DNA from: a virus | IMG/VR virus record: IMGVR_UViG_3300030380_004057 | Location: 12,965 to 76,964 of that record | Direction: 5' to 3' (one strand) | DNA length: 64,000 nucleotides | Shown here: one piece after another, positions 1-64,000 of the stretch | How positions within the stretch are numbered: position 1 is the stretch's first letter | Layout: the number at the start of each line of letters is the position of its first letter | The notes under the pieces: model-generated | What the model was told of the DNA's origin: nothing | What the model saw: only the letters and a program-made list of their open reading frames with translations | The model's database searches: none | Program-made: the position numbers and the translations under genes

Positions 1-209
1 CCGTCAAGAATCATATATGGATTTGTTCTGAAAAACGGTATAAGTGCTAACTCAACATGAGCTAGGTTTTTAAATTGTTTACCGGTACGAGAGTACGCAC
101 CATCTTTAGTAAATAGACAGCGGACGCCATCAAGCTTAGGTTGTATGTACACGGGTTGTGACCAGTCAACTCGACTGTCATCAAACTTGTGTGCAAGCAT
201 AGGTTTCAT
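1..209 (-). CDS. ATP-dependent DNA ligase, N-terminal part (runs off window)
   Basis: Manual translation MKPMLAHKFDDSRVDWSQPVYIQPKLDGVRC...YSRTGK...ILDG: ligase motif I KxDGxR, SRxG and start of motif III; not in ORF track. Confidence 0.9.
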   Translation of the reverse strand, partial: MKPMLAHKFDDSRVDWSQPVYIQPKLDGVRCLFTKDGAYSRTGKQFKNLAHVELALIPFFRTNPYMILD

Positions 210-511
210 CATAGGTTATTAAGTTTGTTGGTTATAAATTTTATTTTATTTTTTATTATTTTAGCTTTTTCATACTGCTCTTTGTCTTCGTATATAGACA
301 ATAGAGTAGTAAGCCTAGCTAGCTCAGCTATAAGTATTTCTTCAGTATCATCAGTTAAAGTTGTTTGACCACTTAAGAGGTCATCAATAAGGATATTATC
401 GCTATTGTCAACCTCTTGTGTGGTAACTTTAAAATCAAATTGACTATTTAATCTACTAACAACTAAATCAGCTATAAACTCAGCTAATTGTATTTTTTCA
501 TCATCGGTCAT
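209..511 (-). CDS. hypothetical protein with C-terminal UVR (UvrB/UvrC)-like coiled coil
   Basis: 100 aa; EQYEKAKIIKNKI resembles ExYExAAxxRDxI; start immediately after promoter motif copy. Confidence 0.6.
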   Translation of the reverse strand: MTDDEKIQLAEFIADLVVSRLNSQFDFKVTTQEVDNSDNILIDDLLSGQTTLTDDTEEILIAELARLTTLLSIYEDKEQYEKAKIIKNKIKFITNKLNNL

Positions 512-546
512 ATATATTATCTAATATGTTTCGTATTTAATTTGTA
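512..546 (-). promoter_or_regulatory. early promoter-like repeat copy 1
   Basis: minus strand TACAAATTAAATACGA-N9-GATAATATAT directly before ATG at 511. Confidence 0.75.
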
Positions 547-1046
547 AATAAAGATACTAGTTTCTTAGCATGGTATAAACCATCTAATTTATCTGATTGG
601 CTAATCATAGTTTGACCGTTAGCAAAATCAGTGTACTTCATGTCTTTCATATATTTAGATATAATTTTTTCAGGTTTTAATACAAATACACATTCACTAT
701 TATACATATTCCAACAACTTACGTGTATTTTATCTTTATCACCACTCCATATTACATATCTATACTCGTGATCTATATTTTCTGGGTTACTATATAGATA
801 ACAACTACTATAATACATATCATGTACTAATTTAGATGCTAATCTAGCACCGTCTTGGCACCCATTATTCTTAGCTAACAACCAATTAGCAATTTGTACT
901 CCTTGCCATTCAGGATAACCATCATGGTGCATGTACATGTTTACATAGCTTTTGTCACGCACAAGGTCAGGGTGTATAGCAAAACCTTCAGGGTATTTAC
1001 TACTGTGTTTACGGTCTACGACCATTATTAAATTTCTAGTGCTCAT
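537..1046 (-). CDS. conserved phage hypothetical protein (YxHxDGYP family)
   Basis: 169 aa, MSTR start and YMHHDGYPEWQG motif. Confidence 0.7.
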   Translation of the reverse strand: MSTRNLIMVVDRKHSSKYPEGFAIHPDLVRDKSYVNMYMHHDGYPEWQGVQIANWLLAKNNGCQDGARLASKLVHDMYYSSCYLYSNPENIDHEYRYVIWSGDKDKIHVSCWNMYNSECVFVLKPEKIISKYMKDMKYTDFANGQTMISQSDKLDGLYHAKKLVSLFTN

Positions 1047-1467
1047 ATCCTTTATCTTTTAATTCATTTATTATTTCTGTTTGCTTTGTTTCATAAAGCT
1101 CTTCATATAATTCTTCAACAGCGTATGTAAGTGCGCTTTCACTCATAGCGTATTCTTCTATGTAAATAGTTAAGCCATCATAAACAGCGTCAGGTAGTTT
1201 TTCAAACCAGTCTGATTCGTAATAATATACGTCTTGACCAATATAAGGATTAGATTCGTTTTCTGAAGCTATATAAACTTCATAACCATCAGCTGTTGAT
1301 TCAGGGTAAAAATACATTTGAGCACCTTTATTCCATTCATTTACAATATCAAAATCATATTCAGCTTGTAGTTTTACTAGCATTTCATCGTGGTCCATAT
1401 CACTTACGTGTAACAAACCTTGTTCTTTTAGCTTATCATCTATAAGCTCATCAGTTATTTTTTTCAT
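1036..1467 (-). CDS. acidic hypothetical protein
   Basis: 143 aa ORF, very D/E/Y rich, tightly packed in operon. Confidence 0.7.
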   Translation of the reverse strand: MKKITDELIDDKLKEQGLLHVSDMDHDEMLVKLQAEYDFDIVNEWNKGAQMYFYPESTADGYEVYIASENESNPYIGQDVYYYESDWFEKLPDAVYDGLTIYIEEYAMSESALTYAVEELYEELYETKQTEIINELKDKGYEH

Positions 1468-1468
1468 T

Positions 1469-1834
1469 TTATTTATTTAAGTAATTTTTCTTTGCATATT
1501 CGTGTAAGAAGTTTAATCTAGCTAAACCTGACCAGATCTTAGCTCTTGACCACGTTGTAAATTTTTGAGTAACTAACTCAGTACCGTTAAGAAATACCCA
1601 TCTTTTTTCACGTTTGTATTTAGGATTTAACTGCCATATTCTATCACTGCTATCACATCTACGTACATAACCTGATTTATATGTTGCTAAGAGTTGTCCT
1701 GTTGGTAATTTAAATTGACGCGTACCGTTTGCCCATTGTTTTTTCGTGGTAGTTTCTACGATACCGTCTTCGTGAAGCATAGCTTGAGCGTATGCGTTTT
1801 CTAGTTGTAATTGTTTTTGTCTCCATTTAGTCAT
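1469..1834 (-). CDS. hypothetical protein
   Basis: 121 aa ORF in operon. Confidence 0.65.
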   Translation of the reverse strand: MTKWRQKQLQLENAYAQAMLHEDGIVETTTKKQWANGTRQFKLPTGQLLATYKSGYVRRCDSSDRIWQLNPKYKREKRWVFLNGTELVTQKFTTWSRAKIWSGLARLNFLHEYAKKNYLNK

Positions 1835-2066
1835 TTGATTCTGATTTTAAAAATTCATTTCCATACATAATATCTGCACCGTTAACATCATAGCTAGCTT
1901 TATTAGTATACATTAGTATATCTCTAATAGTAGTTAGTTTTAAATCATACCAACCTGATGAAGCCATAAGTGTGTACTTAAGTCTTTTAGCTGTAGTATA
2001 CTTGTGAGCCGCTTGTCTAATCTTTATTTGATAATGGGGCTTTAGTTGTTGCCATGTATTTTTCAT
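1827..2066 (-). CDS. hypothetical protein
   Basis: 79 aa ORF downstream of promoter motif copy 2. Confidence 0.65.
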   Translation of the reverse strand: MKNTWQQLKPHYQIKIRQAAHKYTTAKRLKYTLMASSGWYDLKLTTIRDILMYTNKASYDVNGADIMYGNEFLKSESND

Positions 2067-2074
2067 ATTTGATT

Positions 2075-2112
2075 TTATTATATTATCTATTAGTAATCGT
2101 ATTTAATTTGTA
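2075..2112 (-). promoter_or_regulatory. early promoter-like repeat copy 2
   Basis: TACAAATTAAATACGA-N9-GATAATATAATAA. Confidence 0.75.
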
Positions 2113-2116
2113 TTAG

Positions 2117-2189
<73 letters not shown>

Positions 2190-2197
2190 AATATTAT

Positions 2198-2276
2198 ACC
2201 CGGCTGTCACTACGACTGGCTTTGTACAACTGATACCTCAAGGAAGCCAAGGCGTCGGTTTACTGTTAAGCCGGGT
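2198..2276 (-). ncRNA. putative structured RNA (nested hairpin)
   Basis: GC-rich island; ACCCGGCT/AGCCGGGT outer stem, CGAC/GTCG and TGGCTT/AAGCCA inner stems; strand inferred from neighbours. Confidence 0.5.
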
Positions 2277-2319
2277 TATGTAACCTATTGATAATTAATT
2301 TGTTAGCTATTTAGTTATG

Positions 2320-2366
2320 TAGTGGTGGCAGGAGTCGAACCTGCACCTTAGTACCGTAGCACCACT
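2320..2366 (-). ncRNA. tRNA-like minihelix (acceptor stem + T arm only)
   Basis: AGTGGTG-15 nt-GCAGG TTCGACT CCTGC-CACCACT-A. Confidence 0.7.
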
Positions 2367-2401
2367 CTAATTAACCTACTCGTCTAACTATCTATCAATG
2401 G

Positions 2402-2587
2402 TTACAAGTGCCATTCTTTTAATAATTTAATGGCTGATGCTTTTATTTTATTAAATGAACTATCATCTAACATATCTGTATAATTTATTATTCTATTCAA
2501 TGCTCTTTCAAGTTCAGTGCATAGATAAGCTGATTCTCTATCAATCATTTCATCTTGCATTTGTTCGTATGCTTTTTTACTATCCAT
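2402..2587 (-). CDS. hypothetical protein
   Basis: 61 aa ORF. Confidence 0.6.
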   Translation of the reverse strand: MDSKKAYEQMQDEMIDRESAYLCTELERALNRIINYTDMLDDSSFNKIKASAIKLLKEWHL

Positions 2588-2588
2588 A

Positions 2589-2765
2589 TTATTTTATTAC
2601 TCGTTTAAATCTTGTTACCATCCACTCACAGTTACTCATTGAGTGTCCCATGTCTGTTAGATAATCTTCTATCTTTTCTGAATCATCTATCCATACATCA
2701 TATCTATATGCTTTACCATTTTCATAGTCGAGTACAAATACATATTTTTTACCTTTATTTTCCAT
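2589..2765 (-). CDS. hypothetical protein (58 aa)
   Basis: Manual ORF MENKGKKYVFVLDYENGKAYRY... fills the gap between neighbours. Confidence 0.6.
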   Translation of the reverse strand: MENKGKKYVFVLDYENGKAYRYDVWIDDSEKIEDYLTDMGHSMSNCEWMVTRFKRVIK

Positions 2766-2976
2766 ATATTATTCTTTCTAAATCGTCTCGTTTATAATTT
2801 CTTTTAGTTGGGTAGTTTAAATACCTTGTTTCTATATCTCTAGCTTTTAATATATCTTCGTTCCATGTACGTTGGTCAATTTTGTAGTACGTATAAAACA
2901 CACCGCAAAAGAAACATATGCCACATATCATTGTTAGATATAATGCTCGTTCGTATTTATTTACTTTCGTCTCCAT
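2755..2976 (-). CDS. small membrane protein
   Basis: 73 aa, one hydrophobic segment LYLTMICGICFFCGVFYTYY. Confidence 0.6.
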   Translation of the reverse strand: METKVNKYERALYLTMICGICFFCGVFYTYYKIDQRTWNEDILKARDIETRYLNYPTKRNYKRDDLERIIYGK

Positions 2977-3149
2977 GATTTGTGTACTGCAGCGGATAAC
3001 TCTTGTGATACAACTTGTACTTCAAGCACTTGCTTGTTAGCTATGATTGGTATGTAACTAACTTTTTGAGTTGAGCTACAACTTACACAGTTGTTATAAC
3101 CGAGCTCGATACGAACTGGGTGCACATTATTTCCACATTTACAATACAT
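2961..3149 (-). CDS. C4 zinc-finger protein, DksA/TraR-like finger
   Basis: CKCGNNVHPVRIELGYNNCVSC. Confidence 0.55.
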   Translation of the reverse strand: MYCKCGNNVHPVRIELGYNNCVSCSSTQKVSYIPIIANKQVLEVQVVSQELSAAVHKSWRRK

Positions 3150-3152
3150 ATT

Positions 3153-3190
3153 TTATTATATTATCTGTTAGCAATCGTATTTATTTTGTA
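3153..3190 (-). promoter_or_regulatory. early promoter-like repeat copy 3
   Basis: TACAAAATAAATACGA-N9-GATAATATAATAA. Confidence 0.75.
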
Positions 3191-3257
3191 AATACTTTAT
3201 ATATTCTTTATATTCTTTTACAGTTACATACTCGTCTATTTCATCTAACCATACCAT
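3168..3257 (-). CDS. tiny hypothetical protein (29 aa)
   Basis: Manual ORF MVWLDEIDEYVTVKEYKEYIKYLQNKYDC. Confidence 0.45.
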   Translation of the reverse strand: MVWLDEIDEYVTVKEYKEYIKYLQNKYDC

Positions 3258-3265
3258 ATCGTTTA

Positions 3266-3463
3266 TTATCTCCATATTTTATTATAAGCTGCTTTATATT
3301 GTTTTGGAAAAGAAGATTTTTGCTGTAATTTATATCTTTTATCGCCCATACCTCTACATGCACCATAGATTTTAATAGTTTCTAAGTGTTGTAGCTTGCG
3401 AGTTTTACGCTTGTTTGCAACGTACTCGCATAATTCTTTCATGTTAGTTATGCTATTAGCCAT
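3266..3463 (-). CDS. basic hypothetical protein
   Basis: 65 aa ORF. Confidence 0.55.
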   Translation of the reverse strand: MANSITNMKELCEYVANKRKTRKLQHLETIKIYGACRGMGDKRYKLQQKSSFPKQYKAAYNKIWR

Positions 3464-3648
3464 GTCAAACCTTTTAAATTAAACCATTGTGAGTGACCTA
3501 TTCTGTATTGGTGATTACCTTCTTCATCTAAGCCAAGATATTTTTCTTTGAAACCAAATGAGTTTGGTAAGTCGCCAACATTATAGCCTTTATAGTTGAT
3601 GCCATTTAAGCGGCAAGTTGTTTTTGAAGTAAATTTAATTGTATTCAT
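3448..3648 (-). CDS. hypothetical protein
   Basis: 66 aa ORF downstream of motif copy 4. Confidence 0.6.
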   Translation of the reverse strand: MNTIKFTSKTTCRLNGINYKGYNVGDLPNSFGFKEKYLGLDEEGNHQYRIGHSQWFNLKGLTWLIA

Positions 3649-3656
3649 AATCTGAT

Positions 3657-3694
3657 TTATTATATTATCTGTAGTAATTCGTATTAAATTTGTA
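3657..3694 (-). promoter_or_regulatory. early promoter-like repeat copy 4
   Basis: TACAAATTTAATACGA-N9-GATAATATAATAA. Confidence 0.75.
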
Positions 3695-3799
3695 ATAATA
3701 ATTATATTCTATCATTTTTATTTCATCTGCGCTTAATTTAAATAATTCTTTACGCTTATTATTTCTTGCTTTTGCAAATCTATATAAATCTTTTTTCAT
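3665..3799 (-). CDS. small hypothetical protein (44 aa)
   Basis: Manual ORF MKKDLYRFAKARNNKRK..., start overlaps the upstream stop. Confidence 0.45.
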   Translation of the reverse strand: MKKDLYRFAKARNNKRKELFKLSADEIKMIEYNYYYKFNTNYYR

Positions 3800-3993
3800 A
3801 TTTTGTTTTTATTTGCATGCCACTTAGCAATGTTTTGTCGCCATTGCCACTCGCGCTTGCGATAGTTAATGTCTGTACACCACTTAATCCAGCCACGACT
3901 TGTATCGTTTGAACCATACTTTGCTTCAAAGTCTTGTGCTTGTTTAAGCTTTGCATTTATTTTATCTTGTGGATAATCTATAAACTCTACCAT
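3796..3993 (-). CDS. hypothetical protein
   Basis: 65 aa ORF. Confidence 0.6.
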   Translation of the reverse strand: MVEFIDYPQDKINAKLKQAQDFEAKYGSNDTSRGWIKWCTDINYRKREWQWRQNIAKWHANKNKI

Positions 3994-4133
3994 CCGCCGA
4001 AAGTTATTGTTGGATTATTAAAAGCTAAGTGATATACTAGTTGAATAAAGCCGAAGATGAATAATGCTGTTAGTGATGTTAGTAATGCTCTTGTGATTAC
4101 TAGAATTATTAGGTGATGAAATTTTCTGTTCAT
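3987..4133 (-). CDS. small membrane protein (48 aa)
   Basis: Manual ORF MNRKFHHLIILVITRALLTSLTALFIFGFIQLVYHLAF..., just downstream of motif copy 5. Confidence 0.55.
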   Translation of the reverse strand: MNRKFHHLIILVITRALLTSLTALFIFGFIQLVYHLAFNNPTITFGGW

Positions 4134-4144
4134 AGTTTATTATT

Positions 4145-4182
4145 TTATTATATTATCAATTTGTTATCGTGTTTAAGTTGTG
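4145..4182 (-). promoter_or_regulatory. early promoter-like repeat copy 5
   Basis: CACAACTTAAACACGA-N9-GATAATATAATAA. Confidence 0.7.
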
Positions 4183-4186
4183 TTGT

Positions 4187-4417
4187 TTACTTTGCTTCAA
4201 CAACACCTCTTGCAGCTACAGGTACATTATTTGAAGCTGTGTATGATTTATACTTTAACCAACATGGTAATTTAGTTAGTGTGTCTTTCATAACTTCAAA
4301 CACTTTGTCGTGATTGTAAGTTGCACTTTTACCATTTTTAAAAGTAACATTGATAGTTTGGTTTTTACCTATTAGTGATTGTCTTAGAACAAATCTTTTT
4401 GAATTTAATGTAGTCAT
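4187..4417 (-). CDS. hypothetical protein
   Basis: 76 aa ORF between motif copies 6 and 5. Confidence 0.65.
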   Translation of the reverse strand: MTTLNSKRFVLRQSLIGKNQTINVTFKNGKSATYNHDKVFEVMKDTLTKLPCWLKYKSYTASNNVPVAARGVVEAK

Positions 4418-4441
4418 AGTATTGATTTTAATTATTAGTAT

Positions 4442-4479
4442 TTATTATATTATCTTTATAGTTTCGTATTTAAGTTGTA
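4442..4479 (-). promoter_or_regulatory. early promoter-like repeat copy 6
   Basis: TACAACTTAAATACGA-N9-GATAATATAATAA. Confidence 0.75.
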
Positions 4480-4571
4480 AAGTATATTGTTTGTTTAGTA
4501 ATATATTTTATGTTGTATGTAGTGCGCGAAGTGTCAAACTTTGTAATTATATTTGTAATTTCGTAACTCAT
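4470..4571 (-). CDS. tiny hypothetical protein (33 aa)
   Basis: Manual ORF MSYEITNIITKFDTSRTTYNIKYITKQTIYFTT between motif copies 7 and 6. Confidence 0.35.
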   Translation of the reverse strand: MSYEITNIITKFDTSRTTYNIKYITKQTIYFTT

Positions 4572-4576
4572 AACAT

Positions 4577-4611
4577 TAATATTATCATAATAGTATCGTA
4601 TTTATGTTGTA
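4577..4611 (-). promoter_or_regulatory. early promoter-like repeat copy 7
   Basis: TACAACATAAATACGA-N9-GATAATATTA. Confidence 0.7.
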
Positions 4612-4619
4612 TATATATG

Positions 4620-4880
4620 TAAAAATGTAAAAAGTTTTAACAAAAATATATAAAAGTGAGGGGGCCCCATGTAAATATATACACTTTTGTTTTACAAAAT
4701 AAGTACGAAGTGGTAGGGGGTGACACTAAACCCCTCTGCTTGTAGCAACTAAGCGTGACAGTAGCCTATAATAGTATATAAGTAATACCCTATTGTCATG
4801 CTTGTAAAAAATTATTTTTATATTTTACCTTAAATTTACTAAAAATAGCGTGAAATAGTATTAAGTAGACAAATAATTAA
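4620..4880. other. non-coding divergent strand-switch region with inverted repeats (possible genome end, packaging or origin region)
   Basis: No ORF; GGGGGCCCC, AGGGG/CCCCT and a 14-bp stem 4751-4764/4790-4803. Confidence 0.45.
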
Positions 4881-4883
4881 TAT

Positions 4884-5117
4884 ATGGCACAGAAATTAAG
4901 TAGTAGAGCTAAGGCTGCTAAGCGTAAACGCGATCTAGCTACTGCAAACACACGTAGAAGGGAAAAAATGCGCGCTGAAAACCAAAGAAAGCGTAGAAAA
5001 GCCATAAAAAAAGGTAAAAATATTAAAAACAAAGACTATGACCACACTAAGAAAAAGTTTGTTTCAGTCAAAGCAAACCGCGGTGGACATGGTAAAGGTA
5101 CTAAAAAGAAGAAATAA
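4884..5117 (+). CDS. small basic protein, possible degenerate HNH
   Basis: 77 aa K/R rich; KDYDH...SVKANRG resembles minimal HNH proteins of phages. Confidence 0.55.
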   Translation: MAQKLSSRAKAAKRKRDLATANTRRREKMRAENQRKRRKAIKKGKNIKNKDYDHTKKKFVSVKANRGGHGKGTKKKK

Positions 5118-5166
5118 TGGGACTACACGCTGCAACTGCACATAACAACTATCCAAATCCAGGTTT

Positions 5167-7161
5167 ATGGGAAGATTACTAACAACTTTTAAAGATAAGA
5201 CGTTTGAACCTAGCATGAAGTCGTTCTTTCAGTTATTCACTGATGACACAAGTACTGCTTCACAGATATATGACTCACTATTGTATGTTAGAGGTATAAA
5301 TGCTGGTAGTTTAGCTAAAAACCAAGAGAACGATGATGATGTTTCTACTGTAGAGGATTATGATACTTACATGCCTGTAAGATTTTTCAACGTTAAAAGC
5401 TTTTCAGATGGCACAACGCCTGCTGCGTCTACACATACGTTTTTTAGTGTATACAACAGAGCTGAATATGCAGGGCCTGATGGTCAAAACATGTATGACT
5501 TGTGGGCAGACTACAACATATCTAAGCTTTCTGGCGCTGGTTTTATAACAAACAGCATAGGTGGTGCTTATAATTACGGCCTTGATGCTGGTACTGGTAA
5601 CGATCAAACACTTGCTGGTGTATATGGTGCTATAAATTACGCTAAAACAAAGCCAACAGGTAGTAATAGAACTGTAACATTTAGCATTGGATCAAGAGAC
5701 TGGGTTGAAATTAATAAAAGTGACTTAACAGCAACGTTTGTATACCCAACAATTAGCGAATTTGCTCAAGTAACAGGTAGTGTAGGTACTTTAGCTATGC
5801 ACAAGTTTGATTTAGACTATACAGAAGGTAATGTTACCAACGCTTATTTTATATGGGCTGATGAAAGTACGCTTCCAACACCTTCTGGCGAAAAATTCTT
5901 TATAAAGTCTAATATACCTTGGCCAACATCGCTAGCAAGTTCTTTCACTAACACAGGTGCTGTAACATTTGGTAGCACGCTAAGCGTTTCAGGTACAGCT
6001 ACTTTTAATTCTGATGTTAGTTTACAAGATAATGATAAATTAAAAATAGGTACTGGTAATGATTTACAAATATATCACGACGGCTCTAATAGTTATATTG
6101 AAGCCGCTGGTAATAGTAGTGCTGGTAATTTAATTATAAGACACAAAGATGACGGTAGAGATTTAATATTTCAAGGTGATAATGGCGATGGTGATTCAAG
6201 TTCTACTACATATTTCTTTTTAAATAGCTCAATGGCTGTTACAGGTAATCCTGATGTATATACGCAGTTTCCTGATAATTCACGTTTAACTTTTGGTAAT
6301 TCTGCAAACGTTAACAGTCTTGATCTTGAAATATACCACGACAGTGGATCTAATATTAAAGCAGGGTCTGACGGTTTAAATATAGAGAGTTTAGGTGGCT
6401 TAATAATTGAAAATAATACCACTGGAGATATAACTATAGAGCAAAAACGTAATGATGGTGATATTATATTTAAATGTGATAGTGGAACTGGTGGATCTGC
6501 TGAATACTTTAGAGTAGATGGTGGTACAGAAGAAATTAAAATTTCTAAAAAAATGCAGTTTAATGATAATGTTAAAGCAGTTTTTGGAACAGGTGAAGAT
6601 TTAGATATATTTCACGATGGCACAGATAGCACAATAGATAATGCGGTAGGTGATTTAATCATAAGCAACAATGCTGATGATAAAAATATTATTTTTAAAT
6701 GTGAAAATGGTAGTGGTGGAATAACTGAATACTTTAGAGTTGATGGCACAAATGAAGTAAATAAATTTAGTAAACACGCACAATTTTTAGATTCAATAGA
6801 AGCTAAATTTGGTAATGGCGGCGATTTAAGAATATATCACGATGGCAGTAATTCTAGAATTAATGAAACAGGCACAGGTAATCTTATAATACAAGCAACA
6901 AACTATCAACTTTTAAAAGATGATGGTGGTGAATTTATAATGCAAGGTATTGCAGATGCTGAAGTATCTTTATACCATAATGGTAGCAAAAAATTTGAAA
7001 CTACAAGTACAGGAGCAACTGTAACAGGTAGTTTAGAAGTTGCTGGCGGTGATGTTGAAACAAGTACCGCGTCTAAAGGTTTAATATTAAAATCACCAAA
7101 TGGAACAAGATTTAGAGTAACGGTAGATAACTCAGGTAATTTATCAACCGCCTCATTATAG
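5167..7161 (+). CDS. tail fibre/spike protein with DGSGG...DLQIYHDG repeats
   Basis: 664 aa; beta-repeat units shared with 20772..24053; C-terminal LILKSPNGTRFRVTVDNSG motif common in fibres. Confidence 0.75.
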   Translation: MGRLLTTFKDKTFEPSMKSFFQLFTDDTSTASQIYDSLLYVRGINAGSLAKNQENDDDVSTVEDYDTYMPVRFFNVKSFSDGTTPAASTHTFFSVYNRAEYAGPDGQNMYDLWADYNISKLSGAGFITNSIGGAYNYGLDAGTGNDQTLAGVYGAINYAKTKPTGSNRTVTFSIGSRDWVEINKSDLTATFVYPTISEFAQVTGSVGTLAMHKFDLDYTEGNVTNAYFIWADESTLPTPSGEKFFIKSNIPWPTSLASSFTNTGAVTFGSTLSVSGTATFNSDVSLQDNDKLKIGTGNDLQIYHDGSNSYIEAAGNSSAGNLIIRHKDDGRDLIFQGDNGDGDSSSTTYFFLNSSMAVTGNPDVYTQFPDNSRLTFGNSANVNSLDLEIYHDSGSNIKAGSDGLNIESLGGLIIENNTTGDITIEQKRNDGDIIFKCDSGTGGSAEYFRVDGGTEEIKISKKMQFNDNVKAVFGTGEDLDIFHDGTDSTIDNAVGDLIISNNADDKNIIFKCENGSGGITEYFRVDGTNEVNKFSKHAQFLDSIEAKFGNGGDLRIYHDGSNSRINETGTGNLIIQATNYQLLKDDGGEFIMQGIADAEVSLYHNGSKKFETTSTGATVTGSLEVAGGDVETSTASKGLILKSPNGTRFRVTVDNSGNLSTASL

Positions 7162-7181
7162 TAAAAAATAAATAAAACAAA

Positions 7182-10100
7182 ATGGCAAGAATACAAACAT
7201 ACGCTACAGATTCAAGTATATCAGGATCAGAGAAATTACTCGGAACAGACGCGGGAACAACTAAATTGTTTTCACTAACTGATCTTAGAACGTACTTTAC
7301 AACTAACACATCAGCTGGTACTACATTTACAGGTAACATAGTACCTGATACAGACGACGCATACGATATAGGCTCGTCATCAGCGCAATGGCAAGATATA
7401 TACATTGATGGTATTGCGTACATAGATCAATTAGGTACTGACTCTGATCCAGTTGGTCCTGCATTTATAAGTGGTGGTGAAATAGATGGTGTAGCTATTG
7501 GTAGCGAATCTGCATCAACTGGCGCATTTACAACAATAACATCGTCAGGTCTTGCTAATTTTAACTCATTACAAATAAACGGAGCTGCGATATCAATTAA
7601 TACATTAAGCGATGCTCTTGTAGAAAACAACTCTATATTTTTAGGTAACGATCCTAGCTCTACTACAAGTACAGCTTCAAATAATATAGGTATAGGTGTT
7701 ACAGCCTTAGATGCTATTACTACAGGTGATGATACTGTAGGTATTGGACAAGGTGCTTTATCAGCGTTGACAACAGGTGGTTTAAACGTAGCTATAGGTA
7801 GTGATGCTATGGCTTCTAACGTTGATGGTAGCTCTTCAATAGCAATTGGACATAGATCATTAACATCACATGATCCAAGTGGTGCTACTGAAACTAAAAA
7901 CATAGGTGTTGGTCCTTATTCATTATTTAGTCTAACAACAGGTACTGATAATATAGCTATAGGTTACGAGGCTTTATATAGTGAAGATACATCTAGTGAA
8001 AGTATAGCCATCGGTACTAAAGCATTAAGAAATCAAAATGCTAATACTTCAAATATAGCTATCGGTTTTCAAGCTGGTGACGCGATTACCACTGGTACTA
8101 AAAATATAGTTATAGGTGAAAATGCAGCTGGCGCTACAGTAAGTGGTTTAAGAAATATAGCTTTAGGTTATGAAGCACTTAAAACAAATATAGATGGAGA
8201 TGGTAACGTTGCTATAGGTTATCAATCTTTAATGACATTAGAGCCAGCAGATGGATTTACACATAACGTAGCTGTAGGATATGAATCAGCTACTTCAGCA
8301 ACAACTTCAAATTATGGAACTTTTATAGGTTCACAATCAGGTAAGGCAGTTACAACAGGTACTTATAACACTGCTTTAGGTGCACAAGCACTACTTTCAA
8401 CAGATGTTGGTCAATTTAACACTGCTTTAGGTGCACAAGCTTTATATTCAAACGTTGATGGTAGTTTAAGTACAGCTATTGGTTACAAAGCATTATATGC
8501 TCAAGACCCAGCAAGTACTACAGATTTATTTAACGTAGCTGTTGGTGCTAACGCAGGACTTGCTACGACAATAGGTAAACACAACACGTTTATTGGTGGT
8601 GAAGCTGGTAAAACTAACATTGATGGTGATGCGGCTGTAGCAGTTGGTTACAAAGCGTTATTTGCTCAAGAACCTTCTTCTAATGTTAGTACAGATAATA
8701 CAGCTATAGGATACGAAGCGGGTGTCGCGGTAAGTACAGGGTTAAGAAACACATTAATAGGTAACAGTACAGCTGGCACGCTTACAACAGGTAATAATAA
8801 TATAGTTATAGGTAGTTCATCTGATGTTTCTGGAGCAAGTGGCACAAATCAAGTTGTAATTGGTTATAATGTTGATGCTGTTAGTAATAATTCAGTAATA
8901 TTAGGTAATACTGATACTACAATATGGCATCCAGCTGATGATAATGGTGTAGACTTAGGTTCTACAGCTTATTCGTTTAAAGACGCGTATATACAAAGTA
9001 ATTTAAAAATAGGTGATACATCTGGTTCTACATATTTCCAGTTTCCAACTACAATTGGAACATCTGGTCAAATATTAAAAGTAGCTTCCTCTGGTAATAT
9101 ATTAGAGTGGGGTACCGGTACAGGTATTGATTTTTATCAAGCTAATAACACTTTATTAGTTGGTCACTCTACATCTCCTAGCGGTACAGCTGAGTTTAAC
9201 GTTAGTTTAGGCGAGACTGCTTTAGATAGTTTAAGTACAGGTGGTAAAAACGTAGCAGTAGGTTATAATGCTGGTACAGCTATATCTTCAGGAGCTGGTA
9301 ACGTATTAATTGGTAGTGCTGCTGGTCAAGCTATTACAACAGGTAGTGATCACATTGCAATAGGTAGATCTGCTCTTTTACTTGAAGATACTTCAACTAG
9401 CAGCAGTGTAGCTATTGGAGCTGAAGCATTAGGATCACAAAATGGTGGTGCTCATAATGTTGGTGTAGGTTCTTCTGCTTTTAGATTTACAACATCTGGT
9501 GATGACAATATTGGTATAGGTGCTAATGCTGGAAAATTAAATCAAACAGGTAACAACAATATTGCTATAGGTTCTGATGCGTTTTTAACAGATACAGCTT
9601 CTTCTAATAACGTAGCAGTAGGTAGCGCAGCTTTAAAAGATCAATTAAATAGCGATGGTAACAATACAGCTGTAGGTCATAATGCTGGAGAAAATGTTAC
9701 ATCTGGTCATGATAATGTTTTCTTAGGTTCTAGCGCTGGTAGTTCAATTACAACTGGTGATGATAATATATTTATAGGTAAAGGTGCTACTACTATTTCA
9801 AATACCGGTGATAATCAAATAGCTATTGGTAAAAGTGCTGTTAGTACTGGAGCTAATCAAATAGTAATTGGTAATACATCGCATGTAAGCACTAGAATAT
9901 TTGCGCATAGAACAATTGTTTCAAATAGTACAGCTGATGCTACTTTAACAGCAAACGATTCAGGTGAAACATTTGTATTTACTGATGCAGCTGCTACAAT
10001 TACGCTTCCTGATTCTGGAGGTGGTGATATAATAGGTACTTATTTTCATTTTATAGTATTAGATGATACTGCTGGAACAAAGAGAGTACAATGTGCTGAT

Positions 10101-10331
10101 TCTACAAATGAAGATTTAATTGGATCAGTTTTAACTGTAGACACAGACTCTTCTGATGCTAATGCTTCTTTTGCAAGTCAAGTAGCAGATGAGTTTCATC
10201 AAATAACATTTAACGGTACTACTACTGGTAGAGCTGGTAGTAAAGTAACTGTAACAAATATAGCGGCTGATAAATGGCATGTTGAAGGTACATTGTTATG
10301 TACTGGTAATCCTGCTACGCCGTTCTCATAA
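7182..10331 (+). CDS. tail fibre protein with NxAIG beta-solenoid repeats
   Basis: 1049 aa, G/A/T/N rich, about 17-aa NIAIGxxAL repeats. Confidence 0.8.
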   Translation: MARIQTYATDSSISGSEKLLGTDAGTTKLFSLTDLRTYFTTNTSAGTTFTGNIVPDTDDAYDIGSSSAQWQDIYIDGIAYIDQLGTDSDPVGPAFISGGEIDGVAIGSESASTGAFTTITSSGLANFNSLQINGAAISINTLSDALVENNSIFLGNDPSSTTSTASNNIGIGVTALDAITTGDDTVGIGQGALSALTTGGLNVAIGSDAMASNVDGSSSIAIGHRSLTSHDPSGATETKNIGVGPYSLFSLTTGTDNIAIGYEALYSEDTSSESIAIGTKALRNQNANTSNIAIGFQAGDAITTGTKNIVIGENAAGATVSGLRNIALGYEALKTNIDGDGNVAIGYQSLMTLEPADGFTHNVAVGYESATSATTSNYGTFIGSQSGKAVTTGTYNTALGAQALLSTDVGQFNTALGAQALYSNVDGSLSTAIGYKALYAQDPASTTDLFNVAVGANAGLATTIGKHNTFIGGEAGKTNIDGDAAVAVGYKALFAQEPSSNVSTDNTAIGYEAGVAVSTGLRNTLIGNSTAGTLTTGNNNIVIGSSSDVSGASGTNQVVIGYNVDAVSNNSVILGNTDTTIWHPADDNGVDLGSTAYSFKDAYIQSNLKIGDTSGSTYFQFPTTIGTSGQILKVASSGNILEWGTGTGIDFYQANNTLLVGHSTSPSGTAEFNVSLGETALDSLSTGGKNVAVGYNAGTAISSGAGNVLIGSAAGQAITTGSDHIAIGRSALLLEDTSTSSSVAIGAEALGSQNGGAHNVGVGSSAFRFTTSGDDNIGIGANAGKLNQTGNNNIAIGSDAFLTDTASSNNVAVGSAALKDQLNSDGNNTAVGHNAGENVTSGHDNVFLGSSAGSSITTGDDNIFIGKGATTISNTGDNQIAIGKSAVSTGANQIVIGNTSHVSTRIFAHRTIVSNSTADATLTANDSGETFVFTDAAATITLPDSGGGDIIGTYFHFIVLDDTAGTKRVQCADSTNEDLIGSVLTVDTDSSDANASFASQVADEFHQITFNGTTTGRAGSKVTVTNIAADKWHVEGTLLCTGNPATPFS

Positions 10332-10356
10332 ATATTAACATTTAAAAATTATTATT

Positions 10357-10482
10357 ATGCCAACTAAAATGAAAAGAAAAGGTGGAGGTCTTAAAGTAAA
10401 AAAAGCTAAATTATACGGCGGCTCGACTAAGCCTACAGCGATGAAATACGGAATCAAAAAGAAAAAGAAAAAGAAAAAGTAA
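10357..10482 (+). CDS. tiny lysine-rich protein (41 aa)
   Basis: Manual ORF MPTKMKRKGGGLKVKKAKLYGGSTKPTAMKYGIKKKKKKKK. Confidence 0.6.
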   Translation: MPTKMKRKGGGLKVKKAKLYGGSTKPTAMKYGIKKKKKKKK

Positions 10483-10821
10483 GTGTCTTTTAAAATGAAA
10501 TCAATAGCGCAGTTGCTTGGTTTAAGTGAAAAATACTCTAAGCCAAGCTCTGTTGTTTTTGAAAAAAACCTACCACCTGGAGTTATGGGTGAGATAGACA
10601 TGAATGGTGTAATAACCATTGATGGTAGAATGACAAAAAAACAAAAAGCTAAAACAGTAGCTCATGAAAGATGTCATTTAAAACAAATAAGAACTGGAGT
10701 TTTACGTTTTGATACTAATAATTATTATTATAAAAAAAGAGGTGGTAAAACAAAAGTTATACCAAACGTTCAAATAGATCCTAGAAGAAGAGATTTAATT
10801 TGGGAAAAACAATGTAAATAA
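10483..10821 (+). CDS. small zincin-like metalloprotein
   Basis: 112 aa, HExxH motif VAHERCHLKQ. Confidence 0.6.
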   Translation: MSFKMKSIAQLLGLSEKYSKPSSVVFEKNLPPGVMGEIDMNGVITIDGRMTKKQKAKTVAHERCHLKQIRTGVLRFDTNNYYYKKRGGKTKVIPNVQIDPRRRDLIWEKQCK

Positions 10822-10838
10822 CTTATAAAACTAAAATT

Positions 10839-11021
10839 ATGCCTGGACATACTAAGTCAAAAATGACAAAAGAACAAAAAGAAAAAAAGGATTTTAAACC
10901 ACATATGATGTATTGTAAAGATGGTAAAGCTCACAGAGCAGCTACTTACAAAGCGCATCTTGATTTAAAGAAAAAAGGATGTGGTCACTCAAAGCCTAAA
11001 ATGTACGATAAAAATAAATAA
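10839..11021 (+). CDS. small basic protein
   Basis: 60 aa, FKPHMMY..G...HLxLKKKG. Confidence 0.65.
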   Translation: MPGHTKSKMTKEQKEKKDFKPHMMYCKDGKAHRAATYKAHLDLKKKGCGHSKPKMYDKNK

Positions 11022-11281
11022 TGCCTAAAAGTAACGAGCCTAGAAAAACGACTAAAGGTAGAGGTCGTAATTTCCGCACTGTAAAAGAAGGTGCAGGTAT
11101 GACTAAAAAAGGTGTTGCTGAATACAGGCGTAAAAACCCTGGTAGTAAATTAAAAACAGCCGTAACAGGTAAAGTTAAACCTGGTAGTAAGGCTGCTAAA
11201 AGACGTAAGTCGTTTTGCGCTAGATCAAGAAGCTGGAAAAGCAAAAGAGGTTTAGCTGCTAGACGTAGGTGGAAATGTTAA
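11021..11281 (+). CDS. small basic protein (DUF6321-like)
   Basis: 86 aa, NPGSKLK...RRKSFCARS...RRWKC. Confidence 0.7.
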   Translation: MPKSNEPRKTTKGRGRNFRTVKEGAGMTKKGVAEYRRKNPGSKLKTAVTGKVKPGSKAAKRRKSFCARSRSWKSKRGLAARRRWKC

Positions 11282-11290
11282 ATAATAAAT

Positions 11291-11458
11291 ATGAAATCAA
11301 GAGGATTAGGAGATAGTATACATAAATTCACTAAAGCAACCGGTATTAAACGTATGGTTGATACTGTTTCGCAAGGCTTAAATATACCTTGTGGCTGCGA
11401 AGGTAGACGTGAGGCAATGAATATGATGTTTCCATATTCACATAAAAGAAAAAGATAA
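11291..11458 (+). CDS. small protein with CGC motif (55 aa)
   Basis: Manual ORF MKSRGLGDSIHKFTKATGIK...PCGCEGRREAMN..FPY. Confidence 0.7.
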   Translation: MKSRGLGDSIHKFTKATGIKRMVDTVSQGLNIPCGCEGRREAMNMMFPYSHKRKR

Positions 11459-11667
11459 TGGCTAAAAAACTATCAAAAGCTCAAATGAAAATAGCTAAAC
11501 TAGCTAAACCATTTGATAAAATTACAAAAGAAGATTTTGCTGTATTAAGAAGTAAAAAAGGTACTAAAATAAAAGGAGAAGCTAAAAAGCCTATGAATTT
11601 TATGGATACTAAATCAACTTTTAGAGACTCTAACAGAATAACAAAACCAAGAAAACATCATGGGTAA
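11458..11667 (+). CDS. small basic protein
   Basis: 69 aa, KITKEDFAVLR. Confidence 0.65.
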   Translation: MAKKLSKAQMKIAKLAKPFDKITKEDFAVLRSKKGTKIKGEAKKPMNFMDTKSTFRDSNRITKPRKHHG

Positions 11668-11791
11668 AATTAGTGGACCGTGCAAAGCAGCGGCAAAAAG
11701 AAAATTTAAAGTATGGCCAAGCGCTTATGCTTCTGGTTGGGGCGTAAGATGTACTAAAAATCCTGGTAAATACTTAGGTAAAAAGAAATAA
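11660..11791 (+). CDS. small basic protein (43 aa)
   Basis: Manual ORF MGKISGPCKAAAKRKFKVWPSAYASGWGVRCTK... Confidence 0.65.
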   Translation: MGKISGPCKAAAKRKFKVWPSAYASGWGVRCTKNPGKYLGKKK

Positions 11792-11793
11792 CA

Positions 11794-11895
11794 ATGAAAA
11801 AAGGTAAGAAAAAAGGTAGATGCTGGCCAGGTTACGCACCTGTAAAAGGTAAAAAACCTTTTTCACCTGGTAGTTGTAGAAAAATTAAAAAGTAA
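11794..11895 (+). CDS. tiny basic Cys-pair peptide (33 aa)
   Basis: Manual ORF MKKGKKKGRCWPGYAPVKGKKPFSPGSCRKIKK. Confidence 0.6.
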   Translation: MKKGKKKGRCWPGYAPVKGKKPFSPGSCRKIKK

Positions 11896-12083
11896 TGGCT
11901 AAAGCATATAGAGGGGTTTTAAAGGCTAGAATAAACAAACTATATGGTGGTGACGTTACTTGTGGTAAAGTTAAAAAGCTAAAGTCACGTAGAGATGCTA
12001 CTAAACGTGACGTGCAGCTAGCTAACTGGTTTATTAATATGCAAAATTGCGGGCATGGCGGATCCAAAAAAAGGAACAGGTAA
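11895..12083 (+). CDS. small basic protein
   Basis: 62 aa, TAATG coupling. Confidence 0.6.
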   Translation: MAKAYRGVLKARINKLYGGDVTCGKVKKLKSRRDATKRDVQLANWFINMQNCGHGGSKKRNR

Positions 12084-12342
12084 AAAACCAAAAGGTTCTG
12101 GTAGAAGATTATATACTGACGAAAATCCAAAAGATACAGTTAAGGTTAAATTTGCTACAGTTGCAGATGCTAGAGCTACATGCACTAAAGTAAAAAAAGT
12201 TAACAAGCCTTTTGCTCGTAAAATACAAATATTAACTGTAGTAGAGCAAAGAGCTAAAGCTGCAGGTAAAGCACAACAAGCAGCTATAGCTAAAAGGTGT
12301 AAAATGGCAATACGTAGAAAACATGGCAAAAAAACGTCCTGA
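12055..12342 (+). CDS. small basic protein
   Basis: 95 aa, GTGKKPKGSGRRLYTDENPKDTV motif. Confidence 0.7.
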   Translation: MADPKKGTGKKPKGSGRRLYTDENPKDTVKVKFATVADARATCTKVKKVNKPFARKIQILTVVEQRAKAAGKAQQAAIAKRCKMAIRRKHGKKTS

Positions 12343-12568
12343 GTGGAAAGATAGTAAATACGCTGACGCAAAGGGTAAATTTAAGAGTTTATCCTGTGAT
12401 AAATTAGCTAGTTGGCTAATTAAAAGTAGAAAAGGTAATAAGCGAGCAATAATTGGTAGTTTAAACCAACAAGTTGTTTTTAATAGAAAACGTAGCCCTA
12501 GCTATGCTAAAAAAATGGTATGCGCTAGAAATAAAGTAAGCAAAAGATTAGGAAATGCCAAAAAGTAA
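12323..12568 (+). CDS. small basic protein
   Basis: 81 aa. Confidence 0.65.
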   Translation: MAKKRPEWKDSKYADAKGKFKSLSCDKLASWLIKSRKGNKRAIIGSLNQQVVFNRKRSPSYAKKMVCARNKVSKRLGNAKK

Positions 12569-12809
12569 AGTAAAAGGTGGTGGCACCAAAAAAGTTTGTT
12601 TACCGTACAATAAGTATAAAAGTATGAGCAAAGCTGAAAGGCAAAAAGTAATACGCGCTAAGCGTAAAGCTGCTGCTCAAGGAAAATATAAGAGATCAAG
12701 TAAATCTAATGTTAAAGGTGCTAGAAAAAAAGGCGCTACATTACGAGACTGGTTTCAAAAAGAACGCTGGGTCAATATTGCTACAGGCAAGCCTTGCGGG
12801 GAGAAATAA
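12555..12809 (+). CDS. small basic protein (DUF5872-like)
   Basis: 84 aa, CLP..K...MS..ER and LRDWFQKERWVNI. Confidence 0.65.
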   Translation: MPKSKVKGGGTKKVCLPYNKYKSMSKAERQKVIRAKRKAAAQGKYKRSSKSNVKGARKKGATLRDWFQKERWVNIATGKPCGEK

Positions 12810-12857
12810 CCGGCCCGGTATAGGGCAAAACCAAATGTTTAATTAAAACCAAAACCA

Positions 12858-13148
12858 ATGACATTTTTTTATTCGACTAAAACGTGGAATAGTCAACCAC
12901 AAATTTCCAAAGAAACCGTTGAATTTTGGAGGCATTTAGCCGACAAAACAAACTGGAGAATAACTCAGTTACCAAATGGTTTTTACCAAACCGAGTACCA
13001 ACATCCTGAGGAAGAAGATACTTGGATTGATGTAACCAGAAGAGAAACAGTTGATGGCGCTGAAGCCGCCATTGATGGATCAGTTGATCACTACGGTAAG
13101 AAAGTAGAGTTTCTTAATGGTCCAAAAGTTGTTAAAACTTTTAAATAA
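12858..13148 (+). CDS. hypothetical protein
   Basis: 96 aa ORF preceding groEL. Confidence 0.7.
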   Translation: MTFFYSTKTWNSQPQISKETVEFWRHLADKTNWRITQLPNGFYQTEYQHPEEEDTWIDVTRRETVDGAEAAIDGSVDHYGKKVEFLNGPKVVKTFK

Positions 13149-13173
13149 CATTAAATAAATTAAATTAAATTAA

Positions 13174-14724
13174 ATGCAAAATCCACAAGACATTGTGAAG
13201 ACTTTAACATTTGGCAGTAATGCTAAAGAAAAAGTCTTTGCAGGTATAGAAAAACTCACAAATGCTGTTAGCTCCACACTTGGAGCTAGCGGTAAATGTG
13301 TGATATTAGAAGACTTCATGGGTAGACCCATGATTACAAAAGACGGTGTAACTGTTGCTAACTCTGTTAATTTAAGAGAACCCGTAGAAAATATAGGTGC
13401 TGTATTAATTAAAGAAGCAGCTAGGAAAACAGTTGGCGAAGCTGGTGATGGAACTACAACTGCTACTGTACTAGCTCACGCTATATTAAACGAAGCTTAT
13501 AAAAACAAAGGTAGTGATAGTTTAAGAAGTATAAAACAAGATATACAAGAAGCTTGTAATAAAACCGTTGAATATTTAGAAAATATATCAGTACCAGTTG
13601 AAGGTGATATGGTAGATCAAGTAGCTACAATATCATCAAACAATGACGAAAGCTTAGGTAAAGTTATTGGCGAGGCTTTTAAACAAGTTGGTAAAAACGG
13701 TACTGTAATGATGGATCCTGATACTAAATCAGAAGACACTACAGTTGAGTTAGTTTCGGGTTCGCAGATAAATCAAGGATTTGCTAACGCAAACTTTGTA
13801 ACAGATACAGGTAAACAAACTGTTACATTAGAAAAGCCTTTAGTATTACTAGTTAGCTCACCAATAGCATCAGTAAGAAAAATACAAACTGTATTAGAGC
13901 ATGCTGTTAAACAAAATAGATCAATACTAATAATAGGTGAATTAGAAAAACAACCTATGGCTGCATTAGTAATGAATAAAATAAAAGGTAATATAAAGGC
14001 TAGTGTTATAGCACCACCTGGTTTTAGCTTTTGGAAAAGAGACTTTTTAGATGATATTGCTGCTGTTACAGGAGCTACACATATAAATGAAGAATATGGT
14101 GATGATGTAGATTTAATTACACCTGATATGCTAGGTGAATGTGAAAGATGTGTGTCTGATAGCAAGTCAACAGTTTTAAAAGTAGCTGAAATACCTGAAG
14201 AAGCTAAAGAAAGAATAAAAGCTATAGAAGATCAAATAAAAACTCTTGATCCTAGTTTAAGAACTCAAAAGCTAGAAGAGCGTTTAGCTATATTATCAGG
14301 TAACGTTGCAGTAATATCAATAGGTGCAAACTCAGACGTTGAGTTTAAAGAAAAGAAAGATAGAGTTGATGATGCAATACACGCTACCAAAGCCGCGGTA
14401 AAAGAAGGTATAGTTCCTGGCGGCGGTGTAGCTTTATTAAATGCTGCTAGCAGTATTAAAGAAAAAACTGAAGGCACTAATATATTTATAGAAGCAGTTA
14501 AGTATCCATATAAAACAATACTTAAAAATGCTGGTTTAGAATATGTGCCACAAAAAGGTAAAGGTAAAGGTATAAATGTTATAACTGGTGAAACAGTTAA
14601 TATGATCAATGAAGGCATTATTGATCCTTTACTTGTAACTAAAAGTGCATTAAAAAATGCAGTATCTGTTGCAACTACTATATTATCAACTGACTGTGTA
14701 ATTAGTAATATGAGAGAAGAATGA
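13174..14724 (+). CDS. groEL: chaperonin GroEL (phage type)
   Basis: ITKDGVTVA, AGDGTTTATV, GIVPGGG, GIIDP motifs; no GGM tail. Confidence 0.97.
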   Translation: MQNPQDIVKTLTFGSNAKEKVFAGIEKLTNAVSSTLGASGKCVILEDFMGRPMITKDGVTVANSVNLREPVENIGAVLIKEAARKTVGEAGDGTTTATVLAHAILNEAYKNKGSDSLRSIKQDIQEACNKTVEYLENISVPVEGDMVDQVATISSNNDESLGKVIGEAFKQVGKNGTVMMDPDTKSEDTTVELVSGSQINQGFANANFVTDTGKQTVTLEKPLVLLVSSPIASVRKIQTVLEHAVKQNRSILIIGELEKQPMAALVMNKIKGNIKASVIAPPGFSFWKRDFLDDIAAVTGATHINEEYGDDVDLITPDMLGECERCVSDSKSTVLKVAEIPEEAKERIKAIEDQIKTLDPSLRTQKLEERLAILSGNVAVISIGANSDVEFKEKKDRVDDAIHATKAAVKEGIVPGGGVALLNAASSIKEKTEGTNIFIEAVKYPYKTILKNAGLEYVPQKGKGKGINVITGETVNMINEGIIDPLLVTKSALKNAVSVATTILSTDCVISNMREE

Positions 14725-14981
14725 AGGCGGTAGGTAATTATTTAGTTATAGAAGAAGTAAAACAAAAACCAACTAAAACAAAAGGCGGTTTACTTCTTAC
14801 AGATAAAATAAAAGAAGACATAAGATACAGACAAGGTGTTGTGAAAAGCGTTGGTAGTTTAGTTCAAGGCGTTAAAGCTGATGACAATATATACTACGAT
14901 AAGCATGCTGGTTTTAATGTAGAAATAGATGAAAACATATTTCTTGTAATAAAACAGCAAGACGTTGTTATTATCTTATGA
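14721..14981 (+). CDS. groES: co-chaperonin GroES
   Basis: 86 aa; KTKGGLLL mobile loop, GVVKSVG; adjacent to groEL. Confidence 0.9.
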   Translation: MKAVGNYLVIEEVKQKPTKTKGGLLLTDKIKEDIRYRQGVVKSVGSLVQGVKADDNIYYDKHAGFNVEIDENIFLVIKQQDVVIIL

Positions 14982-15424
14982 GAAAATTAGAAGCCAAAGA
15001 TCTTAGAAGCATAGGTTTGTTTAAGCATTATCGTATTATACGTAAATGGGCTTGTAAAACAAACAAGTTAAAAGATGCTGATCTCGAACTTCTAATTTAC
15101 TTTGATTGTATGGAGCTGTTTACAAGAAAAGATTATATAGACGGAGTTTATACTTTTTCATGGGATAAAAATCGTTGGGAACGTTTAAGGCGTGATGGCT
15201 GGATAACTGTTTGGCGACAAAGAAACAACACAACTCAAAAATATACAATATATAAAACATCATTTAAGTGTAGCCAACTTATTAGTAGGATATACAGGAT
15301 GTTACTTGGTCAAGAAGATTTACCAACTAGTTTACGTAGAAATAAAATAATGGAAGGTAAATCATACTCTGACAAAGTTATGATAAAAGCAATAAACTTA
15401 GTTAATAAAGATAATAACAATTAA
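14978..15424 (+). CDS. hypothetical protein, possibly winged-helix DNA-binding
   Basis: 148 aa; L..ADLELLIY...RLRRDGWI pattern. Confidence 0.55.
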   Translation: MRKLEAKDLRSIGLFKHYRIIRKWACKTNKLKDADLELLIYFDCMELFTRKDYIDGVYTFSWDKNRWERLRRDGWITVWRQRNNTTQKYTIYKTSFKCSQLISRIYRMLLGQEDLPTSLRRNKIMEGKSYSDKVMIKAINLVNKDNNN

Positions 15425-15435
15425 ACAAACAAAAA

Positions 15436-16011
15436 ATGGCATACGGAGATATAACAGGTAGTCCACACTCTTACAGAGCACCATCATTACCAGGTGTACA
15501 AACAGTTAGAAAAGCTGTAGTTTTAAAAGATGCAACAACTCTTGGTAGTGCTGCTATAAACTATTTAGACAATACAAAAGATTTAAATGAGCTTTCTACA
15601 GTTGAGCACACTGAAAGAGGTGCTGGTATTTATATTGGTACAGCTGGCAATATATGTGTTAACCTTTCTGGTCAAAAGAAAATAGTAGACGGTGGCGCTA
15701 CGTCAAGCGCTACTACAAACAAGTTAGTTGATTCAACGCAAAACTTTACAAGTACAGTACAACCTAGAGATTTAGTAGTAAATACTACTGATGGTACAGT
15801 TGCTTTTGTAGGAGCTGTAGATAGTGACACTACGCTTAGTTTAGTAGACGCTGCTAATAGTAATTCTGACATTATGACTAGTGGTGAAGCATATGAAATA
15901 CACAGACCAATAGTGTTTCAAAATATAGCGGCTGGATCTTTTTTACCAATTGAGGTTGATAGAGTATTTGCATTTGCAACTACTGCTGACGACATAATGG
16001 CTATATACTAG
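15436..16011 (+). CDS. virion structural protein
   Basis: 191 aa; IYIGTAGNI and FQNIAAGSFLPIEVDRV motifs typical of phage tail-associated proteins. Confidence 0.65.
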   Translation: MAYGDITGSPHSYRAPSLPGVQTVRKAVVLKDATTLGSAAINYLDNTKDLNELSTVEHTERGAGIYIGTAGNICVNLSGQKKIVDGGATSSATTNKLVDSTQNFTSTVQPRDLVVNTTDGTVAFVGAVDSDTTLSLVDAANSNSDIMTSGEAYEIHRPIVFQNIAAGSFLPIEVDRVFAFATTADDIMAIY

Positions 16012-16014
16012 AGC

Positions 16015-16164
16015 ATGGCTTTATTAGGTATAAAAGCAAATATAGTGTACAGTGAGCAGATAACTAATGCTGACACTAGAACAAGTGCGTTTAACTTACG
16101 CGCAGACTTTACTGAACTGAAAGCTGATTCAACTCTTTTCTCAGCTGATGCTAACCAAATGTAA
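16015..16164 (+). CDS. small protein, possible fibre adaptor (49 aa)
   Basis: Manual ORF MALLGIKANIVYSEQ...ADFTELKADSTLFSADANQM. Confidence 0.55.
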   Translation: MALLGIKANIVYSEQITNADTRTSAFNLRADFTELKADSTLFSADANQM

Positions 16165-16174
16165 TACATAACAC

Positions 16175-19100
16175 ATGGCTAAACAAACTATTAATATAGG
16201 TACAAGCGCTAATGATGGAACTGGCTCTACGCTCAGGGAAGCATTTGATATTTGTAACGATAACTTCACAGAAATTTACGGTGGTACAACATCAGCCTTA
16301 GGATTTAAATCTGAGGGAACTAACTTCACAGGATCACTTTTAATCGGTCACAGTACAACTGGTGTAATTTCATCTGCAGAACAAAATACTGGTGTAGGTA
16401 TAGAAGCATTAGACTCTTTAACAACTGGTGACGCTAACGTAGCTATTGGTTATCAAGCTGGTACATCTATTTCAACAGGTCTTAGAAACGTATTAGTAGG
16501 TACAGGAGCTGGAGATACTTTAAATGTAGGTAGCTATAATGTAGCTGTAGGTGCTTTTGCTTTAAGCTCAGAGGACGGTAATGGAAGAAATATAGCTATT
16601 GGTTACGCTGCTTTAAATCAACAAAATGCTGGCGCTGAAGCTTATAATGTTGCTGTAGGTTTTGAAGCTGGTAAATCAGTTTCAACAGGTACAAATAATG
16701 TTATAATAGGTGGACTTGCGGGAGACTCTTTAACTACATCAGGTGCTAATGTTGCAGTTGGATATCAAGCTTTAAGTTTTGAAGACACGACAGGTGGTGT
16801 AACAGCAATAGGTTATCAAGCGTTAAAAACTCAAAACACTTCAAGTACATCTTACAATGTAGCTGTAGGATATCAAGCTGGTAAAGAAGTTACAACAGGA
16901 ACTCACAACACATTAATAGGAGGTTTAGCAGGTGATAGTATTACTACTGGTGCTGATAACGTAGCAGTTGGATATAATGCTTTAAGTTCAATAGACTCTG
17001 GCGCTAGAAACATAGCTATTGGTTACGAAAGCTTAAAATCTCAAAACGTTGGTGGTATCGCGTATAACGTAGCTGTGGGTCATAAGTCTGGAACAAATAT
17101 TACAACAGGTACATTAAACACTATTGTTGGTGGATTAGCTGGTGATGCTTTAACAGAAGGGGCTGGAAATGTTGCTGTTGGCTACCAAGCTTTGTCAAGT
17201 GAAGATGGGCACGGTACTAACGTTGCAATAGGACATAATTCTTTAGCAACACTAAACGCTGGCGCGGACGCTTATAATATTGCTGTTGGGTATAACTCAG
17301 GTATGGGTATGACAACAGGTACACAAAATACTATTATAGGTGGTTTAGCTGGCGACGCATTAACTAGTGGAGCTAATAATGTAGCTGTTGGTTATCTTGC
17401 TTTATCAACTGAAGATACTAACGGACACAATGTTGCGATAGGTAGAAAAGCTTTACAAAATTTAGATGCAGGTGTAGACGCATACAATACAGCTGTTGGT
17501 TCAAGCGCTGGTGTATCAGTTACAACAGGTACATTAAACACTATTATGGGTGGATTAGCAGGTAGTGCGTTGACTACTGGTGAAAAAAATGTAGCAATAG
17601 GTTATAACGCTTTAACCACAGAAGATACAGGTGATAGAAGTGTTGCAATAGGACATGGTGCGTTAAGATATCAAAACAACGATGCTAGTAATTATAATAC
17701 AGCAGTAGGTTATGATGCTGGAACAAATGTTACAACAGGTAAACAAAACACTATTGTAGGTGGACTCGCAGGAGACGCATTAACAACAGGCCAATTTAAT
17801 GTTGCCTTAGGTTACTCGGCTTTATCTTCTGAAGATTCTTATGGTAAAACTGTAGCTATTGGTTATCTTGCTTTAGCAACTCAAAATGCAAGCACTGATA
17901 CTTTCAATATTGCTGTAGGTATGGAAGCTGGTAAATTTGTTACAACAGGTACTAACAACACAATAGTTGGAGGTTTAGCTGGTGACGCACTTACAACAGG
18001 TTCGTTTAACACAGTATTTGGTTTTGGAGCTTTAGGTAGTGAGGATGCTCACGGTAGAAATGTTGCTGTAGGTTATCTTGCGTTGACAGCCCAAAATGCT
18101 GGAGCAGACGCCTATAATGTGGCTGTTGGTTTTAGCGCAGGCGCAGCTGTTACAACAGGTACACAAAATATAATTATAGGTGGTCTTGCAGGAGATGCTT
18201 TAACTACTAGCGCTGGTAACGTAGCTATAGGTTATCAATCTTTAAGTGCTCAGGAAACACACGGTACGAACACAGCAATTGGATATAGAACTTTAAAAAA
18301 TCAAAACGCCAGTTCATTCCCTTATAATGTTGCGGTAGGTTATGATGCTGGTTTGTCTGTTACAACAGGTGTTCAAAATACAATACTAGGAGGTTTAGCA
18401 GGTGATGCTTTAACTTCTGGCTCTTTTAATGTTGCTTTAGGATACGCTGCTTTATCCGCTGAAGATACAGGTAATAAAAACATAGCTATAGGTTTTCAAG
18501 CTTTAGTAAATCAAAATATTGATGGAGATATATACAACATTGCTATAGGACATAATGCAGGCGCAGCTGTTACAACAGGTATACAAAATACATTAATCGG
18601 TGGTTTAGCAGGGGATGCTTTAACTACAGGATCTGCTAACGTAGCTTTAGGTTACGCTGCTTTAAGCGGTGAAGATGGACACGGTGGTAATATTGCTATA
18701 GGATATAGAGCTTTAGTTGTTCAAAACGCTGGTGCTGATAAATATAATGTAGCTATTGGTTATCAAGCTGGTCATACGATGACGACAGGTGGGCCAAATG
18801 TTGTTATTGGAGGTTTTGCTGGAGACGCATTAACAATAGGTAGAGATTCTGTAGCAATAGGTTATGAAGCTTTATCTGCAGAAGACGAAGGTAGCTTTAA
18901 TACAGCTATAGGTTTTAGAGCTTTAAAAACACAAAATGCGGGTGCAGATGCTTATAATGTTGCGGTAGGATATAATGCTGGTGTTGCTGTTACAACAGGT
19001 ATTAATAATACATTAATAGGTGGTGAAGCTGGTGACGCGTTAACAACAGGAAGTCAAAACGTAGCTATAGGTAAGAGCGCACTTGGAAATGAAGATGGTG

Positions 19101-20779
19101 GTAGTGGTAATGTAGCTATTGGTCATCAAGCTTTAACAACTTTAAATGCTGGTTCAGATGCTTACAACGTAGCTATAGGTAGAAGCGCGTTAGCAGCTGC
19201 TACAACAGGAGTAAGAAACATAGGTATCGGTGGTTTTGCTGCAGACACAATGACTACAGGTTCTGACAATATTGCTATTGGTCACGCTGCTCTAACTACA
19301 GAAGATGCTCACGGTAAAAATATAGCTATTGGTAGTTTTACATTAGAAGATCAAGACGCAGGCGCAGATGCTTATAATGTAGCTATAGGCCATGGCGCAG
19401 GTAAAGAAATTACAACAGGTGTTCTAAATACTATAATAGGAGGTCTTGCAGGTGACGCATTAACTACAGGTGGAGCCAACACTGTTATAGGTTATCAAGC
19501 TTTGTCTAGTGAAGATGGTCATGGTAAAAATGTAGCTATTGGTTATCAATCTTTACTTTCACAAAACGCTGGTGCAGATGCTTATAACGTTGCAATAGGC
19601 TTTACTGCTGGTTTATCTATTACAACAGGTTTATATAACACTGTTTTAGGTGGTTTAGCATTAGATGGCTTGACTACTGGTGCTGAAAATGTAGCATTAG
19701 GTTATCAAGCTTTAACATCAGCTAATAGTAATGAATCAAGAAACGTAGCTGTTGGTTCATACGCGTTACAGCAATTAGATAATGGATCTACTGGTAATAC
19801 ATATAACACTGCTGTTGGTTATTCAGCTGGTTTATTAATGACATCAGGTATTAGAAATACAATAATAGGTGGTTTAGCTGGCGATGCGCTTACAACAGGA
19901 AGTCAAAACGTAGCTATAGGTTATCAATCTTTATCTACTGAAGACGCGCACGGTAAAAATGTAGCTATTGGTTATCAATCTTTACTTGCACAAGACGCAG
20001 GCGCAGATGCTTATAATGTAGCAGTAGGTTATCAAGCAGGAAAATCAGTTACAACAGGTGTTTCAAATACTATATTAGGTGGTCAAGCAGGTGATGCACT
20101 AACTACAGGTAGTTATAGTGTTGCTGTTGGGCATCTTGCTTTAGGTGCTGAAGACACAGAAAGTGCAAATGTTGCTATGGGTTATAAAGCTCTTTTTGTT
20201 CAAAATGGTGGTAACAATAATACATCTATTGGTTATCAATCAGGTATGGCTATAAGCACAGGAGATCAAAATACTATTTTAGGTGCAATAGCTGGAGACG
20301 CATTAACCACAGGATCAGCTAATACAATTATAGGTTATAATGCTTCTGCTGGATCTGTTAGTGAAGGTAATTCAACGGTTATAGGTTCTGGCGCAGCTGG
20401 TAATGGTAGTAATACAGTTACATTAGGTAATGGATCTATAAGTGGTTTACATTGTCAAGTAAGTAGTATATCTGCTTTATCAGATAAAAGAGATAAAACA
20501 AATATTGAAGACTCTGAATATGGTTTAAATATAATAGAAGATTTAAAACCTGTAACATTTGAGTGGGATCAAAGAGATGGTAATAGAAAAGGTTTAAAAG
20601 ATGTAGGATTTATTGCTCAAGATTTGCAAGAATTAGATGACGACTATATAAGATTAGTTGAATCTAGTAATCCAGAAAAACTACAAGCAACGTATGGTAG
20701 GTTGATACCAATTATGGCAAAAGCAATACAAGAATTAAGTGCAGAAGTAAAAGAATTAAAAAAACAAATAAATGGCTAA
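16175..20779 (+). CDS. long tail fibre with 70-aa repeats and C-terminal peptidase S74 chaperone
   Basis: 1534 aa; 210-nt periodicity; SDKRDKTNI...GFIAQD...AIQEL; N-terminal MAKQTINIGTSANDGTG module. Confidence 0.9.
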   Translation: MAKQTINIGTSANDGTGSTLREAFDICNDNFTEIYGGTTSALGFKSEGTNFTGSLLIGHSTTGVISSAEQNTGVGIEALDSLTTGDANVAIGYQAGTSISTGLRNVLVGTGAGDTLNVGSYNVAVGAFALSSEDGNGRNIAIGYAALNQQNAGAEAYNVAVGFEAGKSVSTGTNNVIIGGLAGDSLTTSGANVAVGYQALSFEDTTGGVTAIGYQALKTQNTSSTSYNVAVGYQAGKEVTTGTHNTLIGGLAGDSITTGADNVAVGYNALSSIDSGARNIAIGYESLKSQNVGGIAYNVAVGHKSGTNITTGTLNTIVGGLAGDALTEGAGNVAVGYQALSSEDGHGTNVAIGHNSLATLNAGADAYNIAVGYNSGMGMTTGTQNTIIGGLAGDALTSGANNVAVGYLALSTEDTNGHNVAIGRKALQNLDAGVDAYNTAVGSSAGVSVTTGTLNTIMGGLAGSALTTGEKNVAIGYNALTTEDTGDRSVAIGHGALRYQNNDASNYNTAVGYDAGTNVTTGKQNTIVGGLAGDALTTGQFNVALGYSALSSEDSYGKTVAIGYLALATQNASTDTFNIAVGMEAGKFVTTGTNNTIVGGLAGDALTTGSFNTVFGFGALGSEDAHGRNVAVGYLALTAQNAGADAYNVAVGFSAGAAVTTGTQNIIIGGLAGDALTTSAGNVAIGYQSLSAQETHGTNTAIGYRTLKNQNASSFPYNVAVGYDAGLSVTTGVQNTILGGLAGDALTSGSFNVALGYAALSAEDTGNKNIAIGFQALVNQNIDGDIYNIAIGHNAGAAVTTGIQNTLIGGLAGDALTTGSANVALGYAALSGEDGHGGNIAIGYRALVVQNAGADKYNVAIGYQAGHTMTTGGPNVVIGGFAGDALTIGRDSVAIGYEALSAEDEGSFNTAIGFRALKTQNAGADAYNVAVGYNAGVAVTTGINNTLIGGEAGDALTTGSQNVAIGKSALGNEDGGSGNVAIGHQALTTLNAGSDAYNVAIGRSALAAATTGVRNIGIGGFAADTMTTGSDNIAIGHAALTTEDAHGKNIAIGSFTLEDQDAGADAYNVAIGHGAGKEITTGVLNTIIGGLAGDALTTGGANTVIGYQALSSEDGHGKNVAIGYQSLLSQNAGADAYNVAIGFTAGLSITTGLYNTVLGGLALDGLTTGAENVALGYQALTSANSNESRNVAVGSYALQQLDNGSTGNTYNTAVGYSAGLLMTSGIRNTIIGGLAGDALTTGSQNVAIGYQSLSTEDAHGKNVAIGYQSLLAQDAGADAYNVAVGYQAGKSVTTGVSNTILGGQAGDALTTGSYSVAVGHLALGAEDTESANVAMGYKALFVQNGGNNNTSIGYQSGMAISTGDQNTILGAIAGDALTTGSANTIIGYNASAGSVSEGNSTVIGSGAAGNGSNTVTLGNGSISGLHCQVSSISALSDKRDKTNIEDSEYGLNIIEDLKPVTFEWDQRDGNRKGLKDVGFIAQDLQELDDDYIRLVESSNPEKLQATYGRLIPIMAKAIQELSAEVKELKKQING

Positions 20780-23700
20780 ACAAACTATTAATATAGGAAC
20801 CTCAGCTAACGACGGAACTGGATCCACGCTGAGAGCAGCATTCGATATAACAAACGATAATTTTACAGAGTTATATGACGGTAGTGGTGGTTTGTTACAT
20901 AAAATAGAAGGTACAAACTTTACAGGTTCATTACTTGTTGGGCATAGTACAACTGGTACGTTATCTTCTGCACAAAACAATACAGGTATAGGTATAGGTG
21001 CATTAGACGCTTTAACAAGTGGTGATAACAATGTTGCTGTAGGTAAATCTGCAGGTTCATCAATAACAACTGGTAGTTATAATGTACTTCTTGGTAGAAG
21101 CGCTGGTATTTCTTTATCAACAGGTGGTGAAAATATAGCTATAGGTTTTGCTGCTTTAAGTTTAGAAGATGGTAATGGTAAGAATATAGCTATTGGTACA
21201 AACGCGTTAGAAGATTTAAATGCAGGTGCTGACGCATATAATATTGCTATAGGACATGATGCTGGTAGAAATATATCAACCGGTGTACAAAATACTATCA
21301 TAGGTGGTCTCGCGGGTGATGCTTTAGCTACAGGTTCTGAAAATGTGGCTATAGGATATCTTGCGTTAAGCGCAGAAGATGGTCATGGAGCAAACGTTGC
21401 TGTAGGTCATTCAGCACTTAAAGTTTTAAATGCTGGAGCTTCTGGAGTAAACGCTGCATTTGGATATGGAGCTGGTATAGCTGTATCAACAGGTGTGCGA
21501 AACACTTTGTTAGGGTCTGAAGCAGCTGCAAGTTTAACAACTGGTAGTAATAATACAGTTATAGGTTATCAAGCAGCAGCATCTGCAGTAGATGTAGATA
21601 ATGAAATAACATTAGGTAATAGTAGTGTTGCTAACGTAAGAATACCATCTGACTCAACTTTAAAAATAGGTGCTAGTGGTGATTTACAATTAGAACACCT
21701 TAGTGGTAATTCATTTATTAAAAATACAGCTGTTGGTGATTTATATATTGAAAACCAAGTTGATGATGGAGATGTTATATTTAGATGTGATGATAGTTCT
21801 GGTGGTTTAGCTACATATTTTAAATTAGACGGCGCAAACCATGTTGTTTCAATAGCAAAGCCTTTTTTCTTTCAAGATAATGTAAAAATTTATATTGGTA
21901 ATTCTTTTGATCTAGAAATATACCATGACACTACAAATAGTATTATAAACAATAAAACAAATGATTTAATTATTCAGAATTCTGCTGATGATAAAGATGT
22001 TATATTTAGATCAGATGATGGTAGTGGTGGTTTAGCTACGTATTTTAAATTAGATGGTGCCACTTCAAAGACTATATTTGAAACAAGCACGAGGCATAAA
22101 GATAATGTAAAAGCTAACTTTGGTGATGGCGAAGATTTACAAATATATCACACTGGTACAGGTAGTATTATACAAAACTTAACAGGTAATCTAACAATAA
22201 CAGAAGATCAAAACGATGGTGATATTATATTTAGGTGTGATGACGGGTCTGGCGGCACGGCTGAATATTTTAGAGTTGATGGTAGTAGCCTTTTAAATAT
22301 ATTTTCAAAAGATATAAGACTTATGGATAGTGTTAGGTTGAATATGGGAGATCAAAACGACCTACATTTAAGGCATAACGGAACAAATGCTTTAGTTACA
22401 AATTCTACAGGAGATTTATTTATCACTAATGAAGCAGATGATAAGGATATAATATTTAGGTCTGATGATGGAAGTGGTGGAATAACTGAATACTTTAGAT
22501 TAGATGGTGGTAATGCAAGTGGTGGAGTTGTAACCACGCTTTTTCCAGACAACAGCAAAGTTGTTGTAGGTAACGATTCGGATGCAAGATTTTGGCATAA
22601 TGGAACAAACTCATTCATACAAAACATAACAGGTGATTTAGAAATACAAAACTATGCAAATGATTCAGACATAGTATTTCAATCTGATGATGGTAGTGGT
22701 GGAATAACTGAATACTTTAGAGTTGATGGTGGTCAAGAAGTAAATGTTTTTTCTAAAAATATAAAACTAGAAGACAATATTAAAGCTATATTCGGTGGGG
22801 GTAATGATTTACAAATAGCACACGATGGTTTTGATAGCTATATAAATAATTTTACAGGAGATTTAAACATAGTTAATTTAGCCGATGACAAAGACATTAT
22901 TTTTAAATCAGATGACGGTTCTGGTGGAACAGAAACTTATTTCTTTTTAGATGGCTCGTTATCAAGTGGAAACCCAATTACAGTTTTTCCTGATAATAGT
23001 AAATTAATTTTTGGTAGTGATACAGATTTAAGGTTATTTCATAGTGGTAGTGAAGCTAAAATAGAAAATTATACAGGTAATTTAACTATACAACAAAATG
23101 CTGATGATGGTGATATAGTATTTGAATCAGATAATGGTTCTGGTGGAACTGCTGAATATTTTAGAGTTGATGGTAGTGCTACAAATGTTGTATTTAGTAA
23201 AGATTTACTAGTAAACACAACAGGTGGTTATTTTGAAGTAGATGTTTCAGATAATTCTCTAAAACACGCAGACAATACAAAAGCAAAGTATGGAACAGGT
23301 AATGATTTACAAATATATCACGATGGTAGTAATTCTTATATTAATAATTTTGCTGGTGAGTTAAATATATGGCAAAATGCTGATGACAAGGATATAGTAT
23401 TTGCCTCTGATAATGGAAGTGGAGGTGTTGCTGAATACTTAAGATTAGATGGAAGTGCAACACAAATAAAAATAGAAAAAGAAACTGTATTTGCTGATAA
23501 TATAAAAGCTGATTTTGGTGCAGGTGCTGATTTGCAAATCTACCACAACGGTACTAATAGTGTTATTGATAACATAACAGGCGATTTGTTTATTAGACAA
23601 TTTACTGATGATGGAGATATTAGGTTTCAAAGTGATGATGGATCAGGTGGAACAACTGAATACTTAAGATTAGATGGTGGAGTAGAACAAACTGTTTTTG

Positions 23701-24053
23701 AAAAAGCAGCTAGGTTTAATGATAATGTCAAAGGTAGGTTTGGTTCTAGTGGTGACTTAGAAATCTATCACGATGGCACAGATAGCTTTATTGATGATGC
23801 AGGTACAGGTGATTTAAGAATTAGAAGTAATTTCTTAAAAATTGAAAAGTACACAGGTGAAACAATGGCAACTTTTAATGACGATAATGCTGTTTCATTA
23901 TATTTCAATAATTCTAAAAAGCTTGAAACAACAAGCTCGGGTATAAATATTCAAAGTGTGCCAGAACACGCTGATAACTCAGCAGCTAGTTCAGCTGGTT
24001 TAGCTGTAGGTGATGTTTATAGAACTGGAGATCTTCTTAAAATAAGACATTAG
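20772..24053 (+). CDS. tail fibre protein, hybrid repeat type
   Basis: 1093 aa; same N-terminal module as previous gene, then SDDGSGG/DLQIYH repeats. Confidence 0.85.
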   Translation: MAKQTINIGTSANDGTGSTLRAAFDITNDNFTELYDGSGGLLHKIEGTNFTGSLLVGHSTTGTLSSAQNNTGIGIGALDALTSGDNNVAVGKSAGSSITTGSYNVLLGRSAGISLSTGGENIAIGFAALSLEDGNGKNIAIGTNALEDLNAGADAYNIAIGHDAGRNISTGVQNTIIGGLAGDALATGSENVAIGYLALSAEDGHGANVAVGHSALKVLNAGASGVNAAFGYGAGIAVSTGVRNTLLGSEAAASLTTGSNNTVIGYQAAASAVDVDNEITLGNSSVANVRIPSDSTLKIGASGDLQLEHLSGNSFIKNTAVGDLYIENQVDDGDVIFRCDDSSGGLATYFKLDGANHVVSIAKPFFFQDNVKIYIGNSFDLEIYHDTTNSIINNKTNDLIIQNSADDKDVIFRSDDGSGGLATYFKLDGATSKTIFETSTRHKDNVKANFGDGEDLQIYHTGTGSIIQNLTGNLTITEDQNDGDIIFRCDDGSGGTAEYFRVDGSSLLNIFSKDIRLMDSVRLNMGDQNDLHLRHNGTNALVTNSTGDLFITNEADDKDIIFRSDDGSGGITEYFRLDGGNASGGVVTTLFPDNSKVVVGNDSDARFWHNGTNSFIQNITGDLEIQNYANDSDIVFQSDDGSGGITEYFRVDGGQEVNVFSKNIKLEDNIKAIFGGGNDLQIAHDGFDSYINNFTGDLNIVNLADDKDIIFKSDDGSGGTETYFFLDGSLSSGNPITVFPDNSKLIFGSDTDLRLFHSGSEAKIENYTGNLTIQQNADDGDIVFESDNGSGGTAEYFRVDGSATNVVFSKDLLVNTTGGYFEVDVSDNSLKHADNTKAKYGTGNDLQIYHDGSNSYINNFAGELNIWQNADDKDIVFASDNGSGGVAEYLRLDGSATQIKIEKETVFADNIKADFGAGADLQIYHNGTNSVIDNITGDLFIRQFTDDGDIRFQSDDGSGGTTEYLRLDGGVEQTVFEKAARFNDNVKGRFGSSGDLEIYHDGTDSFIDDAGTGDLRIRSNFLKIEKYTGETMATFNDDNAVSLYFNNSKKLETTSSGINIQSVPEHADNSAASSAGLAVGDVYRTGDLLKIRH

Positions 24054-24119
24054 AGTAAAAACGCTAGAAAACAAGTAAATATATATAAGTAATTAATAAT
24101 CAATAAATAAAATTAAATT

Positions 24120-24353
24120 ATGAGTGAAGAAACATGGAGTGCTGAAGAATTAGCACAACAAAAATTAGCTACTATGGATTCTGTAGCAATCGTTGAAAAA
24201 GTTAGAGCTGTTGAAGAAGCAGATAGAACTGACGATGAAAAAGATCAGTTAGCTAGAAACGAAAGACATATACAGCTTAAAATGGCTATTACACAATTTG
24301 TATCTGGCTTATCAGTAGATGAAAAAGCTAAAATAGACGCTTTAAAATTATAA
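24120..24353 (+). CDS. hypothetical protein
   Basis: 77 aa helical ORF after fibres. Confidence 0.65.
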   Translation: MSEETWSAEELAQQKLATMDSVAIVEKVRAVEEADRTDDEKDQLARNERHIQLKMAITQFVSGLSVDEKAKIDALKL

Positions 24354-24354
24354 T

Positions 24355-24516
24355 ATGAAAAAGTTTTTTTTAGAAGTAAAAAGAAGATTTAAGCTTGTTT
24401 TAGTAGAGCTTAAAGATGTTTTCGTAGCAACTAAAGAAGTCGGTAATCAAATCGGTGATATTAGCGGTGCTGTAAAAGGTAAAAAAAGAAAAGGCAGAAA
24501 AAATGTCAAAAAATAA
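24355..24516 (+). CDS. small basic protein (53 aa)
   Basis: Manual ORF MKKFFLEVKRRFKLV...KGKKRKGRKNVKK. Confidence 0.55.
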   Translation: MKKFFLEVKRRFKLVLVELKDVFVATKEVGNQIGDISGAVKGKKRKGRKNVKK

Positions 24517-24964
24517 AAAGAAGTTTTCAGAAACTAAAGTTGGTGCTTTTTTAAGTAAAGCAGCTCCAGGTATATTAGGTACTGTTGGTGATGTACTGCC
24601 AGACAGCGGCGTGTTTGGTGTTGTAAAAAACTTAATACAAAAAGAACCATCTTTACCAGCTGAAGATAAAGAAAAAGCAATGAAGCTATTAGATATGGAT
24701 ATAGTTGAAATGCAAGAAGTATCAAAGCGTTGGGAAAGCGATATGAAGTCAGATAGCTGGCTTAGTAAAAACACTCGTCCAATGTCTTTAATATTTCTAA
24801 CTATATCTATGATTTTGTTAATATTATTAGACAGCTTTAAGTGGAGCTTTAGTGTTTCGCCTGGTTGGGTTGATTTATTACAAACATTATTAGTAACAGT
24901 ATACGTAGCTTATTTTGGTTCGCGTGGTGCTGAAAAATTTCAAACAATTAAAAATAAAAATTAA
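24503..24964 (+). CDS. putative holin (GTA 3TM holin-like)
   Basis: 153 aa; RWESDMKSDSWLSKNTRP followed by two TM segments and YFGSRG.EK. Confidence 0.7.
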   Translation: MSKNKKKFSETKVGAFLSKAAPGILGTVGDVLPDSGVFGVVKNLIQKEPSLPAEDKEKAMKLLDMDIVEMQEVSKRWESDMKSDSWLSKNTRPMSLIFLTISMILLILLDSFKWSFSVSPGWVDLLQTLLVTVYVAYFGSRGAEKFQTIKNKN

Positions 24965-24972
24965 ATACAATT

Positions 24973-25236
24973 ATGAGTAAAGAATTAAAAATTACAGAAG
25001 AACAATTAAAAAAAGTTCAAGCGCAAGTAAAAGTTAGAGGACAATTAGTTAATGACATTGGCGCTGTAGAAGCTCAAAAACACGAGCTACTTCATGCTTT
25101 AAATAACGTTATGCAGAAAACAAAAGAAACTGCTGACGAGCTAGAAAAAGAGTACGGTAAGATTAACGTTAATCTTGAAGATGGTACTTACGAAGTTGTT
25201 GAAGAAGAAAAAGAAGAAGTAAAAGAAGAAAAATAA
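24973..25236 (+). CDS. hypothetical coiled-coil protein
   Basis: 87 aa; LEKEYGKINVNLEDG. Confidence 0.7.
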   Translation: MSKELKITEEQLKKVQAQVKVRGQLVNDIGAVEAQKHELLHALNNVMQKTKETADELEKEYGKINVNLEDGTYEVVEEEKEEVKEEK

Positions 25237-25247
25237 ATATAATTCCT

Positions 25248-25475
25248 ATGGCTAAGTTAATTAGAAAAATAAGCATAGGAACTGACTATAAAAACGAAGC
25301 AATGCACTACTCTGTAGGTCAACAGGTCTACGGAGGACATTGCATATGTGATATATTATTTGACAACAAAGATAATTCATATAATATATTTATAAAAAAA
25401 GAAGACGAAGTTATACCGTGGAAGAAGTTTAATTCTAACATGGCTATATCAATTGAATACAATTTAGAGTATTAA
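25248..25475 (+). CDS. conserved hypothetical protein
   Basis: 75 aa; IRKISIG.DYK..AMHY. Confidence 0.7.
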   Translation: MAKLIRKISIGTDYKNEAMHYSVGQQVYGGHCICDILFDNKDNSYNIFIKKEDEVIPWKKFNSNMAISIEYNLEY

Positions 25476-26095
25476 TGCAAAGTTTATTTAATTTTATAGT
25501 ACAACCAAAAAATAAAAGATACGAAAACGAAGTTGATATTAATGGTAGCAAGCTTATTATTAATACAACTATGGACGATCATAAATACGTAAGTAGAATA
25601 GGTGTTATTAAATCAGTACCTAAAGTTGGTGATACAAATATTAAGGTTGGTGATGAAGTTATAGTACATCACAATGTATTTAGAAGATTTTATAATATGA
25701 AAGGCGAAGAAAAAAACAGCTCATCATATTTTAAAGAAGATTTATATTTTTGTTATTATGATCAAATATTTTTATACAAACAAGATAATGAGTGGAAAGC
25801 TCCTTTTGAGTTTTGTTTTGTAAAACCTATTGAAAATAAAAAACAATTTGTAACAGTTCAAAAAGAACGTCCTCGTGTTGGTATACTAAAATATGGTAAT
25901 AGTTCCTTAGATGCTCTTAAAGTGCACGAGGGAAGCCTTGTAGGGTTTAGCCCTAGCAGCGAGTATGAATTTATTATAGAAAATAACAGATTATACCGTA
26001 TGCGAACTAATGATATTACAATTAAATATGAATACAAAGGAGACGAAGTTGAATATAATCCAAGCTGGGCAAGTGGCTGTGGACGAACTTATTAA
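25475..26095 (+). CDS. GroES-like double-domain protein
   Basis: 206 aa; FIVQP...GVIKSVP...IKVGDEVIV and second FVKP...G.LKY...RM..NDI unit. Confidence 0.55.
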   Translation: MQSLFNFIVQPKNKRYENEVDINGSKLIINTTMDDHKYVSRIGVIKSVPKVGDTNIKVGDEVIVHHNVFRRFYNMKGEEKNSSSYFKEDLYFCYYDQIFLYKQDNEWKAPFEFCFVKPIENKKQFVTVQKERPRVGILKYGNSSLDALKVHEGSLVGFSPSSEYEFIIENNRLYRMRTNDITIKYEYKGDEVEYNPSWASGCGRTY

Positions 26096-26303
26096 AGTTG
26101 CTAAAGAACCTATTGTAGACTCAGAAGATGATATAAGTGCTGACAGATTAAAAAATGCTGCGGCTACAAAAAAGCTAGCAATATTTGATGCTTTTGAAAT
26201 ACTTAAACGTATACAAGAAGAAAAGGATATGCTAGAAGACAGGCCTAAAAAAGAAACAAAAGAAAAAACTTTTAAAGGTTTTGCTGAAAGGAGGTCTAAA
26301 TGA
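26010..26303 (+). CDS. terminase small subunit (putative; start probably 26028)
   Basis: Helical 90-97 aa ORF directly upstream of and coupled to TerL. Confidence 0.6.
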   Translation: MILQLNMNTKETKLNIIQAGQVAVDELIKVAKEPIVDSEDDISADRLKNAAATKKLAIFDAFEILKRIQEEKDMLEDRPKKETKEKTFKGFAERRSK

Positions 26304-28519
26304 AGTATGAACAATCTTTAATAAAAGTACTAAAAGACTATGTTAAACCTAAAGTTTTAGCTAGAAATAATAGGTATAAAAAATGGGAGTACGGTTACAA
26401 CGAAGATCACGACTTTGTAGTTATAAGTAAAACGGGCGAGATAGGTGAAGTATGTGAAATACAAAATTTAAAAATAGCTTTACCTAAAGCAAACAATGTT
26501 TATAAGTTTAAACAAAACAAATGGGCTAAGTTTGATTATCCTGACGAGTTAAAAAAAATTAAAACTGTTTATGATTTTAAGCAGTATCCACAAGATTTTA
26601 AAGAAAAATGGTATGATTACATCGATAATGAGTTTACCCGTAGGGAAGAAGGTTTTTGGTTTTATAACAAAGATATTCCTACTTACATTAGTGGCACTCA
26701 TTATATGTACTTGCAGTGGTCTAAGATTGACGTCGGGGCACCAAACTTCCGTGAGTCAAATAGATTATTCTTTATTTTCTGGGAAGCTTGTAAGGCAGAT
26801 TCACGATCCTTTGGGATGTGCTACCTTAAGAATAGGCGGTCCGGGTTTTCTTTCATGGCCTCAGGAGAGGTGGTTAACCTGGCAACCATATCAAGTGACT
26901 CTAGGTATGGTATATTATCCAAATCTGGACCTGATGCCAAATCCATGTTCACAGATAAGGTGGTACCCATATCAGTTAATTATCCCTTCTTTTTCAAACC
27001 GACCCAAGACGGAATGGACAGGCCCAAGACCGAGCTTGCCTACAGAGTACCAGCAACCAAATACACCCGTCGTAAACTTACCGCCCCCACCACCGACGAA
27101 ACCTTACAAGATCTACAGGGACTTGACACCACTATCGACTGGAAAAATACAGGTGACAACTCCTATGATGGGGAGAAACTCAAGCTCCTCGTCCATGATG
27201 AATCGGGGAAGTGGGAAAGGCCGAACAACATCCTCAACAACTGGAGGGTTACGAAAACCACATTAAGATTAGGTAGTAGAATAGTTGGTAAGTGCATGAT
27301 GGGCTCAACATCAAACGCATTAGATAAAGGTGGTGACAACTTTAAAAAGTTATACTATGATTCAGATGTTACAAAAAGAAACCGCAATGGACAGACTCGC
27401 TCAGGACTATATAGTTTGTTCATACCTATGGAATGGAACTACGAAGGATACATTGATTCTCATGGACTACCTGTATTCCAAGATCCAACAGAAAAGGTTT
27501 TTGGACCACATGGAGATGAAATTAAAAACGGAGTAATTGATTATTGGAATAACGAAGTAGATGGTTTAAAATCTGATCAAGATGCTTTAAATGAATTTTA
27601 TAGACAGTTTCCACGCACAGAGCAACATGCTTTTAGAGACGAAACAAAACAGAGTTTATTTAATTTAACAAAAATATACGAACAGGTAGATTATAACGAA
27701 GAAGTTAAAATGTCTGGGCTTATAACGCAAGGTAGCTTTCAATGGCGTAACGGTGTTAAAGATACTACTGTAGAGTTTATGCCAAATAATAACGGTAGGT
27801 TTAAAATAAGCTGGACACCTGATGCTAACATGCAAAACAGAATAATAGTTAAAAACGGTGTTAAGTTTCCTGGTAATGAACACGTTGGCGCTTTTGGTTG
27901 TGACAGTTATGATATATCAGGTACTGTTGACAGGTTAGGATCTAATGGGGCTTTACACGGTGTTACTAAGTTTAGTATGGAAAACGCACCTCCTAATAGA
28001 ATATTTTTAGAATATGTAGCAAGACCTCAAACCGCTGAAATATTTTTTGAAGATGTTCTTATGGCACTAGTATTTTACGGTATGCCAATATTGTGTGAAA
28101 ATAATAAACCAAGACTTTTATATTATTTAAAACGTCGAGGCTATAGAGGTTATTCAATGAATAGACCTGATAAAATTTGGAACAAATTATCTGTTACAGA
28201 AAAAGAAATAGGTGGTATACCTAATTCTAGCGAAGACATTAAACAAGCTCATGCTGCAGCTATAGAAAGCTATGTTGAAAACTATGTAGGAAGATTAAAT
28301 GAAAGTTATGGTGATATGTATTTTAATAGAACTTTAGAAGACTGGGCTAAGTTTGACATAAACAATAGAACTAAATTTGACGCGTCAATAAGTTCTGGTT
28401 TAGCCTTAATGGCTTGCAATAAAAACCTATATAAACCGATACAAGAAAGAAAAATAAAATCAATTAATCTTGGTATTAAAAAATATAATAACCAAGGAGT
28501 GAGATCTCAAATAATTTAA
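26300..28519 (+). CDS. terL: terminase large subunit
   Basis: Walker A KNRRSGFS, Walker B LLVHDESGKW, motif GSTSN, nuclease FGCDSYD; precedes portal. Confidence 0.92.
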   Translation: MKYEQSLIKVLKDYVKPKVLARNNRYKKWEYGYNEDHDFVVISKTGEIGEVCEIQNLKIALPKANNVYKFKQNKWAKFDYPDELKKIKTVYDFKQYPQDFKEKWYDYIDNEFTRREEGFWFYNKDIPTYISGTHYMYLQWSKIDVGAPNFRESNRLFFIFWEACKADSRSFGMCYLKNRRSGFSFMASGEVVNLATISSDSRYGILSKSGPDAKSMFTDKVVPISVNYPFFFKPTQDGMDRPKTELAYRVPATKYTRRKLTAPTTDETLQDLQGLDTTIDWKNTGDNSYDGEKLKLLVHDESGKWERPNNILNNWRVTKTTLRLGSRIVGKCMMGSTSNALDKGGDNFKKLYYDSDVTKRNRNGQTRSGLYSLFIPMEWNYEGYIDSHGLPVFQDPTEKVFGPHGDEIKNGVIDYWNNEVDGLKSDQDALNEFYRQFPRTEQHAFRDETKQSLFNLTKIYEQVDYNEEVKMSGLITQGSFQWRNGVKDTTVEFMPNNNGRFKISWTPDANMQNRIIVKNGVKFPGNEHVGAFGCDSYDISGTVDRLGSNGALHGVTKFSMENAPPNRIFLEYVARPQTAEIFFEDVLMALVFYGMPILCENNKPRLLYYLKRRGYRGYSMNRPDKIWNKLSVTEKEIGGIPNSSEDIKQAHAAAIESYVENYVGRLNESYGDMYFNRTLEDWAKFDINNRTKFDASISSGLALMACNKNLYKPIQERKIKSINLGIKKYNNQGVRSQII
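26571..27266 (+). CDS. putative overprinted (+1 frame) lipoprotein-like ORF inside terL
   Basis: 231 open codons, signal-like KIFLLTLVALIICTC, Pro-rich; local shift of terL to C/G-ending codons. Confidence 0.5.
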   Translation: MILSSIHKILKKNGMITSIMSLPVGKKVFGFITKIFLLTLVALIICTCSGLRLTSGHQTSVSQIDYSLFSGKLVRQIHDPLGCATLRIGGPGFLSWPQERWLTWQPYQVTLGMVYYPNLDLMPNPCSQIRWYPYQLIIPSFSNRPKTEWTGPRPSLPTEYQQPNTPVVNLPPPPPTKPYKIYRDLTPLSTGKIQVTTPMMGRNSSSSSMMNRGSGKGRTTSSTTGGLRKPH

Positions 28520-28521
28520 AG

Positions 28522-30933
28522 ATGATTAAAAAAGGTATTAAAACCTCTTTTCCTAGCCAAGCTGTTAGTGATGAAGAAAAGATGAGTGCTGAGTATGGCG
28601 CTAAAGTTGGTTCAGCTATTGAGCATGAGTGGTTTAGTAATAATGAAAACTCAAATAGATACACTACTTTTAAAGAATCTTTTCATTCGTTAAGACTATA
28701 TGCAAGAGGTGAGCAGTCAATTAAAAAATATAAAGATGAATTATCTATTAACGGTGATTTATCTTATTTAAATTTAGACTGGAAACCTGTACCTATTATA
28801 TCTAAGTTTGTAGATATAGTTGTAAACGGTATGGCTGATAGATTATACGATATTAAAGCATACTCGCAGGATCCAGCTGCTATAAAAGAGAGAACTGATT
28901 ATGTTGAAAATATTGTGTCAGATATGGAAGCTAAAGGATTTAATGATCAAGTAGCTCAACAGTTTGGTATAAATATGTATAAAACTGATCAATCAAGGTT
29001 ACCAACAAGTAATGAAGAACTACAGCTTCATATGCAGCTTGATTATAAACAAAGTATTGAAATAGCAGAAGAAGAAGCAATTAACAGTGTATTTGACGCT
29101 AATAAATACGATTATTTATCTAAAAGAGTTAATCATGATTTAGTTACTCTAGGTATTGGTGCTGTAAAAAATTCATTTAATAAATCAGAAGGTATTAAAA
29201 TAGAATATGTTGACCCTGCTGATTTAGTTTATTCTTATACAGACTCACCTTATTTTGATGATATATATTATGTAGGTGAAGTAAAACAAGTTTATGCTAA
29301 CGAGCTTAAAAAACAGTTTCCACAAGTAACTGATGAAGAAATAGAAAGATATAGAGGTTATTCAAACGGTTATAGAAAAAGAACAATTGTAAATAAAAAA
29401 GGTGACGACAGCAATACTATAAGTGTTTTATATTTTGAATATAAAACTTATATGAGTGAAGTTTATAAAGTAAAAAATACATCTACAGGCGGACAAAGAG
29501 CTATTAGAAAAGATAGTGGTTTTAATCCACCTAAAAATGAAGACTTTGAAAAAGTTGAAAGAGTTATAGAAGTTGTATATGAAGGGGCTAAAATATTAGG
29601 TAGTGGGTCAGATAAGCTTTTAAAGTGGGAGTTAAAGAAAAATATGATGAGACCTAAGGCTGATACTACTAAAGCTGTAATGAGTTATAGCATGTGTGCT
29701 CCGCGTATGTATGAAGGTCGTATTGAAAGTTTAGTAAGCCGTATAACTGGTTTTGCAGATATGATACAGCTTACTCATTTAAAGCTACAACAAGTTATGG
29801 CTAAAATGGTACCAGACGGTGTTTATTTAGACGCTGATGCTTTAGCTGAAATAGATTTAGGTAATGGTACTAATTATAATCCGCAAGAAGCTTTAAATAT
29901 GTATTTCCAAACTGGTAGTGTTATTGGTAGATCAATGACTCAAGATGGTGATATGAACAGGGGTATAAGGCCAGTAACTGAAATAAACTCTAGTACTAAA
30001 GGTGGTAAAATACAAAGTTTAATACAAACTTATAATTATTATCTTCAAATGATGCGTGATGTAACTGGATTAAATGAAGCTAGAGATGGAAGTACGCCAG
30101 ATAAAAACGCTTTAGTAGGTGTTCAAAAACTTGCAGCAGCAAACAGTAACACAGCAACTAGACACATATTGCAAGGTAGTTTATATATAACCTTATCGCT
30201 TGCAGAGTGTATTGCTATGAGAATATCAGATGTTATAGAATATTCTCCCACAAAAGAATCTTTTATAAAATCTTTAGGTAAATTTAATGTTGGTACATTA
30301 GAAGAAATGTCTAGTTTACACTTGCATGATTTTGGTATATTTTTAGAGTTAGCGCCTGATGAAGAAGAAAAGGCTAGACTAGAAAATAATATACAAATGG
30401 CTTTACAACAAAATACTATAAACTTAGAAGACGCTATTGATATACGTGAAGTTAGAAATATAAAGCTAGCAAATCAATTGTTGAAAATAAGAAGAAAAGC
30501 TAAAGAAGCTATTGATCAACAAAAAGCTCAGCAAAATATACAAGCTCAAGCACAGGCTAACGCCGCTGCTTCTGAAAGAGCAACCGCAGCTGAAATGCAA
30601 AAACAACAAGCTTTAAATGAAGGTAAAGCTCAAATGGAACAAGTTAAAGCTCAGCTTGAAATGCAAAAACTAGAAAGAGAAGCTCAGCTTAAAAAAGAAT
30701 TAATGCAAATTGAGTTTGAGATGAATATGCAGTTGAGACAAGCTGAAGCAAATGTATTAAAGCAAAGAGAAAAACAAAAAGAAGATCGTAAAGATGAAAG
30801 AACTAAGATACAAGCAACTCAACAAAGCGAGTTGATTGATCAAAGGAAAAAAGAAACAGGACCTAAAAGTTTTGAATCAGCTGGATTTGATAACTTAGAT
30901 GGTTTTGGCCTAGAACAATTTGATCCTAGGTAG
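28522..30933 (+). CDS. portal protein
   Basis: 803 aa after TerL; PVPIISKFVDIVV, VTGLNEARDGS, Q-rich C-terminal coil. Confidence 0.88.
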   Translation: MIKKGIKTSFPSQAVSDEEKMSAEYGAKVGSAIEHEWFSNNENSNRYTTFKESFHSLRLYARGEQSIKKYKDELSINGDLSYLNLDWKPVPIISKFVDIVVNGMADRLYDIKAYSQDPAAIKERTDYVENIVSDMEAKGFNDQVAQQFGINMYKTDQSRLPTSNEELQLHMQLDYKQSIEIAEEEAINSVFDANKYDYLSKRVNHDLVTLGIGAVKNSFNKSEGIKIEYVDPADLVYSYTDSPYFDDIYYVGEVKQVYANELKKQFPQVTDEEIERYRGYSNGYRKRTIVNKKGDDSNTISVLYFEYKTYMSEVYKVKNTSTGGQRAIRKDSGFNPPKNEDFEKVERVIEVVYEGAKILGSGSDKLLKWELKKNMMRPKADTTKAVMSYSMCAPRMYEGRIESLVSRITGFADMIQLTHLKLQQVMAKMVPDGVYLDADALAEIDLGNGTNYNPQEALNMYFQTGSVIGRSMTQDGDMNRGIRPVTEINSSTKGGKIQSLIQTYNYYLQMMRDVTGLNEARDGSTPDKNALVGVQKLAAANSNTATRHILQGSLYITLSLAECIAMRISDVIEYSPTKESFIKSLGKFNVGTLEEMSSLHLHDFGIFLELAPDEEEKARLENNIQMALQQNTINLEDAIDIREVRNIKLANQLLKIRRKAKEAIDQQKAQQNIQAQAQANAAASERATAAEMQKQQALNEGKAQMEQVKAQLEMQKLEREAQLKKELMQIEFEMNMQLRQAEANVLKQREKQKEDRKDERTKIQATQQSELIDQRKKETGPKSFESAGFDNLDGFGLEQFDPR

Positions 30934-30958
30934 TTTATTAATTATATAATATTATATC

Positions 30959-32182
30959 ATGGAAAATACTGAAAAACAAGAAAACGTTATTCAAGAGGTA
31001 AAAACAGAAGAAACACCTGTAAACACTTCTAATGAACAACAAAAACAAGAAGAGCCAAAAGTTCAAGCTAGAATAGTTGAACAAGAAGGTGGTAATTTTA
31101 AAATCAAATTAAAAAAGAAAGATGAGCCCGTTCAAGAGCAAAGCACAGATGAAGTACCTGTTCGCGACAAATCCGACGATAGCGAAAAAGTTTCTGAAGA
31201 AAACAAGCAAGAAGAAGTTGAAAAGTCTACCGAAGAAACTAAAGAAGAAGAGGTAGTTCTTGAAGAGGTAAAACAAGAAGACACGCAACAAGAAGAAGTT
31301 GTAGAAGAAAAAATTGAAGAACCTGTAGCGCAAACACAACCTGAGCCGCAAGTTGTTGTACCAGAAAACTTAAAAGATTTAGTTAAGTTTATGGAAGATA
31401 CAGGTGGAACTCTAGAAGATTATGCTAGATTAAACGCGGATTATTCTAATATAGACGATAACGCTTTATTATTAGAATATTATAAAACGACTAAACCTCA
31501 TTTAAACATGGAAGAAGTAAACTTTTTAATTGAAGATAACTTTCATTTTGATGAGGAAATTGATGAGCCAAGAAATATTAAAAAGAAAAAATTGGCTTTC
31601 AAAGAAGAAATTGTAAAAGCTCGAAAGCATCTTACTGGCCTAAAGGATCAGTATTACAAAGAAGTCAAGTTGGGTTCTAAGTTGACCAGCGAGCAGAAAG
31701 AGGCAGTAGAATTTTACAATACATACAAACAAGAACAAGCCACTAATAGTGAGATCCAAAAACAACAGCTAGAACGTTTCCAAAAATCTACTGACTCTGT
31801 ATTCAATAATAATTTCAAAGGTTTTGACTTTAACGTTGGAGAAAAAACTTATAGATACAATATTAAAGATGTTCAAGTTGTTAAAGAGTATCAAAGCGAT
31901 ATATCTAATTTCGTAAGAGAGTTTCTTAACGATAAAAATATGATGCAAGATGCAAAGGGATATCACAAAGCTTTATATGCTGGTAAAAACATTGATAAAA
32001 TTGTTAAACATTTTTATGATCAAGGTAAAGCAGATGCTATAAAGGAAACAAGTATGAATGCTAAAAACATTGACATGTCTCCAAGAACTGCTGCACCTGT
32101 TGTTGATGCTGGTGGTAGAAAGTTTAGAGTATTAAGTGGCGATGATAGTTCTAGTTTGAAATTTAAAATTAGAAATAAATAA
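30959..32182 (+). CDS. capsid scaffolding protein
   Basis: 407 aa, acidic low-complexity N-terminus, between portal and capsid. Confidence 0.75.
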   Translation: MENTEKQENVIQEVKTEETPVNTSNEQQKQEEPKVQARIVEQEGGNFKIKLKKKDEPVQEQSTDEVPVRDKSDDSEKVSEENKQEEVEKSTEETKEEEVVLEEVKQEDTQQEEVVEEKIEEPVAQTQPEPQVVVPENLKDLVKFMEDTGGTLEDYARLNADYSNIDDNALLLEYYKTTKPHLNMEEVNFLIEDNFHFDEEIDEPRNIKKKKLAFKEEIVKARKHLTGLKDQYYKEVKLGSKLTSEQKEAVEFYNTYKQEQATNSEIQKQQLERFQKSTDSVFNNNFKGFDFNVGEKTYRYNIKDVQVVKEYQSDISNFVREFLNDKNMMQDAKGYHKALYAGKNIDKIVKHFYDQGKADAIKETSMNAKNIDMSPRTAAPVVDAGGRKFRVLSGDDSSSLKFKIRNK

Positions 32183-32202
32183 CAACTTAAAATTTAAACA
32201 AA

Positions 32203-33645
32203 ATGGGATTTAATACGTCTTTAGGTTTGGGTGGAGATTATTCGTTAACGGGTTCTCCTTCCCAAGTAGTAAGCGACAACAATTACATGGATTTAGCTAA
32301 TACAGCTAACCAAGGTTGGGCGCAACAATACCTACCAGAGTTGTACGAACAAGAGATCGAAAGATACGGAAATCGTACAATTAACGGATTTCTAGCAATG
32401 GTAGGGGCAGAAATGCCTATGATGTCCGATCAAGTAGTATGGTCTGAGCAAAACAGATTACATATTGCTTATAAAAACAAGTCAGGTAACGAAACTGCAA
32501 CTGTTAATTCAAGTACTAACGTAGTAACATTAGGTAGTGATTACACTAACTCTGTAAGAGTAGGTGCTCAAATCATTATTACTGATTCAGCTACAGGTCT
32601 TAAAACAGCTGTTTGTAGAGTTACTGTAACAAGTGGTCAAACATTCACTGCATTACCATACGAAACTGCTGATCTATCTTCAGTTTTAGGTTCTGGTAGT
32701 TCAATTGGGTGTAATGTATTTGTATTTGGTTCTGAGTTTGCAAAAGGTTCTGCTTCTATGGTAGGAGAACTTAAGCCAACTTTTACTAAATTTGATAACA
32801 GACCAATTATTATTAAAGATCACTTTAAAATTTCAGGTTCTGATACAGCTCAAATTGGTTGGGTTGAAACGATTGATGAGTCTGGACAATCAGGTTTTTC
32901 TTGGTATATGAAATCTGCTAGTGAAACTAGATTAAGATTTGAAGACTACTTAGAAATGTCTATGATTGAATCTGTAAAAGGTGTTCCTGGAAGTTCTACA
33001 CTTGAAGCCGCTACTGGTGGTTTAGGTATTGACGCTGGTGACAGTTTCGGTACTGAAGGTTTATTCCAAGCTGTTGAAACAAGAGGTAATGTATTTGAAG
33101 ATTTAGCTTCACTTGCTGATTTTGATTTAGTATTAAAAAATCTTGACAAGCAAGGTGCTATTGAAGAAAATATCTTATATGTAAATAGAGATTTAGCATT
33201 AACTTTTGATGACATGATGGCTGGATTAAACGCTGGTTACCAAGGAGGTGCTTCATTTGGTGTATTTGAAAACTCTGCTGATATGGCATTAAATTTAGGT
33301 TTCTCAGGTCTTAGAAGAGGTTCTTATGACTTCTATAAGTCTGATTGGAGATACTTAAACGATGCTGCTGGTAGAGGTGGTTTTGGAGATATTTCTGGAA
33401 TTTTAATTCCTGCTGGTGTATCATCTGTATATGATGAAAACTTAGGTAGAAATATTAAGAGACCTTTCTTACACGTAAGATATAGAGCTTCTCAAACTGA
33501 CGACAGAAGAATGAAGTCTTGGGTAACAGGATCTGTTGGTGGCGCATCATATATCGGTGACGATATTATGGAAGTACATTATTTATCTGAAAGATGTTTA
33601 ATTGTACAAGCTGCTAACAACTTCGTGTTATTGAAAGAATCATAG
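32203..33645 (+). CDS. major capsid protein
   Basis: 480 aa; QQYLPELYE.E.ERYG, position, high-expression codon bias. Confidence 0.85.
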   Translation: MGFNTSLGLGGDYSLTGSPSQVVSDNNYMDLANTANQGWAQQYLPELYEQEIERYGNRTINGFLAMVGAEMPMMSDQVVWSEQNRLHIAYKNKSGNETATVNSSTNVVTLGSDYTNSVRVGAQIIITDSATGLKTAVCRVTVTSGQTFTALPYETADLSSVLGSGSSIGCNVFVFGSEFAKGSASMVGELKPTFTKFDNRPIIIKDHFKISGSDTAQIGWVETIDESGQSGFSWYMKSASETRLRFEDYLEMSMIESVKGVPGSSTLEAATGGLGIDAGDSFGTEGLFQAVETRGNVFEDLASLADFDLVLKNLDKQGAIEENILYVNRDLALTFDDMMAGLNAGYQGGASFGVFENSADMALNLGFSGLRRGSYDFYKSDWRYLNDAAGRGGFGDISGILIPAGVSSVYDENLGRNIKRPFLHVRYRASQTDDRRMKSWVTGSVGGASYIGDDIMEVHYLSERCLIVQAANNFVLLKES

Positions 33646-33676
33646 TGGTAATTATTAACTTTTAAAACTAATAAAA

Positions 33677-34015
33677 ATGGATAAACTTTTAATTTTTATT
33701 GACGCAGCTGATGACGCTGCTTGTTACCCACTATCTTCTTTTGTAGGAATGACTGTTGCTGCTGACGCAACGATTAAAATGAGGTTTTTACCAAGTTTTA
33801 ATCCTGTCGGAGCTGCAGACGGAGATGTGGATCTTGTTACAGTTACATGTAATGCAGACACTGAGTTAAAAGTGTTTAAAAGCATAGCTAACGCTATTGG
33901 CGGCCATTTCAATGGTAAACACTCTTTTAACGGTTATGTGGTTGTTGCTGATGATGTAAATAGCGACTATGTTGACGCTAACATCACTGGTATCGCCATT
34001 ACACTTGGATCGTAA
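33677..34015 (+). CDS. putative capsid auxiliary/decoration protein
   Basis: 112 aa after MCP, before terminator. Confidence 0.55.
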   Translation: MDKLLIFIDAADDAACYPLSSFVGMTVAADATIKMRFLPSFNPVGAADGDVDLVTVTCNADTELKVFKSIANAIGGHFNGKHSFNGYVVVADDVNSDYVDANITGIAITLGS

Positions 34016-34031
34016 CAATTGATTATATTAA

Positions 34032-34069
34032 ACCAAAGGCGTCTTTAATGGCGCCTTTAGGTTTATTTT
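34032..34069 (+). terminator. intrinsic terminator after capsid genes
   Basis: AAAGGCGTC-TTTAAT-GGCGCCTTT stem followed by T-rich tract. Confidence 0.7.
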
Positions 34070-34092
34070 AAACTATTTAATTATATTATATT

Positions 34093-34890
34093 ATGGCAAA
34101 AAAGAAAAAAGAAGTATTGGTGGAAGAGCCAGTACAGGTAAAAGATAAATCTCCAAAATGGGAGATGAAAGATAGACAATATTTTTTAAAGAAAAAAGGT
34201 AGACCGCTAACATATGTGTTGCAGTCTAAGTCAACAAGAAGAAAACCACTGTTGTGGTGGGACGAAGCAAAAGGCATTAATAGAGAAATGAGATATGCTA
34301 GTAATCAAAAGTCTGTATTTGTTGATGAGCAAGATGAAAACGTAATGATGGAACACGTTATATTTGAAGAAGGTGTTTTATATGTTTCTAAACAAAACCA
34401 ACCATTACAAAAGTTTTTATCTTTATATCACCCTAAAAAAGATGTTGTTTATGCTGAAAAAGACGATGTTGCAGAAGCAAAAGAAGATTTAATTGATATT
34501 GAAACTGAAATGAAAGCTTTAAATACTGCTACATCTATAGAAATAGATCAAGCTGAAGCTATATTAAGAGTAGAAATAGGTTCTACTGTTGATCAAATGA
34601 GCTCGGCTGAAATAAAAAGAGATTTGTATTTATTTGCTAGACAAAACCCTGTTTTATTTTTAGATCTTGTAAATGATGAAAACGTTATACTTAGAAATTT
34701 AGCTATCAAGGCTAATGAAATGGGTGTAATAACTTTATCTCAAGATCAAAGGATGTTCACTTGGGGTTCAACTGATAGAAAATTAATGGAAGTACCTTTT
34801 GACGAAAACCCATATAGCGCTTTTGCTGCTTGGTTAAAAACTGATGAAGGTGTTGAAGTTTACAAATCAATACAAAAAAGGTTAAAATAA
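34093..34890 (+). CDS. conserved hypothetical protein (head/tail assembly region)
   Basis: 265 aa ORF. Confidence 0.7.
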   Translation: MAKKKKEVLVEEPVQVKDKSPKWEMKDRQYFLKKKGRPLTYVLQSKSTRRKPLLWWDEAKGINREMRYASNQKSVFVDEQDENVMMEHVIFEEGVLYVSKQNQPLQKFLSLYHPKKDVVYAEKDDVAEAKEDLIDIETEMKALNTATSIEIDQAEAILRVEIGSTVDQMSSAEIKRDLYLFARQNPVLFLDLVNDENVILRNLAIKANEMGVITLSQDQRMFTWGSTDRKLMEVPFDENPYSAFAAWLKTDEGVEVYKSIQKRLK

Positions 34891-34896
34891 AAACAA

Positions 34897-34931
34897 ATAG
34901 TCACGGCCCTTTAATTAGGGCCTGTGATTAT
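34897..34931 (+). terminator. hairpin, probable terminator
   Basis: TCACGGCCCT-TTAATT-AGGGCC(T)GTGA intergenic stem. Confidence 0.55.
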
Positions 34932-34944
34932 AATAAGATACAAA

Positions 34945-35682
34945 ATGGCAATATCAGTAGATAAAGTATATAGAAAAGTATTAGCAATACTAAACAAAGA
35001 ATCAAGAGGTTTTTTAACACCAGACGAGTTTAATAGAATAGGTTCGCAAGTACAGCTTGATCTACTTGACAAAGCTTTTCATGACTATAATAGAGCTGTA
35101 TCCAGAGAAACTGTAGGCCGAGGCGCTCAAGGATATGGTGATATACCTAAAAAAATACAGGATCGTATAGATCCATTTTATACTACTAACAATATAACAT
35201 TAGTTAGTGGTGTTGGAGCTCTACCAACTGTGACTGTTGATGATTATACTAGATCAAATGTATACAATATAGTTAGAGTAACAACACAAGACAACAGCTC
35301 GCTAAACATAACAGAAGTTGATAGAATAGAAAAATCTAAACTAACTTATTTATTATCTTCATCAATAACTTCTCCATCAACAACATTTCCAATATATTAT
35401 ATAACAGGCCAAAATATTAATGTAAATCCTATTGCGCTTTCTAGTGTTAGTATGGATTATATATCTATACCTAGCGATCCAGTGTGGAACTCTACAGCTG
35501 ATTCTAACGGTGCTTTAACTTATACAGCTACTGGTTCAACTGATTTTACTTTACACTCTTCTAGTGAAGTAGATTTAGTATTAGGTATATTAAGATACAC
35601 AGGAGTTATTATAAAAGACCCAAGCGTTATACAAGCTATAGGTCAAGAAACAGCAACAAAAGTACAACAAGAAAACGCTTAA
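34945..35682 (+). CDS. tail ring/adaptor protein
   Basis: MAISVDKVYRKVLAILNKESRGFLTPDEFN; position in podoviral tail module; ATG start preferred over 34924. Confidence 0.7.
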   Translation: MAISVDKVYRKVLAILNKESRGFLTPDEFNRIGSQVQLDLLDKAFHDYNRAVSRETVGRGAQGYGDIPKKIQDRIDPFYTTNNITLVSGVGALPTVTVDDYTRSNVYNIVRVTTQDNSSLNITEVDRIEKSKLTYLLSSSITSPSTTFPIYYITGQNINVNPIALSSVSMDYISIPSDPVWNSTADSNGALTYTATGSTDFTLHSSSEVDLVLGILRYTGVIIKDPSVIQAIGQETATKVQQENA

Positions 35683-35685
35683 TAA

Positions 35686-36861
35686 ATGGCACTATTAAAT
35701 AATAAAACAAACGAAACATATTACACTGGTAGTCAGTCTTTTTATATTAGTGGTACTATACCTTATACATATACATTAACTGAAATACAAACAGAGCATG
35801 GTAGTAAAATAACTGCTAATGATATTAGAGTTTACGTAGAGTCTAATAATTCTAACTATACTGATAGAGAAATATTTGATTGGACTGTTTCTGACGGTGT
35901 ATTAACTGTATTAACAGCTGGTGCTGCAGGTGGTGATGGCGATCAAGCTTTTGATGAATTAAACGAAATTAATGCTGAAGGTGTATTAAGAGTTGAATTA
36001 AGAGATCATATTTTTGGTGGATATAGACATACTTCACTTTCTAATATAGTGTCTAACTTTATAATAGGTTATGTTGGTGATGGTAAATTAATAAACAACG
36101 TTAGTAAAACAGATGTTGTTTTTCATGCTAGAAGAGGTTTACAAGAGTTTAGCTATGATATATTAAAAACAGTTAAATCACAAGAAGTTGAATTAAGCCC
36201 TTCATTAGCTATACCTATGCCTCAAGATTATGTAAGTTATGTTAAACTATGTTATGTTGATAACTCAGGTATAAAAAAAATAATATATCCAACTAAATTA
36301 ACTATAAACCCAACAGAAGCACCTGTGCAAGACGGTGATTATAACTATATATTTGATAACAATGGACAAATAGTTAGTGGTACTCCGTACACTGAAACAC
36401 AATGGCAGGCTTTTGACACTGATAATTTAACAGGTAATTTAAGTACTGAAGAAGATTATTATATAAGTAGAGATAATCATTTAGGCACTGATTTTGGTAG
36501 AAGATATGGTATTGAGCCAGAACATCAACAAATAAATGGTTATTTTACTATCAATGAAAGAACTGGTAGTTTTAATTTTAGTAGTGATTTATCAGGTAAA
36601 ATAATAGTTATAGAATACGTATCTGATAGTTTAGGTACTGATGCTGAAATGAAAGTGCATAAGTTTGCAGAAGAAGCATTATATAAACATATAGCTTTTA
36701 ATATATTATCTACTAGAAGAAACATACCAGAATATATAGTTCAAAGATTTAGAAAAGAAAGAAGAGCAGCGATGCGTAATGCTAAACTTAGATTATCTAA
36801 AATTAATTTAGCTGAAATATCACAAGTATTAAGAGGACAAAGTAAACGAATTAAAAATTAA
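35686..36861 (+). CDS. tail ring/tubular protein
   Basis: 391 aa; PQDYVSYVKL, AEEALYKHI, AKLRLS motifs. Confidence 0.7.
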   Translation: MALLNNKTNETYYTGSQSFYISGTIPYTYTLTEIQTEHGSKITANDIRVYVESNNSNYTDREIFDWTVSDGVLTVLTAGAAGGDGDQAFDELNEINAEGVLRVELRDHIFGGYRHTSLSNIVSNFIIGYVGDGKLINNVSKTDVVFHARRGLQEFSYDILKTVKSQEVELSPSLAIPMPQDYVSYVKLCYVDNSGIKKIIYPTKLTINPTEAPVQDGDYNYIFDNNGQIVSGTPYTETQWQAFDTDNLTGNLSTEEDYYISRDNHLGTDFGRRYGIEPEHQQINGYFTINERTGSFNFSSDLSGKIIVIEYVSDSLGTDAEMKVHKFAEEALYKHIAFNILSTRRNIPEYIVQRFRKERRAAMRNAKLRLSKINLAEISQVLRGQSKRIKN

Positions 36862-36864
36862 TAT

Positions 36865-39800
36865 ATGCCTAAAATTCAAAATAGCTTTTTACGAGGTAAA
36901 ATGAATAAAGACCTTGATGAAAGGCTTGTGCCAAAAGGTGAGTACCGTGAGGCACAAAATATATTAATTACGCAATCAGAAGGATCTGATGTAGGCGCTG
37001 TTGAAAATATAAAAGGTAATGCGCTAGCTGTACCTATGCCTGCTATTACGGGTAATTTAGAAACAATAGGTTATTTTGCTGATACTTTAAATAAAAAAGT
37101 TTATTGGTTTATAACTGACTTTACAGGTGATGATGGCGACGTAAGAACAATGTCTAGAGCTCAGTCAAGTAATACTTGTCAAATATTAATGGCAGATTTA
37201 AATAACACGTCTGAAGAAGCTAAAATAATAGTACAAGGTCATTTTTTAAATTTTAGCAAAAACCATTTAATTACAGGTGTAAATTTAATTGATGATTTAT
37301 TATTTTGGACAGATAATTATAATCAACCTAGAAAAATAAATGTTACAAGAGCAGAAGCAAATAATACTTATTATACAAAAGAAGATCAAATATCTGTAGC
37401 AAAGGTTGTGCCTTATTTAGCGCCTATATTACATAATTCTACTGGACAAGGCGATAGTACAACTTTAACTAACAATAGTGATATAGCTTCTGATTATTTA
37501 AAAGATAAATTTGTAAGGTTTTCATATAGATATAAATATGAAGATGGCGAGTATACTACTATGGCTCCGTTTACGCAAATAGTATTTAAACCTTTAAACG
37601 AAGGTAATATAGATAATATTTTAACAACAAGTAGAGAAGAAACAGATGTTCAAGATGTTTATTCTAAAACTATAGTTGGTATAATGAAGAACCTTTATAA
37701 TCAAGTAGAAGTTAGAATACCATTGCCAGGAGACGAATATCAAACAGATGCCTCTATTAATTGGAACAATGAATTACGTATAACTAAATTAGAAATACTT
37801 ATAAAAGAGTCTGATCAAGATGTGGTTAAGGTAGTAAAAGAAATAGATGTAAATGATAATGACTCGTTTACAAATTTATTAGAAACTAGACCTATACTAC
37901 AAGATAATATATCAACAACTTATTATAGGCATGTATACAAATATGTTTATAAGTCTGAAGAGCCTTATAAAATACTAGAAGACAAACAAATAACTAGGGT
38001 TTTTGATCAAGTTCCGTTAAGAGCTAAATCACAAGAAATATCTGGTAATAGAATCATATATGGTAACTTCACAGAAAACTACGAGCTACCAACTGATAGC
38101 AATGGTAAATCAGGTATAAATTATGTAATAAATAATACTAGTAAAGGTGATACAGCTATAAGCTCTATTTTTAATAATAATCCGCAATATAATAAATCAG
38201 TTTATAAAAACCACTCTATAAAACAAAAAAGAAAATATCAAGTTGGAGTTGTTTTAATAGATAAGTTTGGTAGACAATCATCGGTCATATTATCAACAGG
38301 TGATGTTGATACTATAAATATACCTGCAGTAGCAAGCGATTTAAGTAGTTTTTTTAATAGTAGTTATAGCTGGGCTAATAATCATGAGACTATTGGTAAA
38401 GCTTTATCAATAACTTTTAATGATACTACTATAGTAGATCAAGTATATGAAGGTGATATAACTAGCGAAGATTACAACCCGTATGGTTGGTATAGCTATA
38501 AAATAGTAGTTAAACAACAAGAACAGGAGTATTATAATATATATACTAATCACCCAGCTGATAACTGGAACAATGACTCAAATAGCCACGATGAAGTATT
38601 AGGTTTTAGTTGGATAAGTTTATATGGTAATAACATAAATAAAATACCAAGAGATGTTGATGAAGTTGATGAAGTAAGAGAAGGTGTTGCAGGTTCTGAT
38701 ACACTTGTTTTTCCAAAAGTAGTAAAAGCACCTAATTTTGCCAATAATGAATCTGTATCTGGTAAAGATCAAGATTTTATAGAAGTTATGACAGTTGGAA
38801 CTGCTAGAGAACAAGGATTGTTAACAAAAGGTGATAGAGACAAAGATAGAGTGCATGATTTTATAATGGCTAAACGAAATCCTTTATTAGCTCAAATAAA
38901 ATCTTTAAATAATACAGACCCAGCTTTTGGGCTTCCAATTGTTAATAGAGTTAAATATCATATTGATTTAAATGTTAATGATAATAACTCAGATGAAAAG
39001 TCTTATTTTCAAATAGGTGATGGTAATAGTATAAATCCATTTATTAGAGTTGGGCAAGAGGTTACTTTAAAAGCTGCTTCAGAACAAACAAAACATTTAA
39101 CTAATATTGGTAAAAAAGTATTAAACGTTAGAGTTGACAATGATGAGCAAAATGATTTTGATTCTAAAACCATAATATTAGACGGTGATGAAATAGATAA
39201 TGCTAGAGGTGGATCAGCTATGATGCAGGTAGGCCAAATAATAGAGTTTAGACAAGGTAATAATGATTCAGTTAGTTTAACTATGAATGTTTCTAGTAAT
39301 CCAACAAATACTACTATTAAAGTTTTTGGTGAAGATGGTTTTGTTTTATTCAATACATTTCAACAGATACAAGACAATGATAATGCTAGCGATTTAATTA
39401 TAACTGGCACAAACATACAAGTAGGAACATCAATATCAAATATAACTACATCATCTGGTTTTTATACTATAACTTTAAGTCAAGCTACAAGTGGTACTGT
39501 TACTGGCTTTGTAGATATAGTTGGTGGTGGTAATAATAGTAATCTATTTATGAACCAAAACTCTACTAATCAAAACAATATACTAACTACAGCTACTATA
39601 GAAAGACATGGTAATGAGTTTGTAGTTAGAAGACCTATATTGCAAAAAGTAGAATTAAATGAAAACAGCACAAGAACTATACTACATTTTGATAGAAGAG
39701 TTTTTCCAGATAATATAGATACTAGCGCTAATAAAAATCAATGTTTAGCTTTGTTTGATCCATTAACAATAAAACAAGTTGAAACAGAAACAGAAGGTAG

Positions 39801-41340
39801 CTTGGTTTATCAAAAAATTAAAATATCTCATGAACATGAGTTTAACACAGGTGAACAGATAGTTATACAAAATTTAGAAGAAGAGCCAATAGCAGTTTCA
39901 ACAGGTTTAACTGTACTTGAAACAAATCCTGTTAAGTCTAACCTAGATATATATTACGAGTCTTCAACTAGTGGTTTAATTAGGGATTTACATGCAGATA
40001 TAACAACTGGTAGTGCGGCTAAAGAAATAGCTTATTTTAACACGTTTATATTGGCAGGTGGCGGTAACGCAATAACTAATACACCTGGTATATATCACGT
40101 TGAAGAATCTAGAATAAAAGGTGAGTTTAATGGTAAATCAGTTGATTTTGGTGTTAGAGCTCATTTAGTAGATGATGAGTATGCTCAAAGAGTTAGAGGC
40201 AACGCTTTAATACACTCTGGAATATTTAACGCTAAAACAAAAGTAAACGAAACTAATCAGTTTTCTATTGGTGAAAATATAACTAAAGCTGTTGATATAC
40301 AAAACGGTAGCATACAAAAGCTATACGCTGAAGATACTAATTTAATTATATTTCAAGAAAATAAAGTTAGTAGAGCGTTAATAGATAAAGACGCTATATT
40401 TACACAAGAAGGCCAACCGCTCACAACCGCTTCAAGAGTTGTTATAGGACAAATTGGATCTTTTAGTGGTAAATATGGTATAAGTAAAAATCCTGAAAGC
40501 TTTGCGGTATACGCTGGCAGAAAATATTTTTCTGATAAAAATAGAGGTGTTATACTGCGATTATCGCAAGACGGATTAACACCTATATCAGATGCTGGTA
40601 TGCGTAGTTTTTTTAGGGATAATTTACAAAATGCTGTTAGAGTCTACGGTATGTATGATGAACAAAAAAATAAATACGTAATATCTCTGCAAAACAATCA
40701 AAGCGTAGCTTCTACTTATTTACCAGAATACGGAGATACTATTAATACTACTAATGTAACTAGGGATAACTACGCAACGCTATCGTATGATGAGTCATCA
40801 AAAGGTTGGGTTTCATTTTATACTTATAAACCTACTTTTGGATTTAGTATAAGTAACGAGTTTTATACTTATAATTTACAAAACTTATATCAACATTATA
40901 GAGATGATGTACAAAGGTGTATGTTTTATAAATCTGTTTTTACAGATCCAGCAAACGTAGAGTTTGTATTTAATGATCAACCAACAACTGTTAAAAATTT
41001 TCACACAATAGATTACGAAGGTACTACTGGTTGGAAAATGGCGTCAGCTGAAACAGATGTACACGTAGCTTTTCCTATATTAAGTAGTGATACATTTGTA
41101 TCATCACTTTCAATACCTGTAAATTTTGTTAATAAAGAAAACAAATATTACGGTCATATAAGAAATAATACTACAACAACTGCTTTAAATCAAATAGTAG
41201 GTGTTGATTTATCAGGTATAAAAGGATATTTTAATAAAGTTAAAATGCAGTATTGGAAACCTAGTGAAGAAATAGCTTCTTCTATTGATAAAGGAGAGCT
41301 GTATGCTGTAGGTAGTCAAACTGTTTATTCATCACAATAA
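36865..41340 (+). CDS. tail nozzle/stabilisation protein
   Basis: 1491 aa; F.RGKMNKDLDERL.P.GEYR.A.N start, YGISKNPES beta-propeller motif. Confidence 0.8.
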   Translation: MPKIQNSFLRGKMNKDLDERLVPKGEYREAQNILITQSEGSDVGAVENIKGNALAVPMPAITGNLETIGYFADTLNKKVYWFITDFTGDDGDVRTMSRAQSSNTCQILMADLNNTSEEAKIIVQGHFLNFSKNHLITGVNLIDDLLFWTDNYNQPRKINVTRAEANNTYYTKEDQISVAKVVPYLAPILHNSTGQGDSTTLTNNSDIASDYLKDKFVRFSYRYKYEDGEYTTMAPFTQIVFKPLNEGNIDNILTTSREETDVQDVYSKTIVGIMKNLYNQVEVRIPLPGDEYQTDASINWNNELRITKLEILIKESDQDVVKVVKEIDVNDNDSFTNLLETRPILQDNISTTYYRHVYKYVYKSEEPYKILEDKQITRVFDQVPLRAKSQEISGNRIIYGNFTENYELPTDSNGKSGINYVINNTSKGDTAISSIFNNNPQYNKSVYKNHSIKQKRKYQVGVVLIDKFGRQSSVILSTGDVDTINIPAVASDLSSFFNSSYSWANNHETIGKALSITFNDTTIVDQVYEGDITSEDYNPYGWYSYKIVVKQQEQEYYNIYTNHPADNWNNDSNSHDEVLGFSWISLYGNNINKIPRDVDEVDEVREGVAGSDTLVFPKVVKAPNFANNESVSGKDQDFIEVMTVGTAREQGLLTKGDRDKDRVHDFIMAKRNPLLAQIKSLNNTDPAFGLPIVNRVKYHIDLNVNDNNSDEKSYFQIGDGNSINPFIRVGQEVTLKAASEQTKHLTNIGKKVLNVRVDNDEQNDFDSKTIILDGDEIDNARGGSAMMQVGQIIEFRQGNNDSVSLTMNVSSNPTNTTIKVFGEDGFVLFNTFQQIQDNDNASDLIITGTNIQVGTSISNITTSSGFYTITLSQATSGTVTGFVDIVGGGNNSNLFMNQNSTNQNNILTTATIERHGNEFVVRRPILQKVELNENSTRTILHFDRRVFPDNIDTSANKNQCLALFDPLTIKQVETETEGSLVYQKIKISHEHEFNTGEQIVIQNLEEEPIAVSTGLTVLETNPVKSNLDIYYESSTSGLIRDLHADITTGSAAKEIAYFNTFILAGGGNAITNTPGIYHVEESRIKGEFNGKSVDFGVRAHLVDDEYAQRVRGNALIHSGIFNAKTKVNETNQFSIGENITKAVDIQNGSIQKLYAEDTNLIIFQENKVSRALIDKDAIFTQEGQPLTTASRVVIGQIGSFSGKYGISKNPESFAVYAGRKYFSDKNRGVILRLSQDGLTPISDAGMRSFFRDNLQNAVRVYGMYDEQKNKYVISLQNNQSVASTYLPEYGDTINTTNVTRDNYATLSYDESSKGWVSFYTYKPTFGFSISNEFYTYNLQNLYQHYRDDVQRCMFYKSVFTDPANVEFVFNDQPTTVKNFHTIDYEGTTGWKMASAETDVHVAFPILSSDTFVSSLSIPVNFVNKENKYYGHIRNNTTTTALNQIVGVDLSGIKGYFNKVKMQYWKPSEEIASSIDKGELYAVGSQTVYSSQ

Positions 41341-41342
41341 TT

Positions 41343-42167
41343 ATGAAAGAAAGATTATATTTATTTTTAGGTTTGTTTTTTGTAACAATACCAGCTTTTG
41401 CAGACCCAGCAACAGCAATGCTTATTAGCGCAGGTGTTAGCGCTTTGTCTAGTATATTTGGCGGTGTATCTGCCGGCGCGGCAAAAAGACAGGCTGAAAG
41501 AAGGGAAAGAGCAGCAGCGGCTAATCGTATGGCTTTAGAAGCCAATAGAGCAGATATACCTGATTTTGGTGCTGAGTTTGAGAATCCAGCTGCTAATTTA
41601 CAAGTTGCTACTAGAGCCAATGAGATACAAGCAGAGCAAGCTGATATATCGCTTGCTAGCACATTAGATACACTAAGAGCAACAGGCGCAAGCGCTGGTG
41701 GCGCAACAGCACTTGCTAGAGCTGCTTCACAAAGTAAAAGAGGCGTTTCTGCTAGCATACAACAACAAGAGGCTAGAAATGCACAGTTAAGAGCACAAGG
41801 TGAATTACAAGCTGCTAAAATAAGACAAGATGCTCAAGTAAGAACTTATCAAGCAACTGTTGCTAGAGAAAATCAACAACTAAATAGGGCTGCTAGTTTA
41901 GAAAGCTCTGCTAATCAACAAGCTGCTGCATATAGCGCTCAAAGCTCGCAAATGATCGGCCAAGCTGTAGGTGCTTTAGGTAGTTTCGCGGCTTTTGGTG
42001 GATTTGGAGCAGATGGTCCTTTTGCTGGTAGAGCTAATGAAAACACAAACACTCGTAACCTTGCAAATCAAGCTTTATCTGATAAAATAACAGCAGAATC
42101 TGATATATACGCTGAAGATATGTTAATAGAAGAGGTTGATGATTTAAGTTATTTAGGTTTAAATTAA
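41343..42167 (+). CDS. ejection (internal virion) protein 1
   Basis: 274 aa A/G/Q rich, hydrophobic G-rich ends; position after nozzle. Confidence 0.7.
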   Translation: MKERLYLFLGLFFVTIPAFADPATAMLISAGVSALSSIFGGVSAGAAKRQAERRERAAAANRMALEANRADIPDFGAEFENPAANLQVATRANEIQAEQADISLASTLDTLRATGASAGGATALARAASQSKRGVSASIQQQEARNAQLRAQGELQAAKIRQDAQVRTYQATVARENQQLNRAASLESSANQQAAAYSAQSSQMIGQAVGALGSFAAFGGFGADGPFAGRANENTNTRNLANQALSDKITAESDIYAEDMLIEEVDDLSYLGLN

Positions 42168-42172
42168 AAAAT

Positions 42173-43891
42173 ATGGCAACAAGAAGAAGAACACAATCAA
42201 ATCCTTTTGCAAGTGCTAACTTAGGTAGTGGCGCTAGAACTACAACAGGCGGGACATATGAAAACCCTAGATTAGGTATAGAAGATTATAGCGCTTTTAG
42301 TAGAGGCTTAGCATCTACTTTTAGAATGCCTGAAAAAAAAGAAGTTGAAAAGAAACAAGACTTAAATATTAATTTAGGTAATTTTGAAAGCGATAAAGAT
42401 AACTTTTTTGTAGACACAAGCGGTGTAATGCAAGACATGAGCTCTGATATATCTATTTTAGTTAATAATGCTTGGAAAAACGGCGAGCTTACAGAGTTAA
42501 ATAATTCATATAAAAACGCATTAAAAGGTGGTCAAGAAGAGCAAAATATATTAGCTCACATAAACGGTTATAGCCAAGCTATTGGTCCTAAAGATTCTAA
42601 TTTTGTAAAATATTTTGCAGCATTAGATGACGGTGTGCATGATCACAATGTTAGTAACAGACAACTACCTGGTATTGATGGTGGTAATTTAAATGGTACT
42701 ATAGCTGATTTTATTAGAATAGGTAATGAAAAACCTAGTGCTATAAAAATAGCTAGTAAAAGAAACTCAAATGGTATAATGCAATATGGTTTTGAAGTTG
42801 CTGGTTTAGGTTTTGTTAATGCTAGCGCTATGACTGACAAATGGATTGGTAAAAATATGAACGTTAAATATAGTCAAGCTAGTGCGTTAAGTGATGATTA
42901 TAAAAAATTTCAAATAAGTAATTTTAAACCTATGTTTTATGGTGATGACGAAACGTTATTTAAAGGAACAGATAAAGAATTTAAAGTTAAAACAGCAAAC
43001 GAAATAGTTCAAAGTGGTAGTATAAATACTTTTAATAAAATTGCTTTAGACGCTGCTAATATTAGGTTTAGTTCTCAAAACGATGCTTATTTTGCTTCTG
43101 CTATCTATCAGTTAGAACAAGATTACAAAAATGGATTTAAATTTTCAAAAGAATTACAAGCAGAACTTAACAAAAGTGAAGGCAACATACCTGATAATCT
43201 TAGATTAAGATTATTAAAAGATCATTATCAAGAAAACTTTAAACTTACAAACGGTAGTAATATGTATGTTAGAGGTGAAGATGGTAGAGCTATAGCTAAA
43301 ACAGCTGATAATATAGATCAATTTATGCCAGATACAAGTATAACGCAAAGAGATACTAGTGAAGGTGATAGCAGTGGTAGTGGGTTTAATTCTGATAATG
43401 CTTTTGATGCTATTACAACTTTATACGGCGAAGGTAGAATGGCTGGTGGCGGGCAAAGAGCTGGTACATTTAAAGCTGAGGAATTTGATTTAGATGGAGC
43501 TGTTAAATACCTTAATGATAAAGATCAAGGTGGAAATACTTTTTTCAACTTATATAACGATCAAGCTTTAAAAGATTTATTAGCTACAGATGATCTTAAC
43601 GAAACAAATAGAAAAAAACTAAACGACATAATAAGACAAAAATCACCTGGTTCTAAAAATAGATTAATAGCATACGTAGATAAAAGCGGTGAGCCTCAAG
43701 TTACTAAGTTTGATGGAACAATAACTAGTTTTATAAACGTAGTTAGTGGCTTCGGAGCTTTTAGCTCAAAAGAAGAATCAGCTTTAAGAAACAGAGTAGA
43801 TGAAATTTATAAAAAAGGCTCAGATATAGCTGAATATACTGATCCTAATGATTCATCGCCTCCTTCACCGCCTATAACGCCTAGATCATAA
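42173..43891 (+). CDS. ejection protein 2 (putative)
   Basis: 572 aa; position. Confidence 0.6.
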   Translation: MATRRRTQSNPFASANLGSGARTTTGGTYENPRLGIEDYSAFSRGLASTFRMPEKKEVEKKQDLNINLGNFESDKDNFFVDTSGVMQDMSSDISILVNNAWKNGELTELNNSYKNALKGGQEEQNILAHINGYSQAIGPKDSNFVKYFAALDDGVHDHNVSNRQLPGIDGGNLNGTIADFIRIGNEKPSAIKIASKRNSNGIMQYGFEVAGLGFVNASAMTDKWIGKNMNVKYSQASALSDDYKKFQISNFKPMFYGDDETLFKGTDKEFKVKTANEIVQSGSINTFNKIALDAANIRFSSQNDAYFASAIYQLEQDYKNGFKFSKELQAELNKSEGNIPDNLRLRLLKDHYQENFKLTNGSNMYVRGEDGRAIAKTADNIDQFMPDTSITQRDTSEGDSSGSGFNSDNAFDAITTLYGEGRMAGGGQRAGTFKAEEFDLDGAVKYLNDKDQGGNTFFNLYNDQALKDLLATDDLNETNRKKLNDIIRQKSPGSKNRLIAYVDKSGEPQVTKFDGTITSFINVVSGFGAFSSKEESALRNRVDEIYKKGSDIAEYTDPNDSSPPSPPITPRS

Positions 43892-43901
43892 AATAAACAA
43901 T

Positions 43902-46900
43902 ATGGCAAACGGAAATAGTTTAGAAAATACTTTTGAAGTATATCCTCAAAATGATATATTTATAGAAGACAAGCTTTATCAATATAAAGATATACAAGCT
44001 CAAATAGATGCTAAAGCGCCTGGTTTTGAAAATATAAAAACAGTAACTGACTATGTTAAAGCTTGGGGTGATAAAGCTCGTGTTGAGCAAGGTAGAGATG
44101 CTTTTGGACAGTTAATTACAGGAGAAAAAGCAACAATGGTTGATGAACCTAGAGTTGAAGACGATGGATTAAGTGAGTGGAAACAAACTTATGGCAAAGA
44201 CTTTACTGTTAATGAAATGGAAGTTGAGTTTCAAGCGTATGCAAAAGCTATAAATCCAGATAAAGACCAATTATTAGATATAGAGTCTTTTATTAATCCT
44301 GAAAACGCAAACTACGATCCTGATTTATTAAAACCTAGAGCTCCTGAAAAATTTACAATAGAAATGGCTACAGCTGTAACACCTAAGATACAGCCATATA
44401 AAGAAGAGCTTAACCAAGCTAGACAGTATTTAGAGTCTAGACCAAGAAAAAAGAGCGATAAACCTGTAACAAGAGATCAAATAGAAAAACTTGCTAGAAC
44501 TATAATAGCTAATAATAAAGAAATAGAATATCAAGACGCAAACGCTAAAAGTTATTTAGATGATAAATCAGATAATTATAGAAAAGCTTTATTTGATTAT
44601 AAAAATCCTGATTTTGTAAAAGGAACTTATATAGATCGTGAGCTTTTAGATGACCAGCAAAAAGAAATATTAGACTTTGATAAGTCTATAGTTAATAGTT
44701 CTAGTTATAAAAATTATAACAATTTTAACGCTACTGTTAAAGACTTAAGTGGTGAATTAGTAAATTTAAAAAATCAAATTTTAGAAGTAGAAAAAAGACC
44801 AGAAATATTACAAAATAATATTGATGAATATAATAATTTAGTTAATAATTATAATACTAAACTAAACAATTATAAAAACATATATAGTGGTCTTAAAAAA
44901 TCTGCTGAAAATTTAGATGTTAAAGTTTTTCAAAGAAACAAAAAAGTAGAAGATTTTGAAAAAAACATAAAAATTGCTGAAGGACAAAAAAATTTAGAAG
45001 CATTATTAGATTATTTAAAAAGAGACTATAGCCAAATAAACAAAGTATTTGGAGCGCCAGGGTCTGGTGAGCCAGGGACTTTTGCAGTTGGTATGATTAA
45101 AGCTGGTATTGACATAGCTAACTTTGTTGATTTTCAAGTATTTGGTGATGGTGATGGTTTTATTTCAAAAGATTTAACAAGATCTTTTGATGCAGGTCAA
45201 ACAATTAGAGCTTATGAAGACAAGCAAAGAGGTAAATTTTACAAACCAGTAAAGTTTGAAAATGCTTTTAAAAGTATTTCTAATTTTGGTGAGTTTATGG
45301 TTGATCAAGCTGTTCAACAATCTTCGTTTTTAGCAGCGATGTCAATAAATCCTTATTTAACATTTGCTGTATCTGGTGGCTCTTATGTTTCTGATAGAAA
45401 AAAAGAAGCTAGTACTTTTGGTGGTAGAAGTTATACAGAAGGAGAACTTAGATTAAAAAGTATTGGATTTGGTGCTGTTGAATACGCGTTTGGTACTGCT
45501 CCAACTATGGGTATATTAAGAAGAGCCAGAGGTAGGCTTAATGATATTGGTAAAAGAGAGTTAACGCAAGGTTATAAAAATAGATTTGATTATATTTATA
45601 AAAACAGTCCTGTTTTAGCATGGGACATAGGTGTTGAATCTTCAACAGAAAGTATAACTACGTTTTTTCAAAACGCTATTGATAGTAAACCTTTACTCAA
45701 TGGTATGGGTGAAAGCGCTTTTGTAGGTGGTATGTTTGGTTTTACTTTTTCAGGCGCACCTATGTTATATGGAGCTGCTTTAAGTAATTTTTCTGACTAC
45801 GATACTTATCAAGGTTATAGAAATAACTTAAATATGATTGGAGTATTACAGAGAAATAATCTAAGCCCTTTTGTGAGTGAAAAAGATAAACAACAAAATC
45901 TTAAAACTATTAAAGATTTAGAAGCTGAAAATTTAGAAACATTAAATCAAATAGAAAATAATGTTAATGAAGAGTTAACTTCAGAGGGTTTTAATTTATA
46001 TCAAGCTGCTACTAATAAACAAGAGCAGTTAAGAATAGAAGCAGAACAAATACTAAACAACAAGTCTTTACCAAAAGATATAAAAGATAAAAAGTTAAAA
46101 CCATTAAAAGCTGAGTTTGATCAATTACAAGCAGGTAGAGATGCTTTTAGACAATCATTTAGAAAAACATTTCCTTTGCTTGATAAAAAAGAAAGGTCTA
46201 GATTAAATGATTTAGCTGTTAAAAATTTACAAGCTAAAGGAACTTCTGTGCCTAGCGAACAAGCAATACTACAAGAAGCTGAAAATATATATAATTCAGA
46301 AAGCATAGACAAAAATGCTGAGAACGATTTAAAAATAATTAATAATCTTGGTGAAGCGGGTGTAAATATAAGTTATAACTTATCTAATTCAAATAATCAA
46401 ATTATAAAAGATTATAAAGAAATATTAGATGGTCATGTTGCTAATCCTGATGTTGATTTAACACAAGCACAAGCAGACGCTAAATTTAATAGGTTTAAAA
46501 AAGGTATTGAAAATGGTACTATAAACGGTATAAACGAAGCTGTATTAGATAACAAATCTGGTAAAAATATTTATAATGTTTTAGTTTCTAAACAAAACTC
46601 TGTAGCAAACGGCAAACAACATACTGGTATACATGAAATAGGTCATACTATATTTACAGAAGCTTTTGCTAGTAATCCAAATGCTTTTGTAGATTTATCT
46701 AACGTTATATTAGAATACTTAAAAAAAGTAAATCCAGAAGCCTACACTAGGGTAGCTACTAGAACTGCTGGTCAAAATGCTGATGAAGTTTTAACTAATT
46801 TTTTAGAGGAAGTTGCAGATAATAATATTGATTTTAACAAAGCAAAAAACGCAGGGTTTTTAGGGCCAATTGGTAGAATATTAGGGCTTGGTGTTAGTAG

Positions 46901-54868: not shown

Positions 54869-56526
54869 CCATCGCAAGCAACGCAGTCTTCCATAGCTTT
54901 TGCGGCTATATCTCCACGTAGCACTGATTCAGTGCGCATATAATATAAAGTTTTAATACCTTTTTTCCAAGCATCTAAATGAACTTGGTTAATCCATTTT
55001 GGTGAAGCTTCAGCTGGAAAAGCTAAGTTTAAGCTAACTGATTGGTCAATATATTGTTGTCTTACGCCGGCTTGTCTTACTAGCTCTAACTGATTTATTT
55101 CTTTAAATGTTTTAAATACTTCTTTGGTATCTTCGTCTAAACCTTCTATGTCTTGCACCGAACCACCATCTGCTAATATTTTGTCCCATGTTTCTTTTGT
55201 ATTTAATTTTAATTCATTTAACACTTTAACTAGTGTTGGATTTTTTCTTATAAATGTACCTTTAGCTGACTGCTCTGTAAATACATTAGCAGCCCAAGGC
55301 TCTATTCCTGGTGAAACATTTCCCGCAAGCTTGCTATTACTAACAGTGGGAGCAATAGCACGCAAGTGAGTATTGCGAAAACCAGTACCAACACACCAGA
55401 GAGGCTCGCCAAACTCTTCAGCAAGAGCCATACTAGCACGTTCACTTTCGATTTTGATTTGGCTGAATATTCTTCTTGTTTCATATTGTGACAATAGACC
55501 CTCAAATGGTAAACCTTTTTCTTGTAAATACGTATGCCAGCCGAGTACACCTAAACCTAATGCTCTACCTTTTTCAGCAGATCTTACAGAGTTTTCAAAA
55601 CCTTTTCTGTATTTAGCTCTTTGTATAAACTCTTCAAGCACACCGTCAAGAAACCATATTGAGTCATAAATTATATTAGTATTTTTCCACTCATCGTGTT
55701 TAGCTAGGTTTAAACTAGACAGACAACAAACAAAGCTATGATTTTCATCTGTGTGCAATACTATTTCACTACATATATTAGTCATATGTACTTTTAATGC
55801 GTTGTCTTTGTAAGCTGCTGGATTTTGCTTATTTGTATTTCCTTTAAATAAAATATAAGGTTCGCCAGTTGCTTTGCGCTTTTGTAAAAGTTTACTCCAT
55901 TTTGTTCTTGCTTTAATATCTCCTGTAGTAAGCTTTCGCATAAACTTATCACCGACAACTGCACATTGATGTAGGTTGAGAGACTGTCTATTGACGTCTC
56001 CTTTTGGTTCTCTAATCTCGAGCCATTCTTCAAAATCGTCATGTTCAATGTTGATATTAACTGATGCAGCTCCTCGTCTGACAGCACCTTGATTAGTGGC
56101 AAGTATAGTTGAATCATATATTTTACAAAACGGTACAACTCCGTCGGGTCTAATTTGATTTACACCGATACCAACTCCACCGCCGTGTTTAGCGAGTAGC
56201 ATCATCTCTAAATTTTTTTGACCTATGTCAATAATGCTGTCAGCCACGTCAATACCAAAACAGCTAATAGGCAAACCCCTATCAGTGCCAGTATTACTAA
56301 GCACAGGCGATGCAAGGCATAACCATCCTTTCCAAATGTATTCAAAAAATACTTCTGCCATTTCGGTCTTCTGTAATCTTTTCGCAACTGTTCTAGTAAC
56401 TCTTTCGTACGCTTGTCTTGGTGTTTCGCCATTATATAAATAACCTCCTCCTATTGTTTTTTTATAAACTTCGTTATCACCCCACTCAGGATAATCAACT
56501 CCTTTTTTCCACTGGTTGTTCCACAT
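54865..56526 (-). CDS. nrdA: ribonucleotide reductase class I alpha subunit
   Basis: PISCF, GGGVG, TNICSEI, CCLSSLN, AIAPT, C-terminal CVACDG. Confidence 0.95.
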   Translation of the reverse strand: MWNNQWKKGVDYPEWGDNEVYKKTIGGGYLYNGETPRQAYERVTRTVAKRLQKTEMAEVFFEYIWKGWLCLASPVLSNTGTDRGLPISCFGIDVADSIIDIGQKNLEMMLLAKHGGGVGIGVNQIRPDGVVPFCKIYDSTILATNQGAVRRGAASVNINIEHDDFEEWLEIREPKGDVNRQSLNLHQCAVVGDKFMRKLTTGDIKARTKWSKLLQKRKATGEPYILFKGNTNKQNPAAYKDNALKVHMTNICSEIVLHTDENHSFVCCLSSLNLAKHDEWKNTNIIYDSIWFLDGVLEEFIQRAKYRKGFENSVRSAEKGRALGLGVLGWHTYLQEKGLPFEGLLSQYETRRIFSQIKIESERASMALAEEFGEPLWCVGTGFRNTHLRAIAPTVSNSKLAGNVSPGIEPWAANVFTEQSAKGTFIRKNPTLVKVLNELKLNTKETWDKILADGGSVQDIEGLDEDTKEVFKTFKEINQLELVRQAGVRQQYIDQSVSLNLAFPAEASPKWINQVHLDAWKKGIKTLYYMRTESVLRGDIAAKAMEDCVACDG

Positions 56527-56779
56527 CTTCTCTTTTGTTTATATCTTTTAATTGTTCAACTATTTTATCCCACTCATCTTTACCAATATGTATTTGAAAA
56601 GATGTTAGCATACCTTGTGTAAATGTTTCTAATGCATTTAGTTTTACTAAGGCTTTTTTTAATGCAGATCCTAGTATATCTACTTTACGCTGCATATCTA
56701 TTAATTTACTTTCTTTCATTTTAAAAAATGTATTATCCACGCAACTAAGCCGTTTATATTTAAAACAACTAAGTTCCAT
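56495..56779 (-). CDS. hypothetical protein (start probably 56719)
   Basis: MKESKLIDMQRKV... helical ORF. Confidence 0.6.
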   Translation of the reverse strand: MELSCFKYKRLSCVDNTFFKMKESKLIDMQRKVDILGSALKKALVKLNALETFTQGMLTSFQIHIGKDEWDKIVEQLKDINKREDVEQPVEKRS

Positions 56780-57096
56780 TGTTTTCTATAAGTTACTTGA
56801 ACTAACACGCAACTAAAACCTGCTATAAATAATATAGGTTCTAATGTCCAGTGTGCTGCTAGTATCATACCTGCACCCATATAACCTATGCGTACTGGTA
56901 AATTTTTACTACCAAATATCTTCAAAATCTTCACCTTCATTAGCTTTGCTATAATCAGTTGGACGGATCGCGAAAAAATCTGTATGGGTGTGACCACCAG
57001 TAAGATGATAAAACCAATCAAGTACATCAGCGCTAGCTCTATCAAAGCTAAAGAACCTTCTTTTATCATTGTAACCCAACTCCATAAGTTTTTCAT
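56716..57096 (-). CDS. small membrane protein (start uncertain, possibly 56940)
   Basis: Hydrophobic C-terminal 70 aa fills the gap after nrdB; N-terminal part overlaps nrdB in +1 frame. Confidence 0.55.
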   Translation of the reverse strand: MKNLWSWVTMIKEGSLALIELALMYLIGFIILLVVTPIQIFSRSVQLIIAKLMKVKILKIFGSKNLPVRIGYMGAGMILAAHWTLEPILFIAGFSCVLVQVTYRKQWNLVVLNINGLVAWIIHFLK

Positions 57097-57877
57097 TTGT
57101 CCTTTTTCTTATAAATTGTTTTAAATCGTTTGCTTTAAGGTTTTCAATATCACCCATTTCAAACATTTTATCTATATATTTTTCTTCAAGATCAATCATT
57201 ATTTTAGCAGCTGTGTATATATCTTCTTTACATTCTTCTTTTAATGTAGGTATTTCTTCACACATATGTCTAAAAAGTTGACAACCCATTTTACTATGTA
57301 ATGATTCGTCTCTTACAGACCATTTCATTTGCTGTCCTATTCCTTTGAGAAGATTTCGTAATTGAAAAGAATATAAAACAGCGAAAGCTGAATACAAACT
57401 AACGCCTTCTGCGAAGGCAGAAAATATTGCCAAGCTTCTACCAATGCCAACAGGATCATCACCGTCATAAGCAACCAAGTTATCAAACCTTTGCGATGTT
57501 GCCGGCTCGTGAAGAAACGCTTCAAAGTCTTCAAGTCCAAGTGTTTCATTTAAATAACTATATGCAACAGCGTGTATTGTTTCTTGTGAGCCGAACATCA
57601 TAGCCATCTGTTGCACTTCGTGTTTTGGAAACCATGATACGACTTTTTGTGTCCAGTAATCAGATACAGCACATTCAGTTTGAGCAAAACCTAATAGTAT
57701 ATTACCAACTAAGTTTTTTTCAGCTAAAGTTAGTTTTTCGTTCCAGTCTTTAACATCACCTGACATAGGTATTTCTGTATGTAACCAAAACGCTTGAGCT
57801 TGCTTTAACCAACCTTCGGTATAATATATAGGGTATTCAAACGGTTTGTAAGGTATTCTTTCTTTAAATAGACTCAT
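56909..57877 (-). CDS. nrdB: ribonucleotide reductase class I beta subunit
   Basis: FW...EI..S.D..DW, ETIH..AY, EG, RDESLH, DFF. Confidence 0.95.
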   Translation of the reverse strand: MSLFKERIPYKPFEYPIYYTEGWLKQAQAFWLHTEIPMSGDVKDWNEKLTLAEKNLVGNILLGFAQTECAVSDYWTQKVVSWFPKHEVQQMAMMFGSQETIHAVAYSYLNETLGLEDFEAFLHEPATSQRFDNLVAYDGDDPVGIGRSLAIFSAFAEGVSLYSAFAVLYSFQLRNLLKGIGQQMKWSVRDESLHSKMGCQLFRHMCEEIPTLKEECKEDIYTAAKIMIDLEEKYIDKMFEMGDIENLKANDLKQFIRKRTNEKLMELGYNDKRRFFSFDRASADVLDWFYHLTGGHTHTDFFAIRPTDYSKANEGEDFEDIW

Positions 57878-58025
57878 TATTATAAGGTAATTCTAGTGCT
57901 ATATCTACAAATGGTAGATAAAACACATAAGTTAAACGAGTTTGTTCTTCATAAGCTCTTACACCAAACAATATGCCTGGGTAAAAACCTAATGACAAAC
58001 TCCAATTCCATTTTTCTTTATCCAT
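57864..58025 (-). CDS. small hypothetical protein (53 aa)
   Basis: Manual ORF MDKEKWNWSLSLGFYPGILFGVR... Confidence 0.55.
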   Translation of the reverse strand: MDKEKWNWSLSLGFYPGILFGVRAYEEQTRLTYVFYLPFVDIALELPYNNESI

Positions 58026-58191
58026 AAACTTTTATGTTATACTGGTCTTGATACTTAACCAGTTCTTTATATTTTATTCTTCCTCTTTGTTGCCAAGACC
58101 ATTTAACCCATTTATCAATTTGGCGCTCAGCGTATTTTTTCCTAGCTATTATTTTTGCAAGCTTAGGATTAACTCTACTGTTTCGTCGCAT
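58018..58191 (-). CDS. small basic hypothetical protein (57 aa)
   Basis: Manual ORF MRRNSRVNPKLAKIIARKKYAERQIDKW... Confidence 0.45.
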   Translation of the reverse strand: MRRNSRVNPKLAKIIARKKYAERQIDKWVKWSWQQRGRIKYKELVKYQDQYNIKVYG

Positions 58192-58598
58192 TGTTTTTGA
58201 TTTTGTGGTTTGTACAAAGTTGTTTTTATTTTGTTATCAGTTAAATACTTTTTAAATAGCTTCCAACGTATTGGAAAAGATTCGTTGGCTCTACCTTTAC
58301 ATTCAATAATAAAATTACTACCTATAAAATCTGGTGTATATTTAATTGGTAGTATTTTTTTATTACCTCTTTCTTTATATTCACCTTTACCATTAGCAGC
58401 TCTAGCTATACAGCTGTTTTTAAAATTAAAACCTTTTACTATTTCGTAAGTTTTACCCTCGTATTTAGCTTTTATTTTAGCTTTTTTTAGTGCTTGATAC
58501 ATATAACGCTCAAGACCTGAAGCAAATTTAATACCGTCATACGTTACTTTTTTTGCTTGTACAGGTCCGCGTTTTTTTCTTTTATAGATCTTCTTCAT
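58149..58598 (-). CDS. PD-(D/E)XK endonuclease, T7 endonuclease I/DUF1064-like resolvase
   Basis: F.SGLE, KYTPDF, IIECKG. Confidence 0.8.
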   Translation of the reverse strand: MKKIYKRKKRGPVQAKKVTYDGIKFASGLERYMYQALKKAKIKAKYEGKTYEIVKGFNFKNSCIARAANGKGEYKERGNKKILPIKYTPDFIGSNFIIECKGRANESFPIRWKLFKKYLTDNKIKTTLYKPQNQKQCDETVELILSLQK

Positions 58599-58884
58599 CT
58601 TCTAACAATTCATCTAAGTTATCATTGAACTTTTTTTGTTTGTTAATCATGCACTCTTCAATCTCATCACGTAAGCAAGCTCTTGCAGCTTGTATGTATA
58701 GCAAAGCATCCATTATTTCTTCTTGTACATCAATTAAGAAATCGTTAAGGTCTTTGTCTTTACCTTCAACTTCTTCCATCATCATTGCTCCGTATTTAGC
58801 TTGACCAATAAGACTACGTTGGTCTATCTTTTCGATAACTTGCTCTACGATTTTATCGTTAGTCTTTACTACGTATTTATTCAT
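58582..58884 (-). CDS. all-alpha NTP pyrophosphatase-like protein
   Basis: RS..G..KYG and QEEIMDALLY motifs. Confidence 0.6.
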   Translation of the reverse strand: MNKYVVKTNDKIVEQVIEKIDQRSLIGQAKYGAMMMEEVEGKDKDLNDFLIDVQEEIMDALLYIQAARACLRDEIEECMINKQKKFNDNLDELLEDEEDL

Positions 58885-59656
58885 CTTTTACAAATGTTCC
58901 GTTAATCATTTTACCTGTTCGTTTACTAATAACTTTGTACGCATCAGATATACAAGTTTCTATATCAGTTCCGTGTAAATGCGCTAGATTTGTTAATACA
59001 ACAACCATATCACCTATTGCGTCATTTATCTCATCATGATCATTGTTTAGTAATGCTTTAGCTAATTCACCAGCTTCTTCTTGAAGCTTAACATATTGAG
59101 TATGTGTATTACCTTTATCATATAAGCCTCTGTCTTGAGCCCACTCTCTGATTCTACTAAACATCGCATCATCTTCGCATTGAACCATAGTTGGTTCTGT
59201 AAACATATCTCTATTATCATAAGCTCTTGCAAAAGCTTTATTGTAAACATAACACCTATTGTTGTTGTACATAGATGTTTTAACATTATCCATTATCCAA
59301 TTAACTGTTTGTTTAGTAATATGTAAGGTACCGTGCTCTGTTTCCCACTTCATACCTATATTATCTAACAATTGTCCTTTTAGTTTATTAACTGGACATG
59401 GAAACGTAGTAGTTTGTTCTGTTACGTTTATATTCATTTTACTAGATTTAATTAATTCATTATATTTCTTACGATCAACTCTATAGCCGTAAGACTTTTG
59501 AAGTTCTATCTCTTTCTCTGATATATAATCTATATCATCGGACTGATCAAGAACTTCATATTCGTCTGGGTTATAACCCTGTGTTAACGTAACTCTCGTA
59601 TTAAGATTACGTGTAACACCAATCTTTTTACCCGGTATGTGATATAAATAATACAT
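58877..59656 (-). CDS. GIY-YIG-like domain fused to MazG pyrophosphatase
   Basis: YYLYH...KIGVT....R N-terminus; KLQEEAGEL...DAIGD C-terminus. Confidence 0.8.
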   Translation of the reverse strand: MYYLYHIPGKKIGVTRNLNTRVTLTQGYNPDEYEVLDQSDDIDYISEKEIELQKSYGYRVDRKKYNELIKSSKMNINVTEQTTTFPCPVNKLKGQLLDNIGMKWETEHGTLHITKQTVNWIMDNVKTSMYNNNRCYVYNKAFARAYDNRDMFTEPTMVQCEDDAMFSRIREWAQDRGLYDKGNTHTQYVKLQEEAGELAKALLNNDHDEINDAIGDMVVVLTNLAHLHGTDIETCISDAYKVISKRTGKMINGTFVKDE

Positions 59657-60327
59657 TATAATTTATCGTTGTATAAATGTAAATTGTGCGCATAGTGATA
59701 ATATTCACCAGCCTCAATATTTAACCTGTCTGCAACTAATTTTTGTATCATACTAAAACAGTATTGGTCATTACAAAAGCCGTACCAGAGATCATTAGAA
59801 CGCATTAAAACAGCCATGTTTAATGTATTGTTTACAATTGTAAATTGTATTGCATAGGTACACGGTGTATCTTTACTGTAATACTTATGTTCTTTACCAT
59901 CATATATACTTATTGCGGCGTGTCTAGTATTATTGTTGTGTTTAAGCTTAGCTACAACGTAGTCTATCTGATCATTACGATACATTTGCCAACCGTAGTT
60001 AGACATTACATTACCCTTGCTGTCAGCCATACGTTCCCATATCGGTGGTATTTTACCGTATAGTTCACCTAGCTTTTTAATATTAGGATCACCAGATAAA
60101 TACCACTGCCACTCTGCTTCAGCATAATCAGGTTTCCAATTACGTTCTTTGTTAAATATATAATTTTCTAGTGGTTTTTTTAACGTAAAACCTACGTTGA
60201 ATAAAGCTTTAGTATCACTGAATTCTATACCATCAGTTATTATTTTATCATAAAAATAATTATAAGCTTCGTCTGCATTATGAAATTTTCTGCGCATATT
60301 TATTATAATAATATTTGTAATACTCAT
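59656..60327 (-). CDS. thymidylate synthase-family enzyme, dCMP hydroxymethylase-like (start probably 60297)
   Basis: SNYGW, DTPCT, MRSNDLWYGFCND, NLHLY. Confidence 0.8.
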   Translation of the reverse strand: MSITNIIIINMRRKFHNADEAYNYFYDKIITDGIEFSDTKALFNVGFTLKKPLENYIFNKERNWKPDYAEAEWQWYLSGDPNIKKLGELYGKIPPIWERMADSKGNVMSNYGWQMYRNDQIDYVVAKLKHNNNTRHAAISIYDGKEHKYYSKDTPCTYAIQFTIVNNTLNMAVLMRSNDLWYGFCNDQYCFSMIQKLVADRLNIEAGEYYHYAHNLHLYNDKL

Positions 60328-60529
60328 ATAGCTTTATCCATATAGTTATACTACCATACGCTTCTGGCGATCTATGAGTTTTATTGTTTAATTTAATATC
60401 TACATACCATGTTCCTTCACCTGTAGCAAAAGGGGAAATAAAAATACCATTGTTTATACACCAATGGTAAGCTTTTTTTTCTTCACTAGTTTGTGAGTAT
60501 AACCCCATTACATTTATTTTTCTAGGCAT
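60278..60529 (-). CDS. hypothetical protein
   Basis: 83 aa ORF in operon. Confidence 0.6.
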   Translation of the reverse strand: MPRKINVMGLYSQTSEEKKAYHWCINNGIFISPFATGEGTWYVDIKLNNKTHRSPEAYGSITIWIKLYEYYKYYYNKYAQKIS

Positions 60530-62251
60530 TTATTCCCATGGCATTGGCTCTTCGCTGGCTACTTGTGCTAAGTCTGGTATAAAGCAACCTGACCTTGGCT
60601 CCCATGTAAAGAAAGCTTCAGCACCATTTTCACCTAAGTTTTGAAATTTTACTTTTAATACTTTTACTTTTGTGTTTTTAAGTTCATAATCCCTATGTAC
60701 TAGTAAACCGTGATAACTAGCATCATACCACTCACCACCGCCTTTAATATTATACATATTAGGCTCTTCAATTTTACCATCACTAGTTTTATACATTTTA
60801 GTTGGATGTGCTACAATAAAAACAAGTACGTCATATTTTTTAGCAAATGTTTCTATTTTAGTTAAATACTCCATAGTGTATAAGTTAACATCTAATGATG
60901 TTGCGTTTTTGTCTCTAACTTTATTAAATGGATCAATGACTAAACATTTAATACCTTTACGTTTAACAAGCTCTGCGCCTTTACGTAATACAGACTCAAG
61001 AGTATATTTTTCCATATCTATAAAAAAGAAGTTATCATTTACGTGATTAGCAACTTCTTTCCATTTAGCAGAACCAATATCATCTCTGTTTGGCATATCA
61101 CCCCATACTTTACGCATTAACTTATGCGCGTGTAAATAGTTTGGCGCGTTTTCTGGCGACGCAAATGCTGTCTTCCAGCTATAATTTTTATTATAACCTA
61201 CAACCATTTGATCTACAAAATCAGATTTACCTGAACTTGGTATGCCTGTTACTGTAATAAACTGACCTGTGTATGTAGAAAATATTTGATCAAAGTTAGA
61301 TAAACCTATTTGATAACCAGCTTTAAAACCGTTTTTAACAAAGTCTGTTACATCATTTTCTATGTCTTTAAATGTTGTAACATTTTCTAACGGATACGGT
61401 CTAGCTTGTTTAATAGCTTGCCTAAGCTTTTCTTTACCATGCTCCATTAAATATTCGTTAGCATCTTTGCATCCTTCAAAGTCTGCTAAAAAACAAACTT
61501 CAGCACCTAGCCTACGAACAAGCTCAGCACGTAATGCTAAACCAGGATCGTCTGTATCAACTGCTAATATTATTTTAGTTTTATCTTCAAAATAATCTAT
61601 ACAGTTATCAAGATAATCTAAATTATTATGACTAAGCGTAGCACCGTTAGGTACTGATATTGCATTTTTAATACCGGCTTCATGTAACGCTAGCACATCC
61701 ATCTCACCTTCAGTTATAATACAATTGTCATAACCTACTATACTATTAATATTATAAAATACTTTTTCAGCGCCTTTGTATAATTTAAAGTTTTTTCTAC
61801 CGTCGCGGTATTTTATGTTTATTAGCTGATCACCTACGTGATAAGTAAAATGTATCGTGTTCTCTTTTTTACCGGTTTGTGGCATATACTCAGAGCCCTC
61901 ACCAACTTGTAAGTTGATAAGGGTTTCTTCTGAGATGCCTCTACTTTTAAACCATTCAGCCACTTTGGTTCTAGGTATATTATAATCAGTTAAATCTATT
62001 GATGGTCTAACATAATCTTTATTACTAGCACCTTTACGTTGATAAGTGTGTAGTTGAAAAGTAGTGTTGCAATTGTGACAAGTACCGAGACCACGTTCCC
62101 AATCATAGCTAGCACATTTAGCTTTTTGATTTTTAGGTTTCCTAGTATGTGAGCAAAGAGGACATATACCTTGTTTCTTACCTTGCTCTAGGCCATATTG
62201 ATTGAGCTTGTCAATCAAAAATCCATTAATCTCTGTTGTTTCTACTTGCAT
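60530..62251 (-). CDS. DNA primase-helicase (T7 gp4/Twinkle-like)
   Basis: CPLC..CHNC Zn finger, TOPRIM EGEMD/DTD, Walker A GIPSSGKS, LVIDP, VAHP. Confidence 0.95.
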   Translation of the reverse strand: MQVETTEINGFLIDKLNQYGLEQGKKQGICPLCSHTRKPKNQKAKCASYDWERGLGTCHNCNTTFQLHTYQRKGASNKDYVRPSIDLTDYNIPRTKVAEWFKSRGISEETLINLQVGEGSEYMPQTGKKENTIHFTYHVGDQLINIKYRDGRKNFKLYKGAEKVFYNINSIVGYDNCIITEGEMDVLALHEAGIKNAISVPNGATLSHNNLDYLDNCIDYFEDKTKIILAVDTDDPGLALRAELVRRLGAEVCFLADFEGCKDANEYLMEHGKEKLRQAIKQARPYPLENVTTFKDIENDVTDFVKNGFKAGYQIGLSNFDQIFSTYTGQFITVTGIPSSGKSDFVDQMVVGYNKNYSWKTAFASPENAPNYLHAHKLMRKVWGDMPNRDDIGSAKWKEVANHVNDNFFFIDMEKYTLESVLRKGAELVKRKGIKCLVIDPFNKVRDKNATSLDVNLYTMEYLTKIETFAKKYDVLVFIVAHPTKMYKTSDGKIEEPNMYNIKGGGEWYDASYHGLLVHRDYELKNTKVKVLKVKFQNLGENGAEAFFTWEPRSGCFIPDLAQVASEEPMPWE

Positions 62252-62261
62252 TTAATTTAAT

Positions 62262-62576
62262 TTAAAATGGTAAATCGTCTTCTACCTGTGGCGCAGCCTG
62301 CGGTTGAGGCATTGCTGCTGGTTGATCTAGCTTAACTGGTTCTGGAAAAGTACCGTTAGTCCAAATAACCTTTGTATTACCGAGGTAAGTTTTAGCTACT
62401 TTAGCTTCTCTTTCCTCTTTTGTTTGATCTACAATAACTGGACCGTGATTGCCGAACTGATCGACTTCATCATTAACGGTTATAGCTATTGGCAAGTACT
62501 TACCTTTTTTACCATTGATAATTTTATCTTTAGGTATATTACTAAGGTTTATACTTGTTTTAATAATTCCTGCCAT
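62262..62576 (-). CDS. single-stranded DNA-binding protein (putative)
   Basis: 104 aa, GKKGKYL, acidic tail DDLPF. Confidence 0.75.
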   Translation of the reverse strand: MAGIIKTSINLSNIPKDKIINGKKGKYLPIAITVNDEVDQFGNHGPVIVDQTKEEREAKVAKTYLGNTKVIWTNGTFPEPVKLDQPAAMPQPQAAPQVEDDLPF

Positions 62577-62577
62577 A

Positions 62578-62796
62578 CTATACGTATTGATTTATTTGAT
62601 TAAACATCCTTTGTAACTGCTCTTTATTAGCATTTGTATTTCTTCTTAAATTGTCTACAGCTTTAACATGGTTTTGATTTTTGTAGAAATTATCTACAGA
62701 AGTTTCTAGTCCTGTTATACTGCATACTTTTAATTGAGGTTTTCTAGTTCTTGGCATATTATAAGGTTTTATTAATAAAATATTGTTTAGGGTCAA
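62578..62796 (-). CDS. hypothetical protein (start probably 62757)
   Basis: MPRTRKPQLKVCSITG... Confidence 0.55.
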   Translation of the reverse strand: MTLNNILLIKPYNMPRTRKPQLKVCSITGLETSVDNFYKNQNHVKAVDNLRRNTNANKEQLQRMFNQINQYV

Positions 62797-63490
62797 ATCC
62801 TTTTTGTTTGTAGAATAATTTATATGCTTCTACAGCACGCTGAACTTTATCTTGACCTTTTGCATAAAATTCAGGTGAACAATCAAATATACCTAGTTGA
62901 TGAGTATTTTTATCTATTACAATAAAAATCATTTCATAACCAAATAATTTGCTATAAATATAAGCTTGACTGTCATAGTTATATTTAGATGCTGACCATT
63001 TAAAACGAGTTATATCGTTTGTAGTTTTCAGATCAATAACTAATTTTTCATTGTGGTTAATAATATCTGCTTTACCTTTCCACATCTCACCTTCAAGCTC
63101 TATAATACCTGGTGTTTCATATTCTGTATTACTATCTCTTATCATTGCTTGACATACTTTATTATCTAACATAGTGTCAGATAATTTTTCTATCGAATCA
63201 ACTTCATGTTGTAGTAAACATAATTCACCACCAGACATCTCTTTGTAAACTTTAGTATTTCTAGTTGACGAAGGTATTACTCGGTATTTCTTCAACTTAT
63301 CTGGTTCAAGTATAGCGGTATGGAAATATCCGCCAACTAGAAAAGCAGGCCTAGGCTCGCTAGGCTTTCCTAAAGCTAAAGGATTTGTAAGTAATGTTCC
63401 GATATCAGAATTACTAAGATACTTTTTACCAAAGCTACCGTAGTAATATTCATCATCTCGCAACTTATTAATTACATCTTCTTTTTTCAT
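62759..63490 (-). CDS. RecE/exonuclease VIII-like PD-(D/E)XK nuclease (DUF3799-like)
   Basis: LSNS, G..FH..ILEP, KGKAD, IDLKTT, Y..QA..Y. Confidence 0.85.
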   Translation of the reverse strand: MKKEDVINKLRDDEYYYGSFGKKYLSNSDIGTLLTNPLALGKPSEPRPAFLVGGYFHTAILEPDKLKKYRVIPSSTRNTKVYKEMSGGELCLLQHEVDSIEKLSDTMLDNKVCQAMIRDSNTEYETPGIIELEGEMWKGKADIINHNEKLVIDLKTTNDITRFKWSASKYNYDSQAYIYSKLFGYEMIFIVIDKNTHQLGIFDCSPEFYAKGQDKVQRAVEAYKLFYKQKGFDPKQYFINKTL

Positions 63491-64000
63491 TAGAGTGTTT
63501 TAAGTGCCTGTTCTTGCGCAGGCGTTAATTGATACTTTGCTTTGATAGCATCTATTTTACCACCAGACTTGATATAGCTTTTAGCTTTATCTAAGCTATC
63601 TAGCTTATCCTTATCGTGGTTATTAGTAGCATCACTATCTTTAGTATCATCAATTAGGAATAAATTTCCTAACGCATACTTCTTCGCATAACTCGACGCG
63701 CTACCAAACTGCTGTGGTGCCTGCATACCTTTTTGGTTTACATCAACACCGACAATAGATGTAGCGTGTATAGCACCGTCACCGTCAGTAATACTAGCAG
63801 TTGATTTAATAATAGGCATAGGCCCATCAACAACTAATTCTTCACTAATTGTAACTGTAACTCCTAACTTGTTAAGAAAGGGTTTTGTAGCTTCGAGAAT
63901 GTCTTCGGCTGAACGGAAGTAGTATTTGCCGAATGAGTTAAATCTACTCTTCTTCGATTTAAACTCTGTTTGAATTTGTGATAATTTTTGGTATATGGTC
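63490..64000 (-). CDS. ERF family ssDNA annealing protein (start just outside window)
   Basis: Frame open to window end: NSFGKYYFRSAEDILEA..P and GSASSYAKKYAL. Confidence 0.9.
   Translation of the reverse strand, partial: TIYQKLSQIQTEFKSKKSRFNSFGKYYFRSAEDILEATKPFLNKLGVTVTISEELVVDGPMPIIKSTASITDGDGAIHATSIVGVDVNQKGMQAPQQFGSASSYAKKYALGNLFLIDDTKDSDATNNHDKDKLDSLDKAKSYIKSGGKIDAIKAKYQLTPAQEQALKTL

Follow-up and report, generated by a model that had tools for sequence, protein, structure and literature searches.

A 46-nt tRNA-like minihelix predicted in a marine phage genome, carried as an interchangeable hairpin of a conserved scaffold RNA

The minus strand of the analysed window, a 64,000-nt stretch of a phage genome, carries between positions 2366 and 2321 a minihelix in which a 7-bp acceptor-type helix is stacked on a 5-bp T arm, all 12 pairs being of the Watson-Crick type. 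In the window the element is an interchangeable apical hairpin, grafted into a conserved scaffold RNA. Comparison with related contigs indicates that selection has kept this RNA module in a group of marine phages, and that it is probably kin of their tmRNA-like RNAs reduced to the tRNA-like domain (TLD-only RNAs), among which it would be the smallest natural form. What is new is this smallest size, together with a defined conserved linker and the grafting into a second carrier RNA. The function proposed for the minihelix, at a probability of about 0.45, slightly under even odds, is that it offers the top half of a tRNA to the tRNA-processing enzymes of the host.

The source record is an IMG/VR virus of 76,964 bp, rated complete, which encodes TerL, portal and tail-spike proteins, GroEL, ribonucleotide reductase, MazG and a primase-helicase. 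An integrase, SmpB, a CCA-adding enzyme and Ro60 (TROVE domain) were searched for in the complete genome and none was found; any partner of the last three kinds would therefore be the host's. More than 599 relatives of its TerL are present among IMG/VR viral contigs. Among cultured phages, the nearest have Flavobacterium, Cellulophaga, Tenacibaculum and Maribacter as hosts, and the closest of them (phages of Flavobacterium and Cellulophaga) have a TerL about 44% identical. When 50,697 cultured-phage records were compared by blastn, the only matches were to the tRNA-Met gene, or to T-arm fragments of ordinary tRNAs.

Small leftward ORFs surround the minihelix, which shares its strand with them and with the tRNA-Met gene. 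The ten neighbouring small ORFs gave neither a PHROG match nor a Pfam match above threshold, one of them showing a sub-threshold match to DUF7173. The scaffold opens a non-coding array of three units (scaffold, module M3 and tRNA-Met), located at the 3' end of an early leftward operon; the positions of all features are reported in Table 1. Module M3, for which no Rfam match was found within the limits given there, has a core that recurs in relatives (L193, L230, L232 and L254), either free-standing, with a closing stem of 7-8 bp, or in the middle of a TLD-only RNA. The tRNA-Met shows an A1/A72 mismatch, flagged in the Rfam alignment, and, by eye, an A11:U24 pair together with an anticodon stem that has two G-C pairs at its foot, all of which are initiator-like traits. 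The same tRNA-Met gene terminates the RNA array in most relatives.

Table 1. Features of the RNA array and of the ORF preceding it, by position in the window
Feature	Positions	Strand	Basis or remarks
61-codon early ORF, conserved, directly upstream	2402..2587	(-)	without match in PHROG or Pfam; extended on its 3' side by the RNA array
Scaffold outer helix, 5' strand	2384..2405	(-)	runs from the stop codon (2404-2402) of the 61-codon ORF
Scaffold 5' frame motif ACGAGUAGGUUAAUUAG	2367..2383	(-)	GGUUA pairs with UAACU of the 3' frame
Acceptor-type helix, 5' strand AGUGGUG	2360..2366	(-)	pairing kept with compensatory changes in the family; also closes the apical hairpin of the scaffold
15-nt linker CUACGGUACUAAGGU	2345..2359	(-)	replaces D loop and variable loop; GG 4 nt past the helix
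T arm: GCAGG (2344-2340), loop UUCGACU (2339-2333), CCUGC (2332-2328)	2328..2344	(-)	
Acceptor-type helix, 3' strand CACCACU	2321..2327	(-)	sequence reading and family covariation
Scaffold 3' frame motif ACAUAACUAAAU	2309..2320	(-)	AC(A/G)UAACU(G/A)AAU in 14 loci, with 11 inserts
Scaffold outer helix, 3' strand	2280..2308	(-)	folding and comparison with relatives
Module M3, second structured unit of the array	2198..2276	(-)	closed by ACCCGGC/GCCGGGU
tRNA-Met (CAU), last unit of the array	2116..2189	(-)	ARAGORN and Rfam; trailer A-CUAA

A first-pass annotation of this DNA had described a 7-bp acceptor helix, a T arm, a 15-nt linker and 12 intact pairs, and this anatomy holds on the sequence. 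The spacing of the GG in the linker is that of the tRNA-like domains of tmRNAs, and these two bases are aligned to the GG of the Rfam tmRNA model. The window was searched by a script for a 7-bp helix, a linker of 4-30 nt and a 5-bp T arm closed by a UUCRANY loop, helix and arm both being perfect: the pattern occurs once in the window, and in none of 300 dinucleotide-preserving shuffles. A canonical tRNA cloverleaf with D arm and anticodon arm is absent, the linker being 15 nt long; the same 15 nt, between the acceptor strand and the T stem, contain no helix 2a and no pseudoknots, nor any mRNA-like domain that has a tag frame. The alanine identity pair G3:U70 is missing from the window copy, which has U3:A70 instead.

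Neither ARAGORN nor the Rfam tRNA model calls the minihelix, and no tmRNA gene is reported by ARAGORN at its position; in the whole window, ARAGORN and the Rfam models at their gathering thresholds find the tRNA-Met alone. When the search was confined to 1 kb, tmRNA was the only Rfam family touching the minihelix, with 15.2 bits against a gathering score of 47, in an alignment that consists of both ends of the model and skips 328 internal model positions. The same 1-kb search, with E values up to 10, returned only tRNA, tmRNA and two chance snoRNA matches, and no Y-RNA family. Run on the whole genome or on the whole window, the tmRNA model did not match the minihelix.

The minimum-energy fold predicted by nearest-neighbour rules for the isolated 47-mer is a different hairpin, with -18.1 kcal/mol versus -15.3 kcal/mol for the tRNA-like fold. 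This alternative was considered as the biological fold and discarded: its pairs are not kept in the variants described below, while the tRNA-like pairs are. The fold is thus assigned on comparative evidence, which decides here, folding energy by itself not doing so.

In order to collect the family, IMG/VR was scanned with the letters of the linker and of the T loop, both stems being left free, and 17 contigs were obtained. Two further scans of IMG/VR, each leaving one half of the linker free, added only L156, L166 and the variant found in L009, all their remaining extra matches being unpaired coding sequence. At least 12 distinct stem variants occur in IMG/VR, with a nearly identical linker; their acceptor strands include AGUGGUG, GAGCAUA, GAGCAUG, GAGCGUG, GAACAUG, GCGCGUG, ACGCGAG, GGACGUG and GGGCGUG. 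In an alignment of ten variants, standard pairs fill all 120 of the 120 pair cells, and 8 of the 12 pairs change on both sides. Within the T arm, pairs 50:64 and 51:63 covary (C-G to U-A and A-U to G-C, respectively). This level of covariation was reached in 0 of 500 shuffles, and slid-partner controls pair in 39-54% of the cells. Since the stems lay outside the search patterns, the covariation may be taken as genuine. The linker, whose halves had been freed in the scans, varies at 3 of its 15 positions (11, 13 and 15) across the stem variants, at least 12 in number, and, when alignment A1 is inspected by eye, linker and T loop show no evident covariation. A covariation search had been suggested when the element was first annotated; its outcome is a short form conserved elsewhere among the IMG/VR relatives, with stems that covary.

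The copies of the family stand either between other RNA units or with the next ATG 15-21 nt downstream of them, and no promoter-like motif was seen by eye between them and this ATG. A trailer of the type N73-CUA(A) is carried by the stand-alone copies, as well as by the TLDs and by the tRNA-Met. The overall distribution is that of an accessory, patchy element of early phage transcripts. One genome from each of 185,579 prokaryote species was searched with the linker pattern and with the T arm plus 3' strand, giving 0 matches, and no host tRNA or tmRNA could therefore be named.

The stand-alone minihelices (L019, L024, L107, L114, L117, L118, L156 and L166) are preceded by a palindromic hairpin of 4-5 bp, followed by AACA; this hairpin also covaries in sequence. 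In the same class, position -1 pairs with position 73 (mostly A-U, and G-C in L107), which extends the helix to 8 bp.

The Rfam tmRNA model finds, in related contigs, matches scoring 33-38 bits, which correspond to RNAs of 97-134 nt. Their acceptor helix is GGGCGUG/CACGUCC, with G3:U70, followed by A73; their T arm is the GCAGG/CCUGC of the window, and GG lies 3-5 bases past the acceptor strand. A scan of IMG/VR for this T arm and 3' strand identified 93 contigs (L173-L260), for a total of 85 distinct sequences between 47 and 185 nt, which have the two ends and the CUAA trailer in common, and a hypervariable middle that is almost wholly different from one to the next. Both G3:U70 and A73 are present in 80 of these 85 TLD-only relatives. 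The family, which includes the TLD-only RNAs of L010, L019, L021 and L025, has a nearly invariant alanine-type acceptor helix and T arm; it escapes ARAGORN and, with 33-38 bits, stays under the threshold of Rfam. No tag reading frame was found in the TLD-only RNAs examined with ARAGORN.

The shortest TLD form, that of L110, is itself a minihelix of 47 nt, in which the linker of the window copy is combined with the TLD acceptor GGGCGUG/CACGUCC-A, including G3:U70. The elements of L110, L109 and L115 directly follow the upstream motif that, in L113, precedes a TLD of 117 nt, and share with this TLD the T arm and the N73-CUA trailer. Because the L110 form occupies the TLD slot, the 46-nt form is placed as the minimal member of the size series of TLD-only RNAs. 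The window copy has both T arm and linker in common with the L110 form; with the TLDs it has the T arm in common, whereas acceptor sequence, slot and trailer differ. The description of the element as a tRNA mimic is accordingly retained for the fold, which is that of the top half of a tRNA, and revised for the kinship, the closest relatives being probably the TLD-only tmRNA-like RNAs and not tRNAs.

The alanine minihelix, reportedly described by Francklyn and Schimmel in 1989 as an acceptor/T-arm helix with G3:U70, provides a laboratory counterpart. The phage minihelix has the same coaxial helix of 12 bp, and the L110 form has also G3:U70 and A73; the laboratory molecule, however, has no linker, whereas the natural element keeps its 15 nt, and the window copy is without G3:U70.

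Further non-canonical tRNA-like RNAs were noticed in L018-L025 (about 3290-3420) and in L114 (about 300-470 and 530-630). They consist of an acceptor helix and a T arm, with a large variable insert replacing D and anticodon arms; one of them is apparently a full tRNA with an expanded anticodon arm. None of this set is called by ARAGORN.

The 61-codon ORF of Table 1 is common to 22 contigs, and in 14 of them it is followed by the scaffold frame, the elements of which come in the order outer helix, ACGAGUAGGUUAAU(U)AG, insert, AC(A/G)UAACU(G/A)AAU and returning strand. The outer helix is kept with different sequences in the relatives, that is, it covaries, and independent folding of six variants produced the same architecture. 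By eye, the AGUA opposite GAA/AAA, in the invariant internal motif of the scaffold, looks like a loop-E platform. No Rfam match was found for the scaffold, either in the window (2280-2405, minus strand) or in L005-L025 (about 3184-3330).

The site at the apex of the scaffold is filled in the relatives by 11 unrelated kinds of hairpin, and one relative is without the scaffold. It is the minihelix that occupies the site in the window, L005, L007 and L015, and the partial contig L008 ends within this insert. In L009 a diverged copy lies at the same site, with two compensatory pairs in the T stem and a helix re-paired as 6 bp, giving a stack of 11 bp. Comparison with L015 gives an identity of 98.8% over the 85 nt that run from the stop codon to A2320, versus 81.4% over the adjoining ORF. 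In two respects the first-pass annotation is corrected by these data. The 46-nt element, which had been taken as free-standing, is in the window the apical hairpin of a larger conserved RNA; and A2320, which had been read as a discriminator base, opens the 3' frame, where it is invariant whatever the insert, and so belongs to the scaffold. The 3' flank of the window copy is CAUAAC, and not the CUA(A) trailer of stand-alone copies. The relatives have no full tRNA here, the site being occupied in them by unrelated hairpins.

A second carrier RNA was observed downstream of the scaffold in L005, L007, L010, L012, L013 and L113. It starts with UGGGUUAAAACACGAAGGACGG and ends with GUGCACGGUGCAACCC, and it too has variable inserts, short modules recurring across carriers. 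Between the units of the arrays lie spacers, either AAAAUAUU or AAGAUAUU.

In four marine metatranscriptomes, from four studies, short contigs cover positions 2302-2396 with 0-1 differences. What this establishes, at the level of assembled contigs, is presence of the region in RNA libraries and not its transcription. Breaks in the contigs fall at 2367 and 2293, the two borders of the insert; one contig runs across these borders with 65 other letters, and further types of insert are visible at loose ends. The insert site of the scaffold is heterogeneous in nature, and these data suggest that the insert is polymorphic within natural populations. Four assemblies (L004, L006, L008 and L015) also end at or inside the minihelix.

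According to the reading proposed here, the fold of the minihelix would present a tRNA-like substrate to those host factors that read the stack of acceptor and T arm and the elbow, candidates being RNase P, RNase Z, the CCA-adding enzyme and the enzymes that modify the T loop. The GG of the linker probably closes the elbow against the T loop. A long early transcript might be cut and capped at the minihelix, like a t-element or the tRNA-like domain of the mycobacterial YrlA; in the window, we infer that cleavage would produce two base-paired pieces of scaffold and a free minihelix of about 46-50 nt. The positions of the family, between RNA units or before ATGs, and the tRNA-type 3' trailers fit this reading, which takes up the processing signal proposed in the first-pass annotation, and so does a tRNA-like fold with intact acceptor stem and T arm, contained within a longer transcript. 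Against it, the helix in the window is not at a free end and is without a CUA(A) trailer, the stack of L009 at this site measures 11 bp and not 12 bp, and 11 unrelated hairpins fill the same site. As these 11 inserts are tolerated, the scaffold does not require a tRNA-like one; and the near-invariant 15-nt linker, unneeded by a plain processing signal, points to a more specific partner.

Two natural systems are close to such an entry site for processing. According to Forner et al. 2007 (PMC1920247), the tRNA-like folds known in plant mitochondria as t-elements have ends that match those left on RNAs by RNase P and RNase Z. The t-elements share with the minihelix a non-canonical tRNA-like fold, with intact T arm and acceptor stem, inside a longer transcript; they are, however, organellar, about 70 nt long, usually provided with a cloverleaf-like core, and their ends are mapped, whereas the core of the minihelix is the conserved 15-nt linker and the element is known from sequence. 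In YrlA of M. smegmatis, cleavage by RNase P and addition of CCA take place inside a larger RNA (Chen et al. 2014, PMC4201824). YrlA and the scaffold have in common a long terminal stem, an internal motif conserved within it, and a tRNA-like module at the apex. The motif in the scaffold stem, ACGAGUAGG, nevertheless misfits the GNCGAAN0-1G of YrlA (PMC4201824), and the YrlA module has a D arm and a loop-capped acceptor stem, a topology opposite to that of the minihelix.

The minihelix might, instead, act on trans-translation, by binding the SmpB of the host, perhaps also EF-Tu and ribosomes, and so damping or redirecting rescue, for which charging would be unneeded; this is possible, on the unlikely side. 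Its likely membership in the TLD family argues for it (common T arm, GG at 4 nt, L110 in the TLD slot), and a near-invariant linker suits a specific protein partner. Mycobacteriophage DS6A carries a TLD-only tmRNA, and tmRNAs of about 65 bp without CDS are found in jakobid mitochondria and in Mallomonadaceae plastids (PMC4131195, PMC11915505). In E. coli, tmRNA is strongly inhibited by a TLD-only molecule, chargeable or not, perhaps through titration of SmpB (PMC4131195, PMC11915505). The DS6A RNA was located at 28478-28560; it is 83 nt long, scores 43 bits on the Rfam tmRNA model and ends, like the stand-alone and TLD forms, with A-CUA, A-CCA being absent from its end. It resembles the minihelix of the window in being phage-encoded and in having an acceptor helix and a T arm, a short surrogate of the D loop and no tag frame; the likeness extends to the GG, 4 nt after the acceptor strand in the minihelix and spaced 3-5 nt in DS6A and in the phage TLDs. 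On the other hand, DS6A has G3:U70, a helix-2a hairpin and a length of 83 nt, whereas the minihelix of the window has U3:A70, no helix 2a and 46 nt, and is embedded.

Helix 2a and the GAC-type junction are part of the contact surface of SmpB, and the 46-nt form is without helix 2a and without the adjoining junction of this type. The window copy is also buried in the scaffold, with U3:A70 in place of G3:U70, and its score on the tmRNA model is just 15.2 bits; these points all weigh against a decoy of SmpB. The absence of any other TLD from the complete genome, which might be counted in favour of it, was set aside as uninformative for window-type genomes, about half of the complete relatives being likewise without a TLD.

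A more sceptical account, which we hold improbable, is that the minihelix is a mobile passenger, recombined into a permissive apical site, where it would serve as a stable cap with no tRNA-related role. The 11 unrelated inserts at the site and the relative without scaffold are as expected on this account, as are the movement of modules between carriers, the population heterogeneity seen in assemblies and metatranscriptome contigs that break at 2367 and 2293, and the acceptor helix of L009, shifted to 6 bp. The same L009 copy, however, keeps T arm and linker through two compensatory pair changes, while its helix re-pairs. The RNA stretch is, moreover, far better conserved than the ORF, which also counts against a passenger, although this is true of the whole scaffold and not of the insert alone.

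A wider scheme is conceivable, although distinctly improbable. Swappable modules would be displayed by two RNA carriers, one being an alanine-type TLD and the other the scaffold, through its loop-E-like platform a docking site for a protein. The scaffold would here display a tRNA elbow, as a Y-RNA-like adaptor tethering to this protein a host factor that binds the top half of a tRNA, be it SmpB, EF-Tu, RNase P or an enzyme acting on the T loop, and the factor would be retargeted early in infection.

Very unlikely is a decoy for toxins acting on the acceptor end (nucleotidyltransferase, pyrophosphokinase or acetyltransferase), which the minihelix would absorb after addition of CCA. It has general plausibility, for a patchy accessory element of early transcripts that offers an acceptor end without an anticodon; but no association with defence or counter-defence genes was found, a free 3' end would arise in the window copy only by processing, and no sequence feature links the minihelix to a particular toxin. 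The decoy against tRNA-targeting host defences, offered in the first-pass annotation, thus finds no specific support, and the precedent published for a TLD-only RNA points instead to interference with tmRNA and SmpB (PMC4131195). Finally, a tRNA gene decayed by internal deletion, or an attP-type copy of the 3' end of a host tRNA or tmRNA, can practically be dismissed: fragments of tRNA genes are common in phages, but the stems covary over at least 12 variants and no relative has a full tRNA at the site, which upholds the initial argument from intact pairs against decay, and there are unrelated hairpins at the site in the relatives, no integrase in the complete genome and 0 matches in one genome each of the 185,579 prokaryote species.

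Mimics of the tRNA top half are known from few, scattered cases: tmRNA domains, the t-elements of plant mitochondria and Y RNAs. The minihelix is a natural 46-nt version, supported by covariation, with a defined linker of 15 nt that probably closes the elbow, and tied by intermediates to a large and diverse family of message-less tmRNA-like RNAs of phages. If RNase P and RNase Z are recruited to it, as in the favoured reading, phages of Flavobacteriaceae would punctuate their early transcripts in the style of organelles; if SmpB is bound, the minihelix would be a minimal natural inhibitor, or hijacker, of ribosome rescue. The conserved linker is a compact model of the least RNA needed for a tRNA elbow, and the module-swapping RNA arrays represent an unannotated class of phage non-coding RNA worth study.

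What the first reader, a model, noticed from the sequence alone, without database searches (positions are those of the whole stretch)
26571..27266. Hidden 231-codon lipoprotein-like gene overprinted on the terminase ATPase domain
Seen: +1 frame of terL is stop-free for 231 codons, while the ORF track shows no other fully nested same-strand ORF of 60 aa or more in any plus-strand gene outside terL. In this stretch terL switches to codons rare elsewhere in the window (CCC, ACC, GCC, CTC, GGG, CGG). From ATG 26628 the product reads MSLPVGKKVFGFITKIFLLTLVALIICTC-SG: basic, hydrophobic, then Cys, followed by W/Y/P-rich, PPPPP and S/G/T-rich segments. Established: lambda Rz1 is a Pro-rich outer-membrane lipoprotein embedded in +1 frame; no ordinary spanin pair is evident here. 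Inference: an overprinted envelope protein (o-spanin or exclusion factor) coupled to packaging gene expression.
Basis: partly seen in the sequence, partly recalled or inferred. Interest (0 to 1): 0.85.

Follow-up and report, generated by a model that had tools for sequence, protein, structure and literature searches.

The report
Hidden envelope gene inside phage terminase
A second gene of about 217 codons, kept open by selection, lies out of frame inside the DNA-packaging (terminase) gene of a marine Flavobacteriia-type phage. It probably makes an exported, spanin-like lysis protein, because related phages have either this hidden gene or an ordinary lipoprotein gene in their lysis cassette, and never both.

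Summary
The +1 frame of terL (26300-28519) is open for 231 codons (26571-27266), over a GC3-rich patch. This ORF and a second one at 27330-27536 are the only nested same-strand ORFs of 60 aa or more in any plus-strand gene.

The ORF is a real gene as far as sequence can show:
- About 59 of 79 homologous terL (75-89% aa identity) keep the frame open. Codon shuffles predict 3-9 stops.
- The GC3 rise ends where each length class of the ORF ends.
- Homologues without the ORF use default AT-rich codons and carry 7-17 stops.

The product has a signal-peptide-like leader ending in an invariant C-T-C-S-G. TerL does not force the T-C-S residues. About 180 basic, disordered residues follow.

New here: in relatives that carry the lysis cassette, 0 of 42 with an open ORF (and not the window's genome) have a stand-alone cassette lipoprotein, against 13 of 14 with a broken frame. 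This supports an o-spanin-like role. The canonical lipobox test fails, and translation and function are untested.

This scan has found the same hidden gene before in at least four related phage genomes. I found no published report.

The parts
26300..28519 (+). terL (terminase large subunit, 739 aa), the host gene. The overlap covers TerL residues 105-322, which include the Walker-A-like LKNRRSGFS and the Walker-B-like LLVHDE motifs.
   Evidence: ORF. (phrog_6681, E 9e-161). The motifs were read directly from the translation and their assignment is inference. No PDB sequence match.
26613..27266 (+). Nested +1-frame gene, 217 codons from the conserved ATG 26613 (212 from ATG 26628; the longest ATG ORF starts at 26571). 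Stop TAA at 27264-27266.
   Evidence: open in about 59 of 79 homologues. Every ORF-bearing sequence has an ATG at one or both of the two conserved positions. 145 clusters at 50% identity were found in 1.84 billion proteins.
26613..26720 (+). Signal-peptide-like leader: a Lys-bearing n-region, an 11-residue hydrophobic core (IFLLTLVALII), then C32-T33-C34-S35-G36 (26706-26720).
   Evidence: T33, C34 and S35 are invariant although they need the non-default terL codons TAC, YTG and CAG. ORF-less homologues read C-I-Y-N-G. AlphaFold2 predicts a helix at residues 9-36, pLDDT 63-74. T is (near-)invariant at four-fold terL sites 381, 384, 393 and 399.
26721..27263 (+). Basic tail of about 180 residues (net charge about +12), rich in W/Y/P and then S/T/G, predicted disordered. 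It ends in the conserved motif TTSSTTGG (27225-27248).
   Evidence: pLDDT below 50 for residues 36-217. TerL NNILNNW is encoded AAC AAC ATC CTC AAC AAC TGG in diverged homologues. ORF-less homologues read ..IIF*II.. at this place.
26660..27266 (+). GC3-rich, C-skewed recoded stretch of terL (codons about 121-322), the footprint of the overlapping gene.
   Evidence: GC3 is 0.44-0.67 in the long class and falls to 0.25 after the ORF stop. It falls earlier in the shorter ORF classes. It is 0.13-0.28 in ORF-less homologues. GC12 is identical in all classes.
53568..53858 (+). 96-aa gene with an N-terminal TMD and an acidic coiled coil (i-spanin-like) in the lysis cassette 52017-54868. It is a candidate partner. 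There is no lipoprotein gene next to it in this genome.
   Evidence: 84% mean identity across relatives. (endolysin phrog_894 at 54407-54868). The i-spanin label rests on architecture and position only (searches found no family).

Best explanation
The +1-frame ORF is a genuine overprinted gene. It is transcribed with terL on the late mRNA and translated by internal initiation at ATG 26613 or 26628. Bacteroidota hosts use no Shine-Dalgarno sequence, so an accessible AUG is enough. Its leader (basic n-region, 11-residue hydrophobic core, C-T-C-S-G) sends it through the inner membrane. C34 is probably the functional, possibly lipid-modified, cysteine: under the TerL constraint, residue -1 can only be Thr or Ile, and Thr, the smaller, is always chosen. 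The basic, aromatic/Pro-rich and then Ser/Thr/Gly-rich disordered tail lies in the periplasm. There it supplies the lipoprotein-type (o-spanin-like) component of the last, outer-membrane step of lysis, perhaps together with the conserved 96-aa i-spanin-like protein. Related phages obtain this function from a stand-alone cassette lipoprotein instead. The C-enrichment of terL third positions is the cost of this arrangement. Those positions are the second codon positions of the nested gene. T-to-C changes there turn an otherwise very hydrophobic, stop-ridden frame into an open, polar, soluble chain. Shown: the frame is kept open by selection, the recoding is bounded by the ORF, specific residues are conserved without being forced, and the ORF is mutually exclusive with cassette lipoproteins. 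Inferred: translation, export, lipidation and the lysis role.
For: (1): the +1 frame is open for 150-267 codons at the same place in about 59 of 79 terL homologues of 75-89% aa identity, while the +2 frame has 17-45 stops. (2): shuffles that keep TerL and regional codon usage expect 2.7-9.1 stops. None is observed in all 56 sequences tested (P(0) at most 0.008 each, mostly 0 of 500). (3): GC3 is 0.67 (long class), 0.26 (mid class) and 0.23 (no ORF) in terL codons 301-320, so the recoding stops where each class's ORF stops. GC12 is equal in all classes. (4): T33, C34, S35 and the TTSSTT motif are conserved without being forced by TerL. ORF-less homologues carry the default codons. (5): TerL C-terminal identities are star-like (72-80% between any of the sequences compared), so the frame has been kept through deep divergence. 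(6): a leader helix plus a disordered tail, which is typical of overprinted proteins. (7): six ORF-bearing cassettes that I inspected hold the i-spanin-like gene but no lipobox protein. (8): ORF-less G001 has a 145-aa protein with a canonical lipobox (VSSC, ASC or AGC). It is also basic and Y/W/P-rich with an S/T/N/G tail, and its gene overlaps the start of the i-spanin-like gene. (9): all 18 lipoprotein-bearing records that hold terL have 7-15 stops in the nested frame. Among records with the 96-aa gene and an assessable terL, 0 of 42 with an open ORF (nor the window's genome) have the 145-aa lipoprotein, against 10 of 14 with a broken frame. Three more of the 14 have a 70-aa u-spanin-like lipoprotein, which is absent from 19 open-ORF records and from the window's genome. 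(10): G016 has a truncated nested ORF that still keeps CTCSG, together with the lipoprotein. This suggests a switch separate from the old ORF-less lineages. (11) PMC6847099: Bacteroidetes initiate without SD sequences, and A at -3 helps; ATG 26628 has A at -3.
Against: There is no direct evidence of translation, export or lipidation. The leader fails the consensus lipobox (LI[IT]C and [IT]CTC; PMC6139136 gives [LVI][ASTVI][GAS]C). The gene lies 27 kb from the lysis cassette, not in or beside the i-spanin-like gene. The mature part (about 183 aa) is far longer than Rz1 (40 aa). There is no sequence similarity to the stand-alone lipoprotein. The 96-aa protein is almost the same in phages of both kinds, which argues against a sequence-specific partnership with two unrelated proteins. 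One record, G030, has a truncated ORF (87 codons) and no lipoprotein. The mutual exclusivity was not corrected for phylogeny, because no tree could be built, so the number of independent events may be small. Strictly invariant terL third positions are not more frequent inside the ORF than outside (13 of 207, against about 9-13%). The tail is therefore under compositional rather than sequence-specific constraint. The spanin labels of the cassette genes rest on architecture alone.
Confidence: 0.5

Rival explanations
1. The ORF is a real, translated, overprinted membrane or exported protein, but with a function other than spanin-like lysis. Examples are a holin or antiholin-like lysis timer, a superinfection-exclusion or receptor-masking factor, or a cationic outer-membrane disruptor acting alone.
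For: All the evidence for a selected gene applies. The leader is not a consensus lipobox. The tail is strongly cationic and disordered, like the phage cationic peptide reported for outer-membrane disruption (bioRxiv 10.1101/515445, abstract only). Its size and single N-terminal hydrophobic segment recall T4 holin T (from memory). The stand-alone lipoproteins that it alternates with are themselves uncharacterised.
Against: The alternative genes sit in the lysis cassette and overlap the i-spanin-like gene, which points to lysis rather than exclusion. Late co-expression with terL fits exclusion factors poorly. A holin-like protein (119 aa, basic C-terminus) is already present in the cassette.
Confidence: 0.3
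2. The frame is not translated. The C-rich third positions serve a function at the nucleic-acid level (mRNA structure or stability, or a protein or packaging recognition region), and the open frame is a by-product.
For: Composition alone lowers the number of off-frame stops. Most third positions in the tail are not sequence-conserved. A separate run of invariant third positions nearby (27404-27479) shows that terL does carry other synonymous constraints.
Against: Even with the regional codon usage kept, 3-9 stops are expected and none is seen in 56 sequences. The +2 frame keeps 17-45 stops. The GC3 boundary follows the stop codon of each length class. Thr/Cys/Ser and the hydrophobic core are conserved by choices that make sense only as amino acids. 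The frame decays exactly in those genomes that hold a cassette lipoprotein.
Confidence: 0.07
3. The +1 frame is reached by programmed ribosomal frameshifting from terL, giving a fusion of the TerL N-terminus with the alternative C-terminus, rather than by independent initiation.
For: Database proteins exist that switch between the TerL frame and the +1 frame (P0027, P0049, P0079, P0081, P0082, P0083).
Against: Their junctions all differ, and one switches twice, as expected from indels in contigs rather than from a fixed slippery site. In most homologues a +1-frame stop lies only 20-60 nt upstream of the conserved ATG. A signal-peptide-like segment makes sense only at a free N-terminus.
Confidence: 0.04
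4. The GC-rich patch is a segment recombined in from a phage with higher G+C, and the ORF is accidental.
For: The composition changes abruptly inside one gene.
Against: No homologue has a high-GC terL outside the patch; the rest of the gene is 0.28-0.35 in all 80 sequences. Only third positions differ. The patch is as diverged among carriers as the rest of the gene. Its end tracks the ORF's stop.
Confidence: 0.02

Closest known systems
Lambda Rz1 (o-spanin) embedded in the +1 frame of Rz; T7 18.7 in 18.5 (PMC6139136, PMC5295617)
   Same: It lies wholly nested in the +1 frame of another late gene. It has an N-terminal export signal followed by Cys. Its periplasmic part is Pro-rich and unstructured (the window even has a PPPPP run). 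An i-spanin-like gene is present in the genome. In relatives it alternates with canonical lipoproteins of the lysis cassette.
   Different: The host gene is the terminase ATPase domain, 27 kb from the lysis cassette, not the i-spanin gene. The lipobox is non-consensus, with Thr at -1. The mature length is about 183 aa against 40 aa. PPPPP is not conserved. No binding, lipidation or lysis role has been shown.
phiX174 lysis gene E nested in the +1 frame of the scaffolding gene D
   Same: It is a de novo-looking gene overprinted in the +1 frame of an essential morphogenesis gene. It has an N-terminal hydrophobic segment followed by a basic, poorly structured tail.
   Different: E is 91 aa and belongs to a 5-kb ssDNA phage without an endolysin, where it acts alone by blocking MraY (from memory). 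This is a 77-kb dsDNA phage with a full endolysin cassette.
Stand-alone 145-aa lipoprotein of ORF-less relatives (L085:4105-4542; family alignment A4)
   Same: It is exported and Cys-bearing. It is basic, with an aromatic/Pro-rich middle and an S/T/N/G-rich tail that ends in a basic motif. The two genes are mutually exclusive in distribution.
   Different: It has a canonical lipobox and a well-conserved 50-residue domain. It is encoded by its own gene, which overlaps the i-spanin-like gene. There is no detectable sequence similarity.
Long overlapping (overprinted) genes of viruses in general (PMC8227390, PMC6195259)
   Same: The novel frame evolves faster than the old one, is enriched in disorder-promoting residues, and distorts the codon usage of the host gene.
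   Different: A fully nested overlap of 650 nt over a conserved ATPase core is unusually long for a tailed dsDNA phage. The recoding (GC3 from 0.2 to 0.67) is unusually visible because the genome is AT-rich.

Membership tests
Overprinted (overlapping) protein-coding gene | The alternative-frame ORF is longer than chance allows, given the host protein and codon usage. | tested here: met
   0 stops observed against 2.7-9.1 expected with regional codon usage (6-14 with whole-gene usage). P(0) is at most 0.008 in each of 56 sequences.
Overprinted (overlapping) protein-coding gene | The ORF is conserved across homologues whose synonymous sites have diverged. | tested here: met
   open in about 59 of 79 TerL-anchored homologues and in 42 of 56 cassette-anchored records, at 72-89% TerL identity.
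Overprinted (overlapping) protein-coding gene | The host gene's synonymous sites are distorted or constrained only within the overlap. | tested here: met
   the GC3 rise is bounded by each class's ORF end; position-specific, non-default codons are conserved. A formal Synplot2 or OLGenie analysis was not run. Plain invariance of third positions is not raised.
Overprinted (overlapping) protein-coding gene | Direct evidence of translation. | not testable with these tools
   Only contigs of public runs were available. A seawater RNA library holds near-identical contigs, but this shows neither the reading frame nor translation.
Bacterial lipoprotein (SPase II substrate) | Lipobox [LVI][ASTVI][GAS]C at the end of a short hydrophobic core (PMC6139136). 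| tested here: not met
   the sequence reads L-I-[I/T]-C32 and [I/T]-C-T-C34, so residue -1 is Thr or Ile, never Gly, Ala or Ser. TerL's Tyr codon allows only Thr or Ile at -1 of C34, and Thr is chosen in all sequences; the reading of this as selection for a small residue is inference.
o-spanin of a two-component spanin | The gene is embedded in, overlaps or adjoins the i-spanin gene in the lysis cassette. | tested here: not met
   it is embedded in terL, 27 kb upstream of the cassette.
o-spanin of a two-component spanin | An i-spanin partner (type II inner-membrane protein with a periplasmic coiled coil) is encoded by the phage. | tested here: inconclusive
   the 96-aa protein with a TMD and an acidic coiled coil is conserved in all relatives, but no family match names it.
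o-spanin of a two-component spanin | A small, Pro-rich, largely unstructured periplasmic domain. | tested here: inconclusive
   the tail is about 12% Pro and predicted disordered, but its 183-aa mature length is several times that of typical o-spanins.
o-spanin of a two-component spanin | Required for outer-membrane disruption at lysis. | not testable with these tools
   There is comparative support only: the ORF is mutually exclusive with cassette lipoproteins.
Single-gene lysis protein (phiX174 E type) | It is the sole lysis effector in a phage that lacks an endolysin. | tested here: not met
   an endolysin (phrog_894) lies at 54407-54868, within a multi-gene cassette.

The most novel reading that the evidence does not exclude
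A protein born de novo by overprinting on the terminase ATPase domain has taken over the outer-membrane (o-spanin-type) step of lysis. It replaces, and in some lineages is replaced by, unrelated canonical lipoprotein genes of the lysis cassette. Its odd Thr(-1) 'lipobox' would be the best one reachable under the constraint of the host gene's conserved HYMYLQW motif. This would be a documented case of a de novo gene displacing an established one, and of an essential lysis function encoded inside the packaging motor gene.
Probability: 0.4. Interest if true: 0.85.

Novelty: new variant of a known kind. Interest (0 to 1): 0.78.

Why it matters
Standard annotation forbids long nested genes, so this protein is missing from every phage annotation. 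More than 140 sequence clusters of it nevertheless exist in metagenomes.

It is an unusually clean natural experiment in overprinting. Lineages with the gene, lineages without it, and lineages with shorter versions sit side by side. The cost to an essential, conserved ATPase gene can be read directly as recoding.

If the lysis role is right, three things follow:
- It would explain why these Flavobacteriia phages seem to lack an o-spanin.
- It would show that lysis genes need not lie in the lysis cassette.
- It would give a testable case of functional replacement between a de novo gene and an ordinary one.

It also warns that GC-rich patches inside AT-rich phage genes can be footprints of hidden genes rather than signs of recombination.

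Tried and rejected
Tools that failed or were closed:
- The script machine was lost. No tree, no phylogeny-aware correlation test and no Synplot2/OLGenie-type statistic could be computed. Third-position invariance was counted by hand.

Searches on the nested protein that found nothing useful:
- Pfam, PHROGs and NCBIfam gave no family.
- tblastn against GenBank phages gave no match.
- The closest cultured or deposited relatives (MW202828 and the Flavobacterium elemo phages) have no such ORF.
- ESM Atlas gave only weak look-alikes (BamE-containing hypothetical lipoproteins of Bacteroidota, score 0.85, 134 shared features), below the level of evidence.
- A PDB sequence search with TerL gave no hit.
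- AlphaFold2 gave no fold to search with.

Other attempts:
- Complex prediction of the nested protein's mature part with the periplasmic part of the 96-aa protein gave no verdict (score 0.00). This is neither for nor against binding.
- Protein comparison and hhalign of the nested protein against the 145-aa lipoprotein showed no homology.
- Read laying returned thousands of short contigs from many related marine phages, too mixed for a polymorphism test. One RNA-library contig about 95% identical differs from the window mostly at terL third positions (11 of 13 listed differences), which shows the tail is not sequence-frozen.
- A Bacteroidetes-type -7 promoter motif (TAAGTTTG at 26527-26534) is not conserved in homologues and was dropped.
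- Literature searches for a terL-nested gene found none. A search for data on Thr at lipobox position -1 found nothing usable.
Full report
**Observation.** terL occupies 26300-28519 (739 aa; phrog_6681, E 9e-161). Its +1 frame holds an ORF at 26571-27266 (231 aa). Across about 45 kb of plus-strand genes, the only fully nested same-strand ORFs of 60 aa or more are this one and a 68-codon ORF at 27330-27536, both in terL. G+C rises from about 0.30 to 0.42-0.49 over 26600-27300, with a negative GC skew. Rare C/G-ending codons are visible in frame. The overlap covers TerL residues 105-322. I read the Walker-A-like LKNRRSGFS and Walker-B-like LLVHDE motifs in this stretch. No PDB relative was found to anchor that reading.

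**Context.** The window is part of a complete 76,964-nt viral record. The nearest deposited relatives by DNA are podophages of Flavobacterium, Tenacibaculum and Maribacter. Near-identical sequence occurs in marine metagenomes of several studies.

**Conservation of the frame.**
- IMG/VR gave 80 loci with TerL at 75-89% identity.
- In a codon alignment, 55 homologues plus the window keep the +1 frame open for 150-267 codons at the same place.
- I first scored four further homologues as lacking the ORF because I had set their terL start wrongly. I checked one of them, L052, directly: it carries a 151-codon version.
- About 20 homologues have 7-17 stops in this frame.
- The +2 frame has 17-45 stops in every sequence.
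- Shuffling synonymous codons within the region, which keeps TerL and the regional codon usage, predicts 2.7-9.1 stops where none is seen. At most 4 of 500 shuffles reach zero in any of the 56 sequences, and in most none does.
- TerL C-terminal halves of ORF-bearing and ORF-less phages are all 72-80% identical to the ORF-less L013, with no visible grouping. Openness has therefore been held through deep divergence.

**Footprint in terL.** GC3 by 20-codon bins separates the classes cleanly, while GC12 is the same in all.

| Class | GC3 inside the ORF | Where GC3 falls |
|---|---|---|
| Long ORFs (end near terL nt 955-976) | 0.44-0.67 in codons 121-320 | 0.25 in codons 321-340 |
| ORFs ending at nt 868 | 0.53 in codons 281-300 | 0.26 in codons 301-320 |
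| ORFs ending near nt 800 | elevated upstream | 0.23 by codons 261-280 |
| ORF-less homologues | 0.13-0.28 throughout | no rise |

No homologue has a GC-rich terL outside the patch. This removes the recombined-segment explanation.

**What is selected.**
- terL third positions are the second codon positions of the nested gene, so every synonymous terL change alters the nested protein.
- The tail is not sequence-frozen. Strictly invariant third positions are no commoner inside the ORF than outside (13 of 207). A 95%-identical RNA-library contig differs mostly at third positions.
- Some residues are conserved even though TerL does not force them. Over TerL HYMYLQW the nested frame reads [I/T][I/T]-C-T-C-S-G. 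T33, C34 and S35 need TAC, YTG and CAG, and they are invariant or nearly so in 40-56 diverged sequences.
- Five ORF-less homologues carry the default TAT, TTA and CAA codons and read C-I-Y-N-G.
- Four four-fold sites in the hydrophobic core keep T.
- TerL NNILNNW is encoded AAC AAC ATC CTC AAC AAC TGG, which gives TTSSTTGG. ORF-less homologues read IIF*II at this place.
- With default A/T codons this frame is very hydrophobic and full of stops. The T-to-C shift converts Leu, Ile, Val and Phe into Ser, Pro, Thr and Ala. That matters only if the frame is translated, and it explains the excess of C (inference).

**The product.**
- Every carrier has an ATG at 26613 and/or 26628.
- The leader has a Lys-bearing n-region, an 11-residue hydrophobic core and then C-T-C-S-G. 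This is the architecture of a signal peptide.
- It fails the consensus lipobox [LVI][ASTVI][GAS]C (PMC6139136). TerL's Tyr codon allows only Thr or Ile before C34, and Thr is always used.
- AlphaFold2 with a 40-sequence alignment predicts only a leader helix (residues 9-36, pLDDT 63-74). The rest is below pLDDT 50.
- The tail is strongly basic (about +12).
- No family, structure or GenBank phage match exists.
- A profile search finds 145 clusters at 50% identity. All look like the same terL-embedded frame, and some are chimeric with the TerL frame through contig indels at varying junctions. That variation argues against a fixed frameshift site.

**Lysis cassette and mutual exclusivity.** This is the main addition to earlier notes on this gene.
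- The window's cassette (52017-54868) holds a holin-like YfiM-family protein, a 396-aa OMP-like protein, a 96-aa TMD plus acidic coiled-coil protein (i-spanin-like), a thioredoxin-fold protein and an endolysin. It has no lipobox protein.
- The complete ORF-less relative G001 has two extra genes just before the 96-aa gene. One is a 145-aa protein with a canonical lipobox, a Y/W/P-rich middle and a basic S/T/N/G tail. Its gene overlaps the start of the 96-aa gene (family alignment).
- All 18 IMG/VR records that hold this lipoprotein together with terL have 7-15 stops in the nested frame.
- I then started from 74 records that hold the 96-aa gene. In 56 of them the terL region could be assessed.
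- 42 of the 56 have the nested frame open, and none has the lipoprotein.
- 14 of the 56 have it broken. Ten of these have the lipoprotein family. Three (G061-G063) instead have a 70-aa protein with a lipoprotein signal and a C-terminal hydrophobic segment (u-spanin-like architecture). That protein is found in no other record tested, including 19 with an open frame and the window's genome.
- Six open-frame cassettes that I read directly contain no lipobox protein.
- The one exception is G030. Its nested frame is cut after 87 codons and it has no lipoprotein. Its near twin G016 has the same truncation plus the lipoprotein.
- Identities of the 96-aa gene interleave the two kinds of phage, so the pattern is probably not a single deep split. 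Without a tree I cannot count independent events.

**Comparison with known systems.** The nearest analogy is lambda Rz1 in Rz: nested in the +1 frame, with an export signal plus Cys and a Pro-rich unstructured domain (PMC6139136). As a family member it fails two defining tests, the lipobox and the position relative to the i-spanin gene, and it is several times too long. phiX174 E in D is similar in origin and architecture, but this phage has an endolysin. I therefore file it as a new variant of the embedded-gene theme. It works plausibly like an o-spanin, but it is not a demonstrated member.

**Limits.**
- The complex prediction gave no verdict.
- Nothing here shows translation.
- This scan's earlier agents reached the same basic conclusion on at least four related genomes. 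That repeats the reading and does not independently confirm it.
- I found no published description.

**Verdict.** My odds that this is a real overprinted gene are about 0.85-0.9. My odds for the exported, spanin-like lysis role are about 0.5.

Noticed in passing
window 27330-27536 (constraint core 27404-27479): A second +1-frame ORF in terL (68 codons, GTG start). A run of invariant terL third positions lies inside it (nt 1113, 1119, 1122, 1128, 1143, 1149, 1155, 1158, 1173, 1179 in 10 diverged sequences). GC3 is 0.43-0.47 here in all classes, including homologues that lack the first ORF. The frame is open for 58-82 codons in those too, and the ORF is conserved in L052. This is a separate synonymous constraint, either a second hidden gene or an RNA/DNA element.
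   Followed up: partly
window 52017-54868: Lysis cassette: a holin-like YfiM-family protein (119 aa, very basic C-terminus), a 396-aa OMP-like protein with a signal peptide, a 96-aa TMD plus acidic coiled-coil protein, a thioredoxin-fold protein (PF00085) and an M15-type endolysin. No lipobox protein is present.
   Followed up: partly
L085:4105-4542 (record of L029); family L091-L115: A stand-alone 145-aa lipoprotein family (lipobox VSSC, ASC or AGC; conserved NTIKVLAVTxEGDTIQLDVNSLRPRVYQNIYHTYPYYHNYW; low-complexity basic tail). It is found only in relatives whose terL-nested frame is broken. Its signal peptide (MKIWKIVLYVV..) resembles that of the neighbouring OMP-like gene in some genomes (MKLWKIVLFVV.., L187:321), which hints at an origin by partial duplication.
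   Followed up: partly
L159:2195-2407 (G062; also G061, G063): A 70-aa protein with a lipoprotein signal (LFLTSSC) and a C-terminal hydrophobic segment (u-spanin-like architecture), lying between the thioredoxin-like gene and the endolysin. It is present only in three ORF-less records that lack the 145-aa lipoprotein.
   Followed up: partly
L196 (G030:34199-34840) and L197 (G016:11186-11827): Two near-identical terL in which the nested frame keeps its first 87 codons (leader and CTCSG intact) and then has default codons and stops. G016 carries the cassette lipoprotein and G030 does not. This may be a short functional form or an old truncation.
   Followed up: partly
proteins P0027, P0049, P0079, P0081, P0082, P0083: Database gene calls that switch between the TerL frame and the +1 frame at different points, one of them twice. 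They are probably indels in metagenome contigs. The open +1 frame lets gene callers run on. G036 and G042 show the same effect (open frames of 641 and 599 aa).
   Followed up: no
L088 and L090 (G007, G008): More distant carriers of a short (about 151-codon) nested ORF have a different lysis cassette: a 52-aa holin-like protein, an amidase endolysin, and a 149-173-aa TMD plus coiled-coil protein. They also lack any lipoprotein gene.
   Followed up: no
window 25475-26303: A GroES-like gene (phrog_13932) and a 97-aa gene that overlaps it by 86 nt lie directly upstream of terL. The synteny is conserved in L052 and MW202828. The 97-aa protein has no family and may be the small terminase.
   Followed up: no

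What the first reader, a model, noticed from the sequence alone, without database searches (positions are those of the whole stretch)
58582..60327. Probable cytosine-modification cassette: dCMP hydroxymethylase-like enzyme plus two NTP pyrophosphatases
Seen: RSNDLWYGFCND places Asp at the position of E. coli ThyA Asn177, and IW...A...G.V.SNYGW matches T4 gp42 as I recall it (RSNDVVFGFRND). Established: Asp at this site selects dCMP, Asn selects dUMP; T4 pairs gp42 with a dCTPase. Adjacent genes encode MazG-like and a second all-alpha pyrophosphatase. Inference: genome contains 5hmC or 5mC instead of C; no glycosyltransferase is visible in this window.
Basis: partly seen in the sequence, partly recalled or inferred. 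Interest (0 to 1): 0.7.

Follow-up and report, generated by a model that had tools for sequence, protein, structure and literature searches.

The report
Phage dCMP hydroxymethylase–MazG gene cassette
An uncultured marine phage carries a shortened thymidylate-synthase relative whose active site matches the phage T4 enzyme that makes 5-hydroxymethyl-dCMP, next to a MazG pyrophosphatase, so its DNA probably contains 5-hydroxymethylcytosine; this is a known phage trick, seen here in a common ocean phage group and not yet shown chemically.

Summary
Three co-directional minus-strand genes fill 58582-60327, and every quoted motif is present and aligns with T4 gp42.

- **TS-fold protein (223 aa):** it carries all published marks of a dCMP hydroxymethylase: Asp at ThyA-177, Asp three residues before the catalytic Cys, Ser-x-Tyr, and Asp (not Asn) at ThyA-169. 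My alignment reproduces controls for ThyA, dUMP hydroxymethylases, the RB69 5-hydroxy-dCMP synthase and the Xp12 5mC enzyme. 5hmC is therefore favoured over 5mC.
- **Second gene:** a three-domain protein (GIY-YIG-like, unknown, MazG). It is a plausible dCTPase, but the substrate is unknown.
- **Third gene (100 aa):** an all-helical, divergent MazG paralog that keeps only the second metal motif. Pyrophosphatase activity is unproven.
- **Not found in the ~66-kb genome:** dNMP kinase, glycosyl- or carbamoyltransferase, dCMP deaminase, DHFR, ThyX, DNA polymerase. Full replacement of C is therefore an inference.
- **Context:** the cassette is invariant in 74 of 74 related IMG/VR contigs and all three genes are under purifying selection.

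This scan met the same cassette before in sister genomes, with the same reading. Verdict: a new member of a known kind, of moderate interest.

The parts
59656..60327 (-). TS-fold enzyme, predicted dCMP hydroxymethylase (223 aa; the true start may be Met11 at 60297, giving the 213-aa form common among homologs). Key residues: E72, W97, S109-N-Y111, R135, D153-T-P-C156, T157, R176-S-N-D179, D187, H217, Y219. It ends 4 residues after Y219.
   Evidence: Pfam PF00303. Best PDB match T4 gp42, then MilA. Signature table against references. T4 residue mapping and dN/dS 0.13. Homologs are 213-227 aa.
59471..59656 (-). Domain 1 (residues 1-62) of the 259-aa protein: GIY-YIG-like (beta-beta-alpha-beta-alpha). 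Invariant Y2, Y5, H6, G9, K11, G13, R21, E32, E49.
   Evidence: AF2 model. I-TevI catalytic domain 1ln0, Z 5.9, rmsd 2.9, 60 residues aligned. Weak Pfam T5orf172 hit, E 0.02. Conservation.
59213..59449 (-). Domain 2 (residues ~70-148) of the 259-aa protein: small alpha/beta domain of unknown function, with conserved 'TEQTTTFP' and 'R..YVYNKAF' motifs.
   Evidence: AF2 model, pLDDT mostly 74-91 per 10-residue block. No informative match.
58880..59179 (-). Domain 3 (residues 160-259): MazG-type all-alpha NTP pyrophosphohydrolase. The 'EE.GE' residues and D212, G215, D216 of 'E..D.IGD' are invariant, and E209 is at least 90% conserved. Candidate dCTPase.
   Evidence: Pfam PRA-PH and MazG. PHROG MazG-like. 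1vmg Z 10.4. DCTPP1 and S-2L MazG among the Foldseek matches. Motif conservation. dN/dS 0.29 for the whole gene.
58582..58884 (-). 100-aa all-helical protein, a divergent MazG paralog. Invariant D10, R23, G27, Y31, E56, D59. Motifs 'RS..G..KYG.T' and 'QEELMDA..Y'. The first MazG EExxE motif is not conserved.
   Evidence: Family alignment A1. AF2 pLDDT 90, helical hairpin. Natural chimeras with the MazG domain at equivalent positions. hhalign E 0.0015, probability 17%, same register. dN/dS 0.17.
54865..57877 (-). Context: class I ribonucleotide reductase large (54865-56526) and small (56909-57877) subunits, which supply deoxynucleotides.
   Evidence: Pfam. Conserved downstream of the cassette in 70-72 of 74 loci.
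60530..62251 (-). Context: primase-helicase (Toprim + DnaB-like). It is the only Walker-A protein in the genome.
   Evidence: Pfam. Walker-A scans.

Best explanation
This is a pre-replicative cytosine-modification module of the T4 type, in minimal form. The 223-aa TS-fold enzyme binds dCMP through Asp187. Cys156 attacks C6, and a one-carbon unit is taken from methylene-tetrahydrofolate. Asp153, with Ser109 and Tyr111, positions a water molecule, and the enzyme has no C-terminal tail to seal the site for hydride transfer. The exocyclic methylene intermediate is therefore hydrated, giving 5-hydroxymethyl-dCMP. The MazG domain of the next protein most likely hydrolyses dCTP to dCMP plus pyrophosphate, which feeds the hydroxymethylase and depletes the canonical nucleotide. 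The phage ribonucleotide reductase supplies the deoxynucleotides. 5hm-dCMP must then be phosphorylated by a host kinase or an unrecognised phage kinase and incorporated by the host replicase, because no phage polymerase was found. No transferase is present, so the base would stay as undecorated 5hmC. What is shown: fold, active-site residues, MazG fold and motifs, gene order, purifying selection. What is inferred: the product, the MazG substrate, the phosphorylation step, and incorporation into DNA.
For: The TS fold and the best match to T4 gp42 come. All three published dCH signature elements (PMC6400193) are met. The three-position product code of PMC13326640 reads Asp/Asp/Asp, as in T4 gp42. 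The same alignment correctly shows Asn169 and Glu at -3 for the RB69 5hodCMP synthase, Asn177 for the SPO1, ViI and phiW-14 dUMP hydroxymethylases, Leu143 and Asn177 for ThyA, and Asn at -3 with a long tail for the Xp12 5mC enzyme. 16 of 24 named T4dCH residues are conserved. MetaGPA found that TS and PRA-PH domains co-occur on cytosine-modified contigs, and that Asp177 and a non-His residue at position 147 mark modified contigs (PMC8670742). Here position 147 is Thr. The cassette is invariant in 74 of 74 related contigs. dN/dS is 0.13-0.29. The genome has no ThyX, DHFR or dCMP deaminase.
Against: No dNMP kinase was found. The primase-helicase is the only Walker-A protein, the ViI, phiW-14 and RB69 kinases give no phmmer hit, and AAA_28 gives no hit. 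In T4, and in the 2026 5hodC work, a phage kinase is needed for substantial incorporation. One phosphate-binding Arg (T4 Arg124') is His, and several folate Glu-tail contacts (Arg59, Arg177, Arg220) are lost. The MazG substrate cannot be read from the fold, and multi-domain MazG proteins are common in phages with no reported modification. The conserved synteny lies within one phage lineage, so it is not independent evidence of coupling. The tree is weakly resolved. No chemical or sequencing evidence of modified bases was obtainable.
Confidence: 0.6

Rival explanations
1. The enzyme does make 5hm-dCMP, but the base is processed further into an undescribed hypermodified cytosine. The processing proteins would be ones not recognised here, such as the unknown middle domain, orf100, or the unannotated early proteins of 143-205 aa.
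For: In the cultured phages with the nearest TS homologs, the gene sits beside a carbamoyltransferase (BF503P2), a glucosyltransferase plus UDP-galactopyranose mutase (Lactobacillus phage ATCCB), or sugar-nucleotide genes (Enterococcus phage 9183). Several early proteins here have no PHROG or Pfam match.
Against: No transferase, kinase or sugar-nucleotide gene was detected in this genome. The accessory genes of relatives (cupins, KdsA/B-like, methyltransferase) are absent here and are not DNA transferases by Pfam.
Confidence: 0.12
2. The module reshapes nucleotide pools without substantially replacing C in virion DNA. It could drain dCTP and dCMP to stall host replication, or act as an anti-defence measure. 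Without a dedicated kinase, little 5hm-dCTP would form.
For: No dNMP kinase was found. No phage DNA polymerase was found. MazG proteins are common in phages with no reported modified DNA.
Against: Every characterised Asp-type phage TS homolog feeds a DNA modification. In MetaGPA, Asp177 enzymes mark contigs that are modified throughout. The enzyme is strongly conserved across an abundant lineage.
Confidence: 0.1
3. The enzyme is a dCMP methylase of the Xp12 type, and the DNA carries 5-methylcytosine.
For: Asp at ThyA-177 also converts TS into a dCMP methylase (Liu and Santi 1992, cited).
Against: The Xp12 enzyme has Asn at -3 of the Cys, 61 residues after Tyr209 and an adjacent DHFR. The window enzyme has Asp at -3, 4 residues after Tyr209 and no DHFR in the genome. 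In T4 dCH, Asp145 is required for hydroxymethylation, and the TS C-terminal tail seals the site for hydride transfer.
Confidence: 0.05
4. The enzyme is a flavin-dependent 5-hydroxy-dCMP synthase like RB69 gp48.
For: It is Asp177-type, has an acidic residue at -3, and has a very short C-terminus, as RB69 gp48 does (12 residues after the Tyr209 column).
Against: The published diagnostic D169N is absent. The window has Asp179 in 'RSND', whereas RB69 has 'RSQN'. No arabinosyl- or glycosyltransferase genes are present.
Confidence: 0.04
5. It is an ordinary thymidylate synthase or a dUMP hydroxymethylase that supplies dTMP or hm-dUMP.
For: Source annotations call homologs 'thymidylate synthase'. The gene lies beside RNR, as ThyA or ThyX genes often do in phages.
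Against: Asp, not Asn, is at position 177. Thr, not His or Asn, is at position 147. Asp, not Leu, is at -3. There is no C-terminal tail. The protein falls outside the well-supported ThyA and dUMP-hydroxymethylase clades.
Confidence: 0.03

Closest known systems
Bacteriophage T4 gp42, deoxycytidylate 5-hydroxymethyltransferase (EC 2.1.2.8; PDB 1B5E, 6A9A)
   Same: TS fold. Identical residues at Glu60, Ile81, Trp82, Ser94, Tyr96, Arg123', Asp145, Cys148, Arg168, Ser169, Asp171, Asp179, His216 and Tyr218. Thr follows the Cys. There is no TS-type C-terminal tail.
   Different: Only about 30% identical. The C-terminus is shorter still (4 residues after the Tyr, against 28). Arg124' is His. The folate Glu-tail contacts Arg59, Arg177 and Arg220 are not conserved. 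The genomic setting lacks gp1 kinase, glucosyltransferases and a phage polymerase.
T4 dC-to-hmC replacement system (gp56 dCTPase, gp42, gp1 dNMP kinase, alpha/beta-glucosyltransferases, EndoII/denA)
   Same: A hydroxymethylase is paired with an all-alpha NTP pyrophosphatase. The GIY-YIG-like domain fused to MazG recalls T4 EndoII, which is a GIY-YIG nuclease acting on host cytosine DNA (from my own knowledge; speculative).
   Different: No kinase or transferase was found. The pyrophosphatase is a three-domain MazG protein rather than gp56. A second, degenerate MazG paralog follows it.
Short Asp-type TS homologs of gut phages (Bacteroides phage BF503P2 TSb, 226 aa, 43% identity; Agathobaculum phage AB434P2, 220 aa)
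   Same: Same active-site signature and the same short C-terminus (17 and 5 residues after the Tyr).
   Different: BF503P2 has a second TS paralog, a carbamoyltransferase, an AAA_28 kinase-like protein and dut in the same cluster. That is the MetaGPA 5-carbamoyloxymethylcytosine type. None of these genes is in the window's genome.
MazG / DCTPP1 (RS21-C6) all-alpha NTP pyrophosphohydrolases (PDB 1VMG, 7MU5, 6SQZ, 7ODY)
   Same: Residues 160-259 share the fold (Z up to 10.4) and both metal-binding motifs.
   Different: The domain is fused to an N-terminal GIY-YIG-like domain and an unknown middle domain. The substrate is unknown.
Xanthomonas phage Xp12 TS homolog (5mC genome, MT664984)
   Same: Asp at ThyA-177, catalytic Cys, Ser-x-Tyr.
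   Different: Xp12 has Asn at -3 of the Cys, a ThyA-length C-terminal tail, and adjacent DHFR and dCMP deaminase genes. The window enzyme has none of these.

Membership tests
dCMP hydroxymethylase (T4 gp42 type) within the TS superfamily | Thymidylate-synthase fold | tested here: met
   PF00303, E 1.2e-23, above the curated cut-off. PDB 1b5e, E 2.7e-18.
dCMP hydroxymethylase (T4 gp42 type) within the TS superfamily | Catalytic Cys (T4 Cys148 / E. coli Cys146) | tested here: met
   Cys156 aligns in every alignment made.
dCMP hydroxymethylase (T4 gp42 type) within the TS superfamily | Asp at T4-179 / ThyA-177 (cytosine specificity) | tested here: met
   Asp187. The dUMP enzymes used as controls show Asn in that column.
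dCMP hydroxymethylase (T4 gp42 type) within the TS superfamily | Asp or Glu three residues before the catalytic Cys (activates the water) | tested here: met
   Asp153-Thr-Pro-Cys156. ThyA has Leu and Xp12 has Asn at this position. The rule is from PMC6400193 and PMC13326640.
dCMP hydroxymethylase (T4 gp42 type) within the TS superfamily | Ser or Thr two residues before the catalytic Tyr (Ser94-x-Tyr96) | tested here: met
   Ser109-Asn-Tyr111.
dCMP hydroxymethylase (T4 gp42 type) within the TS superfamily | No TS C-terminal tail | tested here: met
   4 residues follow Tyr219, against 55 in E. coli ThyA and 28 in gp42. The short form is conserved across the family at 213-227 aa.
dCMP hydroxymethylase (T4 gp42 type) within the TS superfamily | Both phosphate-binding arginines from the partner subunit (T4 Arg123', Arg124') | tested here: inconclusive
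   Arg135 is kept. The second position is His136 throughout the family.
dCMP hydroxymethylase (T4 gp42 type) within the TS superfamily | Enzyme converts dCMP and CH2-THF to 5hm-dCMP and THF | not testable with these tools
   This needs a biochemical assay.
5-hydroxy-dCMP synthase (RB69 gp48 type) | Asn at ThyA-169 (D169N diagnostic) | tested here: not met
   The window has Asp179. The RB69 control shows Asn in the same alignment.
dCMP methylase (Xp12 type) | Non-acidic residue at -3 of the Cys, a ThyA-like C-terminal tail, and DHFR supply | tested here: not met
   Asp at -3, a 4-residue tail, and no DHFR in the genome. Xp12 shows Asn, 61 residues and an adjacent DHFR.
T4-type complete dC-to-hmC replacement pathway | Phage dNMP kinase that accepts 5hm-dCMP (gp1-like) | tested here: not met
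   There is no Walker-A protein besides the primase-helicase. The ViI, phiW-14 and RB69 kinases give no phmmer hit. PF13521 gives no hit.
T4-type complete dC-to-hmC replacement pathway | dCTPase | tested here: inconclusive
   The MazG fold and its motifs are present, and dCTPases are among the structural neighbours. The substrate cannot be inferred.
T4-type complete dC-to-hmC replacement pathway | DNA glycosyltransferase or other hmC transferase | tested here: not met
   None among the ORFs scanned with PHROGs or Pfam. No carbamoyltransferase.
MazG / all-alpha NTP pyrophosphohydrolase superfamily (259-aa protein, residues 160-259) | Four-helix MazG fold with EExxE and ExxD metal motifs | tested here: met
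   PF01503 and PF03819 both above their cut-offs. 1vmg Z 10.4. The 'EE.GE' residues and D212, G215, D216 of 'E..D.IGD' are invariant, and E209 is at least 90% conserved.
MazG / all-alpha NTP pyrophosphohydrolase superfamily (100-aa protein) | Detectable homology to MazG | tested here: inconclusive
   hhalign E 0.0015 but probability 17%. Natural chimeras join it to MazG at equivalent positions. There is no direct Pfam or PDB hit. Fold searches return only generic helices.
MazG / all-alpha NTP pyrophosphohydrolase superfamily (100-aa protein) | Both metal-binding motifs | tested here: not met
   Only 'EELMD' (E55, E56, D59) is conserved. The position of the first EExxE motif is variable across the family.
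   No match in the genome at E <= 10.
GIY-YIG nuclease superfamily (residues 1-62 of the 259-aa protein) | GIY-YIG core fold and motifs | tested here: inconclusive
   I-TevI Z 5.9 over 60 residues. T5orf172 E 0.02, below its cut-off. 'YLY...IGVT...R...E' is conserved.

The most novel reading that the evidence does not exclude
This may be a kinase-less, transferase-less minimal hmC pathway in which the accessory proteins do more than hydrolyse dCTP. The GIY-YIG-like domain fused to MazG would nick or degrade cytosine-containing host DNA, as T4 EndoII does, while the MazG domain removes dCTP. The degenerate MazG paralog (orf100), or the unknown middle domain, would supply the missing step. That step could be tuning MazG specificity so that 5hm-dCTP is spared, or helping to phosphorylate 5hm-dCMP. 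If so, it would be a new protein solution for replacing a base using the host replicase.
Probability: 0.12. Interest if true: 0.6.

Novelty: new member of a known kind. Interest (0 to 1): 0.35.

Why it matters
If the prediction holds, a very abundant group of marine phages that probably infect Flavobacteriia carries 5-hydroxymethylcytosine. At least 435 IMG/VR contigs and thousands of metagenomic proteins belong to this group. This matters in four ways.

- **Defence evasion:** it would change expectations about how these phages evade restriction and CRISPR systems in the ocean.
- **Method bias:** it would affect how marine viral DNA behaves in methods that rely on restriction enzymes, bisulfite or nanopore sequencing.
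- **A compact enzyme:** the family is the shortest natural form of a dCMP hydroxymethylase seen here.
- **An open question:** how 5hm-dCMP reaches the triphosphate without a phage kinase is testable. The answer could be a permissive host kinase or a new phage protein.

The chemistry itself is textbook, and the link between Asp-type TS homologs, PRA-PH/MazG domains and modified viral contigs is already published (MetaGPA).

Tried and rejected
- **Near-identical phage search:** megablast of 54000-63000 against GenBank phages gave no match.
- **orf100 fold searches:** Foldseek on the PDB gave nothing and VIA-wide gave only generic long helices. The A1 profile against the PDB gave only a chance hit. 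The Atlas gave unnamed viral clusters.
- **Middle domain of the MazG protein:** the Atlas scores were below 0.8, which is a lead only.
- **Xp12 primer search:** the exact-pattern search in IMG/VR found nothing. Xp12 was then reached through its accession, taken from PMC7653180.
- **Phylogeny:** the 19-sequence tree has long branches and weak deep support. It only shows that the protein lies outside the ThyA and dUMP-hydroxymethylase clades.
- **Own-genome family searches with no match:** carbamoyltransferase, AAA_28, DUF1599, ThyX, DHFR, dCMP deaminase, PolA and PolB.
- **Kinase search:** phmmer with three phage dNMP kinases gave nothing below E = 1.
- **Sequencing runs:** all holders are stored as contigs, so they say nothing about base modification. 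RNA libraries hold short pieces of the cassette, but DNA carry-over cannot be excluded.
- **'Second TS gene' rejected:** the second TS match in the genome is not a paralog. It is the same gene from a strain variant at the wrapped contig end.
Full report
**What is there.** The window is bases 12965-76964 of a 76,964-bp IMG/VR virus record. On the minus strand, 58582-60327 holds three tightly packed ORFs: 59656-60327 (223 aa), 58877-59656 (259 aa, its start sharing one base with the upstream stop) and 58582-58884 (100 aa). The order of the wider block is exonuclease, SSB-like protein, primase-helicase, an 83-aa ORF, these three genes, a DUF1064 resolvase-like gene, and then RNR small and large subunits.

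**Nature of the contig.** A self-comparison shows that genome positions 2-10696 are collinear with 66816-76964 at about 84% identity, and the match reaches both contig ends. The assembly therefore ran once around a circular or permuted genome of about 66.3 kb and continued into a strain variant. The 'second' TS match in the genome is this variant's ortholog together with its whole neighbourhood, not a paralog. The variant copy gives a natural comparison. dN/dS is 0.13 for the TS-like gene, 0.29 for the MazG-like gene and 0.17 for the 100-aa gene, so all three are real genes under purifying selection.

**Checking the observation.** The 223-aa protein matches Pfam Thymidylat_synt (E 1.2e-23). 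Its best solved relatives are T4 dCMP hydroxymethylase (1b5e, E 2.7e-18) and then the CMP hydroxymethylase MilA, both ahead of any true thymidylate synthase.

**Which product?** Two papers give sequence rules.
- Park et al. 2019 (PMC6400193) define a hydroxymethylation signature from the T4 ternary complex and its mutants. It consists of Asp or Glu three residues before the catalytic Cys (the D145N mutant is inactive), Ser or Thr two residues before the catalytic Tyr, and Asp179 for cytosine. They also show that dCH lacks the TS C-terminal tail that seals the site for hydride transfer.
- Lee et al. 2026 (PMC13326640) add that Asn at ThyA-169 marks flavin-dependent 5-hydroxy-dCMP synthases such as RB69 gp48.

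I fetched reference genes from annotated records: E. coli thyA, RB69 td, T4 gp42, RB69 gp48, SPO1 gp29, the ViI and phiW-14 homologs, and Xp12. I aligned them with the window protein. The controls behave as published:
- ThyA has Leu at -3 and Asn177.
- The three dUMP hydroxymethylases have Asp at -3 and Asn177.
- RB69 gp48 has Glu at -3, Asn169 and Asp177.
- Xp12, whose virion carries 5mC (PMC7653180), has Asn at -3, Asp177 and 61 residues after Tyr209. It sits next to a dCMP deaminase and a DHFR.

The window protein reads Asp153 at -3, Ser109-x-Tyr111, Thr157, Asp179 (ThyA-169) and Asp187 (ThyA-177). That is identical to T4 gp42 at these positions. In all, 16 of 24 residues named in the T4 structure paper are conserved. 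It ends four residues after Tyr219. The genome has no DHFR, dCMP deaminase or ThyX. The enzyme is therefore of the hydroxymethylase type, not the methylase, hydroxylase or ThyA type.

Some differences from T4 remain. His replaces the second phosphate-binding Arg, and three folate Glu-tail contacts are lost. The short C-terminus is a family trait: thousands of homologs are 213-227 aa. It also recurs in an Agathobaculum phage enzyme (5 residues after the Tyr) and in Bacteroides phage BF503P2 TSb (17 residues). A 19-sequence tree is poorly resolved at depth. It does place the family outside the well-supported ThyA and dUMP-hydroxymethylase clades.

**The second gene.** Only residues ~160-259 are MazG. 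They match Pfam PRA-PH and MazG and PHROG MazG-like families. The top 14 structural matches are all MazG, HisE or dCTPase, led by 1vmg at Z 10.4, and Foldseek also lists DCTPP1 and the cyanophage S-2L MazG. In the related contigs the 'EE.GE' residues and D212, G215 and D216 of 'E..D.IGD' are invariant, and E209 is at least 90% conserved. The AF2 model (pLDDT 83) shows two further domains:
- Residues 1-62 have a GIY-YIG-like topology. The only non-helical structural hit is the I-TevI catalytic domain (Z 5.9, 60 residues), and there is a weak T5orf172 Pfam hit (E 0.02).
- Residues 70-148 form a small alpha/beta domain with no informative match.

MetaGPA reported that TS and PRA-PH domains co-occur on cytosine-modified contigs, which fits a dCTPase role. 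However, multi-domain MazG proteins are common in phages with no reported modification, so the substrate stays an inference.

**The third gene.** The 100-aa protein has no direct Pfam or PDB match. An exhaustive search found 295 representative relatives. Their alignment shows invariant D10, R23, G27, Y31, E56 and D59, with the motifs 'RS..G..KYG.T' and 'QEELMDA..Y'. AF2 gives a confident helical hairpin (pLDDT 90), but fold searches return only generic helices.

Three database proteins are natural chimeras of this family and the neighbouring MazG domain. P0405 and P0309 join the two at equivalent positions ('KYGATMMEE|IGEL' and 'EIEEC|I'), while P0387 is an unequal fusion. A profile-profile comparison gives the same register, though weakly (E 0.0015, probability 17%). 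In that register 'EELMD' corresponds to the second MazG metal motif, and the first EExxE motif is not conserved. Homology to MazG is plausible, and pyrophosphatase activity is unproven.

**Is the pathway complete?** No dNMP kinase is detectable. The primase-helicase is the only Walker-A protein. The kinases that flank the TS homologs of ViI, phiW-14 and RB69 give no hit, and AAA_28 gives none. No glycosyl- or carbamoyltransferase was found among the ORFs scanned, and there is no family A or B DNA polymerase.

In contrast, the nearest cultured-phage homologs sit in richer clusters:
- Bacteroides phage BF503P2 has a carbamoyltransferase, an AAA_28 protein, a second TS-like gene and dut.
- Lactobacillus phage ATCCB has a glucosyltransferase and a UDP-galactopyranose mutase.
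- Enterococcus phage 9183 has a thymidylate kinase, a dUTPase and sugar-nucleotide genes.

Relatives of the window's own lineage carry extra genes past RNR: a DenV-like glycosylase, JmjC and cupin proteins, KdsA- and KdsB-like enzymes and a methyltransferase. None is a kinase or a recognisable DNA transferase, and none is in this genome.

**Phage and habitat.**
- The terminase is 44-45% identical to those of the listed Flavobacterium 'elemo' podoviruses, and the other matches below 60% include Cellulophaga, Tenacibaculum and Maribacter phages. It is 63% identical to that of an uncultured spring-water virus.
- A crAss-type muzzle protein is present.
- G+C is about 32%.
- 435 IMG/VR contigs encode a TS relative. 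In the 80 fetched, the cassette order is invariant: 74 of 74 loci with enough flank. This is one lineage, so the synteny is not independent support for functional coupling.
- Marine metagenomes from several studies hold the stretch. Marine RNA libraries hold short pieces, including exact matches on the TS gene and orf100, but DNA carry-over cannot be excluded.

**Earlier notes and verdict.** Earlier notes of this scan describe the same cassette in sister genomes, and three follow-ups reached the same reading. One first-reader note there read the specificity residue as Asn, but my alignments place Asp in that column.

The most likely reading is a minimal T4-type pathway that yields undecorated 5hmC. 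The enzyme identity is well supported. The dCTPase role, the phosphorylation step and the extent of replacement are inferred. This is a new member of a known kind.

Noticed in passing
whole record: genome 2-10696 versus 66816-76964 (window 53852-64000): The two contig ends are the same ~10-kb region at about 84% identity. The assembly wrapped around a circular or permuted genome of about 66.3 kb into a strain variant. The 76,964-bp length and the 'linear' label therefore overstate the genome, and genes in this region appear twice.
   Followed up: yes
window 13174-14724 (+) and 25475-26095 (+): The phage encodes a GroEL-type chaperonin (PHROG E 4.6e-137) and a GroES-like co-chaperonin (E 2.4e-22).
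   Followed up: no
window 36865-41340 (+) and 43902-52016 (+): A 1491-aa protein matches the crAss-virus muzzle protein at both ends (PF25731, E 1.8e-19; PF25729, E 2.2e-4). It is followed by a 2704-aa protein with no family match. This suggests a distant crAss-like virion architecture.
   Followed up: no
proteins P0405, P0309, P0387 (metagenomic relatives of window 58582-59179): These are natural or assembly chimeras between the 100-aa family and the adjacent MazG domain. Two of them (P0405, P0309) have junctions at equivalent helix positions. This points to recombination between tandem paralogs.
   Followed up: partly
L001 (Bacteroides phage BF503P2, OP172671.1, 32503-38533): The cluster holds a carbamoyltransferase (PF16861 and PF02543), an AAA_28 protein, two Asp-type TS homologs and dut. 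It looks like the MetaGPA 5-carbamoyloxymethylcytosine pathway in a cultured gut phage. The carbamoyltransferase is annotated only as a hypothetical protein.
   Followed up: partly
L101 (Agathobaculum phage AB434P2, OP172633.1, 3838-4500): This gene is annotated 'deoxyuridylate hydroxymethyltransferase', but it carries the cytosine-type signature (Asp177, Thr147, Asp at -3). The annotation is probably wrong about the substrate.
   Followed up: partly
related loci, e.g. L055:9977-12596, L075:11611-12282, L051:15788-16597, L086:1878-2444: Relatives of this phage carry accessory genes that are absent here: JmjC and cupin proteins, a KdsB-like cytidylyltransferase, a KDO-8-P-synthase-like enzyme, a SAM methyltransferase, and a DenV-like pyrimidine-dimer glycosylase (in 33 loci).
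   Followed up: partly
window 60278-60327: The 83-aa ORF (60278-60529) overlaps the annotated start of the TS-like ORF by 50 nt. Many homologs begin at the equivalent of Met11 (213 aa), so the true start may be 60297.
   Followed up: no
genome 10742-13176 (just upstream of the window; L004): A sigma-70-family factor (251 aa) and an ATP-dependent DNA ligase (283 aa) lie in the 2.3 kb of unique genome not covered by the window.
   Followed up: no
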